NCBI RefSeq assembly: GCF_004010195.1 | Contig: NC_057718.1 | Coordinates: 93,802,179-93,857,552, forward strand | Length of the DNA stretch: 55,374 nucleotides | Reading direction: 5' to 3' | Source: Chiloscyllium plagiosum | Taxonomy: Eukaryota | Part shown: positions 1 to 55,374 of the stretch, piece after piece | How positions within the stretch are numbered: the first letter of the stretch is position 1 | Layout: the number at the start of each line of letters is the position of its first letter | The notes under the pieces: model-generated | Seen by the model: the letters and a program-made list of their open reading frames with translations, nothing else | What the model was told of the DNA's origin: nothing | The model's database searches: none | Position numbers and translations under genes: made by a program

Positions 1-1739
1 GGGATAGTGAGATTGATGGACATGTTTTGTGTCTGTCCCAGGCCTGGTATGAGTGAATTTACCTAGCATTGCACTTAATACTTATCAAAATATTTTTTCA
101 ATGTCTGTGATAGATTTACAATTTTGTGAAATTGGTGACTGGATGAAGCTTCTGTTGTAGAAGCAGGTGAATTATGATTTCCATTGAGAACTGGAAGTAT
201 TCTGTAACAGTTAAAAAGTTGAAAAGGTACATAAAGATACCAATGTACATATGAAAGTTTTTAACCAGTTATTTATTATGTTTGGGGAATAAACAGCCAC
301 ATGGACTCTGTTATACTGTATACCAATGATGCATTAATGCTTTACATCATATTTTAACAATGTTAGAGGAACCAAGACGGCCATTTGGAATATGCTGTAA
401 TACTTTTAAAATTCTTTCATGGGATATGAGTATCACTGGCAAAGCCAGAATTTGTTACCCATCCCGAACTGCACTTCAGAAGGTGGTAATGCGCTGTTGC
501 GAGCTATCTGGTGTTGTTAGGAAGAGAATTTCTCTACAGAGCAATTCAGTTATTTCCATTGCCTGACTGTATTGAAATCAATCAGCTTTTAATGTGAGTT
601 TCTCATTCTTTTATATTTGCACCCAAAATCACTGTTATTGTCAGCTGTGGCACAGATTTGTAGTTTCATTCTGACCTTGGTACATTCAAATGCTGATTTC
701 CACACTTGTTCTTCAAATAGTAAATTAACAAAAAAGCATAACTTATTCTTTCCATTGAAGACAAGATTGGCAATAAGATTTCACTTGAAATTACCACATC
801 AGTTGCGGTTAATTGCTACAAAGACAAGGGGTGTACAGCACAACTGGAAAGCTACGGGCAACAGCATAAGCCTGCAGGAAGAAACACTCCTGTATCTGCT
901 TATACAGCTGAGTTATACACTGTCAGGATTGGTGGAGGGGTCTAAAATACTGCTAAAGCTTGTTTGCTTCTTGCAGAAAACATTTTGACAGAACTGATCC
1001 ATAAAGCATTCTTTTGTCTTTGTGAGAATGTTTTGAAGCCATTTCTTTTATACTTCCTCGGTGATAGGGAAGTGCATGCATGCACGCTGAAAGGAATTCT
1101 GTTAGCATGGAAAGGACTCGTGCAATGATTGATGACCCACTACCTTGATCACCATGCATTTGCCCAGGGTGGTCTCTGCTGTGACTTTAAAGCCACATAA
1201 ACCTCACGTAGCAAAGGCAGCACAAAAGGTATTTCAGCTAAAGAAGGTGCACGAGTTCATGTGGAAAGCAATTTGGCTGGCTTCCAGTAACACTCCTGTT
1301 TGTCAAAACATATATCTTTCTGTAAGGCAGTCCTCAGCATGAAAGGCATGAATTGCAATGTTCCTACTTATTCACACCAAGGAGAAAAATGCTCATTTAA
1401 ACCTGAGTATCTTATCTCTGGTAAGTAATGTTGTTTGTCTTCCATTGTTTCCTGTTTTAGTTCCTACCCTCTTGAGAGAACAGGGAAGCACAATCTAAGC
1501 CCAGACTCTTGGCCTTATTTCCATATGGTGCAGCTGGCCAGATTGTCACAAGACACCCCCTTCCACAGTCGCACGGCTGAGCTGAGCATGGGAATTCGGG
1601 GATAAATTGGTTTTCCATTTGGATCTGAGATGGACTGAACCAATGGGTAGATCGTGATTTGGAGGTGCCGGAGTTAGACTGGAATGTACAAAGTTAAAAA
1701 TCACACAACACCAGGTTATAGTCCAACAGGTTTATTTGG

Positions 1740-1780
1740 AAGCACTAGCTTTCGGAGCGCTGCTCCTTCATCAGGTGGTT
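1740..1780 (-). ncRNA. Minimal type-I hammerhead ribozyme motif (PLE family B), antisense twin
   Basis: Exact reverse complement of the 1789-1829 motif. Confidence 0.75.
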
Positions 1781-1788
1781 GTGGAGAC

Positions 1789-1829
1789 AACCACCTGATG
1801 AAGGAGCAGCGCTCCGAAAGCTAGTGCTT
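1789..1829 (+). ncRNA. Minimal type-I hammerhead ribozyme motif (PLE family B)
   Basis: aaccac-CTGATGA-A-GGAGC-agc-GCTCC-GAA-AGCT-A-gtgctt. Intact core, 5-bp stem II, palindromic AGCU stem III, stem I cac/gtg; predicted cleavage 3' of A1823. Confidence 0.75.
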
Positions 1830-2184
1830 CCAAATAAACCTGTTGGACTATAACCCGGTGATGGATGAATCAGACAGCCTTCCACATTGCCAGATCTCTG
1901 GCACCTCTGCACGAATTGTGACTTCCCATGTTTCAATAACTGTGACACAAGAAGTGTGACTTGAATAGTTTAATTAATTAAAATTAAGCAATTCACTACT
2001 GTTGAGGGTGAGATCTTAGTGGGGTGCTTCTTTTGTCTCGACATCGTTGAGTAAAGAACTCTTTACATGTGGTAGAGCTCTCAATAGCCCAGAGAGCTCT
2101 TAGCCTTTTTAATTCTTGTGTTTCATATATTGTTATAGGTTTCTAAAATAATATTTTTCTAACCTTTCTGATTTGCAGAGATTT

Positions 2185-2512
2185 TTAAAGATTCATTAGA
2201 TATGGGTGTCACTGGCTTTATTACCCAGGGGACAGTTAAGAGTCAATCACATTGCTGTGGGTCAAGAGTCACATGTAGGTCAGACCCAGGTAAGGGGATG
2301 GAAGTTTCCTTCCTTAAAGGATATTAGTGAACCAGATGGGTTTCCCCCCAACAATCAACACGTGGCCATCATTAGACTCTTAATTCCAGATATTTATTGA
2401 ATTCAAAATCCACCATCTTCCATGGCAGGATTTGAACCTGGTTCCCCTGAACATTCTTATGGGAATCTGGATTATTCCAGATAATTCCGCGAGGCTGTTG
2501 CCTCCCTCCCCA
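2185..2512 (-). mobile_element. tRNA-derived SINE (second shark family, CR1-type 3' tail)
   Basis: B-box-like GGTTCAAATCC on the minus strand and the core GGTTCACTAATATCCTTTAAGGAAGGAAAC. Homologous copies at 10270-10620, 13650-13960 and 27502-27815. Confidence 0.75.
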
Positions 2513-2779
2513 TCATTACTGCTGGCGATTTTTGCATACATCCTAAATTAATCAGACAGAAAAAAATGCAGGGAATAAGGGAAAGTATTTTCTCTGATAC
2601 AATATGCAAAAGTTGATCAGGGAGTATTAGATAAATCAGCTGCACACATAACATTGAATGTCACGTCCATGGTTATATTCCATGTGAGCCTCCTCCTGGT
2701 CTTCTTCAAGATCCAACCTTTTCAGCATGTGTTTGCCTATATAAGATTTTCAGGAAAATAGGGCAGTTTAGACCAATAT

Positions 2780-3515
2780 CCATAGAATTTAGAAGAATGA
2801 TAGATAATTGTATTGAAACATGTAAGGATCTGGAATGGAATTGATAAACTGGATACTGGGGAAGCATTTTCTTTTGTGAAGGACACTAAAACTAGGGGGT
2901 ATTGTTTAAGAATAATGAGTCTCTATCTTAAAAAGGAGATATGTTTTATCTTTCTCATAAGGCAGTTCATCTTTGGATTTTTCCTCTCCAGAAAACAATA
3001 GGGGCTGGATTATCGAATTTATTCTTTTGCTGAGTTAGATGGATTTTCAAATCGAAAAGGAAATCAAGAGTTAGGGACGAAGGCAGGAAAGTAGAGGTGA
3101 GACCACAGTCCGATCAGCCATGATCTTATTTGGGATGGCACGGTGGCTCAGTGGTGAGCACTGCTGCCTCATAGTGCCAGGGACCTGCATTTGATTCCAG
3201 CCTTGGGTGACTATCTCTGTGGAAATTGCACATTCTCCCTGTGTCTGTGTGGGTTTGCTCCGGTTTTCTCCCACAATCCAAAGAGGTGCAGGTTAGTTGA
3301 ATGGGCCATGGTAAATTGTCCATAATGTTCAGGGATGTGCGGGTGATTTGCATTAGTCAGGTAAATATAGTAGGGGAATGGGTCTGGGTGAGTTACACTT
3401 CAGAGGGTTGGTGTGGACTTGTTAGGCCGAAGGGCCTGTTTTCACAATGTAGGAATTCCAATTTTCATTCAGTGACAAAGCAGGCTCGAAGGGCTGAATG
3501 GCCTACTGCTCCTCT
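2780..3515 (+). mobile_element. Degraded CR1 LINE 3' fragment interrupted by an HE1 SINE
   Basis: CR1 3' UTR motifs: CAGCCATGATCTTATT ends at 3130 and the UTR resumes after the SINE with GCAGGCTCGAAGGGCTGAATGGCCTACT. Confidence 0.7.
3131..3460 (+). mobile_element. HE1-type (V-domain) tRNA SINE
   Basis: A-box TGGCTCAGTGG, B-box-like TTGATTCC, V-domain GGGTTTGCTCCGGTTTTCTCCCACAATCCAAAGA, CR1 tail GGCCGAAGGGCCTGTTT. Confidence 0.9.
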
Positions 3516-3667
3516 AAGACTTACCCTCCCATGCTCCTACTCCTTTCTCTCTCATGTCCATATCCAAACTCCCTTAAGTGTATCTATATTATTTGCACCA
3601 ACCACTCAGTGGTAGCAAGTTGCACATTCTCAGCATTAACTGGAAGATTGAGAGCTGGGCACACAGA

Positions 3668-4030
3668 GAGTCATAGAGATGTACAGCACAAAAACAGACC
3701 CTTTGATCCAATTTGTCCATGCCAACCAGATAATCTAAAGTAGTTTAGTCCCAATTGCCAGCAGGTGGCCCATAATTCCTTTAAACTCTTCCTATTCATA
3801 TACCCATCCAGATGCCTTTTAAACGTTGTAATTGTGCCAGCTTCCTCTGGCAGCTCATTCCATACACGCACCACCCTCTGCACAAAAATGTTGCTCCTCA
3901 GATCCCTTTTAGATCTTTCCCCTCTCCCTTTAAATCTACGCTCTCTAGTTCTGGACTCACCTATCATGGGAAAAAGACCTTGTCTATTCACCCTATCCAT
4001 GCCCCTCATGATTTTATAAACCTCTGTATT
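3668..4030 (-). mobile_element. CR1/HER1 LINE 3' fragment
   Basis: ORF2 C-terminus EVYKIMRGMDRVN...QRVVRVWNELPEE...FKRHLDGYM. Confidence 0.9.
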
Positions 4031-4249
4031 TAAGGTGTTTGGCAAAAAACACAATGAAGATAGGAAGGAGAAACGATGCTGTAGTAGAGATGGTGATGCC
4101 TGATCGTGAGGTGACAGACTCATTCAAGGCATTCAAGAAGGCATTTGATTAGTTAGCTGAAAAATGAAAAAAAAAAGTGCCAAGCCAATGGGAGAAGATA
4201 GGGGAATAGCACTCAGTGCATTTGTCATTTAGACAGCCAATACAGACAT

Positions 4250-4635
4250 GAAGGGTAGGGCAGTTGATATAGTTTAGATGGATTTCAGGAAGGCGTTCGA
4301 CAGGATGAATATAAAACAAATATTCCCCTTAGTTGAAGGGTCAATAACAAGGGCATAATTTTAAAGTGAAAAGCAGAAGGTTTGGAGAGAATTTGAGGAA
4401 ACATATTTTTCACCCAGAACGTGGGGGTGCACTGCCTGAGAGGTAGTCGAGATGGAAAACCTCACAACCTTTAAAAAGTATTTGGATTAGCACTTGAATT
4501 ATTATAACATTCAAGGCTATGGGCCTAATGTAAGAAAGTGAGACTGGTGTTGGTAGTAGTATATGTCTGGGTGGTACAGACTTGATGGGCCGAAGAGCCT
4601 CCACCATATGACGTTATGATATTATGAAACTATGA
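4250..4635 (+). mobile_element. CR1 LINE 3' fragment
   Basis: CR1 C-terminal remnant and 3' UTR GATGGGCCGAAGAGCC with a (TTATGA)n tail. Confidence 0.75.
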
Positions 4636-4874
4636 AAGGCTGAATGCTCACCATCTGTGTTGTAACAATTCTGAACTGGTTGGAGAATTATCTTCTGAGT
4701 TACCTATTGGATTACAAGATGACTTTCATATTGATAACCTTTTGTTCTGCTCTTTCCCACAAGTGAAACCAACTCTATCTACATTTCCTTTCTCCAACTG
4801 TTTCATGATTTAAACAATATTGAGTTAATTTGGTTTGAGCACTGCAATGACAATTCTATGACTATTTGAAGAGA

Positions 4875-5345
4875 TGACACATGGAATATTGAGAACAGTT
4901 TTGGTCCCATTACCTCAGACACTCTGTTGGAGACAGAGTGCAACAAAGGTTCACCAGACTGACCCCTGAGGTTGGCGGGATTGAGTTATGAACAGAGAAT
5001 GAAAAATCTGGGCTTACTATCTCTAGAGCTTTTAATTATAAAAGGTAATCTCATCGAAACCAAGAAAATACTGAACAAGATAGATAGGATGGTCCCCCAG
5101 CTAGGAGATTTAGAACCAGGGGATACAGTCTCAGAATAAGGTGCAGGTCATTTATGACAGAGATGAGGAGGAATTTGCTCCTCAATCTTTGGCATTCTCT
5201 GCCCTGGAGGATTGTGAAAGCTCAACTGAGAGCATGTTCAAGACAGAAATGGATAGATTTCTAGATATGAATGACACCAAAGGACAAGGGGATGATCAGC
5301 CATCACTTGTTTGGAAAATAGAGCAGGCTTGATGGAAAAAAATGA
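4875..5345 (+). mobile_element. Old CR1 LINE fragment
   Basis: Remnants of YXEQFWSP, RVQQRFTRL and MFKTEMDRFLD. Confidence 0.7.
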
Positions 5346-5399
5346 CTGAGTTATAGTGTTCTACAGCACAGAAAAAGGACCTTTAGTACGTTGAGGAAA

Positions 5400-5675
5400 G
5401 GTGATATGATGGCTCAGTGGTTAGCATTGCTGCCTGACAGTGCCAGGGACCTAGGTTCAATTCCACCCTTGGGTGACTGTCTGAGTGAAGTGTGCACATT
5501 CTCCCTGTGTCTGTGTGGGTTTCCCTCGGTGTTCCAGTTTCCTCACATGGCCTATAGATGTGCAGGTTAGATGGTGAAATAGAAGGAGAGGGTAGGGGAC
5601 TGGATCTGGGAGGTATGCTTTTTGGAGGATTGATATGGACTTGATGATAGATGGTCTCATCTAGAGATTCCATGA
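5400..5675 (+). mobile_element. HE1-type SINE
   Basis: TGGCTCAGTGGTTAGC A-box, GGTTCAATTCC B-box, V-domain. Confidence 0.85.
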
Positions 5676-6079
5676 GTCTATGCCCATCAAAAACAACCAC
5701 CTAACTGTGCTGATGCCATTTTCCAGCACTTAGCCTGTAGTCCGCTCTTACTTCCTATGTATCTCTGTTTCCACAACGTCACCTTTCAACTGTCTGAAGA
5801 GCAAAGGGATCCATACTATTCAATCTTTCCTGAAAAAAAACTCATTGCATTTCTTATCCATCTTTGGATCCTCTCCTTAGATACAGTCTATCTTTTTGAT
5901 GGTATGCCATTGGGCAAACCAAGAGAAATAAATGACAGAGATTAACATAACTAAATATAATATTTCATGGCTGAAGTGGTAAAAGACAATAGAAGCTATG
6001 CCCCAAATCTAGAATGCCAGCCACTAATTGTGAATCACAATTTACTATTCTGACATTTTGGGAAGCAGTTATAGTTTGA

Positions 6080-6900
6080 GGTCAAGGTGAACATGGCGGA
6101 TGTGAGTAATAGTCTGACTTGGATATCCAAAGTCACAATTTGAATAGATCCTCGTGCCCCACTTGAGGAATAAGTGGCCATATCTTTCCTCGCTCACCTC
6201 CAAGTGTTGACCAAATGCTCCATGGGAGGTTGGAAACCTGGGACTTCACCTCTTGGGCCAATTGCCAGATCGCATTTGGTAATGTTGACATTCAATTGAT
6301 CAGGAAGGATCCCCATTGAGAACGGAGGCTGTCATTCAGTTGTGAATTGTGTTTTCGTCAGGGTAATAGAATTTCAGACAAGAGGATGGGTTTTTATTTG
6401 CAGTCCTGTGTCAATGGAAGTGTTTTGTTAACTGTCAGCCGGGACTGTTCTATGCAAAGCCACATTTTCCCTGCAGATATCCGGAAGTTCAACATATGTT
6501 GGCACAGGATAACACTCAAGCTAAGGTCAGTCTCAATGTCCCAGAAAATAAACCCTCATGACTTCCCAAAGGTGGATATCTGTCACTATTGTGTGTGTTG
6601 GTTCATAAGCCAAGTTGAGCAGCAGTTAGGTAAGCCAGGGTTAGTGAAGCAGTACATAGTCAGTTAGCTCTGTTGTCCAAGGTGCCCCTGTTTCCTCTCT
6701 TGTTTTAACCTTGGTTCCAGTATCCTGGAGACATTGCCCATCATGGGTCAAGAATGATGCCAAGGTATTTTGTCTTTGGGTCGTGAATGAGTCGTTGACC
6801 TCAGAAATGGGCATGAAACTCCCCCTTGGCCTTGCAGTTGTTCAAGTGGAAGACAAAACAACAAAATTTGATCCAAGTGTCCATTTTCTAACATAGGCTT
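6080..6900 (-). mobile_element. Vingi/Ingi-like non-LTR retrotransposon fossil (RT end plus C-terminal zinc knuckle)
   Basis: Manual minus-strand translation: VFHLNNCKAKGEFHAHF*GQRLIHDPKTKYLGIILDP (about 6745-6860), QCLQDTGTKVKTR, and near 6100-6240 WSIWSTL...RYGHLFLKWG...NCDFGYPSQTITHI. Contains stops and frameshifts. Confidence 0.65.
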
Positions 6901-8039
6901 TCAGAGAACATTTGGTTCTCCAACATTGGTGATCTCACAATGACTGAGAGAAACTAGCAATGCCTACTTGGGTCAGAGAGTCCATTATAAAGCAAGGATA
7001 TCTACTACAAGGAGGACATCGGGTTAGTATTGCCAATCCTCAAGAACTGTCCTTGAGTCTCAAGGAATGAAAGGTTAATTGCTACCACATGGTAATGAGA
7101 AACCCAGGAAAATAGACAAAGAGACATTTTGTCTTTAAAATATGTTCCTTCTTCCCATTTACTTTGAATCTTTCAGATTATTCTTCACAAGAAAATTGGA
7201 GGTTTTAGAAAAATGGTGGTTTGAGAAATAGTCAAGAATCACTAGTTAAGCTCTTGGTGAACTTTAAGTTCTAATTGGTATAGGAAGGAATTGAACTTTG
7301 AGAATGGATGTTTGAGGTGACCAATGAAAAAAGTGTGGGAACTAGCCAGTTAAAGGTTGGAATTTTATGATTAAACCTCCAGGGGTACCTCCAGGCACAG
7401 TTGGTCACCCGGGTAGAAAGGGGACTGAGAGACTTTACCTTCTTCTGGGATAATCTTTGAAAACAACTGCAGAGTCAATTGACGTGTCATTCTAAGCATC
7501 AAGCTTATGTTCCAAACAGCAATCTGTATCCTTAACCACTGAATGAAATTGTTTGAGTGTGTTACTGCCATGTGAAAGATAGATTCTGGGTTTCAGCTCT
7601 ACTCCACTCCTTGGTTCACTCATCGGGCACGATAACTTATTGTTTGCAACTTTCTCCAGTTCATTAATAAGATCCTCAGCTAGAATTGTAGTAAGTGTTG
7701 CAACTTGTAAACATCAAGGAGAGGAGTGCCCTGCCATCAAGTGTTTAGTCACTGCGCCCCTTCACTTTCAAGAAATGGAACAGATCATGGCTCCAATTGC
7801 AAGTGTGCATGATGCTTCCTGCTTAAAATGCATACCTGCATGGAAGTGAATAAGGTAAGGACCAAAGCTAATGAGCTCCAAGGAGGAGATGCTAGAAAAT
7901 GCTTCTCCAGTCAGGCAGCATTCATAGAGACAGAGAAACAGATCACCCTTCACAAATCTCAGAATGCAATGAACTACCATGCTGGTGCCTCTAGGCAGAG
8001 ACCTTGCTTATCACTAAGACTAAAATAAAGTACAACTGC

Positions 8040-8540
8040 TTGGCATGGTGGTCCGTCGGTGGCACATGATAGCCTCTCAGCAGCATACAGTCCTCTTTCG
8101 GCAACACATAGTGGTCTCACAACTTGGCGTGGTGGTCTATCAGCGGCCTGTGGTGGCCTTCCAGCCCAATGTGGCCTCAACTTCCGGTCTCAAGGTGAGT
8201 CCACAGCAGTCTCCTGGCCTTGAGAGTGTCAAGGTGAAGCCCAGCACTGTCTGGCATTTAGGCCCGGTGCGGTCTGGAAATGAGGTGCCAGTGTGGACTG
8301 GGTTGGAAAGACTGTTGTTCTGAACTTCATATTTCTCTATTTTCTAACTTATTCCTATGATCTGTAATGCTGGATTTTTTTTAATTTCTTTATTTTTCGA
8401 ATTCTTTTTTGTTAAGAACTTGCACTTAAGAATCTGTACCTAGGTACCTTGTGTCGAGGGTGGCACCGTAAATGGTGACTTGTAAACTTTTCACTGTGCT
8501 CATTTGAGTACATGTGACAATGAAGCTGATTCCATTCCTG
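8040..8540 (+). mobile_element. Non-coding retroelement with Rex/Babar-type 3' tail
   Basis: GC-rich body with a degenerate 21-bp tandem array (about 8048-8175), palindrome GTACCTAGGTAC at 8436-8447, and tail CTTTTCACTGTGCTCATTTGAGTACATGTGACAAT. Confidence 0.6.
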
Positions 8541-8739
8541 TTCATTATATAAAATGTCAAATTCCAACTGATCTCATGCCAGATCTGAAATCTGCCTTAA
8601 ATCTCCTCCACTTGTTAAATTCTTAAATTGAACCACTCTGAACCACTCTAGCAACAAATGTTGAATCAATTTGGACAGGCTATTGTACAGTTTTTCATAA
8701 AATATAAAACTGTTAAAGGTGCGTTTAATGAAGAAATTG

Positions 8740-9030
8740 TTTCATTCATTCGTTTTGGCCTCTTGTGCACTCACCCCTCCTTCCTTTTCAGCGACCCAGC
8801 CTTTAAGTTCTGGAATTTCCAACTCTACACTTCTCCAGTTCTCATTCCTTCTGCAGCTTGCTTTCAAAAACCTGCTTTTTTTAAAACCAAGCTTTGACTT
8901 GTCACAATAACTGCTTTCATAGTTCAATATCAAATTATATTCTGGCCTGCACTCATGCTCCTGATCAGATTTTTGTCAGGCATCTCAGGATGTTTTATAA
9001 TATCATACATGATATATAAATGCCTATTGT
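8740..9030 (+). mobile_element. Old L2-type LINE 3' fragment
   Basis: TTCAGC...CCTTTAAGTTCTGGAATTTCC...TTAAAACC...TTTGAC and tail GGATGTTTT...ATATAAATGC; a similar fragment lies at about 29030-29300. Confidence 0.5.
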
Positions 9031-9688
9031 GAGGCAGAAGTATAACCGAGATCTGAATTAAATAAGGAATCAGCAGGAACAGTATTTTTTTATTGTTTCC
9101 TGCTGTAGTTTCTCATATTACCAACCATACATTGCTGTGATATGTAGAGTAGAGCCTGTCGATGGGGTTGCTTTGGTACAAATGGAGCGCGGCCTAATTA
9201 TATTTCACTGTCTTCATCAGGAATGAAAAGATCATTAACTCAAGGCTCAAGGAAAACAGGGAGAACAGACTGCTGTCATGTCTTTTGTAGAAAGCGTGCT
9301 TTGCACACTGGAGCGTGGAAAATGTGAATGACATCAGTATAAGGCAAGCTCCATCTCTGTGTACTGAATTACTGTCAGGTTAAAATTCACGCACTCAACC
9401 AAGTACTCCTGCTCCGTAACTTTTTAATCTCACCAACTTGGTGCTAAGCAGAAAGAAGTTGATGAGGCCTTCATTTCGAGTCTCCTTTGTGAACTGGAGT
9501 AGGTAGGTCAGTGACAGACAGCATTATTAATGGCTTTGAGATCTTTGTACGCTTCTGGTAGACTTATGTTGACTGAATGCAGTCATTAGCTTCAGGATTT
9601 GCAAATATATGGTCTAAAGGCACTGAAAAGAGTTGCTGTTGGTATATAAAAAGAACAACACCAGCTATCACAATAGACATTTCAGTTC

Positions 9689-9703
9689 CCAATAGATGGC
9701 AGC
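9689..9703 (+). promoter_or_regulatory. Candidate CTCF site
   Basis: CCAATAGATGGCAGC matches CCASYAGRKGGCRS with one mismatch and lies in repeat-free sequence. Confidence 0.4.
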
Positions 9704-10269
9704 ATTTTACTACTTCATGGTCATAAACCAAACAGTTTGCAAGACAACTCCCGCTGAATAAAGAAAGGGTGAAGGTTTTATGCTTTCATGATGGGCTGCA
9801 TTCACTCGTTTGCTCAGCATAGCTGCCAGGATTGATTGAGATCCCATAAATCTACTGAGGCTATGACTGTTCCCATCCAGCTCCAATGTAACTGCTCAGC
9901 TACACACCACCCCCACCCACAATTAACCCTTCTCCGGGTCAGGACAGAGTTGTCTCACTTGGAGGGAGATAGGTGCCTGATTCCATGCAGATTAAATGGG
10001 TGAAAGTAGACTGAGTGGCAGGAAGAGCTCCACGACGAGGCAGCGCTCCAAATGCTTGTGATTTCAAATAAACCTGTCGAGTAGCTTTTATTTGTCATTT
10101 CTACCATATACAGCAAAAACGAGACAGCGTTGCTCCAGGACTGAGGGTCCTGGATGAAGAAGCTGGTGTCATATGACTTCCGACCTTGTCCACTGCCAGC
10201 ATTATACACAGGATGATTCCGAGCTCAGTGGAGTAGAGAGAGACAAGGGAAATGTTTTAGTCCACCAAG

Positions 10270-10620
10270 TGGGCATCACTGGGAAGGTTGGCATTTACTG
10301 CCCATCTGCCCCAATTGCCCTTTAGAGAAGCACGAGCGAACTGCCCCTCCTGAATGTGATTGGGAAGAGAGCTGGACCATTTCGGATTGATGGTTAAGAG
10401 GTTACTGCATTTCTGACCGTCTGGACATATAAGGCCAGACCAGGTAAGGGTGGCAGATTTCTTTCTCTAAAGTGCATTGGTGAACCAGGTGGGTTCTATA
10501 ACAATCTTGTATTTTTGTTTGGCGACAATTTCTATTCCAGATTTATATATTTAATGAAATTTAAATTCCCCACATGAAACACAGAGTATTAGCCTAGATC
10601 TCTGGGTTAGTGTACGCCAT
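10270..10620 (-). mobile_element. Old tRNA SINE (second family)
   Basis: GGCCAGACCAGGTAAGGGTGGCAGATTTC...GTGAACCAG, homologous to 2185-2512. Confidence 0.65.
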
Positions 10621-11689
10621 AATCAATATACTGTCATACCTACTATATCAATCTAGACTGCACTGCTTGTAAGGATGGAAGCGGATTCACTGGGAATGTT
10701 AGATAGGGATAAATAATAGGGATATTCGGATGAATTTGATAACTGTTTTAACAAGCTGCAGCAGTCACAGGACGTTGAATGGCCCATGCCAGCTCTAGGA
10801 TAGTTACCAGTGACACTTAAATAATAACAGATCCCAATATAGTATCAAAGGATGAAACTCAATATACGCTGTTCATCTATATGGTAATCCTGTTTCCAAC
10901 TTCTCACACCTCACTATTATGCAGACCTTATTGTCCCATACCCATGATTTGATGTAAAGATTGAAGTTTGAAATACAGCATACAAAGATGATGTTATCTA
11001 TTTAATACATCCCAGAGCAATGCATAGGTGATGCTCACTCTAACTGTGCAACACGTTCCTCTCACAATACTTTTAAAAATCTCTGCAATCACAAAATCAT
11101 GCTTATTCCAGCTCTAACTTCTTGGTGTTTCCATTTATCTTAGCTGTGAGTCATCACCCAGGCTTAAGCAATCAGGAATAGTTAGTATCAAGGATCAGAA
11201 TCACATAATCAAAAGCAGAACAGTTAAACCATTGAACATTATATACAAGAGTCCAGAAGGGAGACTAAGGAGCATGGAACAGGATTAGGCCATTTAGCTC
11301 ATCCAACTTGTTCAACTTTTCACAGCTCTGGCCTAGCTCCACCTTTTCCCCATATTCCTAACCTTCTTTGCTTTTCAAAATAATACCAATTTCATACTCA
11401 AAATTAAGAACTGATCTAACATTTGTCATTTACAGAAGAGAATTCCAAACCTTAATTGCATTCTTGTTTTTAGACTGACTTTGTTTATTTTGTTACAGTA
11501 AAAGTCTTAAAACATTCAGCCTTGTCCTTCAGCTCATTTCAGTCACTAACAAAACCATTGATTTTTAAAGTCACTGGTCTTAACAGAGTTTTCAATGAGT
11601 TGTTACTTGTGTATATTGTCCAGGTTAATGTGACAGCTAATTTGAATGTCCCAACGAATAATCATCTAAAGGACGATTTAATAAAATTC

Positions 11690-11870
11690 GTAAATGTTGA
11701 CTAAAGGATAAAAGTAGTCAGAATGCAAGGATAACTCTTATCTGGCTTTGAGTAGCAGACAGACTTGTAGTTTAACATTTCATTTGAAAGATGTCTCCTT
11801 TGGCAATACTGCTTCCTTCAGTACTGTGTTAAAGTGCCAGCTCAAACTGTGTCTTCATATCCTCAAAACT
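11690..11870 (-). mobile_element. Deu-domain SINE remnant
   Basis: TTTAACATTTCATTTGAAAGATG...CCTTCAGTACTG, the reverse complement of the Deu core. Confidence 0.5.
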
Positions 11871-12837
11871 CCACCCACAACTGTTACACCCAAAGGTGCT
11901 GCCACCAACACCCCAACAATTCAGAAGGGGGCTTGTGTTCTGCAATGTGACAGGCCTATCTATTTGTGTTCTAAAGTATGCTCCATGTTGTAGCTGTCCC
12001 TCTGCGGTCGGCGTGTTGAAGCAGTTTAGCAGGGACAACAGTGGAGCTACACTTGCCATTAACACGTCAATTTTCCTCCAAACTCCATTCCTGGATTTCC
12101 CACATTAGCGTGATATTCCCCACTCTATACAATTCTTCAGATATGAATCCTACAAATTATGATAATGCAGAGGGCTGATAAGGAGAGTCTTGTAGCTATT
12201 GTTGTAGCAACAACACAATGTGTTTCAAGCTTATGGCTGAATACTAATCAAAGGAAATGACAGGAAAAATTCCGGCCCTACTCGTCAAATACATATCAAA
12301 CTGCAAGATATTGCAAATTTTACATCGGCATCCATTTTGTCTCTGCAAAGATTGTCTTCCTGTTGTCAAATTTCTGTCACACCCTGTGAAATCCATGTTT
12401 GAGACAGTCTGGCTATTGTCCCTGACTGGACAGGGGAACTGATTGAGTGACAGTGATGGGAAGTATCTGAAGGTAGAGCTGCAGATTCAGGCTCTACTGA
12501 GGCCCTGCTTCTCTCAAGACAGTGATGGCAAGGTCCTGATTGAAGCCCCTGTGTTTCCTCACAGACTCATATTGCTCTGTAAGGATTGTACAGGCAGCAC
12601 AGTATAGACTGTACCATGGTGCTTCAATAGAGAATTACCTCATATTCTGTGGCTGTTTGAAGGAGTGTGAATGGTTTGACTTGCTGAGCTTCTTCTGTGA
12701 TTCTGGCTGCCTTTTTGTATTAACACAGGAAAAAAAATACATATTTGAAGAGCGGATATTTTGACCTGTTGTGTGTTTTAAGGGACAACGTATATCTTGT
12801 GGTCATCATTAGACTCTTAAGGGGCATATATCTTTAG

Positions 12838-13318
12838 GAGTGGCACAGTAGCTTAGTGGTTGGCATTGCTGCATCATAGCACCAGGGACCCAGGTTTGCG
12901 TCCATCCTCGGGCGACTGTCTGTATGGAGTTTGCATGTTCTCTCTGTGACTGCATGGGTTTCCTCCAGGTGCGCCGGTTTCCCCCCACAGTGACAATCAC
13001 CTGATGAAGGAGCGTCGCTCCAAAAGCTAGTGTGCTTCCAATTAAACCTGTTGGACTATAACCTGGTGTTGTGTGATTTTTAACTTTGTACACCCCAGTC
13101 CAACACCGGCATCTCCGAATCAGTCCAAAGATATGCAGGCTAGGTGAATTGGCTAAAATGTCCATAGTGTTCATGGATGTGTGGGTTAGGTGCAATAGTC
13201 AGGGGTAAATGTAGAATAATAGGTTAGGAGAACGAGTGTGGGTGGATTATTCTTCGGAGAGTTGGTGTGGGCTTGTTGGGCCGAAGGGCCTGTTTCCACA
13301 CTGTAAAGATTCTACAAT
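12838..13318 (+). mobile_element. HE1 SINE interrupted by a PLE family-B insertion
   Basis: The SINE breaks at CCCACAGT (12990) and resumes at CAGTCCAAAGAT (13120). Confidence 0.85.
12991..13119 (+). mobile_element. PLE family-B mini-insertion with hammerhead motif (GAAA mutated to AAAA)
   Basis: acaatcac-CTGATGAAGGAGCGTCGCTCC-AAAAGCTAG...CACCGGCATCTCCGAAT; CAGT is duplicated at the junctions. Confidence 0.8.
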
Positions 13319-13649
13319 TACTGTGCAGTACCAGGATGTTTAAAAGTCAACCCAGTGCATTGTAAATTACGGAGAGTCTTTATAGGGATGCGTCTTTCAC
13401 CTCAGCAGGTGTATGCCATTGTTTGTGCTCCACAGGAACCTTCTTTCAACCAGCTTCGACTCACTGTCTTGACATATCCCTTTGTTCCCATCTCCCTCTT
13501 GTGCTTATCTTGTGCTCCCCCTTGAATGCAGCTATGTTATTCATTTCCAGAACTCCATCTGGTTATGGGTGGCACATCCTCACCACTGAATAAAGAAGCC
13601 TTCTCTGAACTCCTTACTGAGTATATAATATCCATACAATACTTCATAT

Positions 13650-13960
13650 TCATTCACGGGGTGTGTCCAGTATTTATTGCCTACCTCTAATTGCCCAGAG
13701 GGCAATTTAAAAGTCAACCACATTGCTGTGCAATCTGGTGTCACATGTAGGCCAGAGTAGGTAAGGATGGCAGTTTCCTTCCCTAATGGGGATTACTGAA
13801 CCAAATGAATTTTTCCAACAATGGTCATCATTCGACTCTTAATTAGTGAATTTAAATTCTACCATCTGCTATGACAGAATTTGAACTCAGGTCCCGGAAA
13901 CATAACCTGGGATTCTGGATTAACAGTCTTGCAATAATACTCCAGGCCATTGCCTTCCCT
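13650..13960 (-). mobile_element. tRNA SINE (second family)
   Basis: Homologous to 2185-2512; head GGGAAGGCAATGGCCTGGAG on the minus strand. Confidence 0.75.
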
Positions 13961-13980
13961 TGTATATGTATTATATACAA

Positions 13981-13985
<5 letters not shown>

Positions 13986-14017
<32 letters not shown>
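13986..14017. repeat. (TA)n microsatellite
   Basis: Direct reading. Confidence 0.95.
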
Positions 14018-14021
<4 letters not shown>

Positions 14022-14332
14022 CCATTGAATACATGAAGAATTACTGACAATAATAACCTAATAACCTGAGGAAGAACTTACACTGTCCTGGAATACATGT
14101 GACTCCAGACCCACAGTAATATGGTTGATTCTTAACTGTCCTCTCAGCCACTCAGTTCAAGGGTAATTAAGGATGGGCATCAAATGCTGGCCTTTCCAGC
14201 ATTGTCCGCATCCCATGAAAGAATAAATAAAAGCTCTCCATTGATCTCCCACATCCTTTCTGTCCTTCCTGTTGCACATTGCCGCCTCGAACAGAAATGT
14301 AATAAACAAGTATAGGAGTAGGCCATTCAGAC

Positions 14333-14695
14333 TCCACCAGTTTCTTCACTTCCCCTCCATCCACCTTGCCCCAGTTCCAACCTTCCAGCTCAGCACCATC
14401 CTCATGACCTGTCCTACCTGTCAATCTTCCTTCCCACCTATCTGCTCCACCCTCCTCTCTGACCTATCACCTTCCCCCCCACCTCCATCCATCTATTGCA
14501 CTCTCAGCTACCTTCCCCTTCCCTCCCATTTATCTCTCCACCCCTGAGGCTCTCAGCATCATTGCTGATGATGGGCTTTTGCTCGGAATGTCAATTTTTC
14601 TGCTCCTCAGATGCTGCCTGACCTGCTGTGCTTTTCCAGCACCACTCTAATCTTGACTCTAATCTCCAGGATTTGCAGTACTCAATTCCGCCCAG
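14333..14695 (+). mobile_element. PLE family-A 3' fragment (C/T-rich UTR, degenerate hammerhead, tail) inside a minus-strand CR1 tail
   Basis: Shares CCAGTTCCAACCTTCCAGCTCAGCAC with 42350 and 47425; CTGATGATGGGCTTTTGCTCGGAA at 14565. Confidence 0.8.
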
Positions 14696-15092
14696 TCAGC
14701 CCATTAAACCTGCCCCAACATTCAACATGGTCACGGTTGATCCTCTATCTCATTGCCAGGCACTCATGCTCTCTCCCAGAACCCCTTAGCACCCTTAGCC
14801 TCTAGAAATCTATTTCTCTCTCAGACGTAGTCGGTGATTTGGCCCCCATAACTTTCTGTGGTAATACAATTCCATTATTTCACCACCATCTGCAGGAAGA
14901 AACTTCATTTCATCTCAGATTGAATTGGTTTATGCCCAATTCTGAGACCCTGATCCCTGGTTCTGGGACACACCACACCTCTCTAATCCCAGTCATTATT
15001 CTGCATCCCATTTTTTGAGCCTAATCAGAATTATACATGTTTCAGTGAAATACCCATTTATTCTTCGAAACAGAATGCGCACCCCATCAAAC

Positions 15093-15320
15093 CACTCTCC
15101 CCGTGTCTGCGTGGGTTTCCTCCGAGTGCTCCGGTTTCCTCCCATAGTCCAAAGATGTGCAGGTCAGGTGAATTGGCCATGGTAAATTGCCCGTAGTGTT
15201 AGGTGCATTAGTCAAAGGGAAATGGGTCTAGGTGGGTTACTCTTCGGAGGGTCAGTGTGAACTTGTTGGGCCGAAGGGCCTGTTTCCACACTGTACAGAA
15301 TCTAATCTAAGCTAAACTAA
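15093..15320 (+). mobile_element. 5'-truncated HE1 SINE
   Basis: V-domain and (AATCT)n tail. Confidence 0.85.
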
Positions 15321-15364
15321 CCTCACATCATACAACAAATTGCCATCCCAGGAATCAGTCTGAT

Positions 15365-16430
15365 GAAAGTTCGATTTTGATTTTATTGTCACAAGTATTT
15401 TACTGTAAGAATACAATAAAATACGGTGAAAGTGTTCATTTGTTCCCATGAAATGGCACCATTTTGAATCATTTAAGAATAAGGAAGTAAATGAAAGATA
15501 TAACTTGGAGAGAGTCTATCAGACCTAAGCCGGCTCATCACCATCGACGAAACCTGTGCCGCTATCCCTCCACCACCACTTCGCCGCCGTCTATGCCAAT
15601 GTTGTAGCAAAATTAATAAAACTCAAATTTAGAAGCAATTCCATCAACTTTATTAAATCAAAAGCTTTTGAGAGGAGCAGCGTGATTCTGACCCTAGCCA
15701 CGGGACTTAACCACGCCATCTCTCCCCGAACATCAGGTACAGCAGTTTATATAGTCTGGATGACGTGTACAGCAAAAGCCCACGAAAGACGGTTTCTTGT
15801 GTTCTGCGCGCGTGCACACAGTGATTGCTAGTTCCAGGAACAGCGTACCACGACGTTGTGTTCTGTATGTATTTCTTCTTTAGTTAGTTTCTGTTTTCGC
15901 CAGACCCAGGCAACATCGGAGTCAACGATCCTCAGGCGTCATCTTTGCCGCTGGGCCGATACTCCTCCTCCACCAACACCACCGCCTCCACCACTGCCAC
16001 CTACACTAGACCAACCAATGTCAGAATCATGTCTTTCGCCGCTGTGCCCACCTCACCGTGATGCCCTTCCGCTGCCAGCGCTGGACCAACCATCAACGAG
16101 ATTACCTGTCCACAGGCGCCATCTTTTGCTGCTGGGCCTACCTCGCCGACATCGCCTCTGTTGATGTAGCAGCCACCGATTCCAGGCCCTGTGCTGGCTC
16201 TGGAAAAGTAATTAATGGCTTACTCTCCTGTGGACTGGGCCTGCTTGAGGTCCGCACCCTGGGTCCACTTCAGGTCCTGCACTGGGCTCTCATTGCCACC
16301 AATGCTGTCCAAGCTCAGGATAAGGCAAGTAAATGAAAGAAAAGCAGTTGAAACGGACAAGTTCTGGCCCTGGAGCCCTACACCATTGCCATCTTGGACT
16401 GGAGGAACCAGAAGACTCTCCCTCTGCTGC
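15365..16430 (-). mobile_element. Non-coding GC-rich retroelement with Rex/Babar-type tail
   Basis: Minus-strand tail TTTCAC-hairpin-GTGACAATAAAATCAAAATC at 15372-15432; head CCAAGATGGC at about 16388-16397. Confidence 0.55.
15603..15850 (-). mobile_element. Candidate solo LTR
   Basis: TG...CA termini. Minus-strand order is CRE-like ACACGTCA, TATATAAA, then AATAAA. Flanks CAATGT/CGACGT are consistent with a CpG-decayed 6-bp TSD. Confidence 0.5.
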
Positions 16431-16498
16431 ACCCCCTCAGCAGAGTTGGGGGGGGGGGGTCTTCCAGCTCCTCCAGTCCAAGATGGTGGTGGTGTAGG
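16377..16498. repeat. Imperfect inverted repeat (arms about 55-60 bp)
   Basis: CCTACACCATTGCCATCTTGGACTGGAGGA...TCTGCTG versus CAGCAGA...TCCTCCAGTCCAAGATGGTGGTGGTGTAGG. Confidence 0.85.
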
Positions 16499-18252
16499 TT
16501 TCAGTGATAAGTATATCTCTTCTTTGTTAAGGAGACCAAGACTGTGCACAAGACTCCAGTGTATGGTCTCACTAAGGGCATGTGTGAACTCAGAATGAAG
16601 GCCAATATACCGTTAGCATTCCTAACTGTTGAATGCATCTGCAGTCACATGGTAAACCTTTGGGAAGTCCAGCTAATCAAGGAAAACAAACATCTCCCAA
16701 TCCATCCGGACCTCAGCCATATCCTTCAACCTCATCGGAAATCCCAGAAGCCCTTTAGAACCCAGAGCAATTGACCTTCAGCAATGGAGCTTCAGCCGCG
16801 GTGAAGTTTGTAATGTCAAATGAAGTTTACAATAAGTCACAAAGTAACACCTCATGAAAGATCCAACACAGAACATTCCTGTCGTTGTACTTTCCAAAAC
16901 TATATCTGTACAATCCACTGTAGGCGCACGTACGTGATGCACAACTAGAAGATTAAATACCTTCCAATGTTCTGCTGAGGTTACCTACACCAGACCATGG
17001 AGTGATAAGTGACAACATATTGCCAAACAGAAGGCATCACGGTGCATTCCAGCATTCCTAGCACAACTATCTACTTTAAGAATCTGAATGTAAAAAATCA
17101 GAATTCCTGCTCAGTCATTAAAAAAATAATTTCTATTTAGTTTTCAATTGCACTTTGCTCAACAATATCAGTCTTTAGCTATTGTCCTAAACTAATTCTG
17201 TTCCCTTTGAGATCTAATTACAGCAGGTTACCAGCTCAATTTGAGTTAAGTCTATGGATCTTTGATCTATTTACCTAACTAGGTGATAGGCTACATATTT
17301 TAATGTCATTGTCTTTCTTCACCTTGTCACTTTCCTTCATGTTTAACACCTTTTCTGGGTTAGCCTCACAGATTCTGCAGTTGCCAAGCCTTCAATTCCT
17401 AAACTGTTATCCTCCAATGCCTTGTTTTCTCTCCTGATAACCGACAGCAGTGAATTGAAGAGACGTGCTGTCCCTAACCATCATTACCCGGCAAAACCAG
17501 GAATAACAAGCTTGGATTTTCACCAACCTGCTGTATTTTTCCTTGAAGTCACTGGGCCAGCCCCTAATGTCCTGTTGATAGCGGTTGAGCGACCAACTTG
17601 TTCAGCAACATTCTCACAGATATTCTTGGACGAATTGTCGGCTGCCTTATCTTTAGTCCACCTGAGCTTTGAGAAAATGTGCAAAGTTAATTTGTGCTCT
17701 AAAGGCCTCAGATTGAACTCTAACCGCTTTTCTGTTTGCTGAGAGAGGTTTAATCTGCCAAATGGACCACATAGGTCACAGGGAATGTATCATTCCTTCA
17801 CCCTCCCTACCTCCTCCCTCTCATGCTTTGCCTCTTTCATTGCAGGTCTTGCTGAGATTAGGAATGTATGGCATTAAGGTCAAAATGTATCTGGCCATTC
17901 TATAGCTCATTACATCAATGCACAATTTGTGGCTCCCATTTCCTTGTTTAAATCTGCAGGCAAGGCATCATAAAAGGAAGAAATTTCCAATATGTAATTT
18001 GGTTTTTGATCTACTTTGATTTGCAAATATTCTTCAAAGGGTTCAGAAATGTGTCAGTTTTCGACTGAGATACCTCATCAAAAATACTCCCAAACAACTT
18101 CCTCTTTATTGTCCTCTGACTTTTGTTTATATTTTGCTGGCTTTTTTGGCATTTTGCACAGACCCTTTCCACCAGACCATGCCAATTATATGTGGGTGTG
18201 CCAAAGGCTTTTTAACATGGGAAATGATCAAATCTGAGGTCTGTCCTGTCAT

Positions 18253-18570
18253 TACAGATTCCCTACAGTGTAGAAGCAGGCCATTCAGCCCATTCAGCCC
18301 ACACCGACCCTTCAAGAGCATCCCATCCATCCCTGAATTTCCCATGACTAATTCACCTAACCTGCAAATCCCTGGACTATGGGCAATTTAGCATGGCCAA
18401 TCCACCTAACTTGCACAGCTTTGGACGGTGGCAGGAAACAGGAGCACTTGGAGGAACCTCACACAGACACCGGGCCAATGTGCAAACTCTACACAGACAG
18501 GGTGGAATCAAACCTGGGGCTCTGGTGTTGTGAGGCAGCAGTACTAACTACTGAGCCACCATGCACCCCT
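18253..18570 (-). mobile_element. HE1 SINE
   Basis: Reverse complement of the HE1 head (ACTACTGAGCCACC) and V-domain. Confidence 0.85.
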
Positions 18571-18899
18571 TGCCAAACACTTTTCTCTCTCTCTCATACA
18601 CACACTCTCTCTCTCTCTCTCTCTCTGACCCCTGAAATTCTTGAAACAGGGATATTGAAGCATTCCACAACAGTCACAGTGTGACTGAGCAATTCAACAC
18701 AAAGCTAAGATGAAGCCTTGAGCAGTGATTCCTTCAGACCACACTGTAAAGACAAGTTATACGTTGCTTCTACAATCTTCCCCAGGGATAAGAATTATAA
18801 ATACACTCTGGAATTTGAGGTGACTTCAAGTCCGTAGGTCTTCTCCAGTCTCCCACTACACCTCTGACAGGAGAGTGGTGAGACCACCAAGGGAATAGG

Positions 18900-20040
18900 C
18901 ACAGGAAGAAGCCAGTTAGTTCCTCATGCTTGTTAAGCTATGGAACAGTGTTGAGGTTAATCTGTAGCTTGACTCCATAAAGGCAATTTTGCCCCATATC
19001 CCTTCAGCTAACTGAGTGTTAGATATTTTCTAACTAGCCTATGCAGAAGTGTTACTAGAAATCTCTGGAGCAGGTGGGACTTAAACTTCCTGACTCAGAG
19101 GTAGGGACACTACTACTGTGTCACAAGTGCCCACTAACCCATTTTAAAATTAATGACTGATATAGCTTCAATTGCTATTTGTGGAAAGGGAGTTGCAATG
19201 CTCTTGATGAAGAAACATTTGCTAATTCCACTCTCTGAAAGGGCTTGTCCTAATATTCCAAATATATCCTCTCTTCCTATAATCCCTAAATAGCTAAGCT
19301 GTTCTTTCATAATCTACATATCTCTTCCCCCTTATTATTTTGAAACTTTGGTGAAAACACTGCCTAACCTTTCTAAATTCCAGGGAATCCAACCCTAGTT
19401 GTTTACCCTGTCTTTATAACTTAATCCCTGGAGCCCAGGTATCAATCTGGTTAGCCCACCTAATGCAATGTTCAAATTGATATTTTGACAGGAGAAATTC
19501 CTATAGGAGTTCACTCAAAACAAACTGCACGTAAATCATCCAAGTCAACAATTTTTATCTCTTCCAGGCTAGATTTCAACCCAGTTTGAAAGCTTTCGGC
19601 CATAGTATTTTCAATACTCCAAGTGTGATCTCACCAAGATTTTGCCAAGCCTGAAAATTGCCTTCTTCCCCCATGTATTTAGATTCTCGAGATATACAAG
19701 CCACCATCAATTTTCCTTTTAATTATTTTCCAGAGTACTTCGTGAGATTTTAACATGTGGGGCACCTGGGGATCTCTTCAGATTTCCACCGTTGATGACA
19801 TTTCACCATTTACATTCCAATCTTCTGTGCTTTTTACTTCCAAAGTAGATCATTTTGCCCACATTGAAACACATTTGCCATAGTTTGCTTGTTAACTCAA
19901 TCCATTTCTTTGTCATTTATACAGTCTTTGGGTCAAAAGCAAATTTGGGTATGTGATTCTCAATGGCATCATCGAACACTAATGAATGCAGTGGATAGTT
20001 GACACTGCCCAACACAAATCCTTCCAGGACACCAATAGAC
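18900..20040 (-). mobile_element. Highly degraded CR1 LINE pieces
   Basis: Remnants such as CACATTGAAACACATTTGCCA, ATGAATGCAGTGGATAGTTG and CCCAACACAAATCC. Confidence 0.45.
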
Positions 20041-20054
20041 CCATTCTGCTTGAC

Positions 20055-21390
20055 TTTTAAATTCATTCAGGGAATGTGGGCTCTGGTGGCTAAGTCAGCG
20101 TTTATTACCACCACTAATCGCCCTTGAGACGGTTGTGTTGAGAATCCTTCTTGAATGCCTGCACTCCACTTGCTGGTAGCAAGGGAAGGTCCAGGATTTT
20201 GACCCAGCAACCTTGTTTCCAAGTCAGGAAGATGATTCATTTGCAAAGGAATTTGCAGGTGGTCGGGTTCCCATGCAACTGCTGTCCTTGTCCCTCCAGA
20301 TAGCAATAGTCATGTTTTTGGAAGGTCCGATTTCAAGACCCTTGTGAATTTCTGCAGTACATCTTGCTGATAGCACACACTCCTGCTACTGCACATCAAT
20401 GATGGAGGGAGTTAATGTTTGTAGATATGATGCCAATCAGGGGAAATGCTTTCTTCTGAATAATGTCAAACCTCTTGGGTATTGTTGGAGCTGCACTCCT
20501 CCAGGTCAATGGGAAATATTCCCTTACACTTCTGATGTATGCTTTGTAGATGGTAGACAGAATCTGGGGAGTCAGGAGGTGAGTTGCTCACTGCTGGATG
20601 CCCAGCCTCTGATCTGCTCTTACAGCTACAGCGTTTTAGTCTAGTCAGTTTTTGGTGAATATTATTCCTCACAATGTAGGTAATGGAGGGCTCAGTGATA
20701 GTTCCGACATTGAATGTCGAGGGGCCAAGATCAGATTCTCTTTTGTTAGGGATGATCATTGCCATAAGCTTGCTTGGTGTAATATTACTCATCACCTGAT
20801 AGCTCAGGCCTGGATATTGTCCAGATACTTCTGCGTTTGGACATGGACTGCTTCAGTGTCTGAGGAGTCATGAATGGTGATGAACATTGGCCATCATGCA
20901 AACATCCCCACTTCTGACCTTTCAATCGACAGAAAGCCATTGATGGAGCAGCTGAAGATGGTTGGACCTAAGACAATACCCTGAGGAACTCTTGCAGAGA
21001 TGTCCTGGAGCTGAGATGACTGACGTCCATCAACCACAACCATCTGCCTGTTTGCCAGGTTGGATTCCGACCATTGGAGACTTTTGCTCATGATTCCCAT
21101 AATGCTTTGTTTTGATTGGGCTCCTTGAGGCTACATTCAGCCAAATGCGGCCTTGTTGTCAAGGATGAAAACAGGAATTGTTGGAAATTCTGAAGAAGGG
21201 TCACTGGACCTGAAGCATTAACTCTGATTTCTCGCCCCAGAGGCTGCTGGACCTGTTGAGATTTTCCAGCAACTTCTATTTTTGTTTCAGAATTCTAGCA
21301 ATTGTAGTCTTTGTTTTGATGTCAAGGACATTTACTCTCATAGCATCTCACCTCTGAAGTTCAGCTGTTTTGTCCACATTTGAACTGATT
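20055..21390 (-). mobile_element. CR1-clade LINE fragment with RT remnant
   Basis: QLQDISARVPQGIVLGPTIFSCSING...SEVGMFA; its 3' tail is shared with the second SINE family. Confidence 0.85.
21166..21315 (+). mobile_element. PLE family-C mini-insertion with degenerate hammerhead and short 5' inverted segment
   Basis: CTGAAGAAGGGTCACTGGACCTGAAGCATT at 21190; TSD TTGTTGTCAAGGA (21153-21165) / TTGATGTCAAGGA (21316-21328). Confidence 0.75.
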
Positions 21391-22246
21391 ACTAACCTAA
21401 TCATCTCTATTTTCCTCAGCCTCATTCCTTGAACCTTCCATTGGCCTTGCACTAGAATTCTGGGGAATCTCCTGAAAAATTCAGCCCCTGCAGATGTTTA
21501 GTCACAGTTGACTATCAGAACGTCACAAATCCCTTGTTTTTCCCTGAATCCCAGGATGAAGTTCACTCAGAGGTCTGTATTCCTGGACCATAACTTTGCT
21601 CTACTATGTCCAATTGACATTTACAGTTGTAACTCTTGACATGAGGTGTTTATTTATTAAACCATGAGCAAATGGCAAGCTGTCATGAAGACACTTCAGA
21701 ACCCAGATGGCAACAGGAAATTTCAATTGCTCATGGTTTTTCACAGTTGGTCTTGCCTTGTGCTAAAAGTGGGCCGAGCATGTCTTATTTTTGGCTCATT
21801 AAGCGAACCAATGTTATTACGCCACAGGTTTTTAAACATCAAAATTCAACCTTACCCAACCCATTCTCTGATCAGTTTCTGCCATTCAGTGTTTCAGAAC
21901 CTTGGAGCTGCCCATTACAACGTCTTGTGGCTTTTGCCCACAGCTTCTTCATTTTTTTTTTAAAAAGCTGAATACATTGAGGAAACCATTAAAATTACAG
22001 TACGTTCTCTTCAAATCAGGATTTCTGTGGCAGTCCGCTGCAGGTTATTGGCTTAGCTCATCTGATCTTTCTTAACTTGAATGATTCATATGGCTATTTC
22101 TCACTGGACAGACAACTCATGATGATTTATGTTATGCCTAAAGATTACAGTGAGAAAGACCCCTAAACTGTTCTTTACATCTCTCAAACCCCAATGTAGA
22201 GATTTTAAACTATTTGGTGCTAAATAGCTTTATTTTTTTTGATAGG

Positions 22247-22474
22247 CAAAAGTGAGGATTGCTGATGCTGGGAATCAGAGTCTTGATTAGAGTGGCGCAG
22301 GAAAAGCACAGCAGGTCAGGCAGCATCCGAGGAGCAGGAAAATCGATATTTTGGGCAAAAGCCCTTCATCAGCGTTCAGTCCTGATGAAGGGCTTTTGCC
22401 CAAAACGTCGATTTTCCTGCTCCTTGGATGCAGCCTGACCTGCTGTGCTTTTCCAGCACCACTCTAATCTCGAC
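22247..22474. mobile_element. PLE family-A inverted pair
   Basis: Minus copy 22247-22372, short spacer, plus copy from 22381 (CCTGATGAAGGGCTTTTGCCCAAAACGTCG). Flanked by TTTATTTTTTTTGAT / TTTATGTTTTTTGAT. Confidence 0.85.
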
Positions 22475-22560
22475 ATTTATGTTTTTTGATGGCTGGTTTG
22501 TGACTTGTGAAACTTTGTTGGGAGATGATTATCTGTAGGTAAGAGGATGGGAGCAGGATG

Positions 22561-23289
22561 TACAAAGTTAAAAATCACACAACACCAGGTTATAGTCCAA
22601 CAGGTTTATTTAGAAGCACTAGCTTTCGGAGCACTGCTTCTTCATCAGGTGGTTGTGGAGTGTTAGATTGTGAGAAACAGAATTTATAACAGAAGTTTGC
22701 AGAGTGATGTAACTGAAATTATATATTGAAAATTACCTGGATTGTTTGTTTAGCCTCTCATTTGTTAGAATTACCATGTTGGTTTCAGTTCTTTTACATG
22801 TAAATCGCAAAACTTTTTTTAAAAGTTACATTCTCAAGTGAACTTTAACAATTGGTGTCGTTGGCCCAGATAATGCATTGAAGGTGTGAGGTGCCCTGTG
22901 TGAGGCTGTCTGTGCCCCAATGTTCAGATTGATTCTGACCATTGGACAGTTGGACTGAACACCCCAGTCCAACACCAGCATCTCCAAATCATGACTACCA
23001 TTGACACCACTAACTACTGGCATAAAGTGGAGAAGATCTCCAAGAAGATCGCACATAATGAGACTAAACAAACAATCCAAGTCTTTTTCAATATGTAATT
23101 TCAGTTACATCACACTGTAAACGTCTGCTCTAAATTCTGTGTCTTACAATCTTATACTCCACAACCACCTGATGAAAGAGCAGTGCTACGAAAGCTAGTG
23201 CTTCCAAATAAACCTGTTGGACTATAACCTGGTGTTGTGTGATTTTTAACTCTGTACACCCCAGTCCAACACCGGCATCTCCAAATCGA
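22561..23289. mobile_element. Internally deleted PLE family-B element with inverted pLTRs
   Basis: Inverted terminal segments of about 200 bp, each with a hammerhead motif; TSD GAGCAGGATG at 22551-22560 and 23290-23299. Confidence 0.85.
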
Positions 23290-24287
23290 GAGCAGGATGG
23301 ATTTTGAAAAAAAAATCCCAAAATGACACCGAGCATCTTGTGATATCCTGTTGCCTGACTCCAATCTGGTAAAGTGCAACTGGTTTGACATTCCCAGCAT
23401 CAGTAAACTGAAACCTTGCCAGCACTCTTTGTAATGAAAAGGTATATTTCGAGAAAGTGAAAATGTTAATTAAAGGACAATGGGAGAGTTTTTATTACGA
23501 CAACCCAAAGATAAATAAACAGCTCAAGGTACAATTCTACCTACCTGTTACCTAAGAGACCTCACGTAACATACCTGATAAATCATGGACAGCACTTTGC
23601 TGACAAAGGTCCAGTTTACCCTGCCAATGATAGTGCAGTATTGGACACGGGACAGGCAAACAAACATGGTCTGCCAGCCGAAGGTATTTAGCACTCTAAA
23701 CAAAATCTGTCTCCATACACTTAAGATTAGCACACAACTTAATTTTAAAAAGGGGGAGAAAATGCCACAGCAGCTAAGTTGGAATCTGATAGTCTTGTAG
23801 CACGCTGCACTGCTTCACTTAAAATTCTTTCAAAATCTAGTTCAAGTGAGCAATAATGGATGAACAGGTTTAAGCTGTCCTTCCCCAGTCAATACACAGC
23901 GAGACTTTGTATACTGCCCACCTACTGTTCGCATTCACAGGAAATCTGCATCATTGAAAGGAGATTACTTCCCTTGACAGTAAGCAGTGGTGAGCAATGA
24001 AAATTATTCCATTTGTCAGGAATTTAGCTTAACGTTAAGAAGCTTCCTTTGGAAAGGGGACTTTGAGGTGACCTAGTTGAAGTCCTTGAGATTAATGATG
24101 GCAATTGACACAGTCAATCCAGGCAAATTACGTACTTTGGGGAAATTTTCAAAGCACTGGGGGCATAAGGTAAAAATGAGAGTGCTAAAGATTGCTTCTG
24201 GACAATGTGGCATTAACAGAAGAATATACAAGTTGTAAGCGCTCAGGTTTAATCTCAAATTTGCCATGAGCCTAGCTCATGCTGACT

Positions 24288-24329
24288 GAGATTCCTGAAG
24301 AAGGGCTTATGCCCGAAACGTCGATTCTC
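24288..24329 (+). ncRNA. Minimal type-I hammerhead ribozyme motif (PLE family A)
   Basis: gagattc-CTGAAGA-A-GGGC-ttat-GCCC-GAA-ACGT-C-gattctc. Stem I has 6/7 pairs, palindromic ACGU; predicted cleavage 3' of C24322. Confidence 0.75.
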
Positions 24330-24420
24330 CTGCTCCTTGGATGCTGCCTGACCTGCTGCGATTTTCCAGCAACACATTTTTCAGCTCTGATCTCCAGGAT
24401 CTGTAGTCCTCACTTTCTCC
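24291..24420 (+). mobile_element. PLE family-A mini-insertion (about 130 bp)
   Basis: Runs from ATTCCTGAAGAAGGGC to CCTCACTTTCTCC, near-identical to 48544-48671 and 39089-39217. Confidence 0.85.
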
Positions 24421-24671
24421 ACAGCAATTAAGTACTATGGTTGTTCATGAGAATTCCAACATTGGGAAAGAATGAATGGCCAAGATACCCAAACCTGATT
24501 GCTATCAGACAGAGGCACGAGAAGGAAAATTTGTGGCTGTTAATGAGAACAAGCTTAGGTTCCAGTCTGATGCCCCACCTCCATCATAGTTTACTGACAG
24601 CGACTGTCCAGACTCATAATTGTAGGTAGGATAGCAAAAAGCTGAAATAAGTTCAAATTGATCCAAAGAAG

Positions 24672-25005
24672 GGTCAGCATGGTGACTCAGTGGTTAGCAC
24701 TACTGCCCCACAGCGCCAGGAACTTGGGTTCAATTCCAGTCTTGGGTGACTGTCTGTGTGGAGCTTGCACATTCTCTCCATGCCTTCGGGTGGTCTGGTT
24801 TCTTCCCACAATCCAAAGATGTGTAAGTTAGGTGAATTGGCCGTGCTAAATTGCACATAGTGTTCAGGGATGTGTAGGTTAGGTGCATTAGTTAGGGGTA
24901 ATACAGAGTAATTGGGGAGGGGAAGAGATCTGGGTGGGTTACTCTTTGCTGTGAACTTGTTGGGCCAAATGGCCTGTTTCCTGTAGGGATTCTATAATTC
25001 TATGA
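24672..25005 (+). mobile_element. HE1 SINE
   Basis: A/B boxes, V-domain and (ATTCTAT) tail. Confidence 0.9.
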
Positions 25006-25194
25006 AAGATAAGCGAGGAACATCCCCTTTAATTTCTAAAGGCATCCCTGTGAGGAACTAAATTTAATCAATGCAGAACACCAACAAGAATTAATGTTTT
25101 TACATGTGGGAAACCTTCAAGGCTAAAGTTGAACATCTTCGTTGCTTAAGAATTCAGAATGGGTCATAACAGCAACCGATTTTACATAGCCCCT

Positions 25195-25290
25195 GAAGCA
25201 AAAACAGAAATTGCTGGAAAAGCCCAGCAGGTCTGGCAGCATCTGTGGAGAGAAATCACAGTCAATGTTTCAGTTCGAGTGCAGTTCTTT
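25195..25290 (-). mobile_element. PLE family-C fragment
   Basis: AAAACAGAAATTGCTGGAAAAGCCCAGCAGGTCTGGCAGCATCTG; a similar fragment lies at 40625-40700. Confidence 0.65.
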
Positions 25291-25395
25291 TGGTTTTTAT
25301 TTACTTACCCCGATTGGCTTTTAAAAGGTTTAAACAATCGAGCCAGCACTGTGACAGAAACAAATATTTATGTCTATTCGTGTTGGCTCATTTAG

Positions 25396-25487
25396 CTTGA
25401 TGAAGGGCTTATGCCCGAAACGTCGATTCTCCTGCTCCTCGGATGCTGCCTGACCTGCTGTGCTTTCCCAGCGACACATTCTCGACT
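25396..25487 (+). mobile_element. PLE family-A mini-insertion
   Basis: TTGATGAAGGGCTTATGCCCGAAACGTCGATTCTCC (core C3 changed to T). Confidence 0.8.
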
Positions 25488-26499
25488 CATTCAATCTGTC
25501 ATAGATTTTAAGGAGCTAAAGATCAACTTCACTCTCAAAACATGTCCCTGTATGGTGTGGTACAACATTAGGATGATAAATCAGTTTGACCCATTGGTTT
25601 GAAGGATGGCCCAACACACTGCCTCCAATGAACTAATTTTTTAGCTTATATGATTTACAAGGTTCCTTGCAACAACTTACTGAGTTGATTTTTAAAAGCA
25701 ATTTTTTTTCCTGTCAACATTTTGCTGGTTTTTGAGGATCAAGAGTAGCTATTCCACATACAAGCAGTATCACTTTCATGTTCTCCTTCAATCGATATCA
25801 TTACCATTCTTTCATCATCACTGGAATATTAGCCTTCAATTGACAATCTAATATCTTTGGAGAGTACACTTCACCAACAGATCAAAAGTAACACCCACCA
25901 CCATTTTCTACCAATTAGGACAAAGGATGAAGATGGCCAAAGTTCCAAGAAGACCTCAAATTTTCTACAAATAGTTTCATAGAACCTTTTACATCTCGCT
26001 GAGAGGACACAGGAAGCCTCCGTTTAATAAATCATCTGAAAGATAAGTCCCTCCAACAATTATAATCAGGAAAGAAAATTTTAAAAATCATGAAAATTTT
26101 ACAACTGTCCTTTTCCAGTCTTCTTGAGTTTTCAGCCTTAAGGTGAGGCCCGAATGATTATTCACTGAAACACAGTTAACGGCTGGGATTTTATTTTCTA
26201 TGGTTAGGGTGAGGAAGCACCTCATCCAGAACAAGAATCAAATCTCATATTGTTGATGTTAACCTGATTCACAGGCTACTCCTTTAGCCAATCTTATGAA
26301 TTACCACAAGGGATGGACAATATGGAATGACTGGACAACAAGGAATAATGAAGGAAAGAGATTAGAATGGAGGAATGGTAAAGGAAAGATAGGTAGGACA
26401 TGAGGTAAGGATAATGGACAAGAGAAGGATAGAAGGGTTGTGAACTAGGGAATGCAAATATGAAGTGATTGGCAAAAGAATCAAAGGCACTATGAGGAA

Positions 26500-26790
26500 A
26501 GAATCAGAGACCTACAGCACAGTGAGAGGCCCTTTCGCCCAAACTGCTCCATACCGACCAAAATGTCCATCCACGCTAACCCCACTTCCCTGTACTTGGC
26601 CCTGTACTTCCCTGTATCTTTCTAAACCTTTCCAATCCAAGTATTTGTCCAAATGCCTTTTAAATGTTGTTAATGTACCCATCTCAACCACTTCCACTGG
26701 CAGCTCATTCCATATGCCTCTGTGTAAAAAAAGTTGTCCCTCAGGTTCCCTTTTATTCTTTCTGCTCTAACCTTAAACTGATGCCCTCCA
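26500..26790 (-). mobile_element. CR1/HER1 3' fragment
   Basis: EVVEMGTLTTFKRHLDKYLD. Confidence 0.85.
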
Positions 26791-27501
26791 ATGAGTATTT
26801 TTACACAGTGAATGATGAGAATCTGGAATGCACAGCCTGAGAAGTGAGTGGAAGAAGATTCAATTCTGGCTTTCTAAAGGAATCGAATATAAGTTCCTGA
26901 AGGGAAAATACAATTGCAGGACCACAGGAAAAAGGCAATGGAGTGGTACCTTGTAAATTGCTCTTGCTGAAACCTGGGATGGGACGGATGATCCAAGTAA
27001 CCTCCTCCTGTGCTGTCACCATTTTTACAATCACAAAACATGGTGTCCTGAAGAGGAGCAGGAAGTCACAGTTACAGTAGGGAAGTGAGATTCCCAAGCG
27101 ATCTCACAGCAACTCAATTTATAAATGCCATCGAAAGAACCCCAACTCTCGAGACTATCTAAAAACATAAAACTATGACAATAAGGCATCTGTCCAACCT
27201 TCCTAGACTCACATTGTAATAAAAACGCACCTCTAGTTCCCTGTACTTTATGCTATAGCAAGCTCCACCATCAACTCTGCAATAACTAACACATGGAAAT
27301 GAGGCCTGACCAGAAATCAAGTTATAACTCATAGTCTCTGGGAATAGCACTCTCTTGAGCTATGTTGTACATGCCTGAATGGGCCCTTGCAAAATCAACT
27401 TTTGAGAGTTTTTACATGGCTTTACTGATGAGGTGGAACTGCATCCTTGAGAACCAACTCACTCACGTTCCACTACCCAATCTGCTAAATCTAGTCTAAC
27501 A

Positions 27502-27815
27502 TGGGGAAGCAATGGCCTAGTGGTTTTACTGTTAATCCAGAGACCCAGGTTTGAATCCCCCCACAGCAGATGACATTTGAACTTATTACAATAAAATCTG
27601 AAATTGAGAGTTTGGTGATGACCATGGGTCAATTGTCAGAAAACCGCATCTGGTCCACTAATGTACTTTAGGGAAGGAAGCTTACCTGGTCGGGCGTACA
27701 TGTGACTGCAGACCCACACAATGGGGTTGACTGTTAATTGCCCTCTTGATAATTAGGGACAGGCAATAAATGCTGGCCCATCCTGTGATGCCCTCATCCC
27801 ATGAATGAATAATTT
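27502..27815 (+). mobile_element. tRNA SINE (second family)
   Basis: GGGGAAGCAATGGCCTAGTGG head, GGTTTGAATCC B-box, tail CATCCCATGAATGAATAA. Confidence 0.8.
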
Positions 27816-27934
27816 TATAAAACATTCCACAACCGTGTCAGATTAGAATATGTAATCCCTCCAAGAATACTTATACCTTCTATAGATAACCATTCCACAG
27901 TACATTATCCTCTGACTCCCCATATCTTGTCCCC

Positions 27935-28440
27935 CATTTAAAAGGCACAAGGAGGGAGTATGATGGAATACTCCGCACTCACTGGATGGGCGCCGCTCCA
28001 ACAACACTGAAAAAGCTCAATGCAATCTAGGAGCAAGCAACCTGCTTGATCAACAACTCCATTTGCCACCTTAAACATTCATTCCCTCCACCACCTTGGC
28101 AAAGGAATGTACCATCTCAAAGATGCAATGCAGTAACTTACCAAATACTCTTCAGCAGTTCCTTTCCAAACAACAACCTCTGCCATCTAGAAGAAGGAAG
28201 GCAGTTGGAACTGGCCTGCAACTTCCGCTGTAGGGCACATTGCATCCTCAATCGGAGTGACTTTGTTGGCCTTCACTGTTGTTAGGTCAAAATCCTGGAA
28301 CTCCCTCCCTCACAGACCTTTGAGTGCACCTACACCAAGTGGACTGCAGTGATTCTTGAAGGTGGCTCATCACCAACTTCTCAAGAGCATTTCGGGGCAA
28401 CCAGCAAATTCTAGTCTTGCGAATAATATCTAGATTCTAC
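27935..28440 (+). mobile_element. CR1-clade LINE 3' fragment (same family as 20055-21390)
   Basis: AAGGCACAAG...ATGGAATACTCC (KAQ..MEYS) and GTCAAAATCCTGGAACTCCCTCCCT. Confidence 0.7.
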
Positions 28441-29467
28441 AAATGGAAAAAGGTACATGCGAGTCAACATTTTATGTATCTTCCAAGGCACTGTTGCACA
28501 ATTGCTCAAGTTACTTGCAAACAGGCATGACTTGTGCTAATAACTGAAGAAGTTAACACATTATTAAATTCTTGTTCAAAGTCAATAATGAATATCTCCT
28601 ACAGAAAGCAAAAAGAATCTTCTAATTTTAAATTTTACAACCCTTAGTTTAATAATAAGGTCAGCGGAAATCAACATTTAAGAAATCTACAATTCTATCA
28701 TTTCAATTATGTGAACTCTGCTTTGTGAACTGAGCTGAAAAGAATTCAGTATTGTTCTTGAAGCATTACATTCTGTAGTCTGGTTTTCTATCTTGAAATA
28801 AGTCTTCACAAAATAAATCTTTTAAAAGTGGTTTCAGCTAGCATTATATTCCTAAACTTTGTTTAATAGCTCATAACTGCACAGCCTATAACTTTTGCCA
28901 GTGGTTTTACAAGATGGCTTTGTTCTGTCTCTCTGGTTAATGTGCCATATAAATTCATTGCACATTTATTGCCTCATGCTGTTTGGTCATAAACTCCTCT
29001 GTTCGCTTACCACCCTGTGTAAACATAAAGATATCAGGTGAAAACTAGAGAGGCCTCCACTGAGATCTCTGCTGTCCTTCAATTCGAGTTTCTTGTGCAT
29101 TTTAATTTTAATTTCTCTGCCATTGGCGGCCGTTTTTTCAGCTGCTTGAGCCCTCAGCTCCAATAATTAGTTTACCTGCCTCAATATCACTATATGTGGG
29201 AGTTTGATTTCAAATCCTGTTTAATAATGCCTCTGTGAAGAACCGTGGGTCTTTTTTTTAACAATGTTCAAGGTGCTATATTAATGCAGATTACTGTTGA
29301 TCAAGGTTTTGTTTAAGGTGCACAGATGATATCCTACCAAGTCCTTGATTCTTTCATAAGGATTTCTGGAATGCAGCTAAGTTGTTTTGCGACAGTGCGG
29401 AGCAGAGACTGAGCACTTCAAAAAAGAAAGAATGGAAAATTGTGCAAGTAAACTTCTCTTGCATCTC

Positions 29468-29985
29468 GAGTCATAGAGCTCTACAGCACAGAAACAGACC
29501 TTTTGCTCCAACAGGTCCATGCCGACCTAGATGGCCTAAGTTAATCTAGTCCTGTTTGCCAGCACTTGGCCCATATCCCTCTAAACCCTTCCTATTCATG
29601 TACCCATCCAGTTGCCTTGTTATAATTGTACCAGTCTCCATCACTTCCTCCGGCAGCTCATTCCACACACGCACCACCCTCTGTGTGAAACAGTTGCCCC
29701 TTAGGTCTTTTTTAAATCTTTCCCCTCTCACCTTAAACCTACATCCTCAAGTTTTGGACTCCCCTACCCCAGGAAAAAAAACCTTGACTATTCACCCTAT
29801 CCATGCCCTGCATGATTTTATAAACCTCCATAAGGTCACCCCTCAGCTTCTGACGGTCCAAAGAAATTACCCCCGGCCTATTCACCCTCTCCCTATAGCT
29901 CAAACCCTCCAACCCTGGCAACCTTCTCTTGGATCTTTTCTGACCCCTTTCAAGTTCCACAATGTCTTTTCTATAGGAGGGAGAC
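29468..29985 (-). mobile_element. CR1/HER1 3' fragment
   Basis: LPGLEGLSYRER...LRGDLMEVYKIM...QRVVRVWNELPEE. Confidence 0.9.
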
Positions 29986-30029
29986 CTTTGTCAAAAAGGG
30001 AAAAAGGGCTGGGCCTAGTAATTACAAGC

Positions 30030-30820
30030 CAGTCAGTCTAACCTTGGAAAGCCCTGAGGGACAGGGTTTCTTCATTTCGATCTTCATTTAGAAAAGCACA
30101 GGTCTATCAAAGACAGCCATCAAGGGAAGATTTTGCCTGACTAATGGTCAATATTTTTGAGACAGTAGCAGGGAGAGAGTCAATAAGGGTGGTGTATTTG
30201 ACTTAGATTTTACCAATGCTGAGGATGAGGTCCAATGTGACAGACACAGAAGTGGATATGATGGTGCCCAAAGTAATTGGTGAGTCAGATCCACAATTTT
30301 CTTAGAGGCAGAAAGCAAAATGCAATGATCGTTGTGTGTTTCAATGACTGACTGGAAGGCTGTTTCCAGTGGGATCTCACAGAGTTTAGCAAAAGGTTTG
30401 TTGCTTTTTGTCATATGTACATATGATTTGGTACCAAATGTAGGGCATGTGATTAAGAAGTCCTCAGATGACATAAAAATTGGCTGTACGGCTTATCATT
30501 AAAAGTGAAGCTGGAAACTGAAGGTATGGACTGGTCATGTGGAAAATTGAGTTAAATCAAAAGAAGTGTGAGGAAATGTATTTGGGAAGGCAAACAAGCC
30601 AAATGAATACAGAATAATTGATAGGATACTGCAAAGTGTAGAGGAATGCAGGAGTGTTTGTCCAGGGACCTCTGGGTTGATGAGGTGGTTAAGAAAGTAT
30701 ATAAGACGATTTTCTTGATCTGCCGAAGCACTGCGTATCAGAGCTGGAAGATTACGCTGGAATTTCAGAAAGCATTTGATAGGCCACAATCCATTTCTCT
30801 GGCTACTGTCCTGTAGGAAA
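30030..30820 (+). mobile_element. Degraded CR1 RT fragment
   Basis: Remnants of GRXCLTN, DWKAVSSG, and AGATGACATAAAAATTGG (DDTKIG-like). Confidence 0.6.
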
Positions 30821-32269
30821 GTATTTTACAAATCCTCCACCCTGTTTAAGACGTTAAAGGTGGTTAAAGGGAAAGTCAGTCCACAATCATAGCATGTTAA
30901 GACTGTGGAAGGACAAGTTAAAATATTAAGAATGAAAAACAGAGTTTAGGGCTGTTATGGTGCAGTGGTAGTGGCCCTAGCTCTGCGCCAGGAGACCTGC
31001 TCTTTTCTCTGCAAAGGTTGATTAGAAAATGTATAAAAAGGTGAAGTAACTGTCAAGTTCTTATATTTTGTTAATTTCCTTTAAGACAATAAAAGCTAAA
31101 CATTCTAATATGCTTGCATTTGATTTTCCAAAGAAGTATAAAAAAGCAGCCAGAAATACAATTCAACTTTGGGTAGAATTACCTTGTATTCTCAATTTTC
31201 TTCATTAAGTTAACCACAACAGGCAATGGTTACTGCCCACATCATTAAGTTCCAATTAAGCAACAATTAAAGGGCAGATGCTCCTTAAAACCAGCTGCCT
31301 GTTCTTTTCTGTGTCGTTGACTTGCATGATAAAAGTAGGGTCCTGTTTGAAATATAGTTGAGTGACTACAGACTGTTGGAAAAATGCTTATGGCAAAATC
31401 TGACACTGTTTATGCGTGGTTTCATTAAAACCCTTGGCCTTTGACTTGACCTTTCAGATCTTTGTTGAAATTCCTTTGATAGGGCAGAGTACATCTTGTC
31501 ACTTTCGAAGAATGACCTTTAGTTTCCTTTACCTGGAAAGGACCTTTACTACATCAGCATGTGAATTCTGAATTCCTGAATAATTGTTTCCTAATTCCTT
31601 CTTTTTGTCTAGGACTTAATTTCCAAGGTTTTATCATGTTATATTAAATACCAAAAGATGGAACTTCATGCTTTATTGAATATTGCAGTTCTTGTATGAA
31701 AAGGATTGTTCATGTCTTTATAACAACAATTTATATTTGTATAGTGTCCCTAAGGTATTGAAACATCCCAAGGTGCATTTATAAAACCAAATATGACACA
31801 AAGCCACATAAGAAGATATTGGGCAGATGTTACTGGTCATGCAATGAGCCTGTTTAACAGACAGAGCACAGGTAGCTGCTGTGTCACAGCTAGCCCTGGG
31901 AGACCTGTGGGATTAAATCCTATTAGTCACCCCACTTTCTGCTATCCAGGTTCCCAGCTCCTGCTTTTGGGCTCTGCCATCTCTTTATATTGTCAGCACC
32001 AGTGTGAGAGGTGGCCAGTGCCTGTATTGCTGTAATCCCTGAGGAGGAAGATTGTTTCTGGAGCGTCTGATGAAAATGAGGGATCGACATGATTAGATTC
32101 AGTCAGGGCTTCCCCCACAATAGGGAGGAAGGGTTGATGGAGTCATTATGAAGGATATGGGGGTAACTAACTGGGTCCTGCCATTAGGCACAGGAAGCCT
32201 GTGGAGGAGAGATCTGTGTCACTCCCCCCCTGCAGAAATGCTTGGTTTGCTTGGTTGAATACCAGCAGT

Positions 32270-32410
32270 TGTTGAAAATATGTTGCTGGAAAAGCACAGC
32301 AGGTCAGGCAGCATCCAAGGAACAGGAGAATCGATGTTTCAGGCATGAGCCCTTCTTCAGTTTTCAGCTCTGATCTCCAGCATCTGCAGTCCTCACTTTC
32401 TCCTAGAAGA
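32270..32410. mobile_element. PLE family-A insertion with 5' inversion
   Basis: Inverted hammerhead half 32270-32360, direct tail 32361-32410; perfect 14-bp TSD TGAATACCAGCAGT at 32256-32269 and 32411-32424. Confidence 0.85.
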
Positions 32411-32574
32411 TGAATACCAGCAGTGATAGGATTGAGGTCCTTAACTCAATGGACCTCAGGGTGCCAAGACCATCCTCAATCCCGCTATTACCAGCTTAAA
32501 CTGAGGGAATTTGGGAAGGCAACAGTGTGCATACCTGTCATATTATACTACCTCTCCACTGTCTCCCAAACTAA

Positions 32575-32845
32575 TCACGAGAAGAATTAATATGATGGTA
32601 ATGTTGATTGAGACATAAACATTGAGCAGAACTCCAACAAGAACTCACTTTCTCTGCTTCGTGTTAGTGAACCTTCTACCTACCCCTGAGAAGGCAGACC
32701 AGCCCTCTAATTAATATTTCACCCAAAGACAGCAACTTTGACACTGCGATATTTCCTCAATACTGCACAGAAGTGTCAGCCGAAATGATAAACTTAAGTG
32801 GTTTCAGTGAGACATATAAACCCAAAGCTCCTGACTCAAGGTTGC
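32575..32845 (-). mobile_element. Deu-domain SINE remnant
   Basis: AAAGACAGCAACTTTGACACTGCGATATTTCCTCAATACTGCACAGAAGTGTCAGCC, the reverse complement of the Deu core. Confidence 0.6.
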
Positions 32846-33199
32846 CAGTAAACCACAATCACATATTTTCTGTGGATCATCTATTGTTCTCATTCCCCTA
32901 CAAACCAGGAAACTTCACATATCTACTCTCTACAATATTAGAGAAATAAAATAAAACAACATGTGCTGTTTTTAATCTTAGGGCTGCAGCATTTGCAGTG
33001 TTTAGCTTTTATACCGGGCATACGTGGCTGTCTTGTCAGTCAGTTTTAAATTCAAGACAACATAACTTGCACAAGAATCACGATCACTTATGTTACCTTT
33101 ATCCGATTTATGTGGCAAACATCACAGCTACTGTACCTGTACTTTAATATTATTATATATTATTCAAAAAGGTCCATACTTCAAAGTTTCACCCATGAC

Positions 33200-33575
33200 T
33201 TAGAGTTATAGAGTCACACAGCACGGATACAGACTCTTCAGTCCAAGTCATCCACGCCGACCAGATATCTCAAACCAATCTAGTCCCGTTTGCCAGCCTT
33301 TGGCCCATAAACCTCCAAACCCTTCCTATTCATGTACCCATCCAGATGTCTTGTACATGTTGTAATTGTACCAGCCTCCACCACTTCCTCTGGCAGTTCA
33401 TTCCATATACACACTACCCTCTACGTGAAAAAGTTGCCCTTTAAGTTCCTTTTAATTATTTTCCCTCTCCTCTTTATACCTATGCCCTCTAGTTTTGGAC
33501 ACTCCTACCCTGGGGAAAAGACCTTGGCCATATCCATGCCCCTCATGATTTTATACACCTCTATCAGGTCAACCT
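33200..33575 (-). mobile_element. CR1/HER1 3' fragment
   Basis: Homologous to 3668-4030 and 29468-29985. Confidence 0.85.
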
Positions 33576-34288
33576 TGAGGAGCTCTCTCCCAGTAACGCT
33601 GCCTGAAGGTTCACCCCTTATATACACAAATCTAGATGCAGTTAATCATCAGCCATTGATGCGTCTTTGGCAAATTCTAGGAAATTAGCTGCCTTGCCCA
33701 CCCATACCCTAATAATTTTGGACCAAGTTGTTTCTCGTCGTCAGCAGTTTCCAAAATCAAGATGGCAAGTCGCCGGATATTGTTACAGTTGTCCATAGTT
33801 CCATCTATTGTGCTCGCTAATTTATAGTTCTTTTTAAAATTTGGCCGATTGAATTACGTTTTGATCCCAACTGAATTCGATCGAAATGTTTACATGGCAC
33901 CTTCTCTCTGGACTGTTACATGTAGCAGATGGTACCAAATAACACGGGACCATCTTGTACTGCATGGCAGTAACCAGTTGGGATTCAAATCGAGCCATTT
34001 ACATGAGCCTGGCTTAAATCTGCCATTTTACAACAGCCTGGTTCGAATCAATTTACTCCGCTGCCAGTTTGAAGCTGGCATCAGGAAGCGGGCATCTGCA
34101 TCCTGAGCCAACATGGCAGTAAACATTTACATGGTATATTTGGAACAGCTGTAAACTGTGAACAAACCCAATCTGACATCTGTTGTGTAAATGGGATATT
34201 AGATACCAGAACTGCTCAATAGATTATTAATCAGGGAGACTTCAGGCACGGCTGTAGATCCCTACAGAGCTAGTTCACAAGTTAACTT

Positions 34289-34642
34289 GTGTGTGTGTGT
34301 TTATGTATGTGCAGTTGTGTCTGTATTTGTGTATGTTTGTGTGTGTATTTGTATATGTTTGTGTGTGTATTTGTGTATGTTTATGTTTGTGTGTGCTTGT
34401 ATGTGTATTTGTGTGTGTATTTGTGTATGTTTGTGTTTATGTGTGCTTGTATTCTAATCTAATCTAATCTAATGTATTTGTGTATGTTTGTGTTTGTGTG
34501 TGTGCTTGTGTGTGCGTTTGTATTTGTGTATGTTTGTGTGTGTGTGTTTGTGTTTGTGTGTGCATGCATGTGTTTGTGTGTGCACGCGTGTGTGTGTGTG
34601 TTTGTTTGTATATATGTGTCCATATGTGTGTGTGTGTGTGTT
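34289..34642. repeat. Degenerate (TG)n microsatellite with an embedded (AATCT)n SINE-type tail
   Basis: Direct reading; TTCTAATCTAATCTAATCTAAT at about 34452-34473. Confidence 0.95.
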
Positions 34643-34835
34643 GCAGGGGGAGGTGGTGTTGCTGGGTGACAAAGGGAGGGTGCTAACCAGATGCCAACTG
34701 CCCCACTTCAAAGTGACAGTGGAAAGCACAGAGCCAAAAGCACCTTTGATCAATCTCACACCATTTAGTGCCCCTGTTACAATTGGCAATGAAATGTCCC
34801 GAATTGACCACAGAAGGAAACTTGGTGCGGAAACT

Positions 34836-35150
34836 GGGTGGCATGGTGGCCCAATGCCTGCCTCACAGCACCAGGGACCTGGATTTGATGCCACCCTTGG
34901 GCGACTGTCTATATGGAGTTTGCACACTCTTCCTGCTTCTGCATGAGTTTCCTTCCACAGTCGAAAGCTAGATGGATTGGCCATGCTAAATTATCTTGTA
35001 GTGTCCAGGGATGTGCAACTTTAGGTGGATTAGACTTGGGAAATACAAGGTTATAGTGTAGGGGGTGACGGGTCTGTTTGGATGCTCATCGGAGGGTCGG
35101 TGTGGATTCAATGGACTGAATGGCCTGCTTCCACACTATTAGAGATTCTA
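34836..35150 (+). mobile_element. HE1 SINE
   Basis: HE1 head, V-domain and CR1 tail. Confidence 0.85.
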
Positions 35151-36456
35151 TTAGAGGTGAGGGATTTCACTGGATAGAAAGGAGAAGGTGTTTTTTCCAT
35201 TGCAAAGTAAGTGAGGACTGTCAGAATTATACCTCACTTTGATTGCACCAAACACATTGACTAATTTCAAAATGACCCACTCTACTACATGGTAAGCAAT
35301 AGTGGCTGGAGGACAGGGTGAAGCTGCTTTAACAAGGTATCTGAGGCAAAGTCCTGTAAAAAGGAGCCCAAGAGCTTCAAACAATTTAGATCTAATCACA
35401 AAACACACTTTCCAAACCTAGTTTACAGTGCTAATTAATTGTTGTCACTTCATTGACACAGAAGGACACACAGCACTGCTCACAGCCTCTGCCTGATACC
35501 TAAGATCACAAGTTCAATGCATGCCAATTGCTCATATGACACTGTATCTAACCTTTACTATCAATATGGATTTGTTTTCTTTGCTTAAAATAAATGTGTT
35601 TGTATTCTACTCAATGCTCACTGAAAAGTGAAATTATGGGACTTCAGATTCCTTTAGTTTTAACTGGATGGAAAACGATCAACTAACGAGGAACTAATTC
35701 CTACTCTGTTTGATGAGTAACACCTCTTAATTAAAACTTCAATTATGATTTATCGTGCTGTCCAAAACATTCCAGTTTTTCTGGTGTTGTTTGTATCTTC
35801 TTGTTCTGTTTACAACTTTCAGTAATGAAAAGGAAGATATGCATTTAAGTAGTGCTGGTTAATTTGTACAGGGGTAAAGGGGGATGAGGAGTGGGCAGGA
35901 AAGTGGAGTTGAGGCTGTGGTGAGATCAGCCATGATTGTATTGAATGGTGGAGTAGGCTTTAGGCGCCGAATTGCTTGCATCAGCTTTTCGTTCCTCTGT
36001 TCTTTACGGCCCCACAGTCATTCCAACATGCTTCAGACAGATTAAGTAATTTTTTAAGTGTAGTCACTATTATTGTGTAGAAAATGCATCAGTCCATCCT
36101 TGCAAAGTATGATCTCACAAACAGCAACAAATGCAGCTGAGCAATCTGTTTTACAGAAATTACACCCTCCTCCACAGGAACCCAGTTTGGTTTTGGAATA
36201 CAGCAACAGGATATTTGTATGCCTCTCTTTAAGAAATCTGATCTGAAAGATGGCTCCTCTGTCAGTGTAGTGCTCTGTCAGTAAAGACTGGGGGGGGTTG
36301 GCCTTGGTGCTTGTGGTCGAATATTCAGATATGAGGAGCTGCAATCTCCAGAAGCAGAATAAGTCATTGTGGGTAAAGGGAAGGTGATGCAAGATAGGAC
36401 AACATCATTGGAATGCAGTGACCTAGATGCTGTGGGGCAGTGTAGTGCTCATATTA

Positions 36457-36795
36457 GAATCATAGAATCCTTACAGTATGAAAGCAGTCCATTCAAGCCA
36501 CTGAGTCCACACTGACCCTCTGAAGATCATCCCACCCAATGCCCATAACCTTGCATTTCCCATGGCTAATCCAGCTAACCCACACTTCCCTGGACACTGC
36601 AGGACAACTTAGCTTGGCCAATCCACCTAACCTGCACATCTTTGGATTGTGGGAGAAAACCAGAGTACCCAGAGGAAACCCACGCAGACAAGGGGAGAAT
36701 TTCCGAATTCCACACAGGCAGTCACTCAAGAGGGATTTAACCTGGGTCCCTGGCACTGTGAGGCAGCAGTGTTAACCACTGGGCCATGGTGCTGC
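36457..36795 (-). mobile_element. HE1 SINE
   Basis: Reverse-complement HE1; a Deu-SINE remnant lies upstream at about 36030-36290. Confidence 0.85.
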
Positions 36796-37099
36796 CTATT
36801 ATTGGAGGATATTACAAACAGCGGGATCATTAAGAGGTTTAAACATGATGAGGGGAATTTGAAATGAGGAACTATCAAGCGATGTAGACTACAGACCACA
36901 AAGACAACAGATTCTTGATGCAGATTGACAGAAGGGATTTGTATGGGCTGAAATTATCGAAGATTCCGGACTGGAGTAAAAATATCTACTTAACATACCA
37001 GTGCATGACCATTTCTCATCGGCAGGATCTCAATATCCAATGAATACTCTGTATAGCTGTTCCAGTCATTGAATGTTGCAGGGGAACAAATCCCAAATT

Positions 37100-37740
37100 C
37101 GAGATAGGATAGTGAAGAAGGCATTTGGTATGTTTTCCTTTATTTTCAGTGTATTGAGTACAGGAGGTGGGAGGTCATGTTGCGGCTGTACAGGACATTG
37201 GTTAGGCCACTATTGGAATATTGCATGCAATTCTGGTCTCCTTCCTATTGAAAAGATGTTGTGAAACCTGAAAGGGTTCAGAAAAGATTTACAAGGATGT
37301 TGCCAGGATTGGAGGATTTCAGCTATAGGAGAGGCTGAGGCTGTTTTCCCTGGAGCATAAGAAGCTGAGGGGTGACCTTTTAGAGGTTTACAAAATTATG
37401 AGGGACATGGATAGGGTAAATAAGCAAAGTCTTTTCCATGGGGTCAGGGAGTCCAGAACTAGAGGGCATAGGCTTAGGGTGAGAGGGGAAGGATATAAAA
37501 GAGACCTAAGAGACAACTATTTCACGCAGAGGGTGGTATGTGTATGGAATGAGCTGCCAGAGGAAGTGGTGGAGGCTTGTAAAATTGTGACATTTAAGAG
37601 GCATTAGGATGGATATATGAATAGGAAGGGTTTGGAGGGATATGGCAGGTGGGACTAGATTGGGTTGGGATATCTGGTCGGCATGGACGGGTTGGACCGA
37701 AAGGTCTGTTTCCATGGTTCATCTCTATGACTCTATGATG
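37100..37740 (+). mobile_element. CR1/HER1 3' fragment
   Basis: RIVKKAFGM...RPLLEYCMQFWSP...QRVVCVWNELPEE, with a (CTCTATGA)n tail. Confidence 0.9.
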
Positions 37741-38094
37741 CTCTGGGTTCAAGTCCCACTCTGGGGTTTGATGACCAGGGAAGGGTGTTCCTAATATGGC
37801 CAAACAGGTTGAGGAACTAATTCTTCTTCTGTTTAATTTGTAACACCTTTTAATGCTTGACGTGGTCCTCAAGCTCTATCTTCTGGCTAGATGGACCTAT
37901 TCCGGTAAAAATAAGCTGCTGGGAAAACAGACATAAGCACGTATATTGTCTGCTTCATTGTGTCCCCAAACACAGGAAGTCCTCTTTGTTTTTAAAAAAA
38001 AAGTTTTAAAAACATGTATGTTGTCTGTCGGGATTATATGTTAAAAAAGTAGCATGTAAAACTATATTTTCATGAAAATGTAGCCTGTGGCTCA

Positions 38095-38990
38095 TTATAG
38101 CAGTCTTCCCACTCCAGTCACAAGGTAGTAATTTTAAACATAATCCCATGACGTGGGGCAGGTAATCCAAGCTGGCATTCCAGGGCAGTACTGAAGGACT
38201 GCTGCATTGTTAGAGGCGCTGTCTTTTGGAGAAGATATTATACTCTGTCCCCTCCTGGGAGGTCGATGTAAATGTTAGCCATCGTGTGGAGGTGCCGGTC
38301 TTGGACTGGGATGGACAAAGTTAAAAATTTTCATGCATTGTCTGAGTTGAGATGTCACATTTTATTATAAAACCTAAAGTTATCTCGGGGCTGTGACTTG
38401 AAAGAAGTTTTGAGATGTTTATATTAATGAATCAAAACCTGCAACCCACTCTCAGTGATTAAAGACTTAAGGCTTAAACAGTGGTTAGCACTGCTGCCTC
38501 ACAGCGCCAGAGACCTGGGTTCAATTCCTGTCTCAGGCAACTGTCTGTATGGAGTTTGCACATTCTCCCCGTGTCTGCGTGGGTTTCCTCCGGGTGCTCT
38601 GGTTTCGTCCCACAGTCCAAAGATGTGCAGGTTAGGTGAATTGGCCATGCTAAGTTGCCCGTAGTGTTAGGTGAAGGGGTAAATGTAGGGGAATGGGTCT
38701 GGGTGGGTTGCTCTTCGGAGGGTTGGTGTGGATTTGTTGGGCCAAAGGGCCTGTTTCCACACTGTAAGTAATCTAATCAATCTAGGTTTGTTCACTATAT
38801 TGCACAGTTGTATGACACTTCTACTCTTCTACTCTAAATTCTGTGTCCTATGATCCTGCCCCATTCGCTCCCTGAGGAAGGAGCAGCGTTCCAAAAGCTT
38901 GTACTTCCAAAGAAACCTGTTGGACTATAACCTGGTGTTGTGTGATTTTTAACAATGTAAATTTTATCCAGCGTTATTTTGAAGAGCAGA
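38095..38990 (+). mobile_element. Deu-domain SINE split by a PLE family-B insertion, itself split by an HE1 SINE (38478-38783)
   Basis: Deu core GCAGTACTGAAGGACTGCTGCATTGTTAGAGGCGCTGTCTTTTGG. PLE 38286-38954 is bounded by a 17/20 TSD (38266-38285, 38955-38974). Confidence 0.7.
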
Positions 38991-39088
38991 CGTTTCAATC
39001 CCAAAGCTTGAATTAACACTTCAGATTGTTATTAAATTGGGGTAGGTAGGACTTCACATTGGACAAAATTGGCGGTCGTGTTTACAAG

Positions 39089-39217
39089 GAGAAAGTGAGG
39101 ACTGCAGATGCTGGAGATCAGAGCTGAAAATGTGTTGCTGGAAAAGCGCAGCAGGTCAGGCAGCATCCAAGGAGCAGGAGAATCGATGTTTCGGGCATCA
39201 TCCCTTCTTCAGGTATC
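39089..39217 (-). mobile_element. PLE family-A mini-insertion
   Basis: Reverse complement of the 24291 element; TSD TTTACAAG at 39081-39088 and 39218-39225. Confidence 0.85.
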
Positions 39218-39659
39218 TTTACAAGCAGACTGTCGAGAAAACGGAGGTGTCCACAGGCTAAAGGCCCTCTACTGAGGCAAATCCTTCCTTCTCATACAAA
39301 CTGACAACAGGAATTGCAGACACTTAGGTGACCCTCATGGGGGGGGGGGGGGGGGGAAGCAGAAACCTTAAACACACTGCAATTATAAAGCAAGACACGC
39401 AAGGCTTTTTCTCATTGCTCGTCAAATTTCAAAATGCATTGGTTCTTTAAAAAGAAGAAAAAACGGCCACGGTTGTCAGTATTTTGTGTAATTGTAGGTG
39501 ATGTGTACACTGCCTCCTCTTTGTTCCAATAACCCAGCGCCAGCTCACTCTGTTTGTCGAGCTCCAGAGGATTTGTTGACAAGTTCTCCTCCAGCAAATT
39601 GTGTTTAGACAACAGTACAGTATATTTCATTCAGGTCGGCTGCACTGACGAGACCAAGG

Positions 39660-40260
39660 TCAGCTTTATATTCTGTTGAAATCATAAATTGACACTTGAG
39701 ATAAACAGAATGTTTATCCACTCCGTCTGAGCTGAAGCTGATATGTAAATTTATCCTCACTCTTTCATCAAATTTGCATTCGCCCTCTTAATCAAACACC
39801 GTGGGCCTCCAAATCAAACAGATTTTTAATGATGGTCAACCAATTATGACCCGTTGCCATATCAGGAAGTGAAACAGCAATTTAGATTCAAATAGAAAGT
39901 GGAGTAGCTATTGTCAGGCAGTTCAACAATAATTGGATCAACTTTATTTTTTTGGGGTGCAAGTGAATCGCCTGTTTGGCGATTAAACTGCTCCCCGCCC
40001 CCCTTTCACAGCGCTTAATTTTGCTTTGTTTTATCTGTCTAAAACAGGCTTTATTCACCTGCCGCTTTGTGATGTGGAGGAGACACCTACCCAAGAGATA
40101 GGCGCCTGAGCTCATCATCCTTAGAGATCCCAGGCTCCACTGAAAGCGCAAAGCCCTTTCTTCGTAGGTTGTCATATTTGCATTTAAATGATTGATTTGC
40201 AGCTTCCCCCCTCCTTTACCGTAATCTTTGAAAGTAAGCAGGAAAGAAGTGTGCGTTTTT
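39660..40260. promoter_or_regulatory. Candidate conserved non-coding element / enhancer
   Basis: Repeat-free, retains CpGs, dense in homeodomain, octamer-like (ATTTGCAT twice), Sox (AACAAT), ETS (CAGGAAGT) and Fox motifs. Conservation not tested. Confidence 0.4.
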
Positions 40261-41089
40261 GACATCCGTCGAAAATGTAACAGCCTTTTGCAAACACAGA
40301 CTTGAAGAGCAGGCCAAGTTAGACTGCTGAACTTTCCTTAATTTAACTCTGACCTTTTACCAAGCAGCACCTTTGGAAACGAGCTCCCACCCGTACGCAT
40401 ACACACAACCCCCTCCCCAATCACTGTAAAGAGAAAACGCCAGCAAGTTGCAAATTGTGACCTGATGGGATTGTGAGTTTTACAGGCAGTAATATTGAAG
40501 AATGTAGATGTCTGGGTGAGAGACAGGAGTTTTTACAAACGCACTCCGGACTAGGCTCACCTGGGCACAGATTTGAAGGTGGGGGCAACAAAATATTTAG
40601 TCCACGTTGGAGGAAAAAAAAAGCTGTCAATTTGTTGGTGAAACTCAGCAGGTCTGGCAGCATCTGCGGGGAGAAAGCAGAGTTAACGTTTCAGGTCAGT
40701 GCTTTGTTTGCAGTTGGCTTGAGAGGAGGTGTCTGTCTCGCTTTGTAGCCCCGTTGCTTCTCACGAACAAAAACCATTGAAAAGTTAACAAGTTCAGGGC
40801 AAATCAACTGACAACGCAGACAAAACAATGGCGGCGGGGGGGGGAGAGAGAGCGAGAGCGAGAAACGTGTCTTTATTTAAAATTCTTCGTCTAAGAGAGC
40901 GAAGGAAGTGCAGTCCTCGCTAGGAAACTTCACTCTGGGCAGCGGGAATGTTTTAAATGAATAGTCCGGTGGGGGTGGGTGGGGGAACCAGTGTTTGCAA
41001 AAAAAAACTCATTTTACAGACACAAGGGAGTGACATGTGTTGCTGTTCACCCACTTTAGTGCTTGTCTTACACTTTAAAAACAAAATTC

Positions 41090-41470
41090 AGCAACAACAG
41101 AAAAATCATAGTGGCTGTCAAATGGCTATCTAATAATGTCAGCAGCACATCAGCGAGGCTAGGTACCTCTTTGCGGTGGCCTGTGAGAGATTTCCTCCAT
41201 TCACAGTGGCAAAGGATGCCACACACATTCTGTTTGTTCAACATGAGCAAACAGATTGTCAACTTGCTGATAATTTTTGTACTGACAATGTCACTTACAG
41301 CTGTCAGTCCTTTGCCTGGCCTGTTTGCTTTATTCAAATATGAACCGAGGGGACCTCCCTTCCACCGCTTTCTTCTGCATTAAATTCGCATCAATTCACT
41401 CCGGCTCGACCTTATCTGCAATTCATGGGGAGGCCAATCATCTGCTTGGATGCTTTGGAGTTGCCATGGC
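41090..41470. promoter_or_regulatory. Candidate TALE (Meis/Prep/TGIF)-motif-rich enhancer
   Basis: Six TGTCA/TGACA sites between 41116 and 41306, plus Fox-type TGTTTG motifs. Confidence 0.45.
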
Positions 41471-41848
41471 GGGGGAACAGAGGAGTGAGCCCTCTCTGCT
41501 AGCTCCAGGTCGCTGGCCTGTGCTTCTCTCTGGCTAAGATGATGTGTTTTAGTGTGAGTGAAATACACCATGTTTTACCATGTTTTGAACCAGTCACCTT
41601 TCTTTTCATTTCTTGCCCCGTCCCATCCCCGCCAGTAATACAACTCGTTTTTTTTTTAAGGTTTGCTTGCTTGGCAACATAGCCACTACACCAACACATC
41701 TAGCCAGAGGGTAGTGAATCTATTGAAATTCTGGCTGTAGAAGCTGGTCCATCAAGTAAATTCATGGCTGGAGTAGACAGATTTGTAATCAGTCAGAGAA
41801 TCAAGGGTATTGAGGAAAAGGCATGAAAGTGGAGTTCAGGATTATCAA

Positions 41849-42393
41849 AGACCGTCCCTTTCGTGACTACCTGGTCAGGTCCTCACCCCCCTACAACCCA
41901 CCCTCCCATCCTGGCACCTTCCCCTGCCACCACAGGGATTGCAAAACCTGCGCCCACACCTCCTCCCTCACCTCCATCCAAGGCCCTAAAGGAGCTTTCC
42001 ATATCCATCAAAGTTTTACCTGCACGTCCACCAATATCATTTATTGTATCCGTTGCTCCCGATACGGTCTCCTCTACATTGGGGAGACTGGATGCCTCCT
42101 AGCAGAGCACTTTAGGGAACATCTCTGGGACACCCGCACCAATCAACCACACCGCCCTGTGGCCCAACATTTCAACTCTCCCTCCCACTCTGCCGAGGAC
42201 ATGGAGGTCCTGGGCCTCCTTCACCGCCGCTCCCTCACCACCAGACGCCTGGAGGAAGAACGCCTCATCTTCCGCCTCGGAACACTTCAACCCCAGGGCA
42301 TCAATGTGGACTTCAACAGCTCCCTCATTTCCCCTTCCCCCACCTCACCCCAGTTCCAAACTTCCAGCTCAGCACTGCCCCCATGACTTGTCC
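41849..42393 (+). mobile_element. Neptune-type Penelope element: Cys-rich linker, GIY-YIG endonuclease C-terminus and start of 3' UTR
   Basis: ORF 41823-42386: PCHHRDCKTC...NIIYCIRCSRYGLLYIGETG...FREH...VAQHF...RRLEEERLIFRLGTLQPQGIN. Inserted after a CR1 3' remnant (41705-41848) and truncated by the gap. Confidence 0.9.
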
Positions 42394-43292
42394 NNNNNNN
42401 NNNNNNNNNNNNNNNNNNNNNNNNNNNNNNNNNNNNNNNNNNNNNNNNNNNNNNNNNNNNNNNNNNNNNNNNNNNNNNNNNNNNNNNNNNNNNNNNNNNN
42501 NNNNNNNNNNNNNNNNNNNNNNNNNNNNNNNNNNNNNNNNNNNNNNNNNNNNNNNNNNNNNNNNNNNNNNNNNNNNNNNNNNNNNNNNNNNNNNNNNNNN
42601 NNNNNNNNNNNNNNNNNNNNNNNNNNNNNNNNNNNNNNNNNNNNNNNNNNNNNNNNNNNNNNNNNNNNNNNNNNNNNNNNNNNNNNNNNNNNNNNNNNNN
42701 NNNNNNNNNNNNNNNNNNNNNNNNNNNNNNNNNNNNNNNNNNNNNNNNNNNNNNNNNNNNNNNNNNNNNNNNNNNNNNNNNNNNNNNNNNNNNNNNNNNN
42801 NNNNNNNNNNNNNNNNNNNNNNNNNNNNNNNNNNNNNNNNNNNNNNNNNNNNNNNNNNNNNNNNNNNNNNNNNNNNNNNNNNNNNNNNNNNNNNNNNNNN
42901 NNNNNNNNNNNNNNNNNNNNNNNNNNNNNNNNNNNNNNNNNNNNNNNNNNNNNNNNNNNNNNNNNNNNNNNNNNNNNNNNNNNNNNNNNNNNNNNNNNNN
43001 NNNNNNNNNNNNNNNNNNNNNNNNNNNNNNNNNNNNNNNNNNNNNNNNNNNNNNNNNNNNNNNNNNNNNNNNNNNNNNNNNNNNNNNNNNNNNNNNNNNN
43101 NNNNNNNNNNNNNNNNNNNNNNNNNNNNNNNNNNNNNNNNNNNNNNNNNNNNNNNNNNNNNNNNNNNNNNNNNNNNNNNNNNNNNNNNNNNNNNNNNNNN
43201 NNNNNNNNNNNNNNNNNNNNNNNNNNNNNNNNNNNNNNNNNNNNNNNNNNNNNNNNNNNNNNNNNNNNNNNNNNNNNNNNNNNNNNNNNNNN
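42394..43292. other. Assembly gap (899 N)
   Basis: Run of N. Confidence 1.
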
Positions 43293-43580
43293 GTAAACCT
43301 CTATAAGGTCACCCCTCAGCCTTCGATGCTCCAGAGAAAACAGCTCCAGCCTGTTCAGCCTCTCCCTGTAGCTCAGATCCTCCAACCCTGGCAACATCCT
43401 TGTAAATCTTTTCTGAACCCTTTCAAGTTTCACAACATCTTTCTGATAGGAAGGAGACCAGAATTGCACGCAATATTCCAACAGTGGCCTAACCAATGTC
43501 CTGTATAGCCTCAACATGACCTCCCAACTCCTGTACTCAATACTCTGACCTTGTGACCAGCGAAGGCAAGCATACCGCCA
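43293..43580 (-). mobile_element. CR1/HER1 ORF2 fragment
   Basis: LYRTLVRPLLEYCVQFWSPSYQKDVVKLERVQKRFTRMLPGL. Confidence 0.9.
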
Positions 43581-44635
43581 TCTGTTCAAAGATGTTGTTG
43601 CACACTTCCACGGTGGGTGGTATTTCATCCTCGATCTCCTGCTTCAGAGGTAGAGACATTACCATGGCACCACACTAGTGAAAATGAAAGAAGTATTCTG
43701 GGTGCCCTGTCACTAATCTCTTTTATTGGACATTCAGAAAGAGTGGATTATTTTGCTGTTTGTGGGAGCTTGCTTTGCACAAAATGGCTGCTGTGTCTCC
43801 AGTATGAAAACAGAGGCTGAACTTCGGAAAGAACCGAATTTTCAGTGAAGCTCTTGGGGATGTCCTGAGTTTTTAAGTCTGTTTGGTCATCTGCCCACTC
43901 GCGCCACACCCAGCAAATCAGCATTGTCATCTCAGGTGCCTGCAGCCAATGGAACAGTTGCTGACACTGGAGGAAGTCATGAGTGTTGGGAAAGGATGTC
44001 TCACATCTGGGAAAGTGGATGGGAAGATGGCAGATCAGCCATGATCTTATTGAATTGTGGAGCAGACTGGAGGGGCTGAATGGCCTACTGTTCCTGTTTC
44101 TTATCTTCTGGAGATTAAAGACTATTCTTTCCATTCTTCTCCTCTAAACTGCCTGTGGATGAAACATTTACCAAACATCTCCCAATATATCCTTATTTGA
44201 TTCCATGTCAGAAATTAACTGAATATGTGCCTGTGAAAGAACTGGTGTGACTTTGCTACATTAATAACGCGGACTTATAGTGTTTGCAAAGAAAGGATTG
44301 ATCACTCTTTGTCACAGTCATATAAGGATGCTGTTCGTTATTTTGGTATGTTTTCTGTGTGGTGGATAGAAAGCTGACTGGAGGGACCAAAATGCAGATC
44401 TGTTAGGATGGGCATGGATTTGTGCGGTGACAACGCATTTAAAGATATTGGAGAAGGACAGGAGGCAATCGTTTGCAGTGAGGGTACAGTCAAAGGCTTG
44501 TTTTTGTTTGAGGAGAGCATTGATGACCGAAGATTTGAAGGAGATGGGACAGTATCAGAGGAGACAGTAGCAGTATCCGATAACATAGGACCAGGAAGGG
44601 AACTCCATTCTCTTGAGAAAGATACCAAGTGGTGA

Positions 44636-44850
44636 CTTTCTTCTTAGGCAGTCCCTCAGGATGGACGATGCTTCCACTCTCCAGTCCATTGGCTTCAGAG
44701 ATGGCCGACAAATCCAATGCACAGTCTGTGGACTCAGCCACCTGCAGGGTGGGTGAAGGTACAAGCAGATGAATTGTTTGGAGGGGTTTGTGCACTCTCT
44801 CCAAAACCTAGACGGCACCTCCGTCTGTTTCCAACAAAGTCTGCCAATCT
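44636..44850 (-). mobile_element. RTE-clade LINE 3' end
   Basis: Minus strand PPC..G*VHRLCIGFVGHL resembles the RTE C-terminal C2H2 motif (CGRxCxSRIGLxSH); ends GGGACTGCCTAAGAAGAAA. Confidence 0.55.
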
Positions 44851-45264
44851 GTTTGGTGCCTTCCAGAATGTAACGTTTGCAGTTTCAGTTGGTCACAAGT
44901 TGGGGACTCCCATGAATGAAATTAGATGTTTTCACACCAGGCGAGTGATGTTGCACTCTCTGGGTAATGCTGCCACAGTTTATGGCATCCATAGGGACTC
45001 AATGGGAGTTGGAAACTCTATATCCTTGAATTTTCTACTTGGGCATTATCTCTGTGGAAAGAGATGGAAGCTCGTGGAGATAGTCCCGGTGATCTCCTGG
45101 ATAAGGTGGTGGACCACAGACCAGGAGAGATCGCTGATGGCACATTTCAATAAAGGTGTGGGCCCAGGAAACCATGGCATTCACAAGCAGCACTCTCCAC
45201 ACTTTTGTTCAGAGGCTTAAGAGAGTCGCTGTGTGAAGCAAAAAAGCACGCCGTGCAATTAAAT

Positions 45265-46295
45265 TATAAATTGAATAGAATTGAATAGCCTTTATTGTCA
45301 TGTGCACTCGAATGAGTGCAGTGAAAAGTTTGTAAAATCGCCATCTTAGGTACAGGGTACCTAGGTACAGATGCTTCAGTCTTTGTTACAGAATTGAAAG
45401 AGTAAGACAGTCTAGCATAGGAATACAAAGTTTCAAAAAGTACATAACTCCTAGTCCAGAATAACAGTAAGGGTATCTTTAAAAGTTTAGGCCTGTACTC
45501 TCTGGAATCTAGAAGAACGAGGGAAGATCAAATTGAGGTATTTAAGACAATAAAAGGTGTGTATAAAATAGATGTGGAGCAGATGCTTCCTCTTGTGGGG
45601 CATTCTAGGGGTGAGAGGTCATAGTCTTAGGATAAGGCGTAGTGAATTTAAAACAGAGTTGAGGAGGAACAGCTTCTCCCAAAGGTTTGTGAATCTGTGG
45701 AGTTGGCTACCCCAAAGTGCAGTGGCTGCTGGGACAGTGAGTAAGTTTAAGGAAGAGTTCAGCAGATTTTTAATTGGTAATGGGTTGAAGGGTAAAGGGG
45801 AGAGGGCAGAAAAATGGGGGTGAGGAGCATATCGAGTGGCGGAGCAGACTCAATGGGCTGAACAGTCTAATACTGCTCCTTTATCTTACGAACTTTAAAA
45901 TATACTCAAGTTATCGTCATTTGCACGGACTCTGTGCCCATTGGGCCTCGCTGCCTCCGCGCTCTGGCCTCTGGCCCAGGACCTGCCACCAGGACTCACC
46001 TCCAGGGCTTGTCCCCCCCCACCACCCGGCTGGCCTGGGCTCGGACTGTCTCCTGCTCTGGACTCTGGCTCCGGCCGACCTCTCACTCTGGCAATGTCTC
46101 CGACCCGTGTCCCACCCTGGGCTGGACTTGGGCTCACTTCCATTCTCCATTCCCTCCGGGCAAATTTAAGGAGTTCAAATGTTAGTGGGGAAGAAAAACT
46201 GCAGAGAAGAGAAGGAGGAAAGAAAAGAAAAAGGAACTGGTGAAGCAGAGGAGCCCCAGCTAGAGCACCGTACTCTGCCGCCATCTTGCCAAGAG
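45265..46295 (-). mobile_element. Non-coding retroelement with Rex/Babar-type tail, interrupted by a plus-strand CR1 (45480-45893)
   Basis: Head AAGATGGCGGCAGAG (46275-46288), GTACCTAGGTAC at 45357-45368, hairpin 45303-45320, tail TGACAATAAAGGCTATTCAATTCTATTC. Confidence 0.65.
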
Positions 46296-46719
46296 CTCCC
46301 TGGAGAATTGGGATGGGTATGCCCCCCGCCACTGTGAGCACCCCATCCCTGTTTCTTGGCTGCTTCCTCCTGCCTTCTCCATTTCTCCCTCTTTGCCTTC
46401 AATCATAGGAGCAGTCCTACAACATTACCCCTGACCGTACTGATTGCAATGCAGTACCAGCAGGAACCCCTCCCCGGTAATAAGTCAACTCAGAGTCAAT
46501 ACAGAAGTTAACCAGCACTCTGACTAACTAACTTTGAATTGATCAATCCTTTAAGTAAAATTTGTTTATAATCTCTACTGCCTATTGTATCATGAGTGAA
46601 TGGTCATGGTCGCTGTATCATCAGACAGGTACTGGGCAACCAGATTTTACAAACAGATCCCACAGCCGGTATCAGACTCATGTTTAAATAATTTAATGAA
46701 ACTTTCAGGCTCAGAGTGG

Positions 46720-47068
46720 AGTGGGGACGGGGACGGGGTGGGGATGGACAACAGTCTGCAGCAAAGATAGCTACTGGTTGGGAACCGGTCTAACCCAGTC
46801 ACACCACGCGGATGCTTTTAAAGAAAGACTGTAATGTCGATCTTTTTAGCTTTATTTCTTGATTTCCTAACTTATACTATGTAAACCTGTAATGCAGTAT
46901 AGCCTTTTTCTTTATTTTCTCCATTTTTTGCACCGAAGATTTGTACCTAGGTACTTTGTAGCTGAGATGGCTCCATGTGTTGGACATGTTATACACTTTT
47001 CAGTGTAGTCCTGTTCTTTTGTAACCTGAGTGCAAATGATAATAAATCTAATTCTAATCCTAAAATTC
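46720..47068 (+). mobile_element. Non-coding retroelement with Rex/Babar-type tail
   Basis: GTACCTAGGTAC at 46943-46954; CTTTTCAGTG...TGATAATAAATCTAATTCTAAT. Confidence 0.6.
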
Positions 47069-47234
47069 TCGAGCGCCCGCTATATGAATGGTACACATGA
47101 CAGTGCCCATGTTGGACATAATTGCCCATTTCCAGCCTGTAAAATGAGTGCAACTCTGACAACGATCCTGGCTATGGTGCACTAGAATCTTACAAATGTG
47201 AATTAAGTTATTTAAATAAGGGTCTGATACTGGC

Positions 47235-47757
47235 TGTGGTAGCCAACTCCTCCTCCCACTCTGCCAATGACATGCAGGTCCTGGGCCTCCTCCATTGCCA
47301 AACCCTAACCACTTGACGCTTGGAGGAGGAACGCCTCATTTCCCTGCCTTAGGACCCTACAACCATGCGGGAACAATATGGATTTCACCAGTTTCCCCAT
47401 TTCCCTCTCCCCACCTTATCCCAGTCCCAACCTTCCAACTCAGCACTGCCCGATTGAAAGGTCCTACATATCCATCTTCCTTCCCAACTATCCGCTCCAC
47501 TCTCCTCTCTGACCTGCCACCATCACCCCACCTTCATCTACTTATCACACTCTCAGCTACCTTGTCCACTCCCCCCCCACCCCCAGTCCACTCCCCTCCC
47601 ATTTATCTCTCAGCACCACCCGGCCCACAAGCCTCCATCTTGATGAGGGCTTATGCTCGAAATGTTGACTCTCCTGCTCCTCGGATGCTGCCTGACCGGC
47701 TGTGCTTCTTCAGCACAACACTCTTCAACTCTGATCTCCAGCATCTCACTTTCTCCC
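47235..47757 (+). mobile_element. PLE family-A 3' fragment (GIY-YIG tail, UTR, degenerate hammerhead, terminus)
   Basis: Homologous to 42160-42393, then continues to TTGATGAGGGCTTATGCTCGAAATGTTG at 47640 and the CTCACTTTCTCC end. Confidence 0.85.
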
Positions 47758-48543
47758 TGTGGCAGCCATTTGTAAAATTTGGCTTGTCAGTACTTGACTG
47801 ACCATGAGGTGACTGTACCTATTCTCTCAATGGCTTTGACGTAGGTTCCCAGTTCCCAGTTGTCGCCTTCACATGGACACATACTGGCTGGGAAAACTAC
47901 AAACTAAAAGTTCTCACTCACTGAGCGGCAAGTCAACCTCTGTCAGATAAGTGCGGCAGATGTCACATGGTCAGATGCTAGGTGGTCGCAGTGTCCCTGT
48001 GGCCAAACCTCCCGGACGACCTCCCGCCAGAGCTGGCATTGCTCAGGATGTGCAAGCTGATGGTTCTTGCAAGTTGTTGAATTTTTTTTCGTCTGCCTGA
48101 ACAAAAAACTGGAAAAAAAAACCTCTGCCCAGGAGAATGGAATTTCGTTTGCTGTTTTCTGACAACACATTACAAGCTGTCATCAGATCCTGATCTGATT
48201 TATCGTGAAGAATTTAAATTAGATTTGGGGGGATTATCCAGGTCAGTTGCAATTGGGAGTCTACTTGCAAACTGTGTGGAAAATATTTCAAACTCCACAG
48301 GCAGTAATGAGCCACTTTGTGAATTACTTCTTGAACCCTTAATACTTGTACGGCAACAGTTTATTTAAACAGCTGGGACATCCTGTGAAATGCAACACTG
48401 ACAATACTATCCTCCACATAAGAATTTCTGGAACTGATCATGAAGTTAGCTGATGTTTGTCAATGGGGCTAATACAAGACCTGCACCACAGAGCATCCAA
48501 TCAAAGTAATGCCACCGCAGACATGTTGAGTGTGACACTCGGT

Positions 48544-48671
48544 TCCTGAAGAAGGGCTCATGCCCGAAACGTTGATTCTCCTGCTCCTTGGATGCTGCCT
48601 GACCTGCTGCGCTTTTCCAGCAACACATTTTTCAGCTCCGATCTCCAGCATCTGCAGTCCTCACTTTCTCC
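48544..48671 (+). mobile_element. PLE family-A mini-insertion with intact hammerhead core
   Basis: CTGAAGA-A-GGGC-tcat-GCCC-GAA-ACGT-T; TSD TGTGACACTCGGT (48531-48543) / TGTGACACTAGGT (48672-48684). Confidence 0.85.
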
Positions 48672-48944
48672 TGTGACACTAGGTGTTGGTTACACAGGAG
48701 TTTTGCATTTAGCAATAGACACTATGCAAGATTGATAAGGGGCCTTGTTGAATAATTGTAGTGTCCCTACCTCTGAGCATAGAGGCTGAAGTTCTGCTGC
48801 AGAGGTGTGTAGCAGCATCTGTGAACAGATTGATGAGAAAATGTCCAAGCAAGGTTGATGGCACAGGATTGCTGTTCCATTGAGGAGTTCGGTTTATGAA
48901 AAATATCAGTAGAATGAACAACACCTATATGTGGTCATGTGGAC

Positions 48945-50118
48945 TGCACAATGGCTCAGTGGTTAGCGCTGCTGTTTCACAGCGCCAAGGACCTGGGTTC
49001 AATTCCAACTTTGGGTGACTGTCTGTGTGGAGTCGCACATAGAGTCAGCGAGATGTACAGTACGGAACCAGACCCATCGGTCCAACTCATCCATTCTGAC
49101 CAGATATCCCAACCCAATCTAGTCCTACCTGCCAGCACATGGTCCATAACCCTTCCTATTCATATACCCATCTAGATAAATTTTAAATGTTACAATTGTA
49201 CTAGCCTCCACCACTTCCTCTGGCAGCTCATTCCATACACGTACCACCCTCTGAGTGAAATAGTTGCTCCTCAGGACGCTTTTATATCTTTCCTGTCTCA
49301 CCCTAAACCTATGCCCTCTAGTTCTGGCCTCCCCACTTCAAGGAACAGACTTTGACTACTTATTCTATCCATGCCCCTCATGATTTTATAAACGTCTATA
49401 ACGTCACCCCTCAGCCTCTGACAGTCCAGGGAAAACAGCCCCAGCCTATTCAACCTCTCCCAGCTAGCTCAAACCCTCCAACCCTGGCAACAACCTTGTA
49501 ACTCTTTTCTGAAACCTTCCAAGTTTCACAACATCCTTCCGATAGGAAGGAGACCAGATTTGCACGCAATATTCCAACAGTGGTCTTAACCAATGTCCTG
49601 TACAGCCGCAACATGACCTCCCAACTCTTGTACTCAATACTCTGACCAATAAAGAAAGCATACCAAATGCCTTCTTCACTATCCTATCTACCAGCGACTC
49701 CACTTTCAAGGAGCTATGAACCTGCACTCCAAGGTTTCTTTGTTCAGCAATACTCCCTAAGACCTTACCATTAAGTGTTTAAGTCCTGTTAAGATTTGCT
49801 TTCCCAAAACGCAGCACCTCACATTTATCTAAATTAAACTCCATCTGCCACTTCTCAGCCCATTGGCTTTTCTGATCCGGATCCCTCTCCCAGTGTCTGC
49901 GTCGATCCTCCGGGTGCTCCAGTTTCCTCTCTCAGTCCTAAGGTCAGCAGGTTAGGTGGATTGGCCATGGGAAATTGTCCCGTGATGTACAGGGATGTGT
50001 GGCAAGGTGGATTAGCCATGGAAAATGCAGGCAGAGGGTCTGGGTGGTATCGTCTTTGGAGGGTCAGTGCAGACTCTATGGCCAAATGGCCTCTTTCTGC
50101 ACAGAAAGAGTTGTATGA
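48945..50118 (+). mobile_element. HE1 SINE split by a minus-strand CR1 fragment (49038-49880)
   Basis: SINE head to 49037, resuming at CTCTCCCAGTGTCTGCGT (about 49884). The CR1 encodes LRPLLEYCVQIWSP. Confidence 0.85.
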
Positions 50119-51201
50119 AGTAAGTCAGACCTTGCCATCCCTGCTCACCACTCAATGTTTCCCTTGTGCCCTCCCATCACCATCCACGCCTTGATATTGG
50201 CTTCCTATTGCTCAGTTTTAATGAAATTGAAATCAGGCCTTGGCTTTAAAATGTTCACACACCCACAGCGCATCGGTCCCCTCTTGAATTATCCAACCTT
50301 TCCCAGATCCCACATCCCTCCACACCATCCCCATTATACAAAGTGTTCGCCTTCACTCAGTGGTCACACCCTTACCTTGATAGAAACCCAATGCTTTCAG
50401 CTTGACTCTCAGATGCAAGTACGTAACCCAGACTGGCATTTCAGGCCAGGTACTGATGAAGAGTTGACTGCCAAAAACACACTGTCTGATGCGACATTGA
50501 ATGTGTAGGATCCTGTGGCATGGTCAGGAACAGAGCAGGATGTTCTGTCAACTAGTTGTCCTTCAACTAATATCACTAGAGTGGATTACCTGGCTGTTTA
50601 TCTCATTGCTGTTCGTGGCATCCTGCTGTGTGCAAATTGGCTGCTCAGTTTCATTCCTTACAACAGTAGCTGGACTTTGAAATAGATTATTACCTGCAAA
50701 AAGAGCTTTAGAACATTCTGGAGTTGTGAAAGATGTTACGGAAATGCAAAAAGTTACTTTCTTTGCTGTGCATACCTCATCCAAATGTGCCATCTTTAGC
50801 AGGCAAGCCTTCAACCAATTTGATCGCGTTTTCTCTGATTCCATCCTTCTCTCTGTTTCCATTCGAAAGAAAAGGTCTTCACCAAGTTTTGGCCAGTTCT
50901 CCTAACTCTTCCACTTTGGCTCAGTGTCCATTCCTTTTAGCCTTTGAACTCCTCAGTTTTCTTTTCTAGTATTTCTAATATTCAGATACATATTTCGAAG
51001 AAAATGACACTTGAGTTTGTCATCACCCTTACAAAGGGTGAATAACCTTGTTTAATAATTTGTTGATAAGTTTATGATTGAAATGGATATACAATGAAGT
51101 AAGATTACTTATGCACAGCTATGTAGATTTGACTAACTTTATATAGAATTTGAAAGAACCATACATTGAACCCACCTTGTTCAGGCATAATATTACATAC
51201 A

Positions 51202-51488
51202 TTAGATTAGATTCCCTACAGTGTGGAAACAGGCCCTTCGGCGCAACAAGTCCACACCGACCCTCCGAAGAGTAACCCACCCCCATCTAACTAATGCACC
51301 TAGCACTATGAACAATTTAGCATGGCCAATTCACCTGACCTGCACATCTTTGGATTGTGGGAGGAAACCCACGCAAACACAGGGAGAATGTGCAAACTCC
51401 ACACAAACAGGTGCCCGAGGCTGTAATCGAACCTGAGACCCTCGTGCTGTGAGGCAGCAGTGCTAACTGCTGAGTCACCGTGCCGCCC
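51202..51488 (-). mobile_element. HE1 SINE
   Basis: (ATTAG)n tail and reverse-complement HE1 body. Confidence 0.9.
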
Positions 51489-51857
51489 TGTTTCTGGGTG
51501 AGATGTGAACTTGGGCCTTCAGGCTCAGAGGTAAGGACACCACCACTATGCCCAATGTGCTGATTTTTTGCATAGATAAGGCTGATGGAGCTCAGTTTGG
51601 AATGTTTCTCCTGTGCATGAGGGAGGAGGAATAATTCCTCCAAAGATATATCCCTGTTTGCTTTAGTTACCCTGCCCTATGTGCTGCTTCCAACTCAACA
51701 CATTCCAGAACTTGCCTGGAGTTAAAATTGAGGACCTAAAGAGATTTTTTTTTACATACCATAAAATTTGCCAAAAACAGAAACATACAATCGTGTGCAA
51801 GGCGCCACACGTGTTCTCACATAGGACCCTGTCTTTGTAAACAGAAAGAACATGTCC

Positions 51858-53095
51858 ACATAGAGTCAAACAGCACAGAAATAGATTCCTCGGCCCAACC
51901 AGTCCATGCCACAAAGGTTGGCGGTGTTGTAGATAGTGTCAAGGGCTGTTGCATGACATTGACAGGATGTAGAGCTGGGCTGAGAAGTGGCAGATGGAGT
52001 TCAACCTGGATAAATGCGGAGTGATTCGTTTTGGAAGGTCAGATTTAAATGCTGAATACAGGGTTAAAGACAGGATTCTTGGCAGTGTGGAGGAACAGCA
52101 GAATCTTGAGGTCCATGTAAATAGATCCCTCAAAGTTGCCATCCAAGTTGATAGGGTTGTTAAGAAGGCAAATAGTGCTTTGGCTTTCATTTACAGGGGA
52201 TTGAGTTTAAGAGGCGTGAGGTTTTGCTGCAGCTCTCTAAAACCCTGGTTAGACCACACTTGAAATATTGTGACCAGTTGTAGTGGCCTCATTATAGAAA
52301 GGATATAGATGCTCTTGAAAGGGTGCAGAGGAGATTTACCAGGATGCTGCCTGGATTGGAAGGCTTATCTTATGAAGAGAGGTTGAGTGAGCTCAGACTT
52401 TTCACACTGGAGAGAAGAAAGGAAGAGAGGTGACTTGAGAGAGGTGTACAAGGTAATAAGAGGCATAGATAGAGTAGGTAGCCAGAGACTTTTCCCCAGA
52501 GTAGAAATGGCTGTCATGAGGTGTCATAATTTTAAGGTGATTGGAAGAAAGTTTAGGGGAGATGTCAGAGGGAGGGTCTTATTGCAGAGAGTGGTGGGTG
52601 CGTGGAATGCACTGCCAGCAGTGGTAGTAGAGTCAGGAACATTAGGGACATTTAAGCAACTGGTTGATAAGCACATGGACGGCAGTAAGTTGAGGGGTGT
52701 GTAGGTTAGGTTGATATTAGGTTGATTTTGCCTGTCTTCGGATGCTGCCTGAATTGCTGTGCTCTTCCAGCACCACTGATCCAGAATCTGGTTTCCAGCA
52801 TCTGCAGTCATTGTTTTTACCTCTAAGATAAATGTTTGGCCTACCATCGTGGGCCGAAGGGGCTGTACTGTTCTATGTTCTATGCCAAACATAATCCCAA
52901 ACTAAACTAGTCCTACCTCCCTGCTGCTGGCCCATATCCCTCCAAATCTTGCCTATCCATGTAATTTCCAAATGTCTTTTATATGTTATAATTGTAACTT
53001 CCTCAGGAAGTTCGTTCCACACGCAAACCACCCTCTGTGTCAAACATTTGCTCCTCCTGTCTTTTTTAAATCTCTCTCCTCTTTCACCTTAAAAA
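51858..53095. mobile_element. Minus-strand CR1 containing a plus-strand CR1 (about 51913-52881), which contains a PLE tail (52721-52823)
   Basis: The outer element breaks at ATGCCA, duplicated on both sides. The inner element encodes WQMEFNLDKC...QRVVGAWNALP. Confidence 0.85.
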
Positions 53096-53749
53096 TTCCT
53101 GCTTGACCCAGGTTAACAACCCCAATCAGTTACCTTGTAGACAATAAGGTCAACCTGGTTCCAATCACTGCCCAGGTATGGAACATTTGTGTTACAAAGA
53201 AAGGCTGGATAGGCTGTGACCCTTCTGCCTTGCTAATTTATCATACCTCACTTCACCAGAATGTCTTTCGACTAGTTTCCATTATGATCCAATTGTGTGA
53301 GATTTTGAACCTAATGACATTTGGTTAGCTGATTAAAATATTCTATGAGGAGTTGGGTTGAAACTGACAAATTAATTGATTTCAAAAATTTGCTAATATT
53401 TAAATTAACATTCATAAGCTGAATGCACAGTATTGAAACAAGGCTATTTCAACTCATTTTCAAATATCTTGTCTTCTGTTTCCTTCATATTCTCCTTTTG
53501 CAGTAAAGAAGTGCAACTTGTCTGCATTTTAGTAGCAGTTGTCCTTTTGGCCAAACAGCAGAGTTGCAAAGATTGTGACACTTTGAGGAAAAATATTCTT
53601 TCCTCAGATAGGTCTGTCAGCTGCCTGTGGGCTTTTCGCCATTTTTAACCACCTGATGGAATTTTATTTCCAACCAGTGGAGAATCTTCACCAGTCAGTC
53701 ATATTGTCACCTGGTTACCAATCGGAATGACCTATGATTACCATTTGGA

Positions 53750-54605
53750 AGCAATAAACCGGTTAGTAAGGTTAGATCACAAGGAATCAAGAGGGAGTTA
53801 GCCAATTGGACGCAACTGGCTTGAAGGTAAGAGACAGAGGTTGTGGTGGAAGTTTGGTTTTTGGACTGGAGGTCTATCACCAGTGGTATGCCACAAGGAT
53901 CCATGCTGGGTCTGATGGTTTTAAACATTTACAGAAATTATTTGGATGCGAATATAGGAGTTTGGCATGTAAGTTTGCAGATGACACCACACTAAGTGGT
54001 GTAGTGGACAGTAAAGAAGATTATCTCAGAGTACAATGGGACCTCATTCAGATGGGCCAAGGAATGGCAGATGGAGTTTGATTTAGATACATGTGAGATA
54101 TTGCACTTTGGTAAGGCAAACCAGGACAGGGCTTATGAAGGATGAACATTCCTGATGAAGGGCTTATGCCCAGAACATTGACTCTCCTGCTCCTCAGATG
54201 CTGCCTGACCTGCTGTGCTTTTCCAGTGCTGCACTTTTTAACTCTGATGTCTAACATCTGCAATCCTCACTTTCTTCCAGGGCTTATATAGTTTATGATA
54301 GGACACTGGGGGATGTTGCCAAACACAGAGACTTAGGGAGGTGGGTGTATAGTTTGTTGAAAGTGGAGTCAGGTAGACAGGATGGTGAAGAAAGCGTTTG
54401 GCATGCTCGCCTTCATTGATCAGAATATTGAGTATGGGAATTGGGACATCATGCTGCAATGGACATTAGTGAGACCACTTTTAGAATACTGTGTAGAATT
54501 CCGGTCGTCCTTTTATAGGACAAATGTTGGTAAACACGAGAGGATGCAGGAAAGATTTACAATGATGTCGCCAGGACTGGAGGGTTTGAGCTATAGGAAG
54601 GCTGA
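53750..54605 (+). mobile_element. CR1 RT fragment with a PLE family-A insertion (54137-54277)
   Basis: KFADDTTLSGVVD...VKKAFGMLAFI; PLE TSD CAGGGCTTAT at 54127-54136 and 54278-54287. Confidence 0.85.
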
Positions 54606-54607
54606 AT

Positions 54608-54822
54608 TAATCAGTCTTCTTCCCTGCCATTATGAGACTGATGATTGACTCTTGAACTTCAAATAATGTTGATTTTGTTAATGTTGACTTGTCTCACACA
54701 TGTCCTGTACAGTTAAGCAACCTATATGCCTCACTCTATTTTCACCCTATGATCTGTATATCCTTGATCACTGTGATCTCTCTATACTGCTCGCAAACAA
54801 AGCTTTTCACTGTACTTAGGTA
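54608..54822 (+). mobile_element. Rex/Babar-type LINE 3' end (truncated)
   Basis: TTCTTCCCTGCCATTATGAGACTGATG (FFPAIMRLM) followed by a UTR ending AAAGCTTTTCACTGTACTTAGGTA. Confidence 0.6.
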
Positions 54823-54920
54823 AACAGGGAGATAGTGAGGAAAGAGGTCGTTCTGAGACGGGTACAGCTGAGAACTGACGTGAGTCAAACAGTCAGGGCA
54901 GGCAGGGACAAGGTAGGACT

Positions 54921-55374
54921 AATAAATTAAGTTGCATTTATTTAAATGCAAGGGGCCTAACAGGGAAGGCAGATGAACTCAGGGCATGGTTAGGAACATG
55001 GGACTGGGATATCATAGCAGTTAAGGAAACATGGCTTAGGGATGAGCAGGACTGGCAGCTGAATGTTCCAGGATACAAATGCTACAGGAAGGATAGAAAG
55101 GGAGGCAAAAGTGGAGGGGGAGTGGCATTTTTGATAAGGGATAGCATTACAGCTGTGCAAAGGGAGGATATTCCCGGAAATACATCCAGGGAAGTTATTT
55201 GGGTGGAACTGAGAAATAAGAAAGGGATGATCACCTTATTGGGATTGTATTATAGACCCCCCAATAGTCAGAGGGAAATTGAGAAACAAACTTGCAAGGA
55301 GATCTCAGCTATCTGTAAGAATAATACGATGGTTATGGTGGGGGATTTTAACTTTCCAAACATAGACTGGGACT
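54921..55374 (+). mobile_element. CR1 ORF2 N-terminal APE endonuclease domain, uninterrupted and running off the window
   Basis: Manual translation of 151 stop-free codons: NKLSCIYLNARGLTGKADEL...IIAVKETWL...YRKDRKGGKSGGGVAFLI...GLYYRPPNS...VMVGDFNFPNIDWD. Confidence 0.9.

What the first reader, a model, noticed from the sequence alone, without database searches (positions are those of the whole stretch)
1709..1860. 74-bp near-perfect hairpin carrying two back-to-back intact hammerhead ribozyme motifs
Seen: the arms pair at 73/74 positions around a 4-nt loop, and each arm holds CUGAUGA-A-(GGAGC/GCUCC)-GAA-AGCU-A with a cac/gug stem I. Known: Penelope-like elements carry minimal type-I hammerheads whose palindromic stem III lets them cleave as dimers, and some natural hammerheads have an extra A after A9. 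Inference: any transcript through this site has one sense ribozyme sequestered by its own antisense copy, so it would form a long dsRNA hairpin that competes with ribozyme folding.
Basis: partly seen in the sequence, partly recalled or inferred. Interest (0 to 1): 0.75.

Follow-up and report, generated by a model that had tools for sequence, protein, structure and literature searches.

The report
Head-to-head Penelope retrotransposon stub, shark
The hairpin is real but ordinary: it is two short end-pieces of a very common shark repeat, most likely a Penelope-like jumping gene, set back to back in one old insertion, likely as a by-product of copying from both cut DNA strands rather than as a ribozyme switch.

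Summary
Observation confirmed: arms 1709-1782 and 1787-1860 pair at 73 of 74 positions around GGAG, with one minimal type-I hammerhead motif per strand. The unit is larger than reported: 1655-1860, two 5'-truncated copies of a high-copy repeat joined head to head, a 30-nt tail on one end only, and a decayed 12-bp target duplication. It is shared by two related organisms. The window holds five such head-to-head insertions from two families. This layout is in print for Penelope-like elements (PLEs), and this scan noted it before on other DNA (192 notes, at least 22 genomes). The sister family is tied to an RT/GIY-YIG ORF; this family's own ORF was not found. Folding predicts that the hairpin would silence the sense ribozyme, but no read shows this locus transcribed, Rfam gives no hammerhead match, and cleavage is untested. 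Likely mechanism: priming at both cut strands, reverse transcriptase running off the RNA's front end, then end joining. One lead: among 33 printed junctions from other loci, 14 of 66 5' ends fall 0-3 nt after the predicted cut (biased sample). Verdict: new member of a known kind, low interest.

The parts
1643..1654 (.). Left target-site duplication (12 bp, decayed)
   Evidence: 8 of 12 to the right copy in the window (not above chance); 10 of 12 with organism B alleles, 11 of 12 with B left and run X1 right alleles
1655..1786 (-). 5'-truncated pLTR copy with tail (132 nt)
   Evidence: 93% to 23157-23287, 90% to 12993-13122
1655..1684 (-). 30-nt tail, present on this end only
   Evidence: Copies end either with it (13122, 23287) or without it (22558-22561; loose ends at 1688-1693); alignment
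1696..1712 (-). GU/U-rich stretch downstream of the poly(A) site (inferred downstream element); cut off in the right copy
   Evidence: Sequence
1716..1719 (-). Position equivalent to the family's oligo-dT-primed RNA 3' ends (other copies)
   Evidence: 86 + 63 of 390 reads laid from run X21 carry poly-T loose ends here
1731..1736 (-). AATAAA poly(A) signal, left copy
   Evidence: the common family variant gives ATTAAA (1735 T>A)
1743..1777 (-). Minimal type-I hammerhead motif, left copy; predicted cut after 1746
1783..1786 (.). Junction / 4-nt loop: first 4 nt of the left copy; G1786 may instead be an extra, cap-derived G of the right copy
1787..1860 (+). 5'-truncated pLTR copy without tail (74 nt), starting at the inferred transcription start
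1792..1826 (+). Minimal type-I hammerhead motif, right copy; predicted cut after A1823
1833..1838 (+). AATAAA poly(A) signal, right copy
1861..1872 (.). Right target-site duplication

Best explanation
This is one old insertion (1655-1860) of two short, 5'-truncated copies of a high-copy repeat end, most likely the pseudo-LTR of a Penelope-like retrotransposon, joined head to head, likely because the element's enzyme cut both target strands and copied the front of its RNA from each cut end. Shown: the two inverted copies, the one-sided tail, presence in two organisms, four more such insertions in the window, and poly(A)-type RNA ends just behind the ribozyme motif in other copies. Inferred: (1) a staggered cut leaves the 12-bp duplication; (2) each 3' end primes cDNA at an internal site of the RNA, one including the tail, one not; (3) both cDNAs run off at or near the capped 5' end just ahead of the hammerhead (the right copy starts at the same base, after a G, as an unrelated copy that has a non-templated G); (4) the two cDNA ends are joined. 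The hammerhead, poly(A) signal and start site are passengers from the element's LTR-like end; the hairpin is a by-product. If the site is ever transcribed, the RNA is predicted to form a 74-bp duplex in which the ribozyme cannot fold.
For: Inverted copies and tail asymmetry. Four further head-to-head insertions with target duplications of 10/10, 17/20, 14/15 (scores of that size in 1 of 298 random position pairs) and 13/13. Unique flank contigs enter the element from both sides in 4 of 6 DNA runs, of both organisms (X1, X3, X9, X13). 95,240-113,654 contigs per run lie on 1200-2400, and more than 1,300 further joint rows were not shown (these include a second repeat at 2224-2400). Junctions at other loci are mostly asymmetric (offsets 0-67 nt), often with filler letters (tables 5c), as end joining of two independent cDNAs predicts. 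Extra G at 12992 against empty-site SINE copies and G-started joints at 1786. Sister family with the same motif architecture is co-linear with a GIY-YIG ORF end whose relatives carry RT and GIY-YIG matches. Print: inverted 5'-truncated copy with one-sided 30-40-bp tail (PMC8557442, PMC3846280); opposite-strand hammerhead pairs 100-700 bp apart (PMC4209133); PLE protein cleaves and extends both strands and starts RT internally (PMC11167929).
Against: This family's own RT/endonuclease ORF was not found. The target duplication is not above chance on window letters alone (152 of 298 random pairs score as well) and needs alleles from other runs. The right copy ends about 16-24 nt short of the usual tail-less end, and the loop is only 4 nt, which fits snap-back as well. 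G1786 is ambiguous here because the left copy also explains it. The arms are closer to the family majority (1 of 148) than the unpaired part (4-5 of 58; Fisher p 0.007-0.023, post hoc), which this model does not explain.
Confidence: 0.75

Rival explanations
1. Same element, different chemistry: one cDNA was made from the left cut, folded back at its 3' end around the 4-nt loop and copied itself for 74 nt (snap-back / self-priming).
For: Tiny loop, near-identical arms, non-standard right end. PMC3846280 proposes self-priming for head-to-head PLE junctions (passage seen).
Against: Untruncated copies continue upstream with letters that give no pairing to prime the fold-back; 30 of 33 printed junctions at other loci are offset by more than 3 nt and many hold filler; G-started copies suggest RNA-templated 5' ends.
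Confidence: 0.17
2. The insertion is real but the near-perfect arms are partly an assembly effect: reads from many other copies pulled both arms toward the family majority.
For: No listed contig bridges the centre; arms differ from the majority at 1 of 148 sites while the insertion predates a split with 12 differences in 503 and 15 in 420 flank bases; two other inverted pairs in the window are only 90-91% complementary.
Against: One private mismatch is kept (C1856); unique contigs stop at 1702-1706 and start at 1834, as expected if the arms really are near the majority; about 2 differences expected from the split alone is compatible with 1 seen. This rival is not exclusive of the best explanation.
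Confidence: 0.1
3. A co-opted regulatory hairpin: the host transcribes the site, and the duplex silences the ribozyme or feeds Dicer/ADAR.
For: Very stable predicted duplex; arms unusually intact, all four ancestral CpG sites kept; present in two organisms.
Against: The layout is routine (5 in 55 kb); 0 of 390 laid RNA reads touch the unique flanks (about 2 in 100 of one run, weak); no host exon was identified near it.
Confidence: 0.04
4. The hairpin is itself a mobile unit (MITE-like or hairpin retrozyme) that spreads as a whole.
For: Some contigs from other loci span a centre of the same length (table 8, 10-15% diverged).
Against: All five insertions in the window have different geometry; ends are unequal; 10-20-bp duplications; junction positions vary widely; no tandem array.
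Confidence: 0.03

Closest known systems
Insertion units of endonuclease-positive Penelope-like elements with inverted pLTR, one-sided tail and TSD (Adineta Pen2a_Av, PMC3846280, passages seen; PMC8557442 Fig. 2 legend, passages seen)
   Same: Inverted 5'-truncated copy next to the 5' end, head-to-head junction, about 30-nt tail on one end, target duplication of 9-12 bp.
   Different: No ORF between the arms; both copies are under 135 nt, so the whole insertion is a hairpin; right copy stops short of the usual tail-less end.
Minimal type-I hammerheads (min-HHR) of metazoan PLEs (PMC4209133, parts 1-2 of 4 read)
   Same: Full core, unpaired base between 9 and 10.1, G10.1-C11.1, palindromic 15.2-16.2, no real helix III, opposite-strand pairs close together.
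   Different: Helix II 5 bp (7-8 in the Schistosoma motifs), helix I 3 bp plus a mismatch and 2 bp, CUA triplet; an AAUAAA 10 nt behind the predicted cut.
Poseidon PAc of Anolis (PMC11167929, parts 1-2 of 4 read)
   Same: Two 3' boundaries flanking a tail; genomic copies and RNA reads carry the uncut hammerhead.
   Different: There the ORF starts inside the hammerhead; here the candidate start codon follows the tail (22991) and is unconfirmed.
Non-LTR retrozymes (bioRxiv 10.64898/2026.07.22.740005, part 1 of 5 and passages)
   Same: Short, non-coding, type-I hammerhead, PLE-derived.
   Different: Those are direct tandem repeats with same-strand hammerheads able to dimerise; this is inverted with one motif per strand.

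Membership tests
EN+ Penelope-like element | RT plus GIY-YIG ORF linked to this terminal repeat family | tested here: inconclusive
   No ORF in the insertion; 30-45-aa frame after a tail at 22991 gave no credible relative. Met only for the sister family.
EN+ Penelope-like element | Hammerhead motif in the pLTR | tested here: met
EN+ Penelope-like element | Inverted 5'-truncated copy at the 5' end | tested here: met
   four more in the window
EN+ Penelope-like element | 30-40-bp tail at one end only | tested here: met
   1655-1684 present left, absent right; one-sided in all 5 insertions
EN+ Penelope-like element | Target-site duplication | tested here: inconclusive
   8/12 in the window (chance level), 10-11/12 with alleles of other runs; clear at the other 4 insertions
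Minimal type-I hammerhead (min-HHR) | Core CUGANGA, GAAA, UH; extra base after A9; G10.1-C11.1; palindromic 15.2-16.2 | tested here: met
   sister family keeps the pattern with different stem letters
Minimal type-I hammerhead (min-HHR) | Self-cleavage as a dimer or with protein help | not testable with these tools
   Double-hammerhead fold -17.7 kcal/mol against -27.1 for the best dimer of the same 41-mers; no piled read ends in a library unsuited to show them
Rfam hammerhead families | Covariance-model match | tested here: not met
   No hammerhead family at E<=1 on the window or E<=10 on 1775-1875; that these models need a helix III is recalled, not checked
Non-LTR retrozyme | Direct tandem units, each with a hammerhead | tested here: not met
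   Inverted, no tandem array here
MITE | Uniform unit with matched terminal inverted repeats and short fixed TSD | tested here: not met
   Unequal ends, variable geometry, 10-20-bp duplications
Hairpin siRNA / editing substrate | Locus-specific transcript with small RNAs or A-to-G changes | tested here: inconclusive
   No locus-specific read; 96% filter would drop heavily edited reads; no small-RNA data

The most novel reading that the evidence does not exclude
The 5' ends of this family's head-to-head stubs mark the real 5' ends of the element's RNA: the cap site (1786-1797), the hammerhead cut (1824-1827) and perhaps the poly(A) cut (1848-1853). The shark genome would then hold a fossil record that a minimal PLE hammerhead cleaves in vivo and that cleaved RNA is reverse transcribed, a point that RNA-seq failed to show for PAc (PMC11167929).
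Probability: 0.2. Interest if true: 0.55.

Novelty: new member of a known kind. Interest (0 to 1): 0.13.

Why it matters
The locus itself matters little: it is one of very many stubs. As a class, such minimal insertions record both ends of the PLE integration reaction, which is still unresolved (two-ended priming against self-priming), and their 5' ends may show whether the hammerhead cuts in vivo. They are also a large latent source of long dsRNA in shark transcriptomes if transcribed.

Tried and rejected
No whole genome is held, so no genome-wide count. Rfam: no hammerhead match. Exact-pattern scans of metagenome, viral and prokaryote collections: 0 hits in 4 of 4 scans. Family ORF search with the short frame after the tail at 22991: none, 3 repeat-inflated unrelated hits, no usable atlas hit. 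First TSD guess (1630-1640 against 1861-1871) and an apparent extension of the left copy to 1641 were dropped after one search showed a 10-nt length polymorphism there and a better duplication at 1643-1654. No RNA holder was listed for the stretch; X22 laid 0 reads (no test). No A>G or T>C place in X21, but these reads come from other copies and passed a 96% filter, so this says nothing on editing. No piled read ends: this library type would likely lose a 30-nt 3' cleavage product. Host gene: ORF lists were read by eye only; none identified. Literature: two searches for this family in sharks (listings only) and one for copies ending at the cut site (2 papers listed) showed no such report; subscription papers, Repbase/Dfam and all supplements were not seen.

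Full report
Observation. The arms 1709-1782 and 1787-1860 are reverse complements at 73 of 74 positions around GGAG; the fold is -151.8 kcal/mol, z -23.45. Each copy has stem I CAC/GUG, CUGAUGA, an extra A, a 5-bp stem II, GAA, AGCU and A17 (A1823 on +, 1746 on -). A strict descriptor finds 4 motifs in the window and none in 30 shuffles. The two motifs are on opposite strands. Rfam gives no hammerhead match.

What it is part of. Both arms belong to a dispersed repeat with further copies at 12993-13122, 22558-22660, 23157-23287, 38871-38963 and a decayed piece at 10040. The left copy (minus strand) runs on to 1655 and carries a 30-nt tail; the right copy stops at 1860. Positions 1643-1654 and 1861-1872 match at 8 of 12 in the window, which is chance level (152 of 298 random pairs). 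They match at 10 of 12 with organism B's alleles and 11 of 12 when run X1's right allele is added. I read this as a decayed target duplication. Unique flank contigs enter the element from both sides in X1, X3 (organism A), X9 and X13 (organism B); X5 and X14 list no such pair (4 of 6 DNA runs). The orientation is therefore real, and the insertion predates a split of about 2-4% flank divergence. No listed contig bridges the centre.

How common. The window holds four more head-to-head insertions: two of this family (about 22561-23289, TSD 10/10; about 38286-38954, TSD 17/20) and two of a sister family (22244-22475, TSD 14/15; 32269-32410, TSD 13/13). Each has the tail on one end only. Roughly 95,000-114,000 contigs per run lie on 1200-2400, which also holds a second repeat; the tool gives no copy number. 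The sister family's hammerhead end is co-linear with a GIY-YIG ORF end (47206-47451); the longer ORF piece at 41814-42383 matches shark proteins (Chiloscyllium punctatum 87%, Rhincodon typus 61%) with weak RT and GIY-YIG Pfam matches, so the host is a shark-like fish. For the finding's own family the ORF link was not shown.

RNA. Run X21 (about 2 in 100 read) laid 390 reads, none on the unique flanks; X22 laid none. The reads come from other copies. 149 of 390 carry poly-T loose ends at 1716 or 1719, equal to sense 1853 and 1850, 12-15 nt behind AATAAA and ahead of a GU-rich stretch; the common family variant there gives ATTAAA. So the family's end likely holds a working poly(A) signal 10 nt behind the predicted ribozyme cut (internal priming at other loci is not excluded). 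Depth runs across the predicted cut without piled ends, so uncut RNA exists.

Folding. In the 74-nt monomer stem II forms (p 0.97-0.99) and stem I does not (p 0.0). A double hammerhead of two 41-mers scores -17.7 against -27.1 kcal/mol for the best dimer. In the hairpin, stem II has p about 1e-19 and forcing the ribozyme stems costs 67.6 kcal/mol.

Mechanism. Both copies read as cDNA extending from a target 3' end on opposite strands, the geometry expected if both strands are cut and primed; PAc protein does cleave and extend both strands and starts RT at two internal sites that bound the tail (PMC11167929). The right copy starts at A1787 after a G. The unrelated copy at 12993 starts at the same base after a G that empty-site SINE copies and untruncated copies lack, and joints at other loci start at G1786 with no overlap. 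I take this as run-off at a capped start; the lead came from note e1-9879030 and I checked it only on these cases. The fit of this base to an initiator consensus is recalled, not tested. At this locus the G is ambiguous. Snap-back (PMC3846280) remains possible given the 4-nt loop and the short right end. Confidence: PLE-type stub about 0.9; two-ended priming about 0.75.

Junction lead. I tallied 33 unique head-to-head joints from the printed rows (tables 5 and 5c), dropping 3 rows that return to the left arm and 4 in the other repeat; 1,315, 788, 243 and 244 further rows were not shown, and the printed ones are the best supported. Of 66 5' ends, 14 lie at 1824-1827 (3.3 expected if uniform over 1783-1863), 2 at 1819-1823, 13 at 1791-1795, 3 at 1786-1787 and 7 at 1848-1853. 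The edge at 1824 is where a cleaved RNA would begin. Against: the mode is 1827, not 1824; the sample is biased; RT pausing at the small AGC/GCU hairpin or pairing between the stem I strands could do the same; and note e1-9830462 reports stutters ending mostly 6-7 nt past the cut in another genome (not checked here).

Unexplained. The arms differ from the in-window majority at 1 of 148 sites, the unpaired part at 4-5 of 58 (post hoc p 0.007-0.023); other copies differ at 3 of 74. Small numbers, tail subfamilies, or assembly polishing could each explain it.

Known and new. The layout is described for PLEs (PMC8557442 and PMC3846280, passages; PMC2377424, passages), as are minimal hammerheads with the extra base and opposite-strand pairs (PMC4209133, parts 1-2 of 4). 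PMC6155905 (passages) added nothing on sharks. No supplements were read; they, and Repbase or Dfam, may name this family. This scan holds 192 notes with the same words in at least 22 genomes; these are unchecked and not counted as support. Verdict: new member of a known kind, interest 0.13.

Noticed in passing
window 22551-23299: Same-family insertion with inverted copy, a partial tandem (tail plus a short open frame from 22991) and a perfect 10-bp TSD.
   Followed up: partly
window 38266-38974: Same-family head-to-head insertion, 17/20 TSD, later interrupted by a SINE-like repeat at about 38480-38778.
   Followed up: partly
window 22229-22490 and 32256-32423: Sister-family head-to-head insertions with 14/15 and 13/13 TSDs; in the first, both copies start within 2 nt of the hammerhead core with 7 nt of filler between.
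   Followed up: partly
window 41814-42386 and 47206-47780: PLE GIY-YIG ORF ends; the first is cut by the 899-N gap, the second leads into the sister family's hammerhead end.
   Followed up: partly
window 12992-13122: Single copy inserted in a SINE-like repeat, with an extra G at its 5' end.
   Followed up: yes
window 1642: 10-nt length polymorphism next to the left TSD: the longer allele is in X3, X9 and X13, the window's form in X1.
   Followed up: partly
window 1716-1719 / 1850-1853: Family RNA ends in poly(A) here; several genomic junction ends at other loci also fall at 1848-1853.
   Followed up: partly
window 1761 (sense 1808): Common family variant (18-36% of depth) sits in hammerhead loop II, leaving stem II intact.
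   Followed up: no
window 16394-16481: G-rich imperfect hairpin inside a decayed coding-like stretch (15529-16600); weak Rfam miRNA-type score only.
   Followed up: no

Follow-up and report, generated by a model that had tools for sequence, protein, structure and literature searches.

What does it mean that three repeat families, each carrying a small self-cutting RNA motif built on a different stem, lie together at positions 21166-24329 of the 55,374-nucleotide stretch of Chiloscyllium plagiosum DNA analysed here as a whole (the window)? The initial annotation had read the different stems as covariation implying selection on the ribozyme structure, and the different tetramers as a possible restriction of dimeric cleavage to compatible families. 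With a probability of roughly 0.87, we conclude instead that the span comprises four independent 5'-truncated pLTR insertions of Penelope-like retroelements (PLEs) headed by minimal hammerheads (min-HHRs), that the dispersed copies are fossils, and that the incompatibility of family B is a by-product. The features of the span are as follows.

21166..21319, plus strand: family C insertion, a short inverted tail (21166-21187; minus-strand self-match) joined to a hammerhead-headed stub, with a 9-bp target-site duplication (21157-21165 / 21320-21328)
21190..21219, plus strand: decayed family C hammerhead with core (21190-21196), extra A, stem II (21198-21202/21207-21211), GAA, damaged tetramer (GCAT) and N17 = U
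22244..22481, no single strand: family A head-to-head inverted insertion, one event, with a 93-nt inverted repeat (91%) and a 9-bp T-rich duplication (22235-22243 / 22482-22490)
22345..22372, minus strand: dead family A hammerhead, G12 to A, tetramer ATAT (CpG decay)
22382..22409, plus strand: dead family A hammerhead, G12 to A, tetramer ACGT kept
22561..23289, no single strand: family B composite inverted insertion, one event, with a 202-nt inverted repeat (90%) and a 10-bp duplication (22551-22560 / 23290-23299)
22620..22648, minus strand: family B hammerhead with an intact core and AGCT and a single broken pair in stem II
23169..23197, plus strand: family B hammerhead with an intact core and AGCT; stem II has two broken pairs, 10.1-11.1 among them
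24295..24322, plus strand: family A hammerhead, the sole intact one in the span, with a predicted cut after GUC (pattern match, copy census and monomer fold)

At the family level, the min-HHR motifs are real. Families A, B and C each carry a minimal type-I hammerhead with a palindromic tetramer and its own stem II, and the stems listed by the initial annotation (GGGC/GCCC in A, GGAGC/GCUCC in B, and GGGUC/GACCU in C at 21198-21211) were confirmed, together with the tetramers (ACGU in intact A copies, AGCU in B, and ACGT at 40686-40689 on the minus strand in a C fragment) and the presence of all three families within the span. A core-plus-stem pattern gave five matches in the window and none in each of 100 shuffles, the matches being repeat copies and hence not independent. 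The Rfam hammerhead families yielded no match in the window at the gathering threshold, as expected because the motifs have no helix III. The PLE min-HHR core (CUGANGA and GAAA-NN-U-H) is intact with its stems in two A and two B copies, while most single copies fail. A single unpaired base between 9 and 10.1 is present in 16/17 copies, and the G10.1-C11.1 pair is G-C in most A and B copies and G-U in the sole full C copy. Helix I consists of 2 bp, a mismatch and 1 in family A, and of 3 bp, a mismatch and 2 bp in family B (short, as in PLE min-HHRs); in family C it has 4 bp if the letters upstream are taken from loose ends, which agree overall at only 0.37. In the predicted monomer fold of the 24295 copy, stems I and II are formed and the tetramer is unpaired, so there is no monomeric helix III. 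The C copy at 21190 reads GAAG and then CAT, so that A15.1 and the palindrome are missing; in the family-wide reads, GAAA is restored at 21215 (at 93% of depth in run X3 and 91% in X11) and with it A15.1, so that the family C core is read from these reads and the 40690 fragment. No intact family C copy occurs in the window, and the ACGU of this family is taken from a C-like piece in run X11 and one of the three copies in the window. Family-wide reads also restore the A core and ACGT at three sites of the 22345..22372 copy (62-73% in run X3).

Inverted pairs at 1774/1795, 22372/22382 and 22648/23169, as well as the inverted tail at 21166, represent PLE-type 5'-truncated or inverted insertions with a tail. 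These head-to-head structures and duplications fit the insertion architecture of PLEs (Craig et al. 2021, PMC8557442); no target-site duplication was found for the 24295 insert. A related organism, whose flank differs at 33/971 bases, shares the position of two of the inserts, and for the 21166..21319 insert the orthologous flank there runs into the insert in two sequence pieces. No full-length or tandem PLE was present in the window. Special clustering of the three families was rejected: with the window's 20 insertion events placed at random, three families fall within 3.2 kb with a probability of 0.68, and 38805-40699 also holds all three.

Coding remnants near the span were sought by motif. 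The relevant features elsewhere in the window, with further copies, are listed here.

1746..1823, no single strand: head-to-head pair of intact family B hammerheads (1774, minus; 1795, plus), with a predicted cut after CUA
14330..14691, plus strand: DNA of the endonuclease end and 3' untranslated region, matching the 47244..47760 type, that continues into the family A hammerhead at 14565
25191..25285, minus strand: family C fragment lacking the CUGA half, with ACAT as its tetramer
40626..40699, minus strand: family C fragment that likewise lacks the CUGA half, with ACGT as its tetramer (40686-40689)
41868..42383, plus strand: putative C-terminus of a PLE endonuclease with a Cx4CxxC linker, GIY-YIG and a His pair in translation, stopping just before the N gap at 42394-43292
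47244..47760, plus strand: broken endonuclease end (79% DNA identity to 42173-42380; tblastn E=6e-11), followed about 190 nt further on by a family A hammerhead (47640) with its tail
48546..48573, plus strand: intact family A hammerhead, N17 = U, with a 9-bp duplication (48531-48539 / 48672-48680)

The piece at 41868..42383 reached E=0.04 and 14.7 bits against Pfam GIY-YIG, under the cut-off of 22.6, and its Atlas neighbours at 0.96-0.97 are eukaryotic GIY-YIG clusters. The Cx4CxxC linker, read in the translation of 41814-42383, agrees with the Cx2-5CxxC criterion for Neptune/Nematis, an assignment by motif without a tree; Neptune/Nematis EN+ PLEs have a C-terminal GIY-YIG with this linker (PMC8557442). 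A GIY-YIG end lies upstream of a pLTR hammerhead in two copies of family A (47244-47760 and 14330-14691), and for family C just via homology to A. For the frames read through upstream of family B and of the copy at 47640, Pfam detected no families (6/6 frames). These data tie family A to what appears to be a Neptune/Nematis-type GIY-YIG endonuclease end; its clade cannot be fixed because the window holds no reverse transcriptase, and no such motif was found beside any hammerhead copy within it. Stem II of families A and C differs by one extra U-A pair, and C shares the downstream 44 nt of A with a score of 50 versus a maximum of 28 in 500 shuffles. Judged from these sequences, A and C are one lineage, with C a relative of A, and the idea of three independent confirmations of the fold was thus rejected. 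Family B is unalignable to A or C outside the ribozyme and showed no ORF or GIY-YIG link in the window; its status as a putative PLE derives solely from its architecture.

The copy census covered the 17 copies keeping the CUGA half and omitted fragments and degenerate copies near 7900, 10050, 22950, 25250, 38300, 40670 and 52721. GAA is kept in 11/17 copies, and four are fully intact (1774 and 48546 among them, on the minus and plus strands, respectively, together with 1795 and 24295, both plus); within the span, just one of the six hammerheads (24295) is intact. The earlier statement that all have CUGANGA+A and GAA is therefore right for the families and wrong for the copies. ACGT stands in 4/10 A copies (the rest being CpG-decayed) and 1/3 C copies, and AGCT in 6/6 B copies, where it persists because it contains no CpG. 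CpG cells had changed in 15/60 cases versus 25/320 elsewhere (p=3e-4), and non-CpG changes affected 5/100 core cells versus 6/90 downstream cells, in a neutral-decay test whose 10 copies give it low power. As a point against neutral decay, stem II of family A is paired in 39/40 cells, although three of its four changes are C-to-T yielding G-U; none of its pairs had changed on both sides, and the covariation score was 0.123 versus 0.128 for shuffled data, with 414/500 shuffles as high. The dispersed copies are thus shown to be fossils that decay mostly at CpG sites, and selection acting on the copies within the span was rejected in view of the damage census, the lack of covariation and the CpG-type decay. 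Because the copies themselves decay, selection could have acted on master elements alone, and selection on the hammerhead fold is plausible just for these vanished elements. Of the initial argument from covariation to selection, then, it stands that the fold is kept across families, but there is no measurable covariation here, A and C being one lineage and B unalignable.

By analogy with published PLE ribozymes, a master transcript running through two pLTRs would form a double hammerhead, in which the palindromic tetramers of the two copies would pair as helix III and the 5' stem I strand of each copy would pair with the 3' strand of the other. Cleavage would occur after GUC in A, GUU in C and CUA in B, and would probably be slow and helped by the element's protein. 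With constraint limited to the core, G10.1-C11.1 and the pairing, lineages would drift to different stem II sequences, the incompatibility of B with A and C would arise as a by-product of divergence, and practical specificity would come from both partners lying on one RNA. Dimerisation brought no gain in the models: relative to two monomers, the homodimers came out at +1.1 kcal/mol for A and +5.1 for B, as would be expected if tethering or protein were needed. PLE hammerheads cleave as dimers according to Lunse, Weinberg and Breaker (RNA Biol 14:1499, as reported in the review PMC6765202), published min-HHRs cleave poorly even in cis (PMC4209133), and PAc (Poseidon) of Anolis cleaves with protein (Frangieh et al. 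2024, PMC11167929). No RNA run carrying the flank of the span was listed among the sequencing runs.

A variant that is compatible with the main reading, but unlikely, is that the masters retained the hammerhead-shaped hairpin chiefly as a signal for protein binding or for the reverse-transcription boundary, cleavage being of lesser importance. In vitro, PAc elements with a mutated ribozyme can insert, so the ribozyme is dispensable there, and no RNA-seq reads start or end at the PAc cut site (PMC11167929); many copies here begin just upstream of the core, as judged by depth and loose ends, and no RNA ends piled up in run X21 (polyA single-cell, about 2% read; a weak test). However, all three family motifs and the 56 published ones (PMC4209133) retain the catalytic bases and an NUH triplet, and a mere hairpin needs neither; moreover, PAc does cleave with protein.

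Much less probable is the proposal, in line with the initial annotation, that the tetramer is a selected compatibility code sparing co-resident PLE families mutual RNA cleavage. In an ACGU x AGCU helix neither inner pair forms, the A x B double hammerhead, when forced, was predicted at +6.2 kcal/mol (versus -18.3 for A x A and -14.7 for B x B), and every B copy retains AGCT, a persistence that the absence of CpG already explains. In contrast, ACGU is common to A and C, and the C enzyme strand can pair with the A substrate strand over four stem I positions, two of them G-U. With 15.1 and 16.1 fixed as core bases, two positions are free, giving at most four Watson-Crick classes. By our hand tally of Fig. 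S3 of PMC4209133, CG is used by 29/41 minimal motifs, and co-resident families share a tetramer in 8/15 pairs versus 7.8 expected, so that published tetramers are not over-dispersed. The claim that differing tetramers restrict dimers to compatible families was thus not supported: such a code is poorly supported, stem I weighs as much as the tetramer, and the modelled inability of B to pair with A or C is most simply a by-product of divergence. Neither tetramer nor hetero-dimer compatibility is discussed in anything pertinent that we found in the literature, where coverage of subscription papers was thin, and the accessible part of PMC4209133 does not discuss cross-family compatibility.

We give even less credence to the idea that the very many solo copies, through their read-through transcripts, serve in trans as partners or decoys that cut or block master RNAs, A and C cross-reacting while B stays apart. 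Family reads do occur in both orientations in a polyA RNA run, and C-on-A pairing is possible on paper, but in the model helices of 4 bp plus 2-4 bp are too weak for two separate molecules, 13/17 copies are broken, and the poor cleavage of min-HHRs in cis argues against it as well. Equally doubtful is the extension in which PLE lineages would be orthogonal ribozyme pairs through stem I and tetramer (A and C cross-reactive one way, B separate), the mass of solo read-through copies cutting or blocking compatible master RNAs and so forming a self-made, sequence-matched transposition brake that drives the code change of new lineages. Finally, a domesticated host device, suggested by six hammerhead copies and two inverted pairs in 3.2 kb, can practically be dismissed, as it is contradicted by decay (1/6 intact), separate target-site duplications per insert, clustering expected by chance and the second gathering of all three families.

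Overall, these loci are ordinary, mostly decayed PLE end-pieces, and the self-cutting RNA motif is already described in many animals. What they add is three family motifs from one more vertebrate lineage in a motif class known since 2014, so that the significance, as found, is little. Families A, B and C may serve as a natural panel for partner choice in dimeric hammerheads, A and C having the same tetramer and different stem I, and B being unrelated with another tetramer. Had PLE evolution been shaped by cross-family trans-cleavage, this would amount to transposon self-regulation of a new kind, but the present evidence does not suggest it.

Several known systems resemble these loci. Among viral contigs, the core-plus-stem pattern gave 23 loci, none like A, B or C by eye, and the A/C tail motif gave no viral locus and 81 metagenome loci, 0/81 related by motif or nhmmer. 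Literature on shark PLE hammerheads yielded nothing pertinent, again with thin coverage of subscription papers. Animal non-LTR retrozymes (bioRxiv 10.64898/2026.07.22.740005, with one chondrichthyan genome sampled) have type-I hammerheads derived from PLE pLTRs, as here, but form head-to-tail tandem units each with a hammerhead, and the window has no such array. The PAc element likewise has its hammerhead in the pLTR followed by a tail, with protein-assisted cleavage; its Poseidon clade is without the Cx2-5CxxC linker that the endonuclease piece of family A has (PMC11167929). With Neptune/Nematis (PMC8557442), family A shares the C-terminal GIY-YIG and this linker, and the loci share 5'-truncated, inverted insertions with a tail, whereas the window is without reverse transcriptase to place the clade and B without a coding match. 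The dimer-cleaving PLE hammerheads of Lunse et al. (per PMC6765202) show the same very short palindromic stem III and PLE association. The closest likeness is to the min-HHRs that Cervera and de la Pena (2014, PMC4209133) described in metazoan PLE pLTRs, with several families per genome, compensatory stems, an extra base before stem II and palindromic tetramers. Stem II in A, B and C is short (4-5 bp), unlike the motifs of that paper, and no cartilaginous fish appears among its 56 listed motifs; its S. mansoni, with CG and GC families side by side, resembles the mixed tetramers here. The A, B and C motifs match its published consensus feature by feature: they are PLE hammerheads with the fold kept across families despite different stems, an argument already made in that paper.

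The window is eukaryotic DNA, repeat-rich and CpG-depleted (observed/expected 0.28), and its single N gap lies at 42394-43292. Three hammerhead-headed repeat families (A, B and C) were located by a hammerhead core scan together with nhmmer using four window seeds. Position-by-position scoring, which left out fragments near 7900, 10050, 22950, 25250, 38300, 40670 and 52721, gave 17 copies in the window with the CUGA half preserved (10 of A, 6 of B and 1 of C); GAA is kept in 11 of these and the hammerhead is fully intact in 4. Within the span 21166-24329, one of six hammerheads is intact, namely that at 24295. Copy-by-copy scoring bore out the stem and tetramer sequences of the initial annotation at the family level, though not in most copies; its claim of a universal core (CUGANGA+A and GAA) likewise holds for the families and not for the copies. 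Other repeats in the window were as follows:

24663-24990, with repeats D3, D4, D6 and D8: presumably a SINE-like family with many copies, its head resembling a tRNA
29468-30017 (-), with repeats D5, D9 and D16-D18: what we take to be many LINE-family 3' ends, the translated end being CR1/L2-like

Family A is linked to Penelope-like elements (PLEs). At 41814-42383, an open frame codes for the end of an endonuclease, bearing both a Cx4CxxC linker and a GIY-YIG motif; its closest Atlas clusters are eukaryotic GIY-YIG proteins (0.96-0.97), and Pfam GIY-YIG gives 14.7 bits, which is below the cut-off. This DNA recurs, 79% identical, upstream of two A hammerheads (47640 and 14565). Such a linker is a mark of Neptune and Nematis PLEs, according to PMC8557442. 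The stretch 41814-42393 is the least-broken PLE endonuclease end of the window, with ~170 codons open, and enters the assembly gap, which may conceal its terminal repeat (pLTR) and hammerhead. The downstream sequences of C and A match (score 50, versus 28 for the highest of 500 shuffles), and B outside the ribozyme has nothing in common with A or C (138 and 205 of 500 shuffles were equally high), which makes two lineages rather than three. B is called a putative PLE by its architecture only.

The span consists of four separate insertions, three of which have target-site duplications (9, 9 and 10 bp). Two are head-to-head inversions and another starts with an inverted tail; a third B tail copy (22952-22990, forward) lies between the arms of the B inversion. 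In all three families, inversion and truncation points lie within a few bases upstream of the core (21166-21189, 22372-22382, 1774-1795 and 32358-32364), and in two organisms loose ends accumulate at 21188 and at 22372. The co-occurrence of all three families inside some 3164-nt stretch is found in 68% of random placements of 20 events in the window; B, A and C copies also lie together in a second, 1.9-kb stretch (38805-40699). The flank 21344-22310 is present in a related organism (33 differences in 971 bases), and because that organism's contigs continue into the C and A inserts alike, both inserts predate the split.

The C copy at 21190 lacks both A15.1 and the palindrome. Among reads of other copies, placed on 21140-22380 at 80% likeness, A at 21215 makes up 93% of depth in sequencing run X3 and 91% in X11, and is found in 124 of 131 RNA reads of X21, a polyA single-cell run; in X3, such reads restore G12 and ACGT of the A copy at 22345-22372 (-), at 62-73%. 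For C, the tetramer is read from the fragment at 40686-40689 and a single C-like piece of run X11.

The differing stems had been read as covariation implying selection on the ribozyme fold. Within the 10 A copies, no covariation signal was detected (score 0.123 versus 0.128 shuffled): zero stem II pairs changed on both sides, and the only pair altered on both strands lies in the tetramer, where two CpG decays account for it. CpG cells of the A copies changed in 15 of 60 cases versus 25 of 320 elsewhere (p=3e-4), inner tetramer cells in 7 of 20, and non-CpG core cells (5/100) about as often as downstream cells (6/90). As a counterpoint, 39 of the 40 stem II cells in A still pair; of the four changes, however, three are C-to-T, and power is low. 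Compared with A, stem II of C has one more U-A pair and a different loop. Retention of the whole fold in the unrelated family B does imply that the masters (the full PLEs ancestral to the copies) were constrained, an argument from fold retention already made in 2014 in PMC4209133.

It had further been proposed that the tetramer restricts dimeric cleavage to compatible families. In the dimer model of PMC4209133, partner choice depends on helix III (the paired tetramers of two copies) and on stem I, which forms between both copies. On paper, B can pair with neither A nor C in either helix, and a forced A x B dimer was modelled at +6.2 kcal/mol, versus -18.3 (A) and -14.7 (B) for homodimers. ACGU, however, is common to A and C; four positions of the C 5' strand can pair on the A 3' strand in the model (two as G-U), and pairing of A on C breaks at the first pair. 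Only two tetramer positions are free. A hand tally of Fig. S3 of PMC4209133 (56 motifs, 15 with extended helix III excluded) left 41, with tetramer centres CG 29, GC 5, UA 5, AU 1 and CA 1; same-genome families had identical tetramers in 8 of 15 pairs, against 7.8 expected. The shared ACGU, the C-on-A pairing and this tally leave the proposal unsupported. It was not found stated in the literature searched, whose coverage lacks Lunse et al., the most relevant paper.

In nearest-neighbour energies, which do not include tertiary contacts, the homodimers are no more stable than two monomers (+1.1 for A and +5.1 kcal/mol for B), so that two molecules not joined to each other would be unlikely to pair unaided. 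We infer that tethering on one RNA would already provide specificity. A copies, including 24316-24326, carry a second near-palindrome around the cut site that overlaps the tetramer, and the modelled lowest-energy two-strand A fold uses it in place of the double hammerhead. The B copies at 22620-22648 (-) and 23169-23197 (+) have a modelled alternative monomer hairpin between the stem II 5' side and the post-cut strand, which is absent from the monomer fold of the intact B copy at 1795.

Masters would be transcribed across two pLTRs and cut after GUC, GUU or CUA, and truncated reverse transcripts may then have left hammerhead-headed stubs that decayed. Family reads occur in both orientations in X21, and no pile-up of RNA ends was seen in this one polyA single-cell run, a weak test.

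Minimal hammerheads (min-HHRs) cleave weakly and only as dimers or with extended helix III, according to PMC4209133 and PMC6765202, and the Anolis PLE ribozyme is described in PMC11167929 as requiring the element's protein and as dispensable for insertion in vitro. A literature search for shark PLE hammerheads turned up one paper, which used "hammerhead" for shape. Every feature observed here is already described for the min-HHRs in PMC4209133, as are genomes that harbour several families whose stems are compensatory and, in S. mansoni, co-occurring CG and GC tetramers. The A, B and C hammerheads belong to this described PLE min-HHR class, and the particular families, being absent from its list of 56 motifs, are new to it.

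Follow-up and report, generated by a model that had tools for sequence, protein, structure and literature searches.

The question raised by this locus is whether a compact, ribozyme-headed unit of about 130 nt, found several times over in a stretch of shark DNA, constitutes a mobile element in its own right or belongs to something larger. The stretch analysed here, referred to as the window, comprises 55,374 nucleotides of the Chiloscyllium plagiosum genome (3.56 Gb), and a BLAST search against it returned 15 matches to the region 24291-24420. This region is the 3' terminus, composed of a minimal hammerhead and a tail, of a GIY-YIG Penelope-like element (PLE) with a Neptune-type linker, and the unit is the ribozyme-bearing end of a common PLE, not a separate mobile element. 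All signed positions below are relative to the C of CUGANGA, which is numbered 0 and corresponds to window position 24295. The copies and related features of the window are as follows:

24291..24420, plus strand: solo PLE terminal unit, -4 to +125, without TSD (from sequence, BLAST and TSD measurement)
24290..24290, plus strand: G at -5 replacing the native C (from sequence and the genome-wide G excess)
24385..24420, plus strand: optional tail between two preferred 3' ends, about +75..+95 and +125 (from 16 of 18 head-to-head pairs)
48543..48671, plus strand: solo unit from -3, with a 9-bp TSD and 3 nt of filler
39088..39216, minus strand: solo unit from -4, with an 8-bp TSD and one untemplated G between TSD and element
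54148..54277, plus strand: solo unit of the CUGAUGA subfamily from -4, with a 10-bp TSD and 11 nt of filler
25397..25488, plus strand: short unit, about 0 to +92, with a tail-less end and a doubtful 6-bp TSD
22245..22474, no single strand: head-to-head unit pair, both arms stopping at the ribozyme 5' boundary
32274..32403, no single strand: split inversion, twin-priming-like, +80..+125 forward joined to 0..+86 inverted
47244..47757, plus strand: long, older copy with endonuclease ORF end, 3' UTR and unit
14325..14690, plus strand: long, older copy with 3' UTR and unit
52721..52821, plus strand: shorter terminal fragment of a sister subfamily seen in locus L051
41846..42393, plus strand: parent ORF fragment with CX4CX2C linker and GIY-YIG-like domain, stopping at an N run

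The sequence-only reading of this DNA had drawn on five copies, which prove to be a selected set, given that the window also holds the head-to-head pairs at 22245-22474 and 32274-32403 (the latter with a TSD of about 14 bp, judged by eye) and the long copies at 14325-14690 and 47244-47757. Its description of starts near CUGANGA is borne out by the copies at 24291 and 39088-39216 (minus), both beginning at -4, at 48543 (-3) and at 25397 (about 0), and four of the five do end at CCTCACTTTCT(C/T)C (+125), the exception being 25397, which ends near +92. The copy that it had placed at 54137, about 15 nt upstream of the motif, begins instead at 54148, at -4, the intervening 11 nt being filler behind the TSD. 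It had also proposed TSDs for three copies, and three of the five named copies carry them, although the lengths given as 8-13 bp were measured as 8, 9 and 10 bp. Among 30 genomic loci, an automatic caller found direct repeats of 11-18 bp in 17, and one further 7-bp call was spurious.

The 5' part of the unit has the architecture of a minimal type I hammerhead, as judged from the sequence, from covariation across families and from the organization reported in the available text of PMC4209133. Its parts are:

24291..24326, plus strand: minimal type I hammerhead
24291-24294/24323-24326, plus strand: helix I, 4 bp with one U-U mismatch
24295-24301, plus strand: CUGAAGA core, with an extra A at 24302
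24303-24314, plus strand: helix II (4 bp), with GAAA at 24315-24318
C24322 (+27), plus strand: predicted cleavage after this base, at a palindromic ACGU

In the sequences examined, a script counted 57 hammerhead cores with a helix II of at least 3 bp, and in 50 of the 57 helix III is palindromic. The pairs of helix I change in step between three families (C-G/U-A, U-A/A-U and U-A/C-G/G-C); these pairs were counted by script, the MAFFT alignment being out of register between families. An Rfam scan of the window reported no hammerhead family, only seven chance-level matches, and single-strand folding of the motif gave no significant structure (z -0.33 and -0.32), a weak fold that is expected for a dimer-dependent minimal hammerhead and is uninformative.

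The end of a GIY-YIG ORF, a pyrimidine-rich 3' UTR and the unit follow one another unbroken in loci L051, L046, L007 and L010, and in the first three of these a C-terminal GIY-YIG ORF lies directly upstream of the terminal repeat, as in EN+ PLEs. The further hallmarks of that group, namely a TSD, a minimal hammerhead in the terminal repeat and an optional 30-40 bp tail together with an inverted pLTR at the 5' side (16 of 18 pairs), are likewise present. In the window ORF 41814-42386 the motif CHHRDCKTC (CX4CX2C) precedes the GIY-YIG-like domain, in agreement with the CX2-5CxxC linker that defines Neptune and is also found in Nematis according to the available text of PMC8557442; the linker motif thus points to a PLE of the Neptune/Nematis type. 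With Pfam, GIY-YIG was reported on the ORF fragments below the cut-off (E 0.04 and 0.008). Seven longer homologues of the parent ORF were found among 869 candidates, all from sharks and rays and 55-84% identical; GIY-YIG occurs in all five that were scanned, above the Pfam cut-off in one of them (P0002), and RVT_1 lies upstream of it in two of the five, P0001 (84%) and P0002, as a weak match below the cut-off. A PDB sequence search gave no matches.

Long copies make up nine of the 30 best genomic matches. Genome-wide, truncated PLE ends number in the tens of thousands. N runs often adjoin long PLE copies (window 42394-43292; loci L006, L020, L021, L024, L032, L039, L046 and L051), and long copies are for this reason probably under-represented in readable sequence. 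Two candidates for a full-length element were rejected: in L051 the RT region is N, and a same-strand pair 3.8 kb apart consists of two separate insertions. Loci L016 and L023, about 21 kb apart on one contig (C3), hold a single insertion in duplicated DNA, and L016 has an additional partial tandem copy with flank.

The distribution of 5' ends was examined in two ways. Ends were read by hand in 200 kb taken from 20 evenly spaced places in the genome, where 33 tail-bearing arms were tallied; the two arms of one pair are non-independent, four long arms are censored (N gap, locus edge or break), and two copies with a common downstream flank (L038) are both included. The tally leaves out L031, where a local duplication holds two degenerate copies, the edge-cut copy in L032, fragments consisting of ORF alone, and pieces of a distant third family. 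In this sample 13 arms end at -10..+10, eight at +11..+100 and two at -200..-11, and ten are longer, which corresponds to 0.034 ends per copy-nt at -10..+10 vs 0.003 at +11..+100 and 0.001 at -200..-11 (P=1.5e-9). The 13 boundary ends comprise 11 at head-to-head junctions, one TSD-flanked solo and one template jump.

Genome-wide numbers, which are exact sequence-match counts for one subfamily, place the boundary more precisely. Matches to -3..+25 number 27,343 and those to -4..+25 number 21,160, a loss of 23% of copies from -3 to -4 that is followed by a loss of 27% from -4 to -5, where 5,724 of the 21,160 copies reaching -4 have a non-native base. Native sequence extends to -9 in 9,533 copies, and at least 45% of copies continue upstream into the native 3' UTR. 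The boundary is accordingly a zone, with a 23% drop by -3/-4 and 38% more between -5 and -9, the latter being partly subfamily variation. At the control position -38, by comparison, 2,946 of 23,863 copies are non-native and 84 of 100 among the matches listed have T; a second hot spot of 5' ends at -38, hinted at by L010 and L012, is absent from the genome-wide counts. At the cleavage site (+27) 4,369 copies are non-native, and 91 of 100 among the matches listed have T, as expected of CpG decay; the denominator for this site is suggested to be at least as large as that for -3 (28 vs 23 in the sequences examined). Taken together, these counts indicate that the 5' boundary is narrow and sharp, lying at -3/-4, and that ends are not enriched at the cleavage site. 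The earlier argument that random truncation does not account for the 5' ends is thereby upheld, given their clustering at the ribozyme 5' boundary in both the sampled arms and the exact counts.

The boundary is marked by an additional base. Base splits at -5, -38 and +27 were each counted by hand on the first 100 matches listed, all from contig C1. Non-native copies have 65 G, 20 A and 15 T at -5 per 100 among the matches listed; the 65 G compare with an expected 26% (P=7e-16), and controls gave G in 3 of 100 at -38 and 4 of 100 at +27. Extrapolated from these 100 matches each, about 23% of copies have a purine instead of the native C at -5, vs about 2% at -38. There is, therefore, an excess of G at -5. 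The base before this G is other than A in 2,613 cases (GG 53, TG 38 and CG 9 per 100 among the matches listed), and a subfamily with a native G at -5 is ruled out by this variability. The sequence GAG occurs only 111 times genome-wide, and so fold-back of helix I is not the source of the G; the many GAG junctions among loci L001-L030 were selected by the query. Individual untemplated Gs can be recognised at window 39216 (minus), L003, L005 and L052, whereas the origin of the G at 24290 is ambiguous because the copy at 24291 has no TSD. In a second PLE family, G precedes A at -8 in all three copies that start there (window 1795, 13001 and L034; one ambiguous).

A splice acceptor at -4 was rejected on account of the native bases, which are TC and not AG, and a lariat branch point at this position would leave the G unexplained. 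The native context TC|ATTCC presumably fits the initiator consensus, although such short motifs are common. An untemplated 5' G has been attributed to the cap for L1 and SVA insertions (PMC3287187, in the available text), and the extra G of the PLE unit is probably the signature of a capped RNA start in this element. An inverted arm that stops at 0 or -1 can also contribute a G (L025), and untemplated addition at an uncapped end can be its source as well.

The reading that we prefer, at a probability of roughly 0.6, is that RT starts inside the RNA and proceeds to a capped 5' end at -4, left uncleaved, where it runs off after copying the cap as G. A Pol II start within TCATTC, an initiator-like sequence immediately 5' of helix I, would give rise to one class of template RNA that begins at A(-4). 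From a primer at +125, or at about +90 on the other strand, RT would reach this end after about 130 nt and add C opposite the cap. The resulting short, strong-stop-like cDNA would then be joined to the target or to other-strand cDNA, or would jump template. Native-junction long copies, on the other hand, could derive from templates that have 3' UTR before the unit, either tandem or read-through RNA. The RNA end, cap and promoter at -4 are what we infer from the DNA. An internal, TATA-less promoter with an initiator is known from Penelope of D. virilis (PMC2377424), and in the available text of PMC11167929 the PLE protein nicks and extends both DNA strands, with cDNA starting on uncleaved RNA at two internal sites that bound the tail.

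A stop of RT at the ribozyme, one of the options of the sequence-only reading, came close; the stop is found, however, on the 5' side of the entire ribozyme and comes with the extra G, a combination that run-off at an RNA 5' end fits better than a structural stall. According to the stall account, RT would stall or switch template on leaving a folded ribozyme, possibly dimeric and protein-stabilised, and add an untemplated C with no RNA end at -4. In this family the boundary does fall at the outermost base pair of helix I, the PLE protein assists hammerhead folding (PMC11167929, available text), and the enrichment of GG would be in keeping with untemplated additions; but both strands of every helix have already been copied before RT gets to -4, the isolated motif folds weakly (z -0.33), and the G-marked start of the second family, at -8, lies outside helix I. 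A stall consequently appears unlikely.

Evidence from the other end of the unit comes from the inverted copies. The unit has fixed 3' ends: of 18 head-to-head pairs, 16 combine an arm that ends at about +120..125 with one that ends at +74..95, the remaining two being one cut by a locus edge and one complex pair. Most boundary ends sit in such pairs, with arm ends about 30-45 nt apart. The two 3' ends mirror the two internal RT starts and the two-strand priming described for Poseidon_Ac (PAc) in the available text of PMC11167929. A boundary made at the DNA level has to be weighed here, whereby the GIY-YIG domain would nick the element's ATT at -4..-2, or the palindromes would be built by self-priming on antisense templates. 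The anole enzyme prefers 5'-ATT-3' near its ORF-pLTR junction (PMC11167929), self-priming has been proposed for palindromic junctions (PMC3846280; both in the available text), and, of the 13 boundary ends in the unbiased sample, 11 lie in inverted junctions. Such an origin is nonetheless decidedly improbable: it leaves the extra G unexplained, ATT is missing from the boundary of the second family, junctions of the helix-I fold-back type are few (111), and the arms end at two 3' positions, as two-site initiation predicts.

Run-off from a capped end would also accommodate a third class of junction. In L005, L009 and L047:1968-2180, sequence runs past +125 into a common downstream stretch, presumably the ORF start, and three independent junctions lead from ~65-85 nt past the tail end to a start at -4/-3; L005 has a further jump to +29, adjoining the cleavage site, and every junction carries a G. 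These would be template jumps to ORF-start sequence. In L008, around position ~1500, about 40 nt between TSD and unit resemble the reverse complement of a tRNA 5' half, which we take to be tRNA-Tyr-like; ARAGORN reported no tRNA gene there (0 genes on L008), and a template jump to a tRNA is possible.

Several observations bear on the capped-end reading from the other side. Among 3,535 reads of one related organism none supported an RNA start at -4, the reads lying on both strands with no pile-up of starts; 155 of the reads have loose ends before -4, with mixed flanks, and a second sequencing run gave no reads. One long locus had N across the RT region, and no full-length 5' end was seen. Moreover, among copies that extend to -4 the native C at -5 is retained in about 73%, so most of these did not come from a capped -4 end and require a different template. 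That the stubs document a strong-stop step taken in vivo, with two-strand internal priming, capped run-off at -4 and cleaved RNA left unused, is a proposition for which the balance tips slightly in favour. If true, strong-stop stubs would allow the promoter start of the element to be mapped with nothing but DNA, and one mechanism would cover both solo and inverted pLTRs.

It remains to consider whether the unit multiplies by itself. The sequence-only reading had proposed a hammerhead-plus-tail unit moved by the PLE RT/GIY-YIG protein, and this part stands; a discrete, independently multiplying retrozyme-like element is not supported. On a tree of 45 units the solo label changes 12 times, vs 11.5 on average after shuffling (398 of 500 shuffles gave a value as low), so that no lineage apart from the autonomous copies is apparent, the tree resting on 126 columns with little resolution. 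Solo, inverted and long copies interleave on it, solos occur in several subfamilies, solo-long identity is 0.963 and long-long identity 0.961, and the solo copy L026 is identical to the long copy L021. Tandem arrays, a further expectation, were absent from the window, where no hammerhead was found in two or more consecutive tandem units, the arrangement that defines non-LTR retrozymes. A 210-nt tandem or circular monomer, hinted at by L005, L009 and L047, was rejected, its candidate junction occurring only four times genome-wide. Nor do the counts point to a monomer RNA bounded by self-cleavage sites, non-native bases at +27 being 91% T among the matches listed. A retrozyme-like element of about 130 nt that is non-autonomous yet independent, with master copies of its own or a circular RNA, would account for the thousands of copies that begin at the boundary and for solos with clean TSDs (L015, L018, L026 and L040), and PLE pLTRs are indeed the source of non-LTR retrozymes, which are present in one chondrichthyan (10.64898/2026.07.22.740005, available text). 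Against the missing solo clade and tandem arrays, ends that do not fall at the cleavage site, and a TSD-flanked solo as only one of 13 boundary ends in the unbiased sample, it is very hard to sustain.

The window contains further repeats. A second hammerhead family, with the core CUGAUGAAGGAGC...GCUCCGAAAGCUA, is present at 1655-1863, 12993-13122, 22556-22762, 23057-23287 and 38871-38963; it forms head-to-head pairs, and its 5' ends cluster at -8..0, three with G before A(-8). A third family, which is older, has a related tail and carries a hammerhead whose helix I covaries, is found at 21150-21340, 25193-25282 and 40629-40702, as well as at L039:5439 and L049:6706. A tRNA-headed, SINE-like family of ~320 bp with many copies (24675-24999, 3137-3462, 18256-18570, 36463-36796, 38479-38787 and 51195-51512) resembles the shark HE1 SINE. 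CR1-like LINE 3' fragments, which we take to be HER1-like, lie at 29461-29986, 33201-33574, 37102-37741, 43293-43550 and 49036-49862, with an ORF at 42369-43643 (minus), and the 54148 unit copy appears to be inserted in one such fragment. Pfam reported no family in any of seven stop-free stretches (including 16220-16612, 34473-34946 and 44648-45220), and no host gene was identified.

As a repeat, the family is ordinary, and its value is mechanistic. The origin of solo and inverted PLE terminal repeats and the role of the PLE hammerhead are open in the field, and this family supplies counts, thousands strong, of a G-marked 5' boundary just upstream of the ribozyme, without enrichment of ends at the cleavage site. 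Earlier work has already described solo and inverted pLTRs as well as dispersed minimal hammerheads (PMC3846280, PMC4209133 and PMC8557442, available text). The literature search found no account of the unit in sharks or of a G-marked boundary or cap G in PLEs, the only "shark" match, in the available text of PMC6155905, being the ribozyme's name; the family may well be annotated in Repbase or Dfam.

The closest known system is PAc of Anolis carolinensis (Frangieh et al. 2024, PMC11167929), in which a hammerhead likewise lies about 100 nt before the 3' end, an optional tail of 30-40 bp is delimited by two RT start sites, both strands are primed and, in the available text, cleavage is dispensable with no reads at the cut site. 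In contrast, the Neptune-type linker points to a different clade for the shark element, and neither a fixed 5' boundary nor an extra G is reported in the available text on PAc. EN+ PLEs (Arkhipova et al. 2013, PMC3846280; Craig et al. 2021, PMC8557442) share the solo pLTRs, the palindromic junctions, the head-to-head inverted pLTR without tail, TSDs of 8-10 bp and heavy 5' truncation; in the available text of these papers solo pLTRs are explained by recombination or deletion and palindromes by self-priming, whereas many of the solos described here have their own TSDs and a G-marked boundary.

Metazoan PLE hammerheads (Cervera and De la Pena 2014, PMC4209133) resemble the present one in the short helix I, the extra base after A9, the palindromic 15.2-16.2, the thousands of single dispersed motifs and the opposite-strand pairs 100-700 bp apart. 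Here helix II has only 4 bp, unlike in that report, whose available text does not name sharks, and the cleavage and circularisation model set out there has left no trace in the 5' ends counted. The non-LTR retrozymes (Li et al. 2026, bioRxiv 10.64898/2026.07.22.740005) are similar in their type I hammerhead, their derivation from PLE terminal repeats and their lack of coding capacity, and differ in their tandem units, none of which was found here; the chondrichthyan retrozyme families in the available text of that work, with a mean of 363 bp, could include relatives of the unit. Finally, a single untemplated G at the 5' junction is shared with L1 and SVA insertions (PMC3287187), with the difference that in the available text of that study the G marks full-length elements, while here, because RT is taken to start internally, it marks a 130-nt product.
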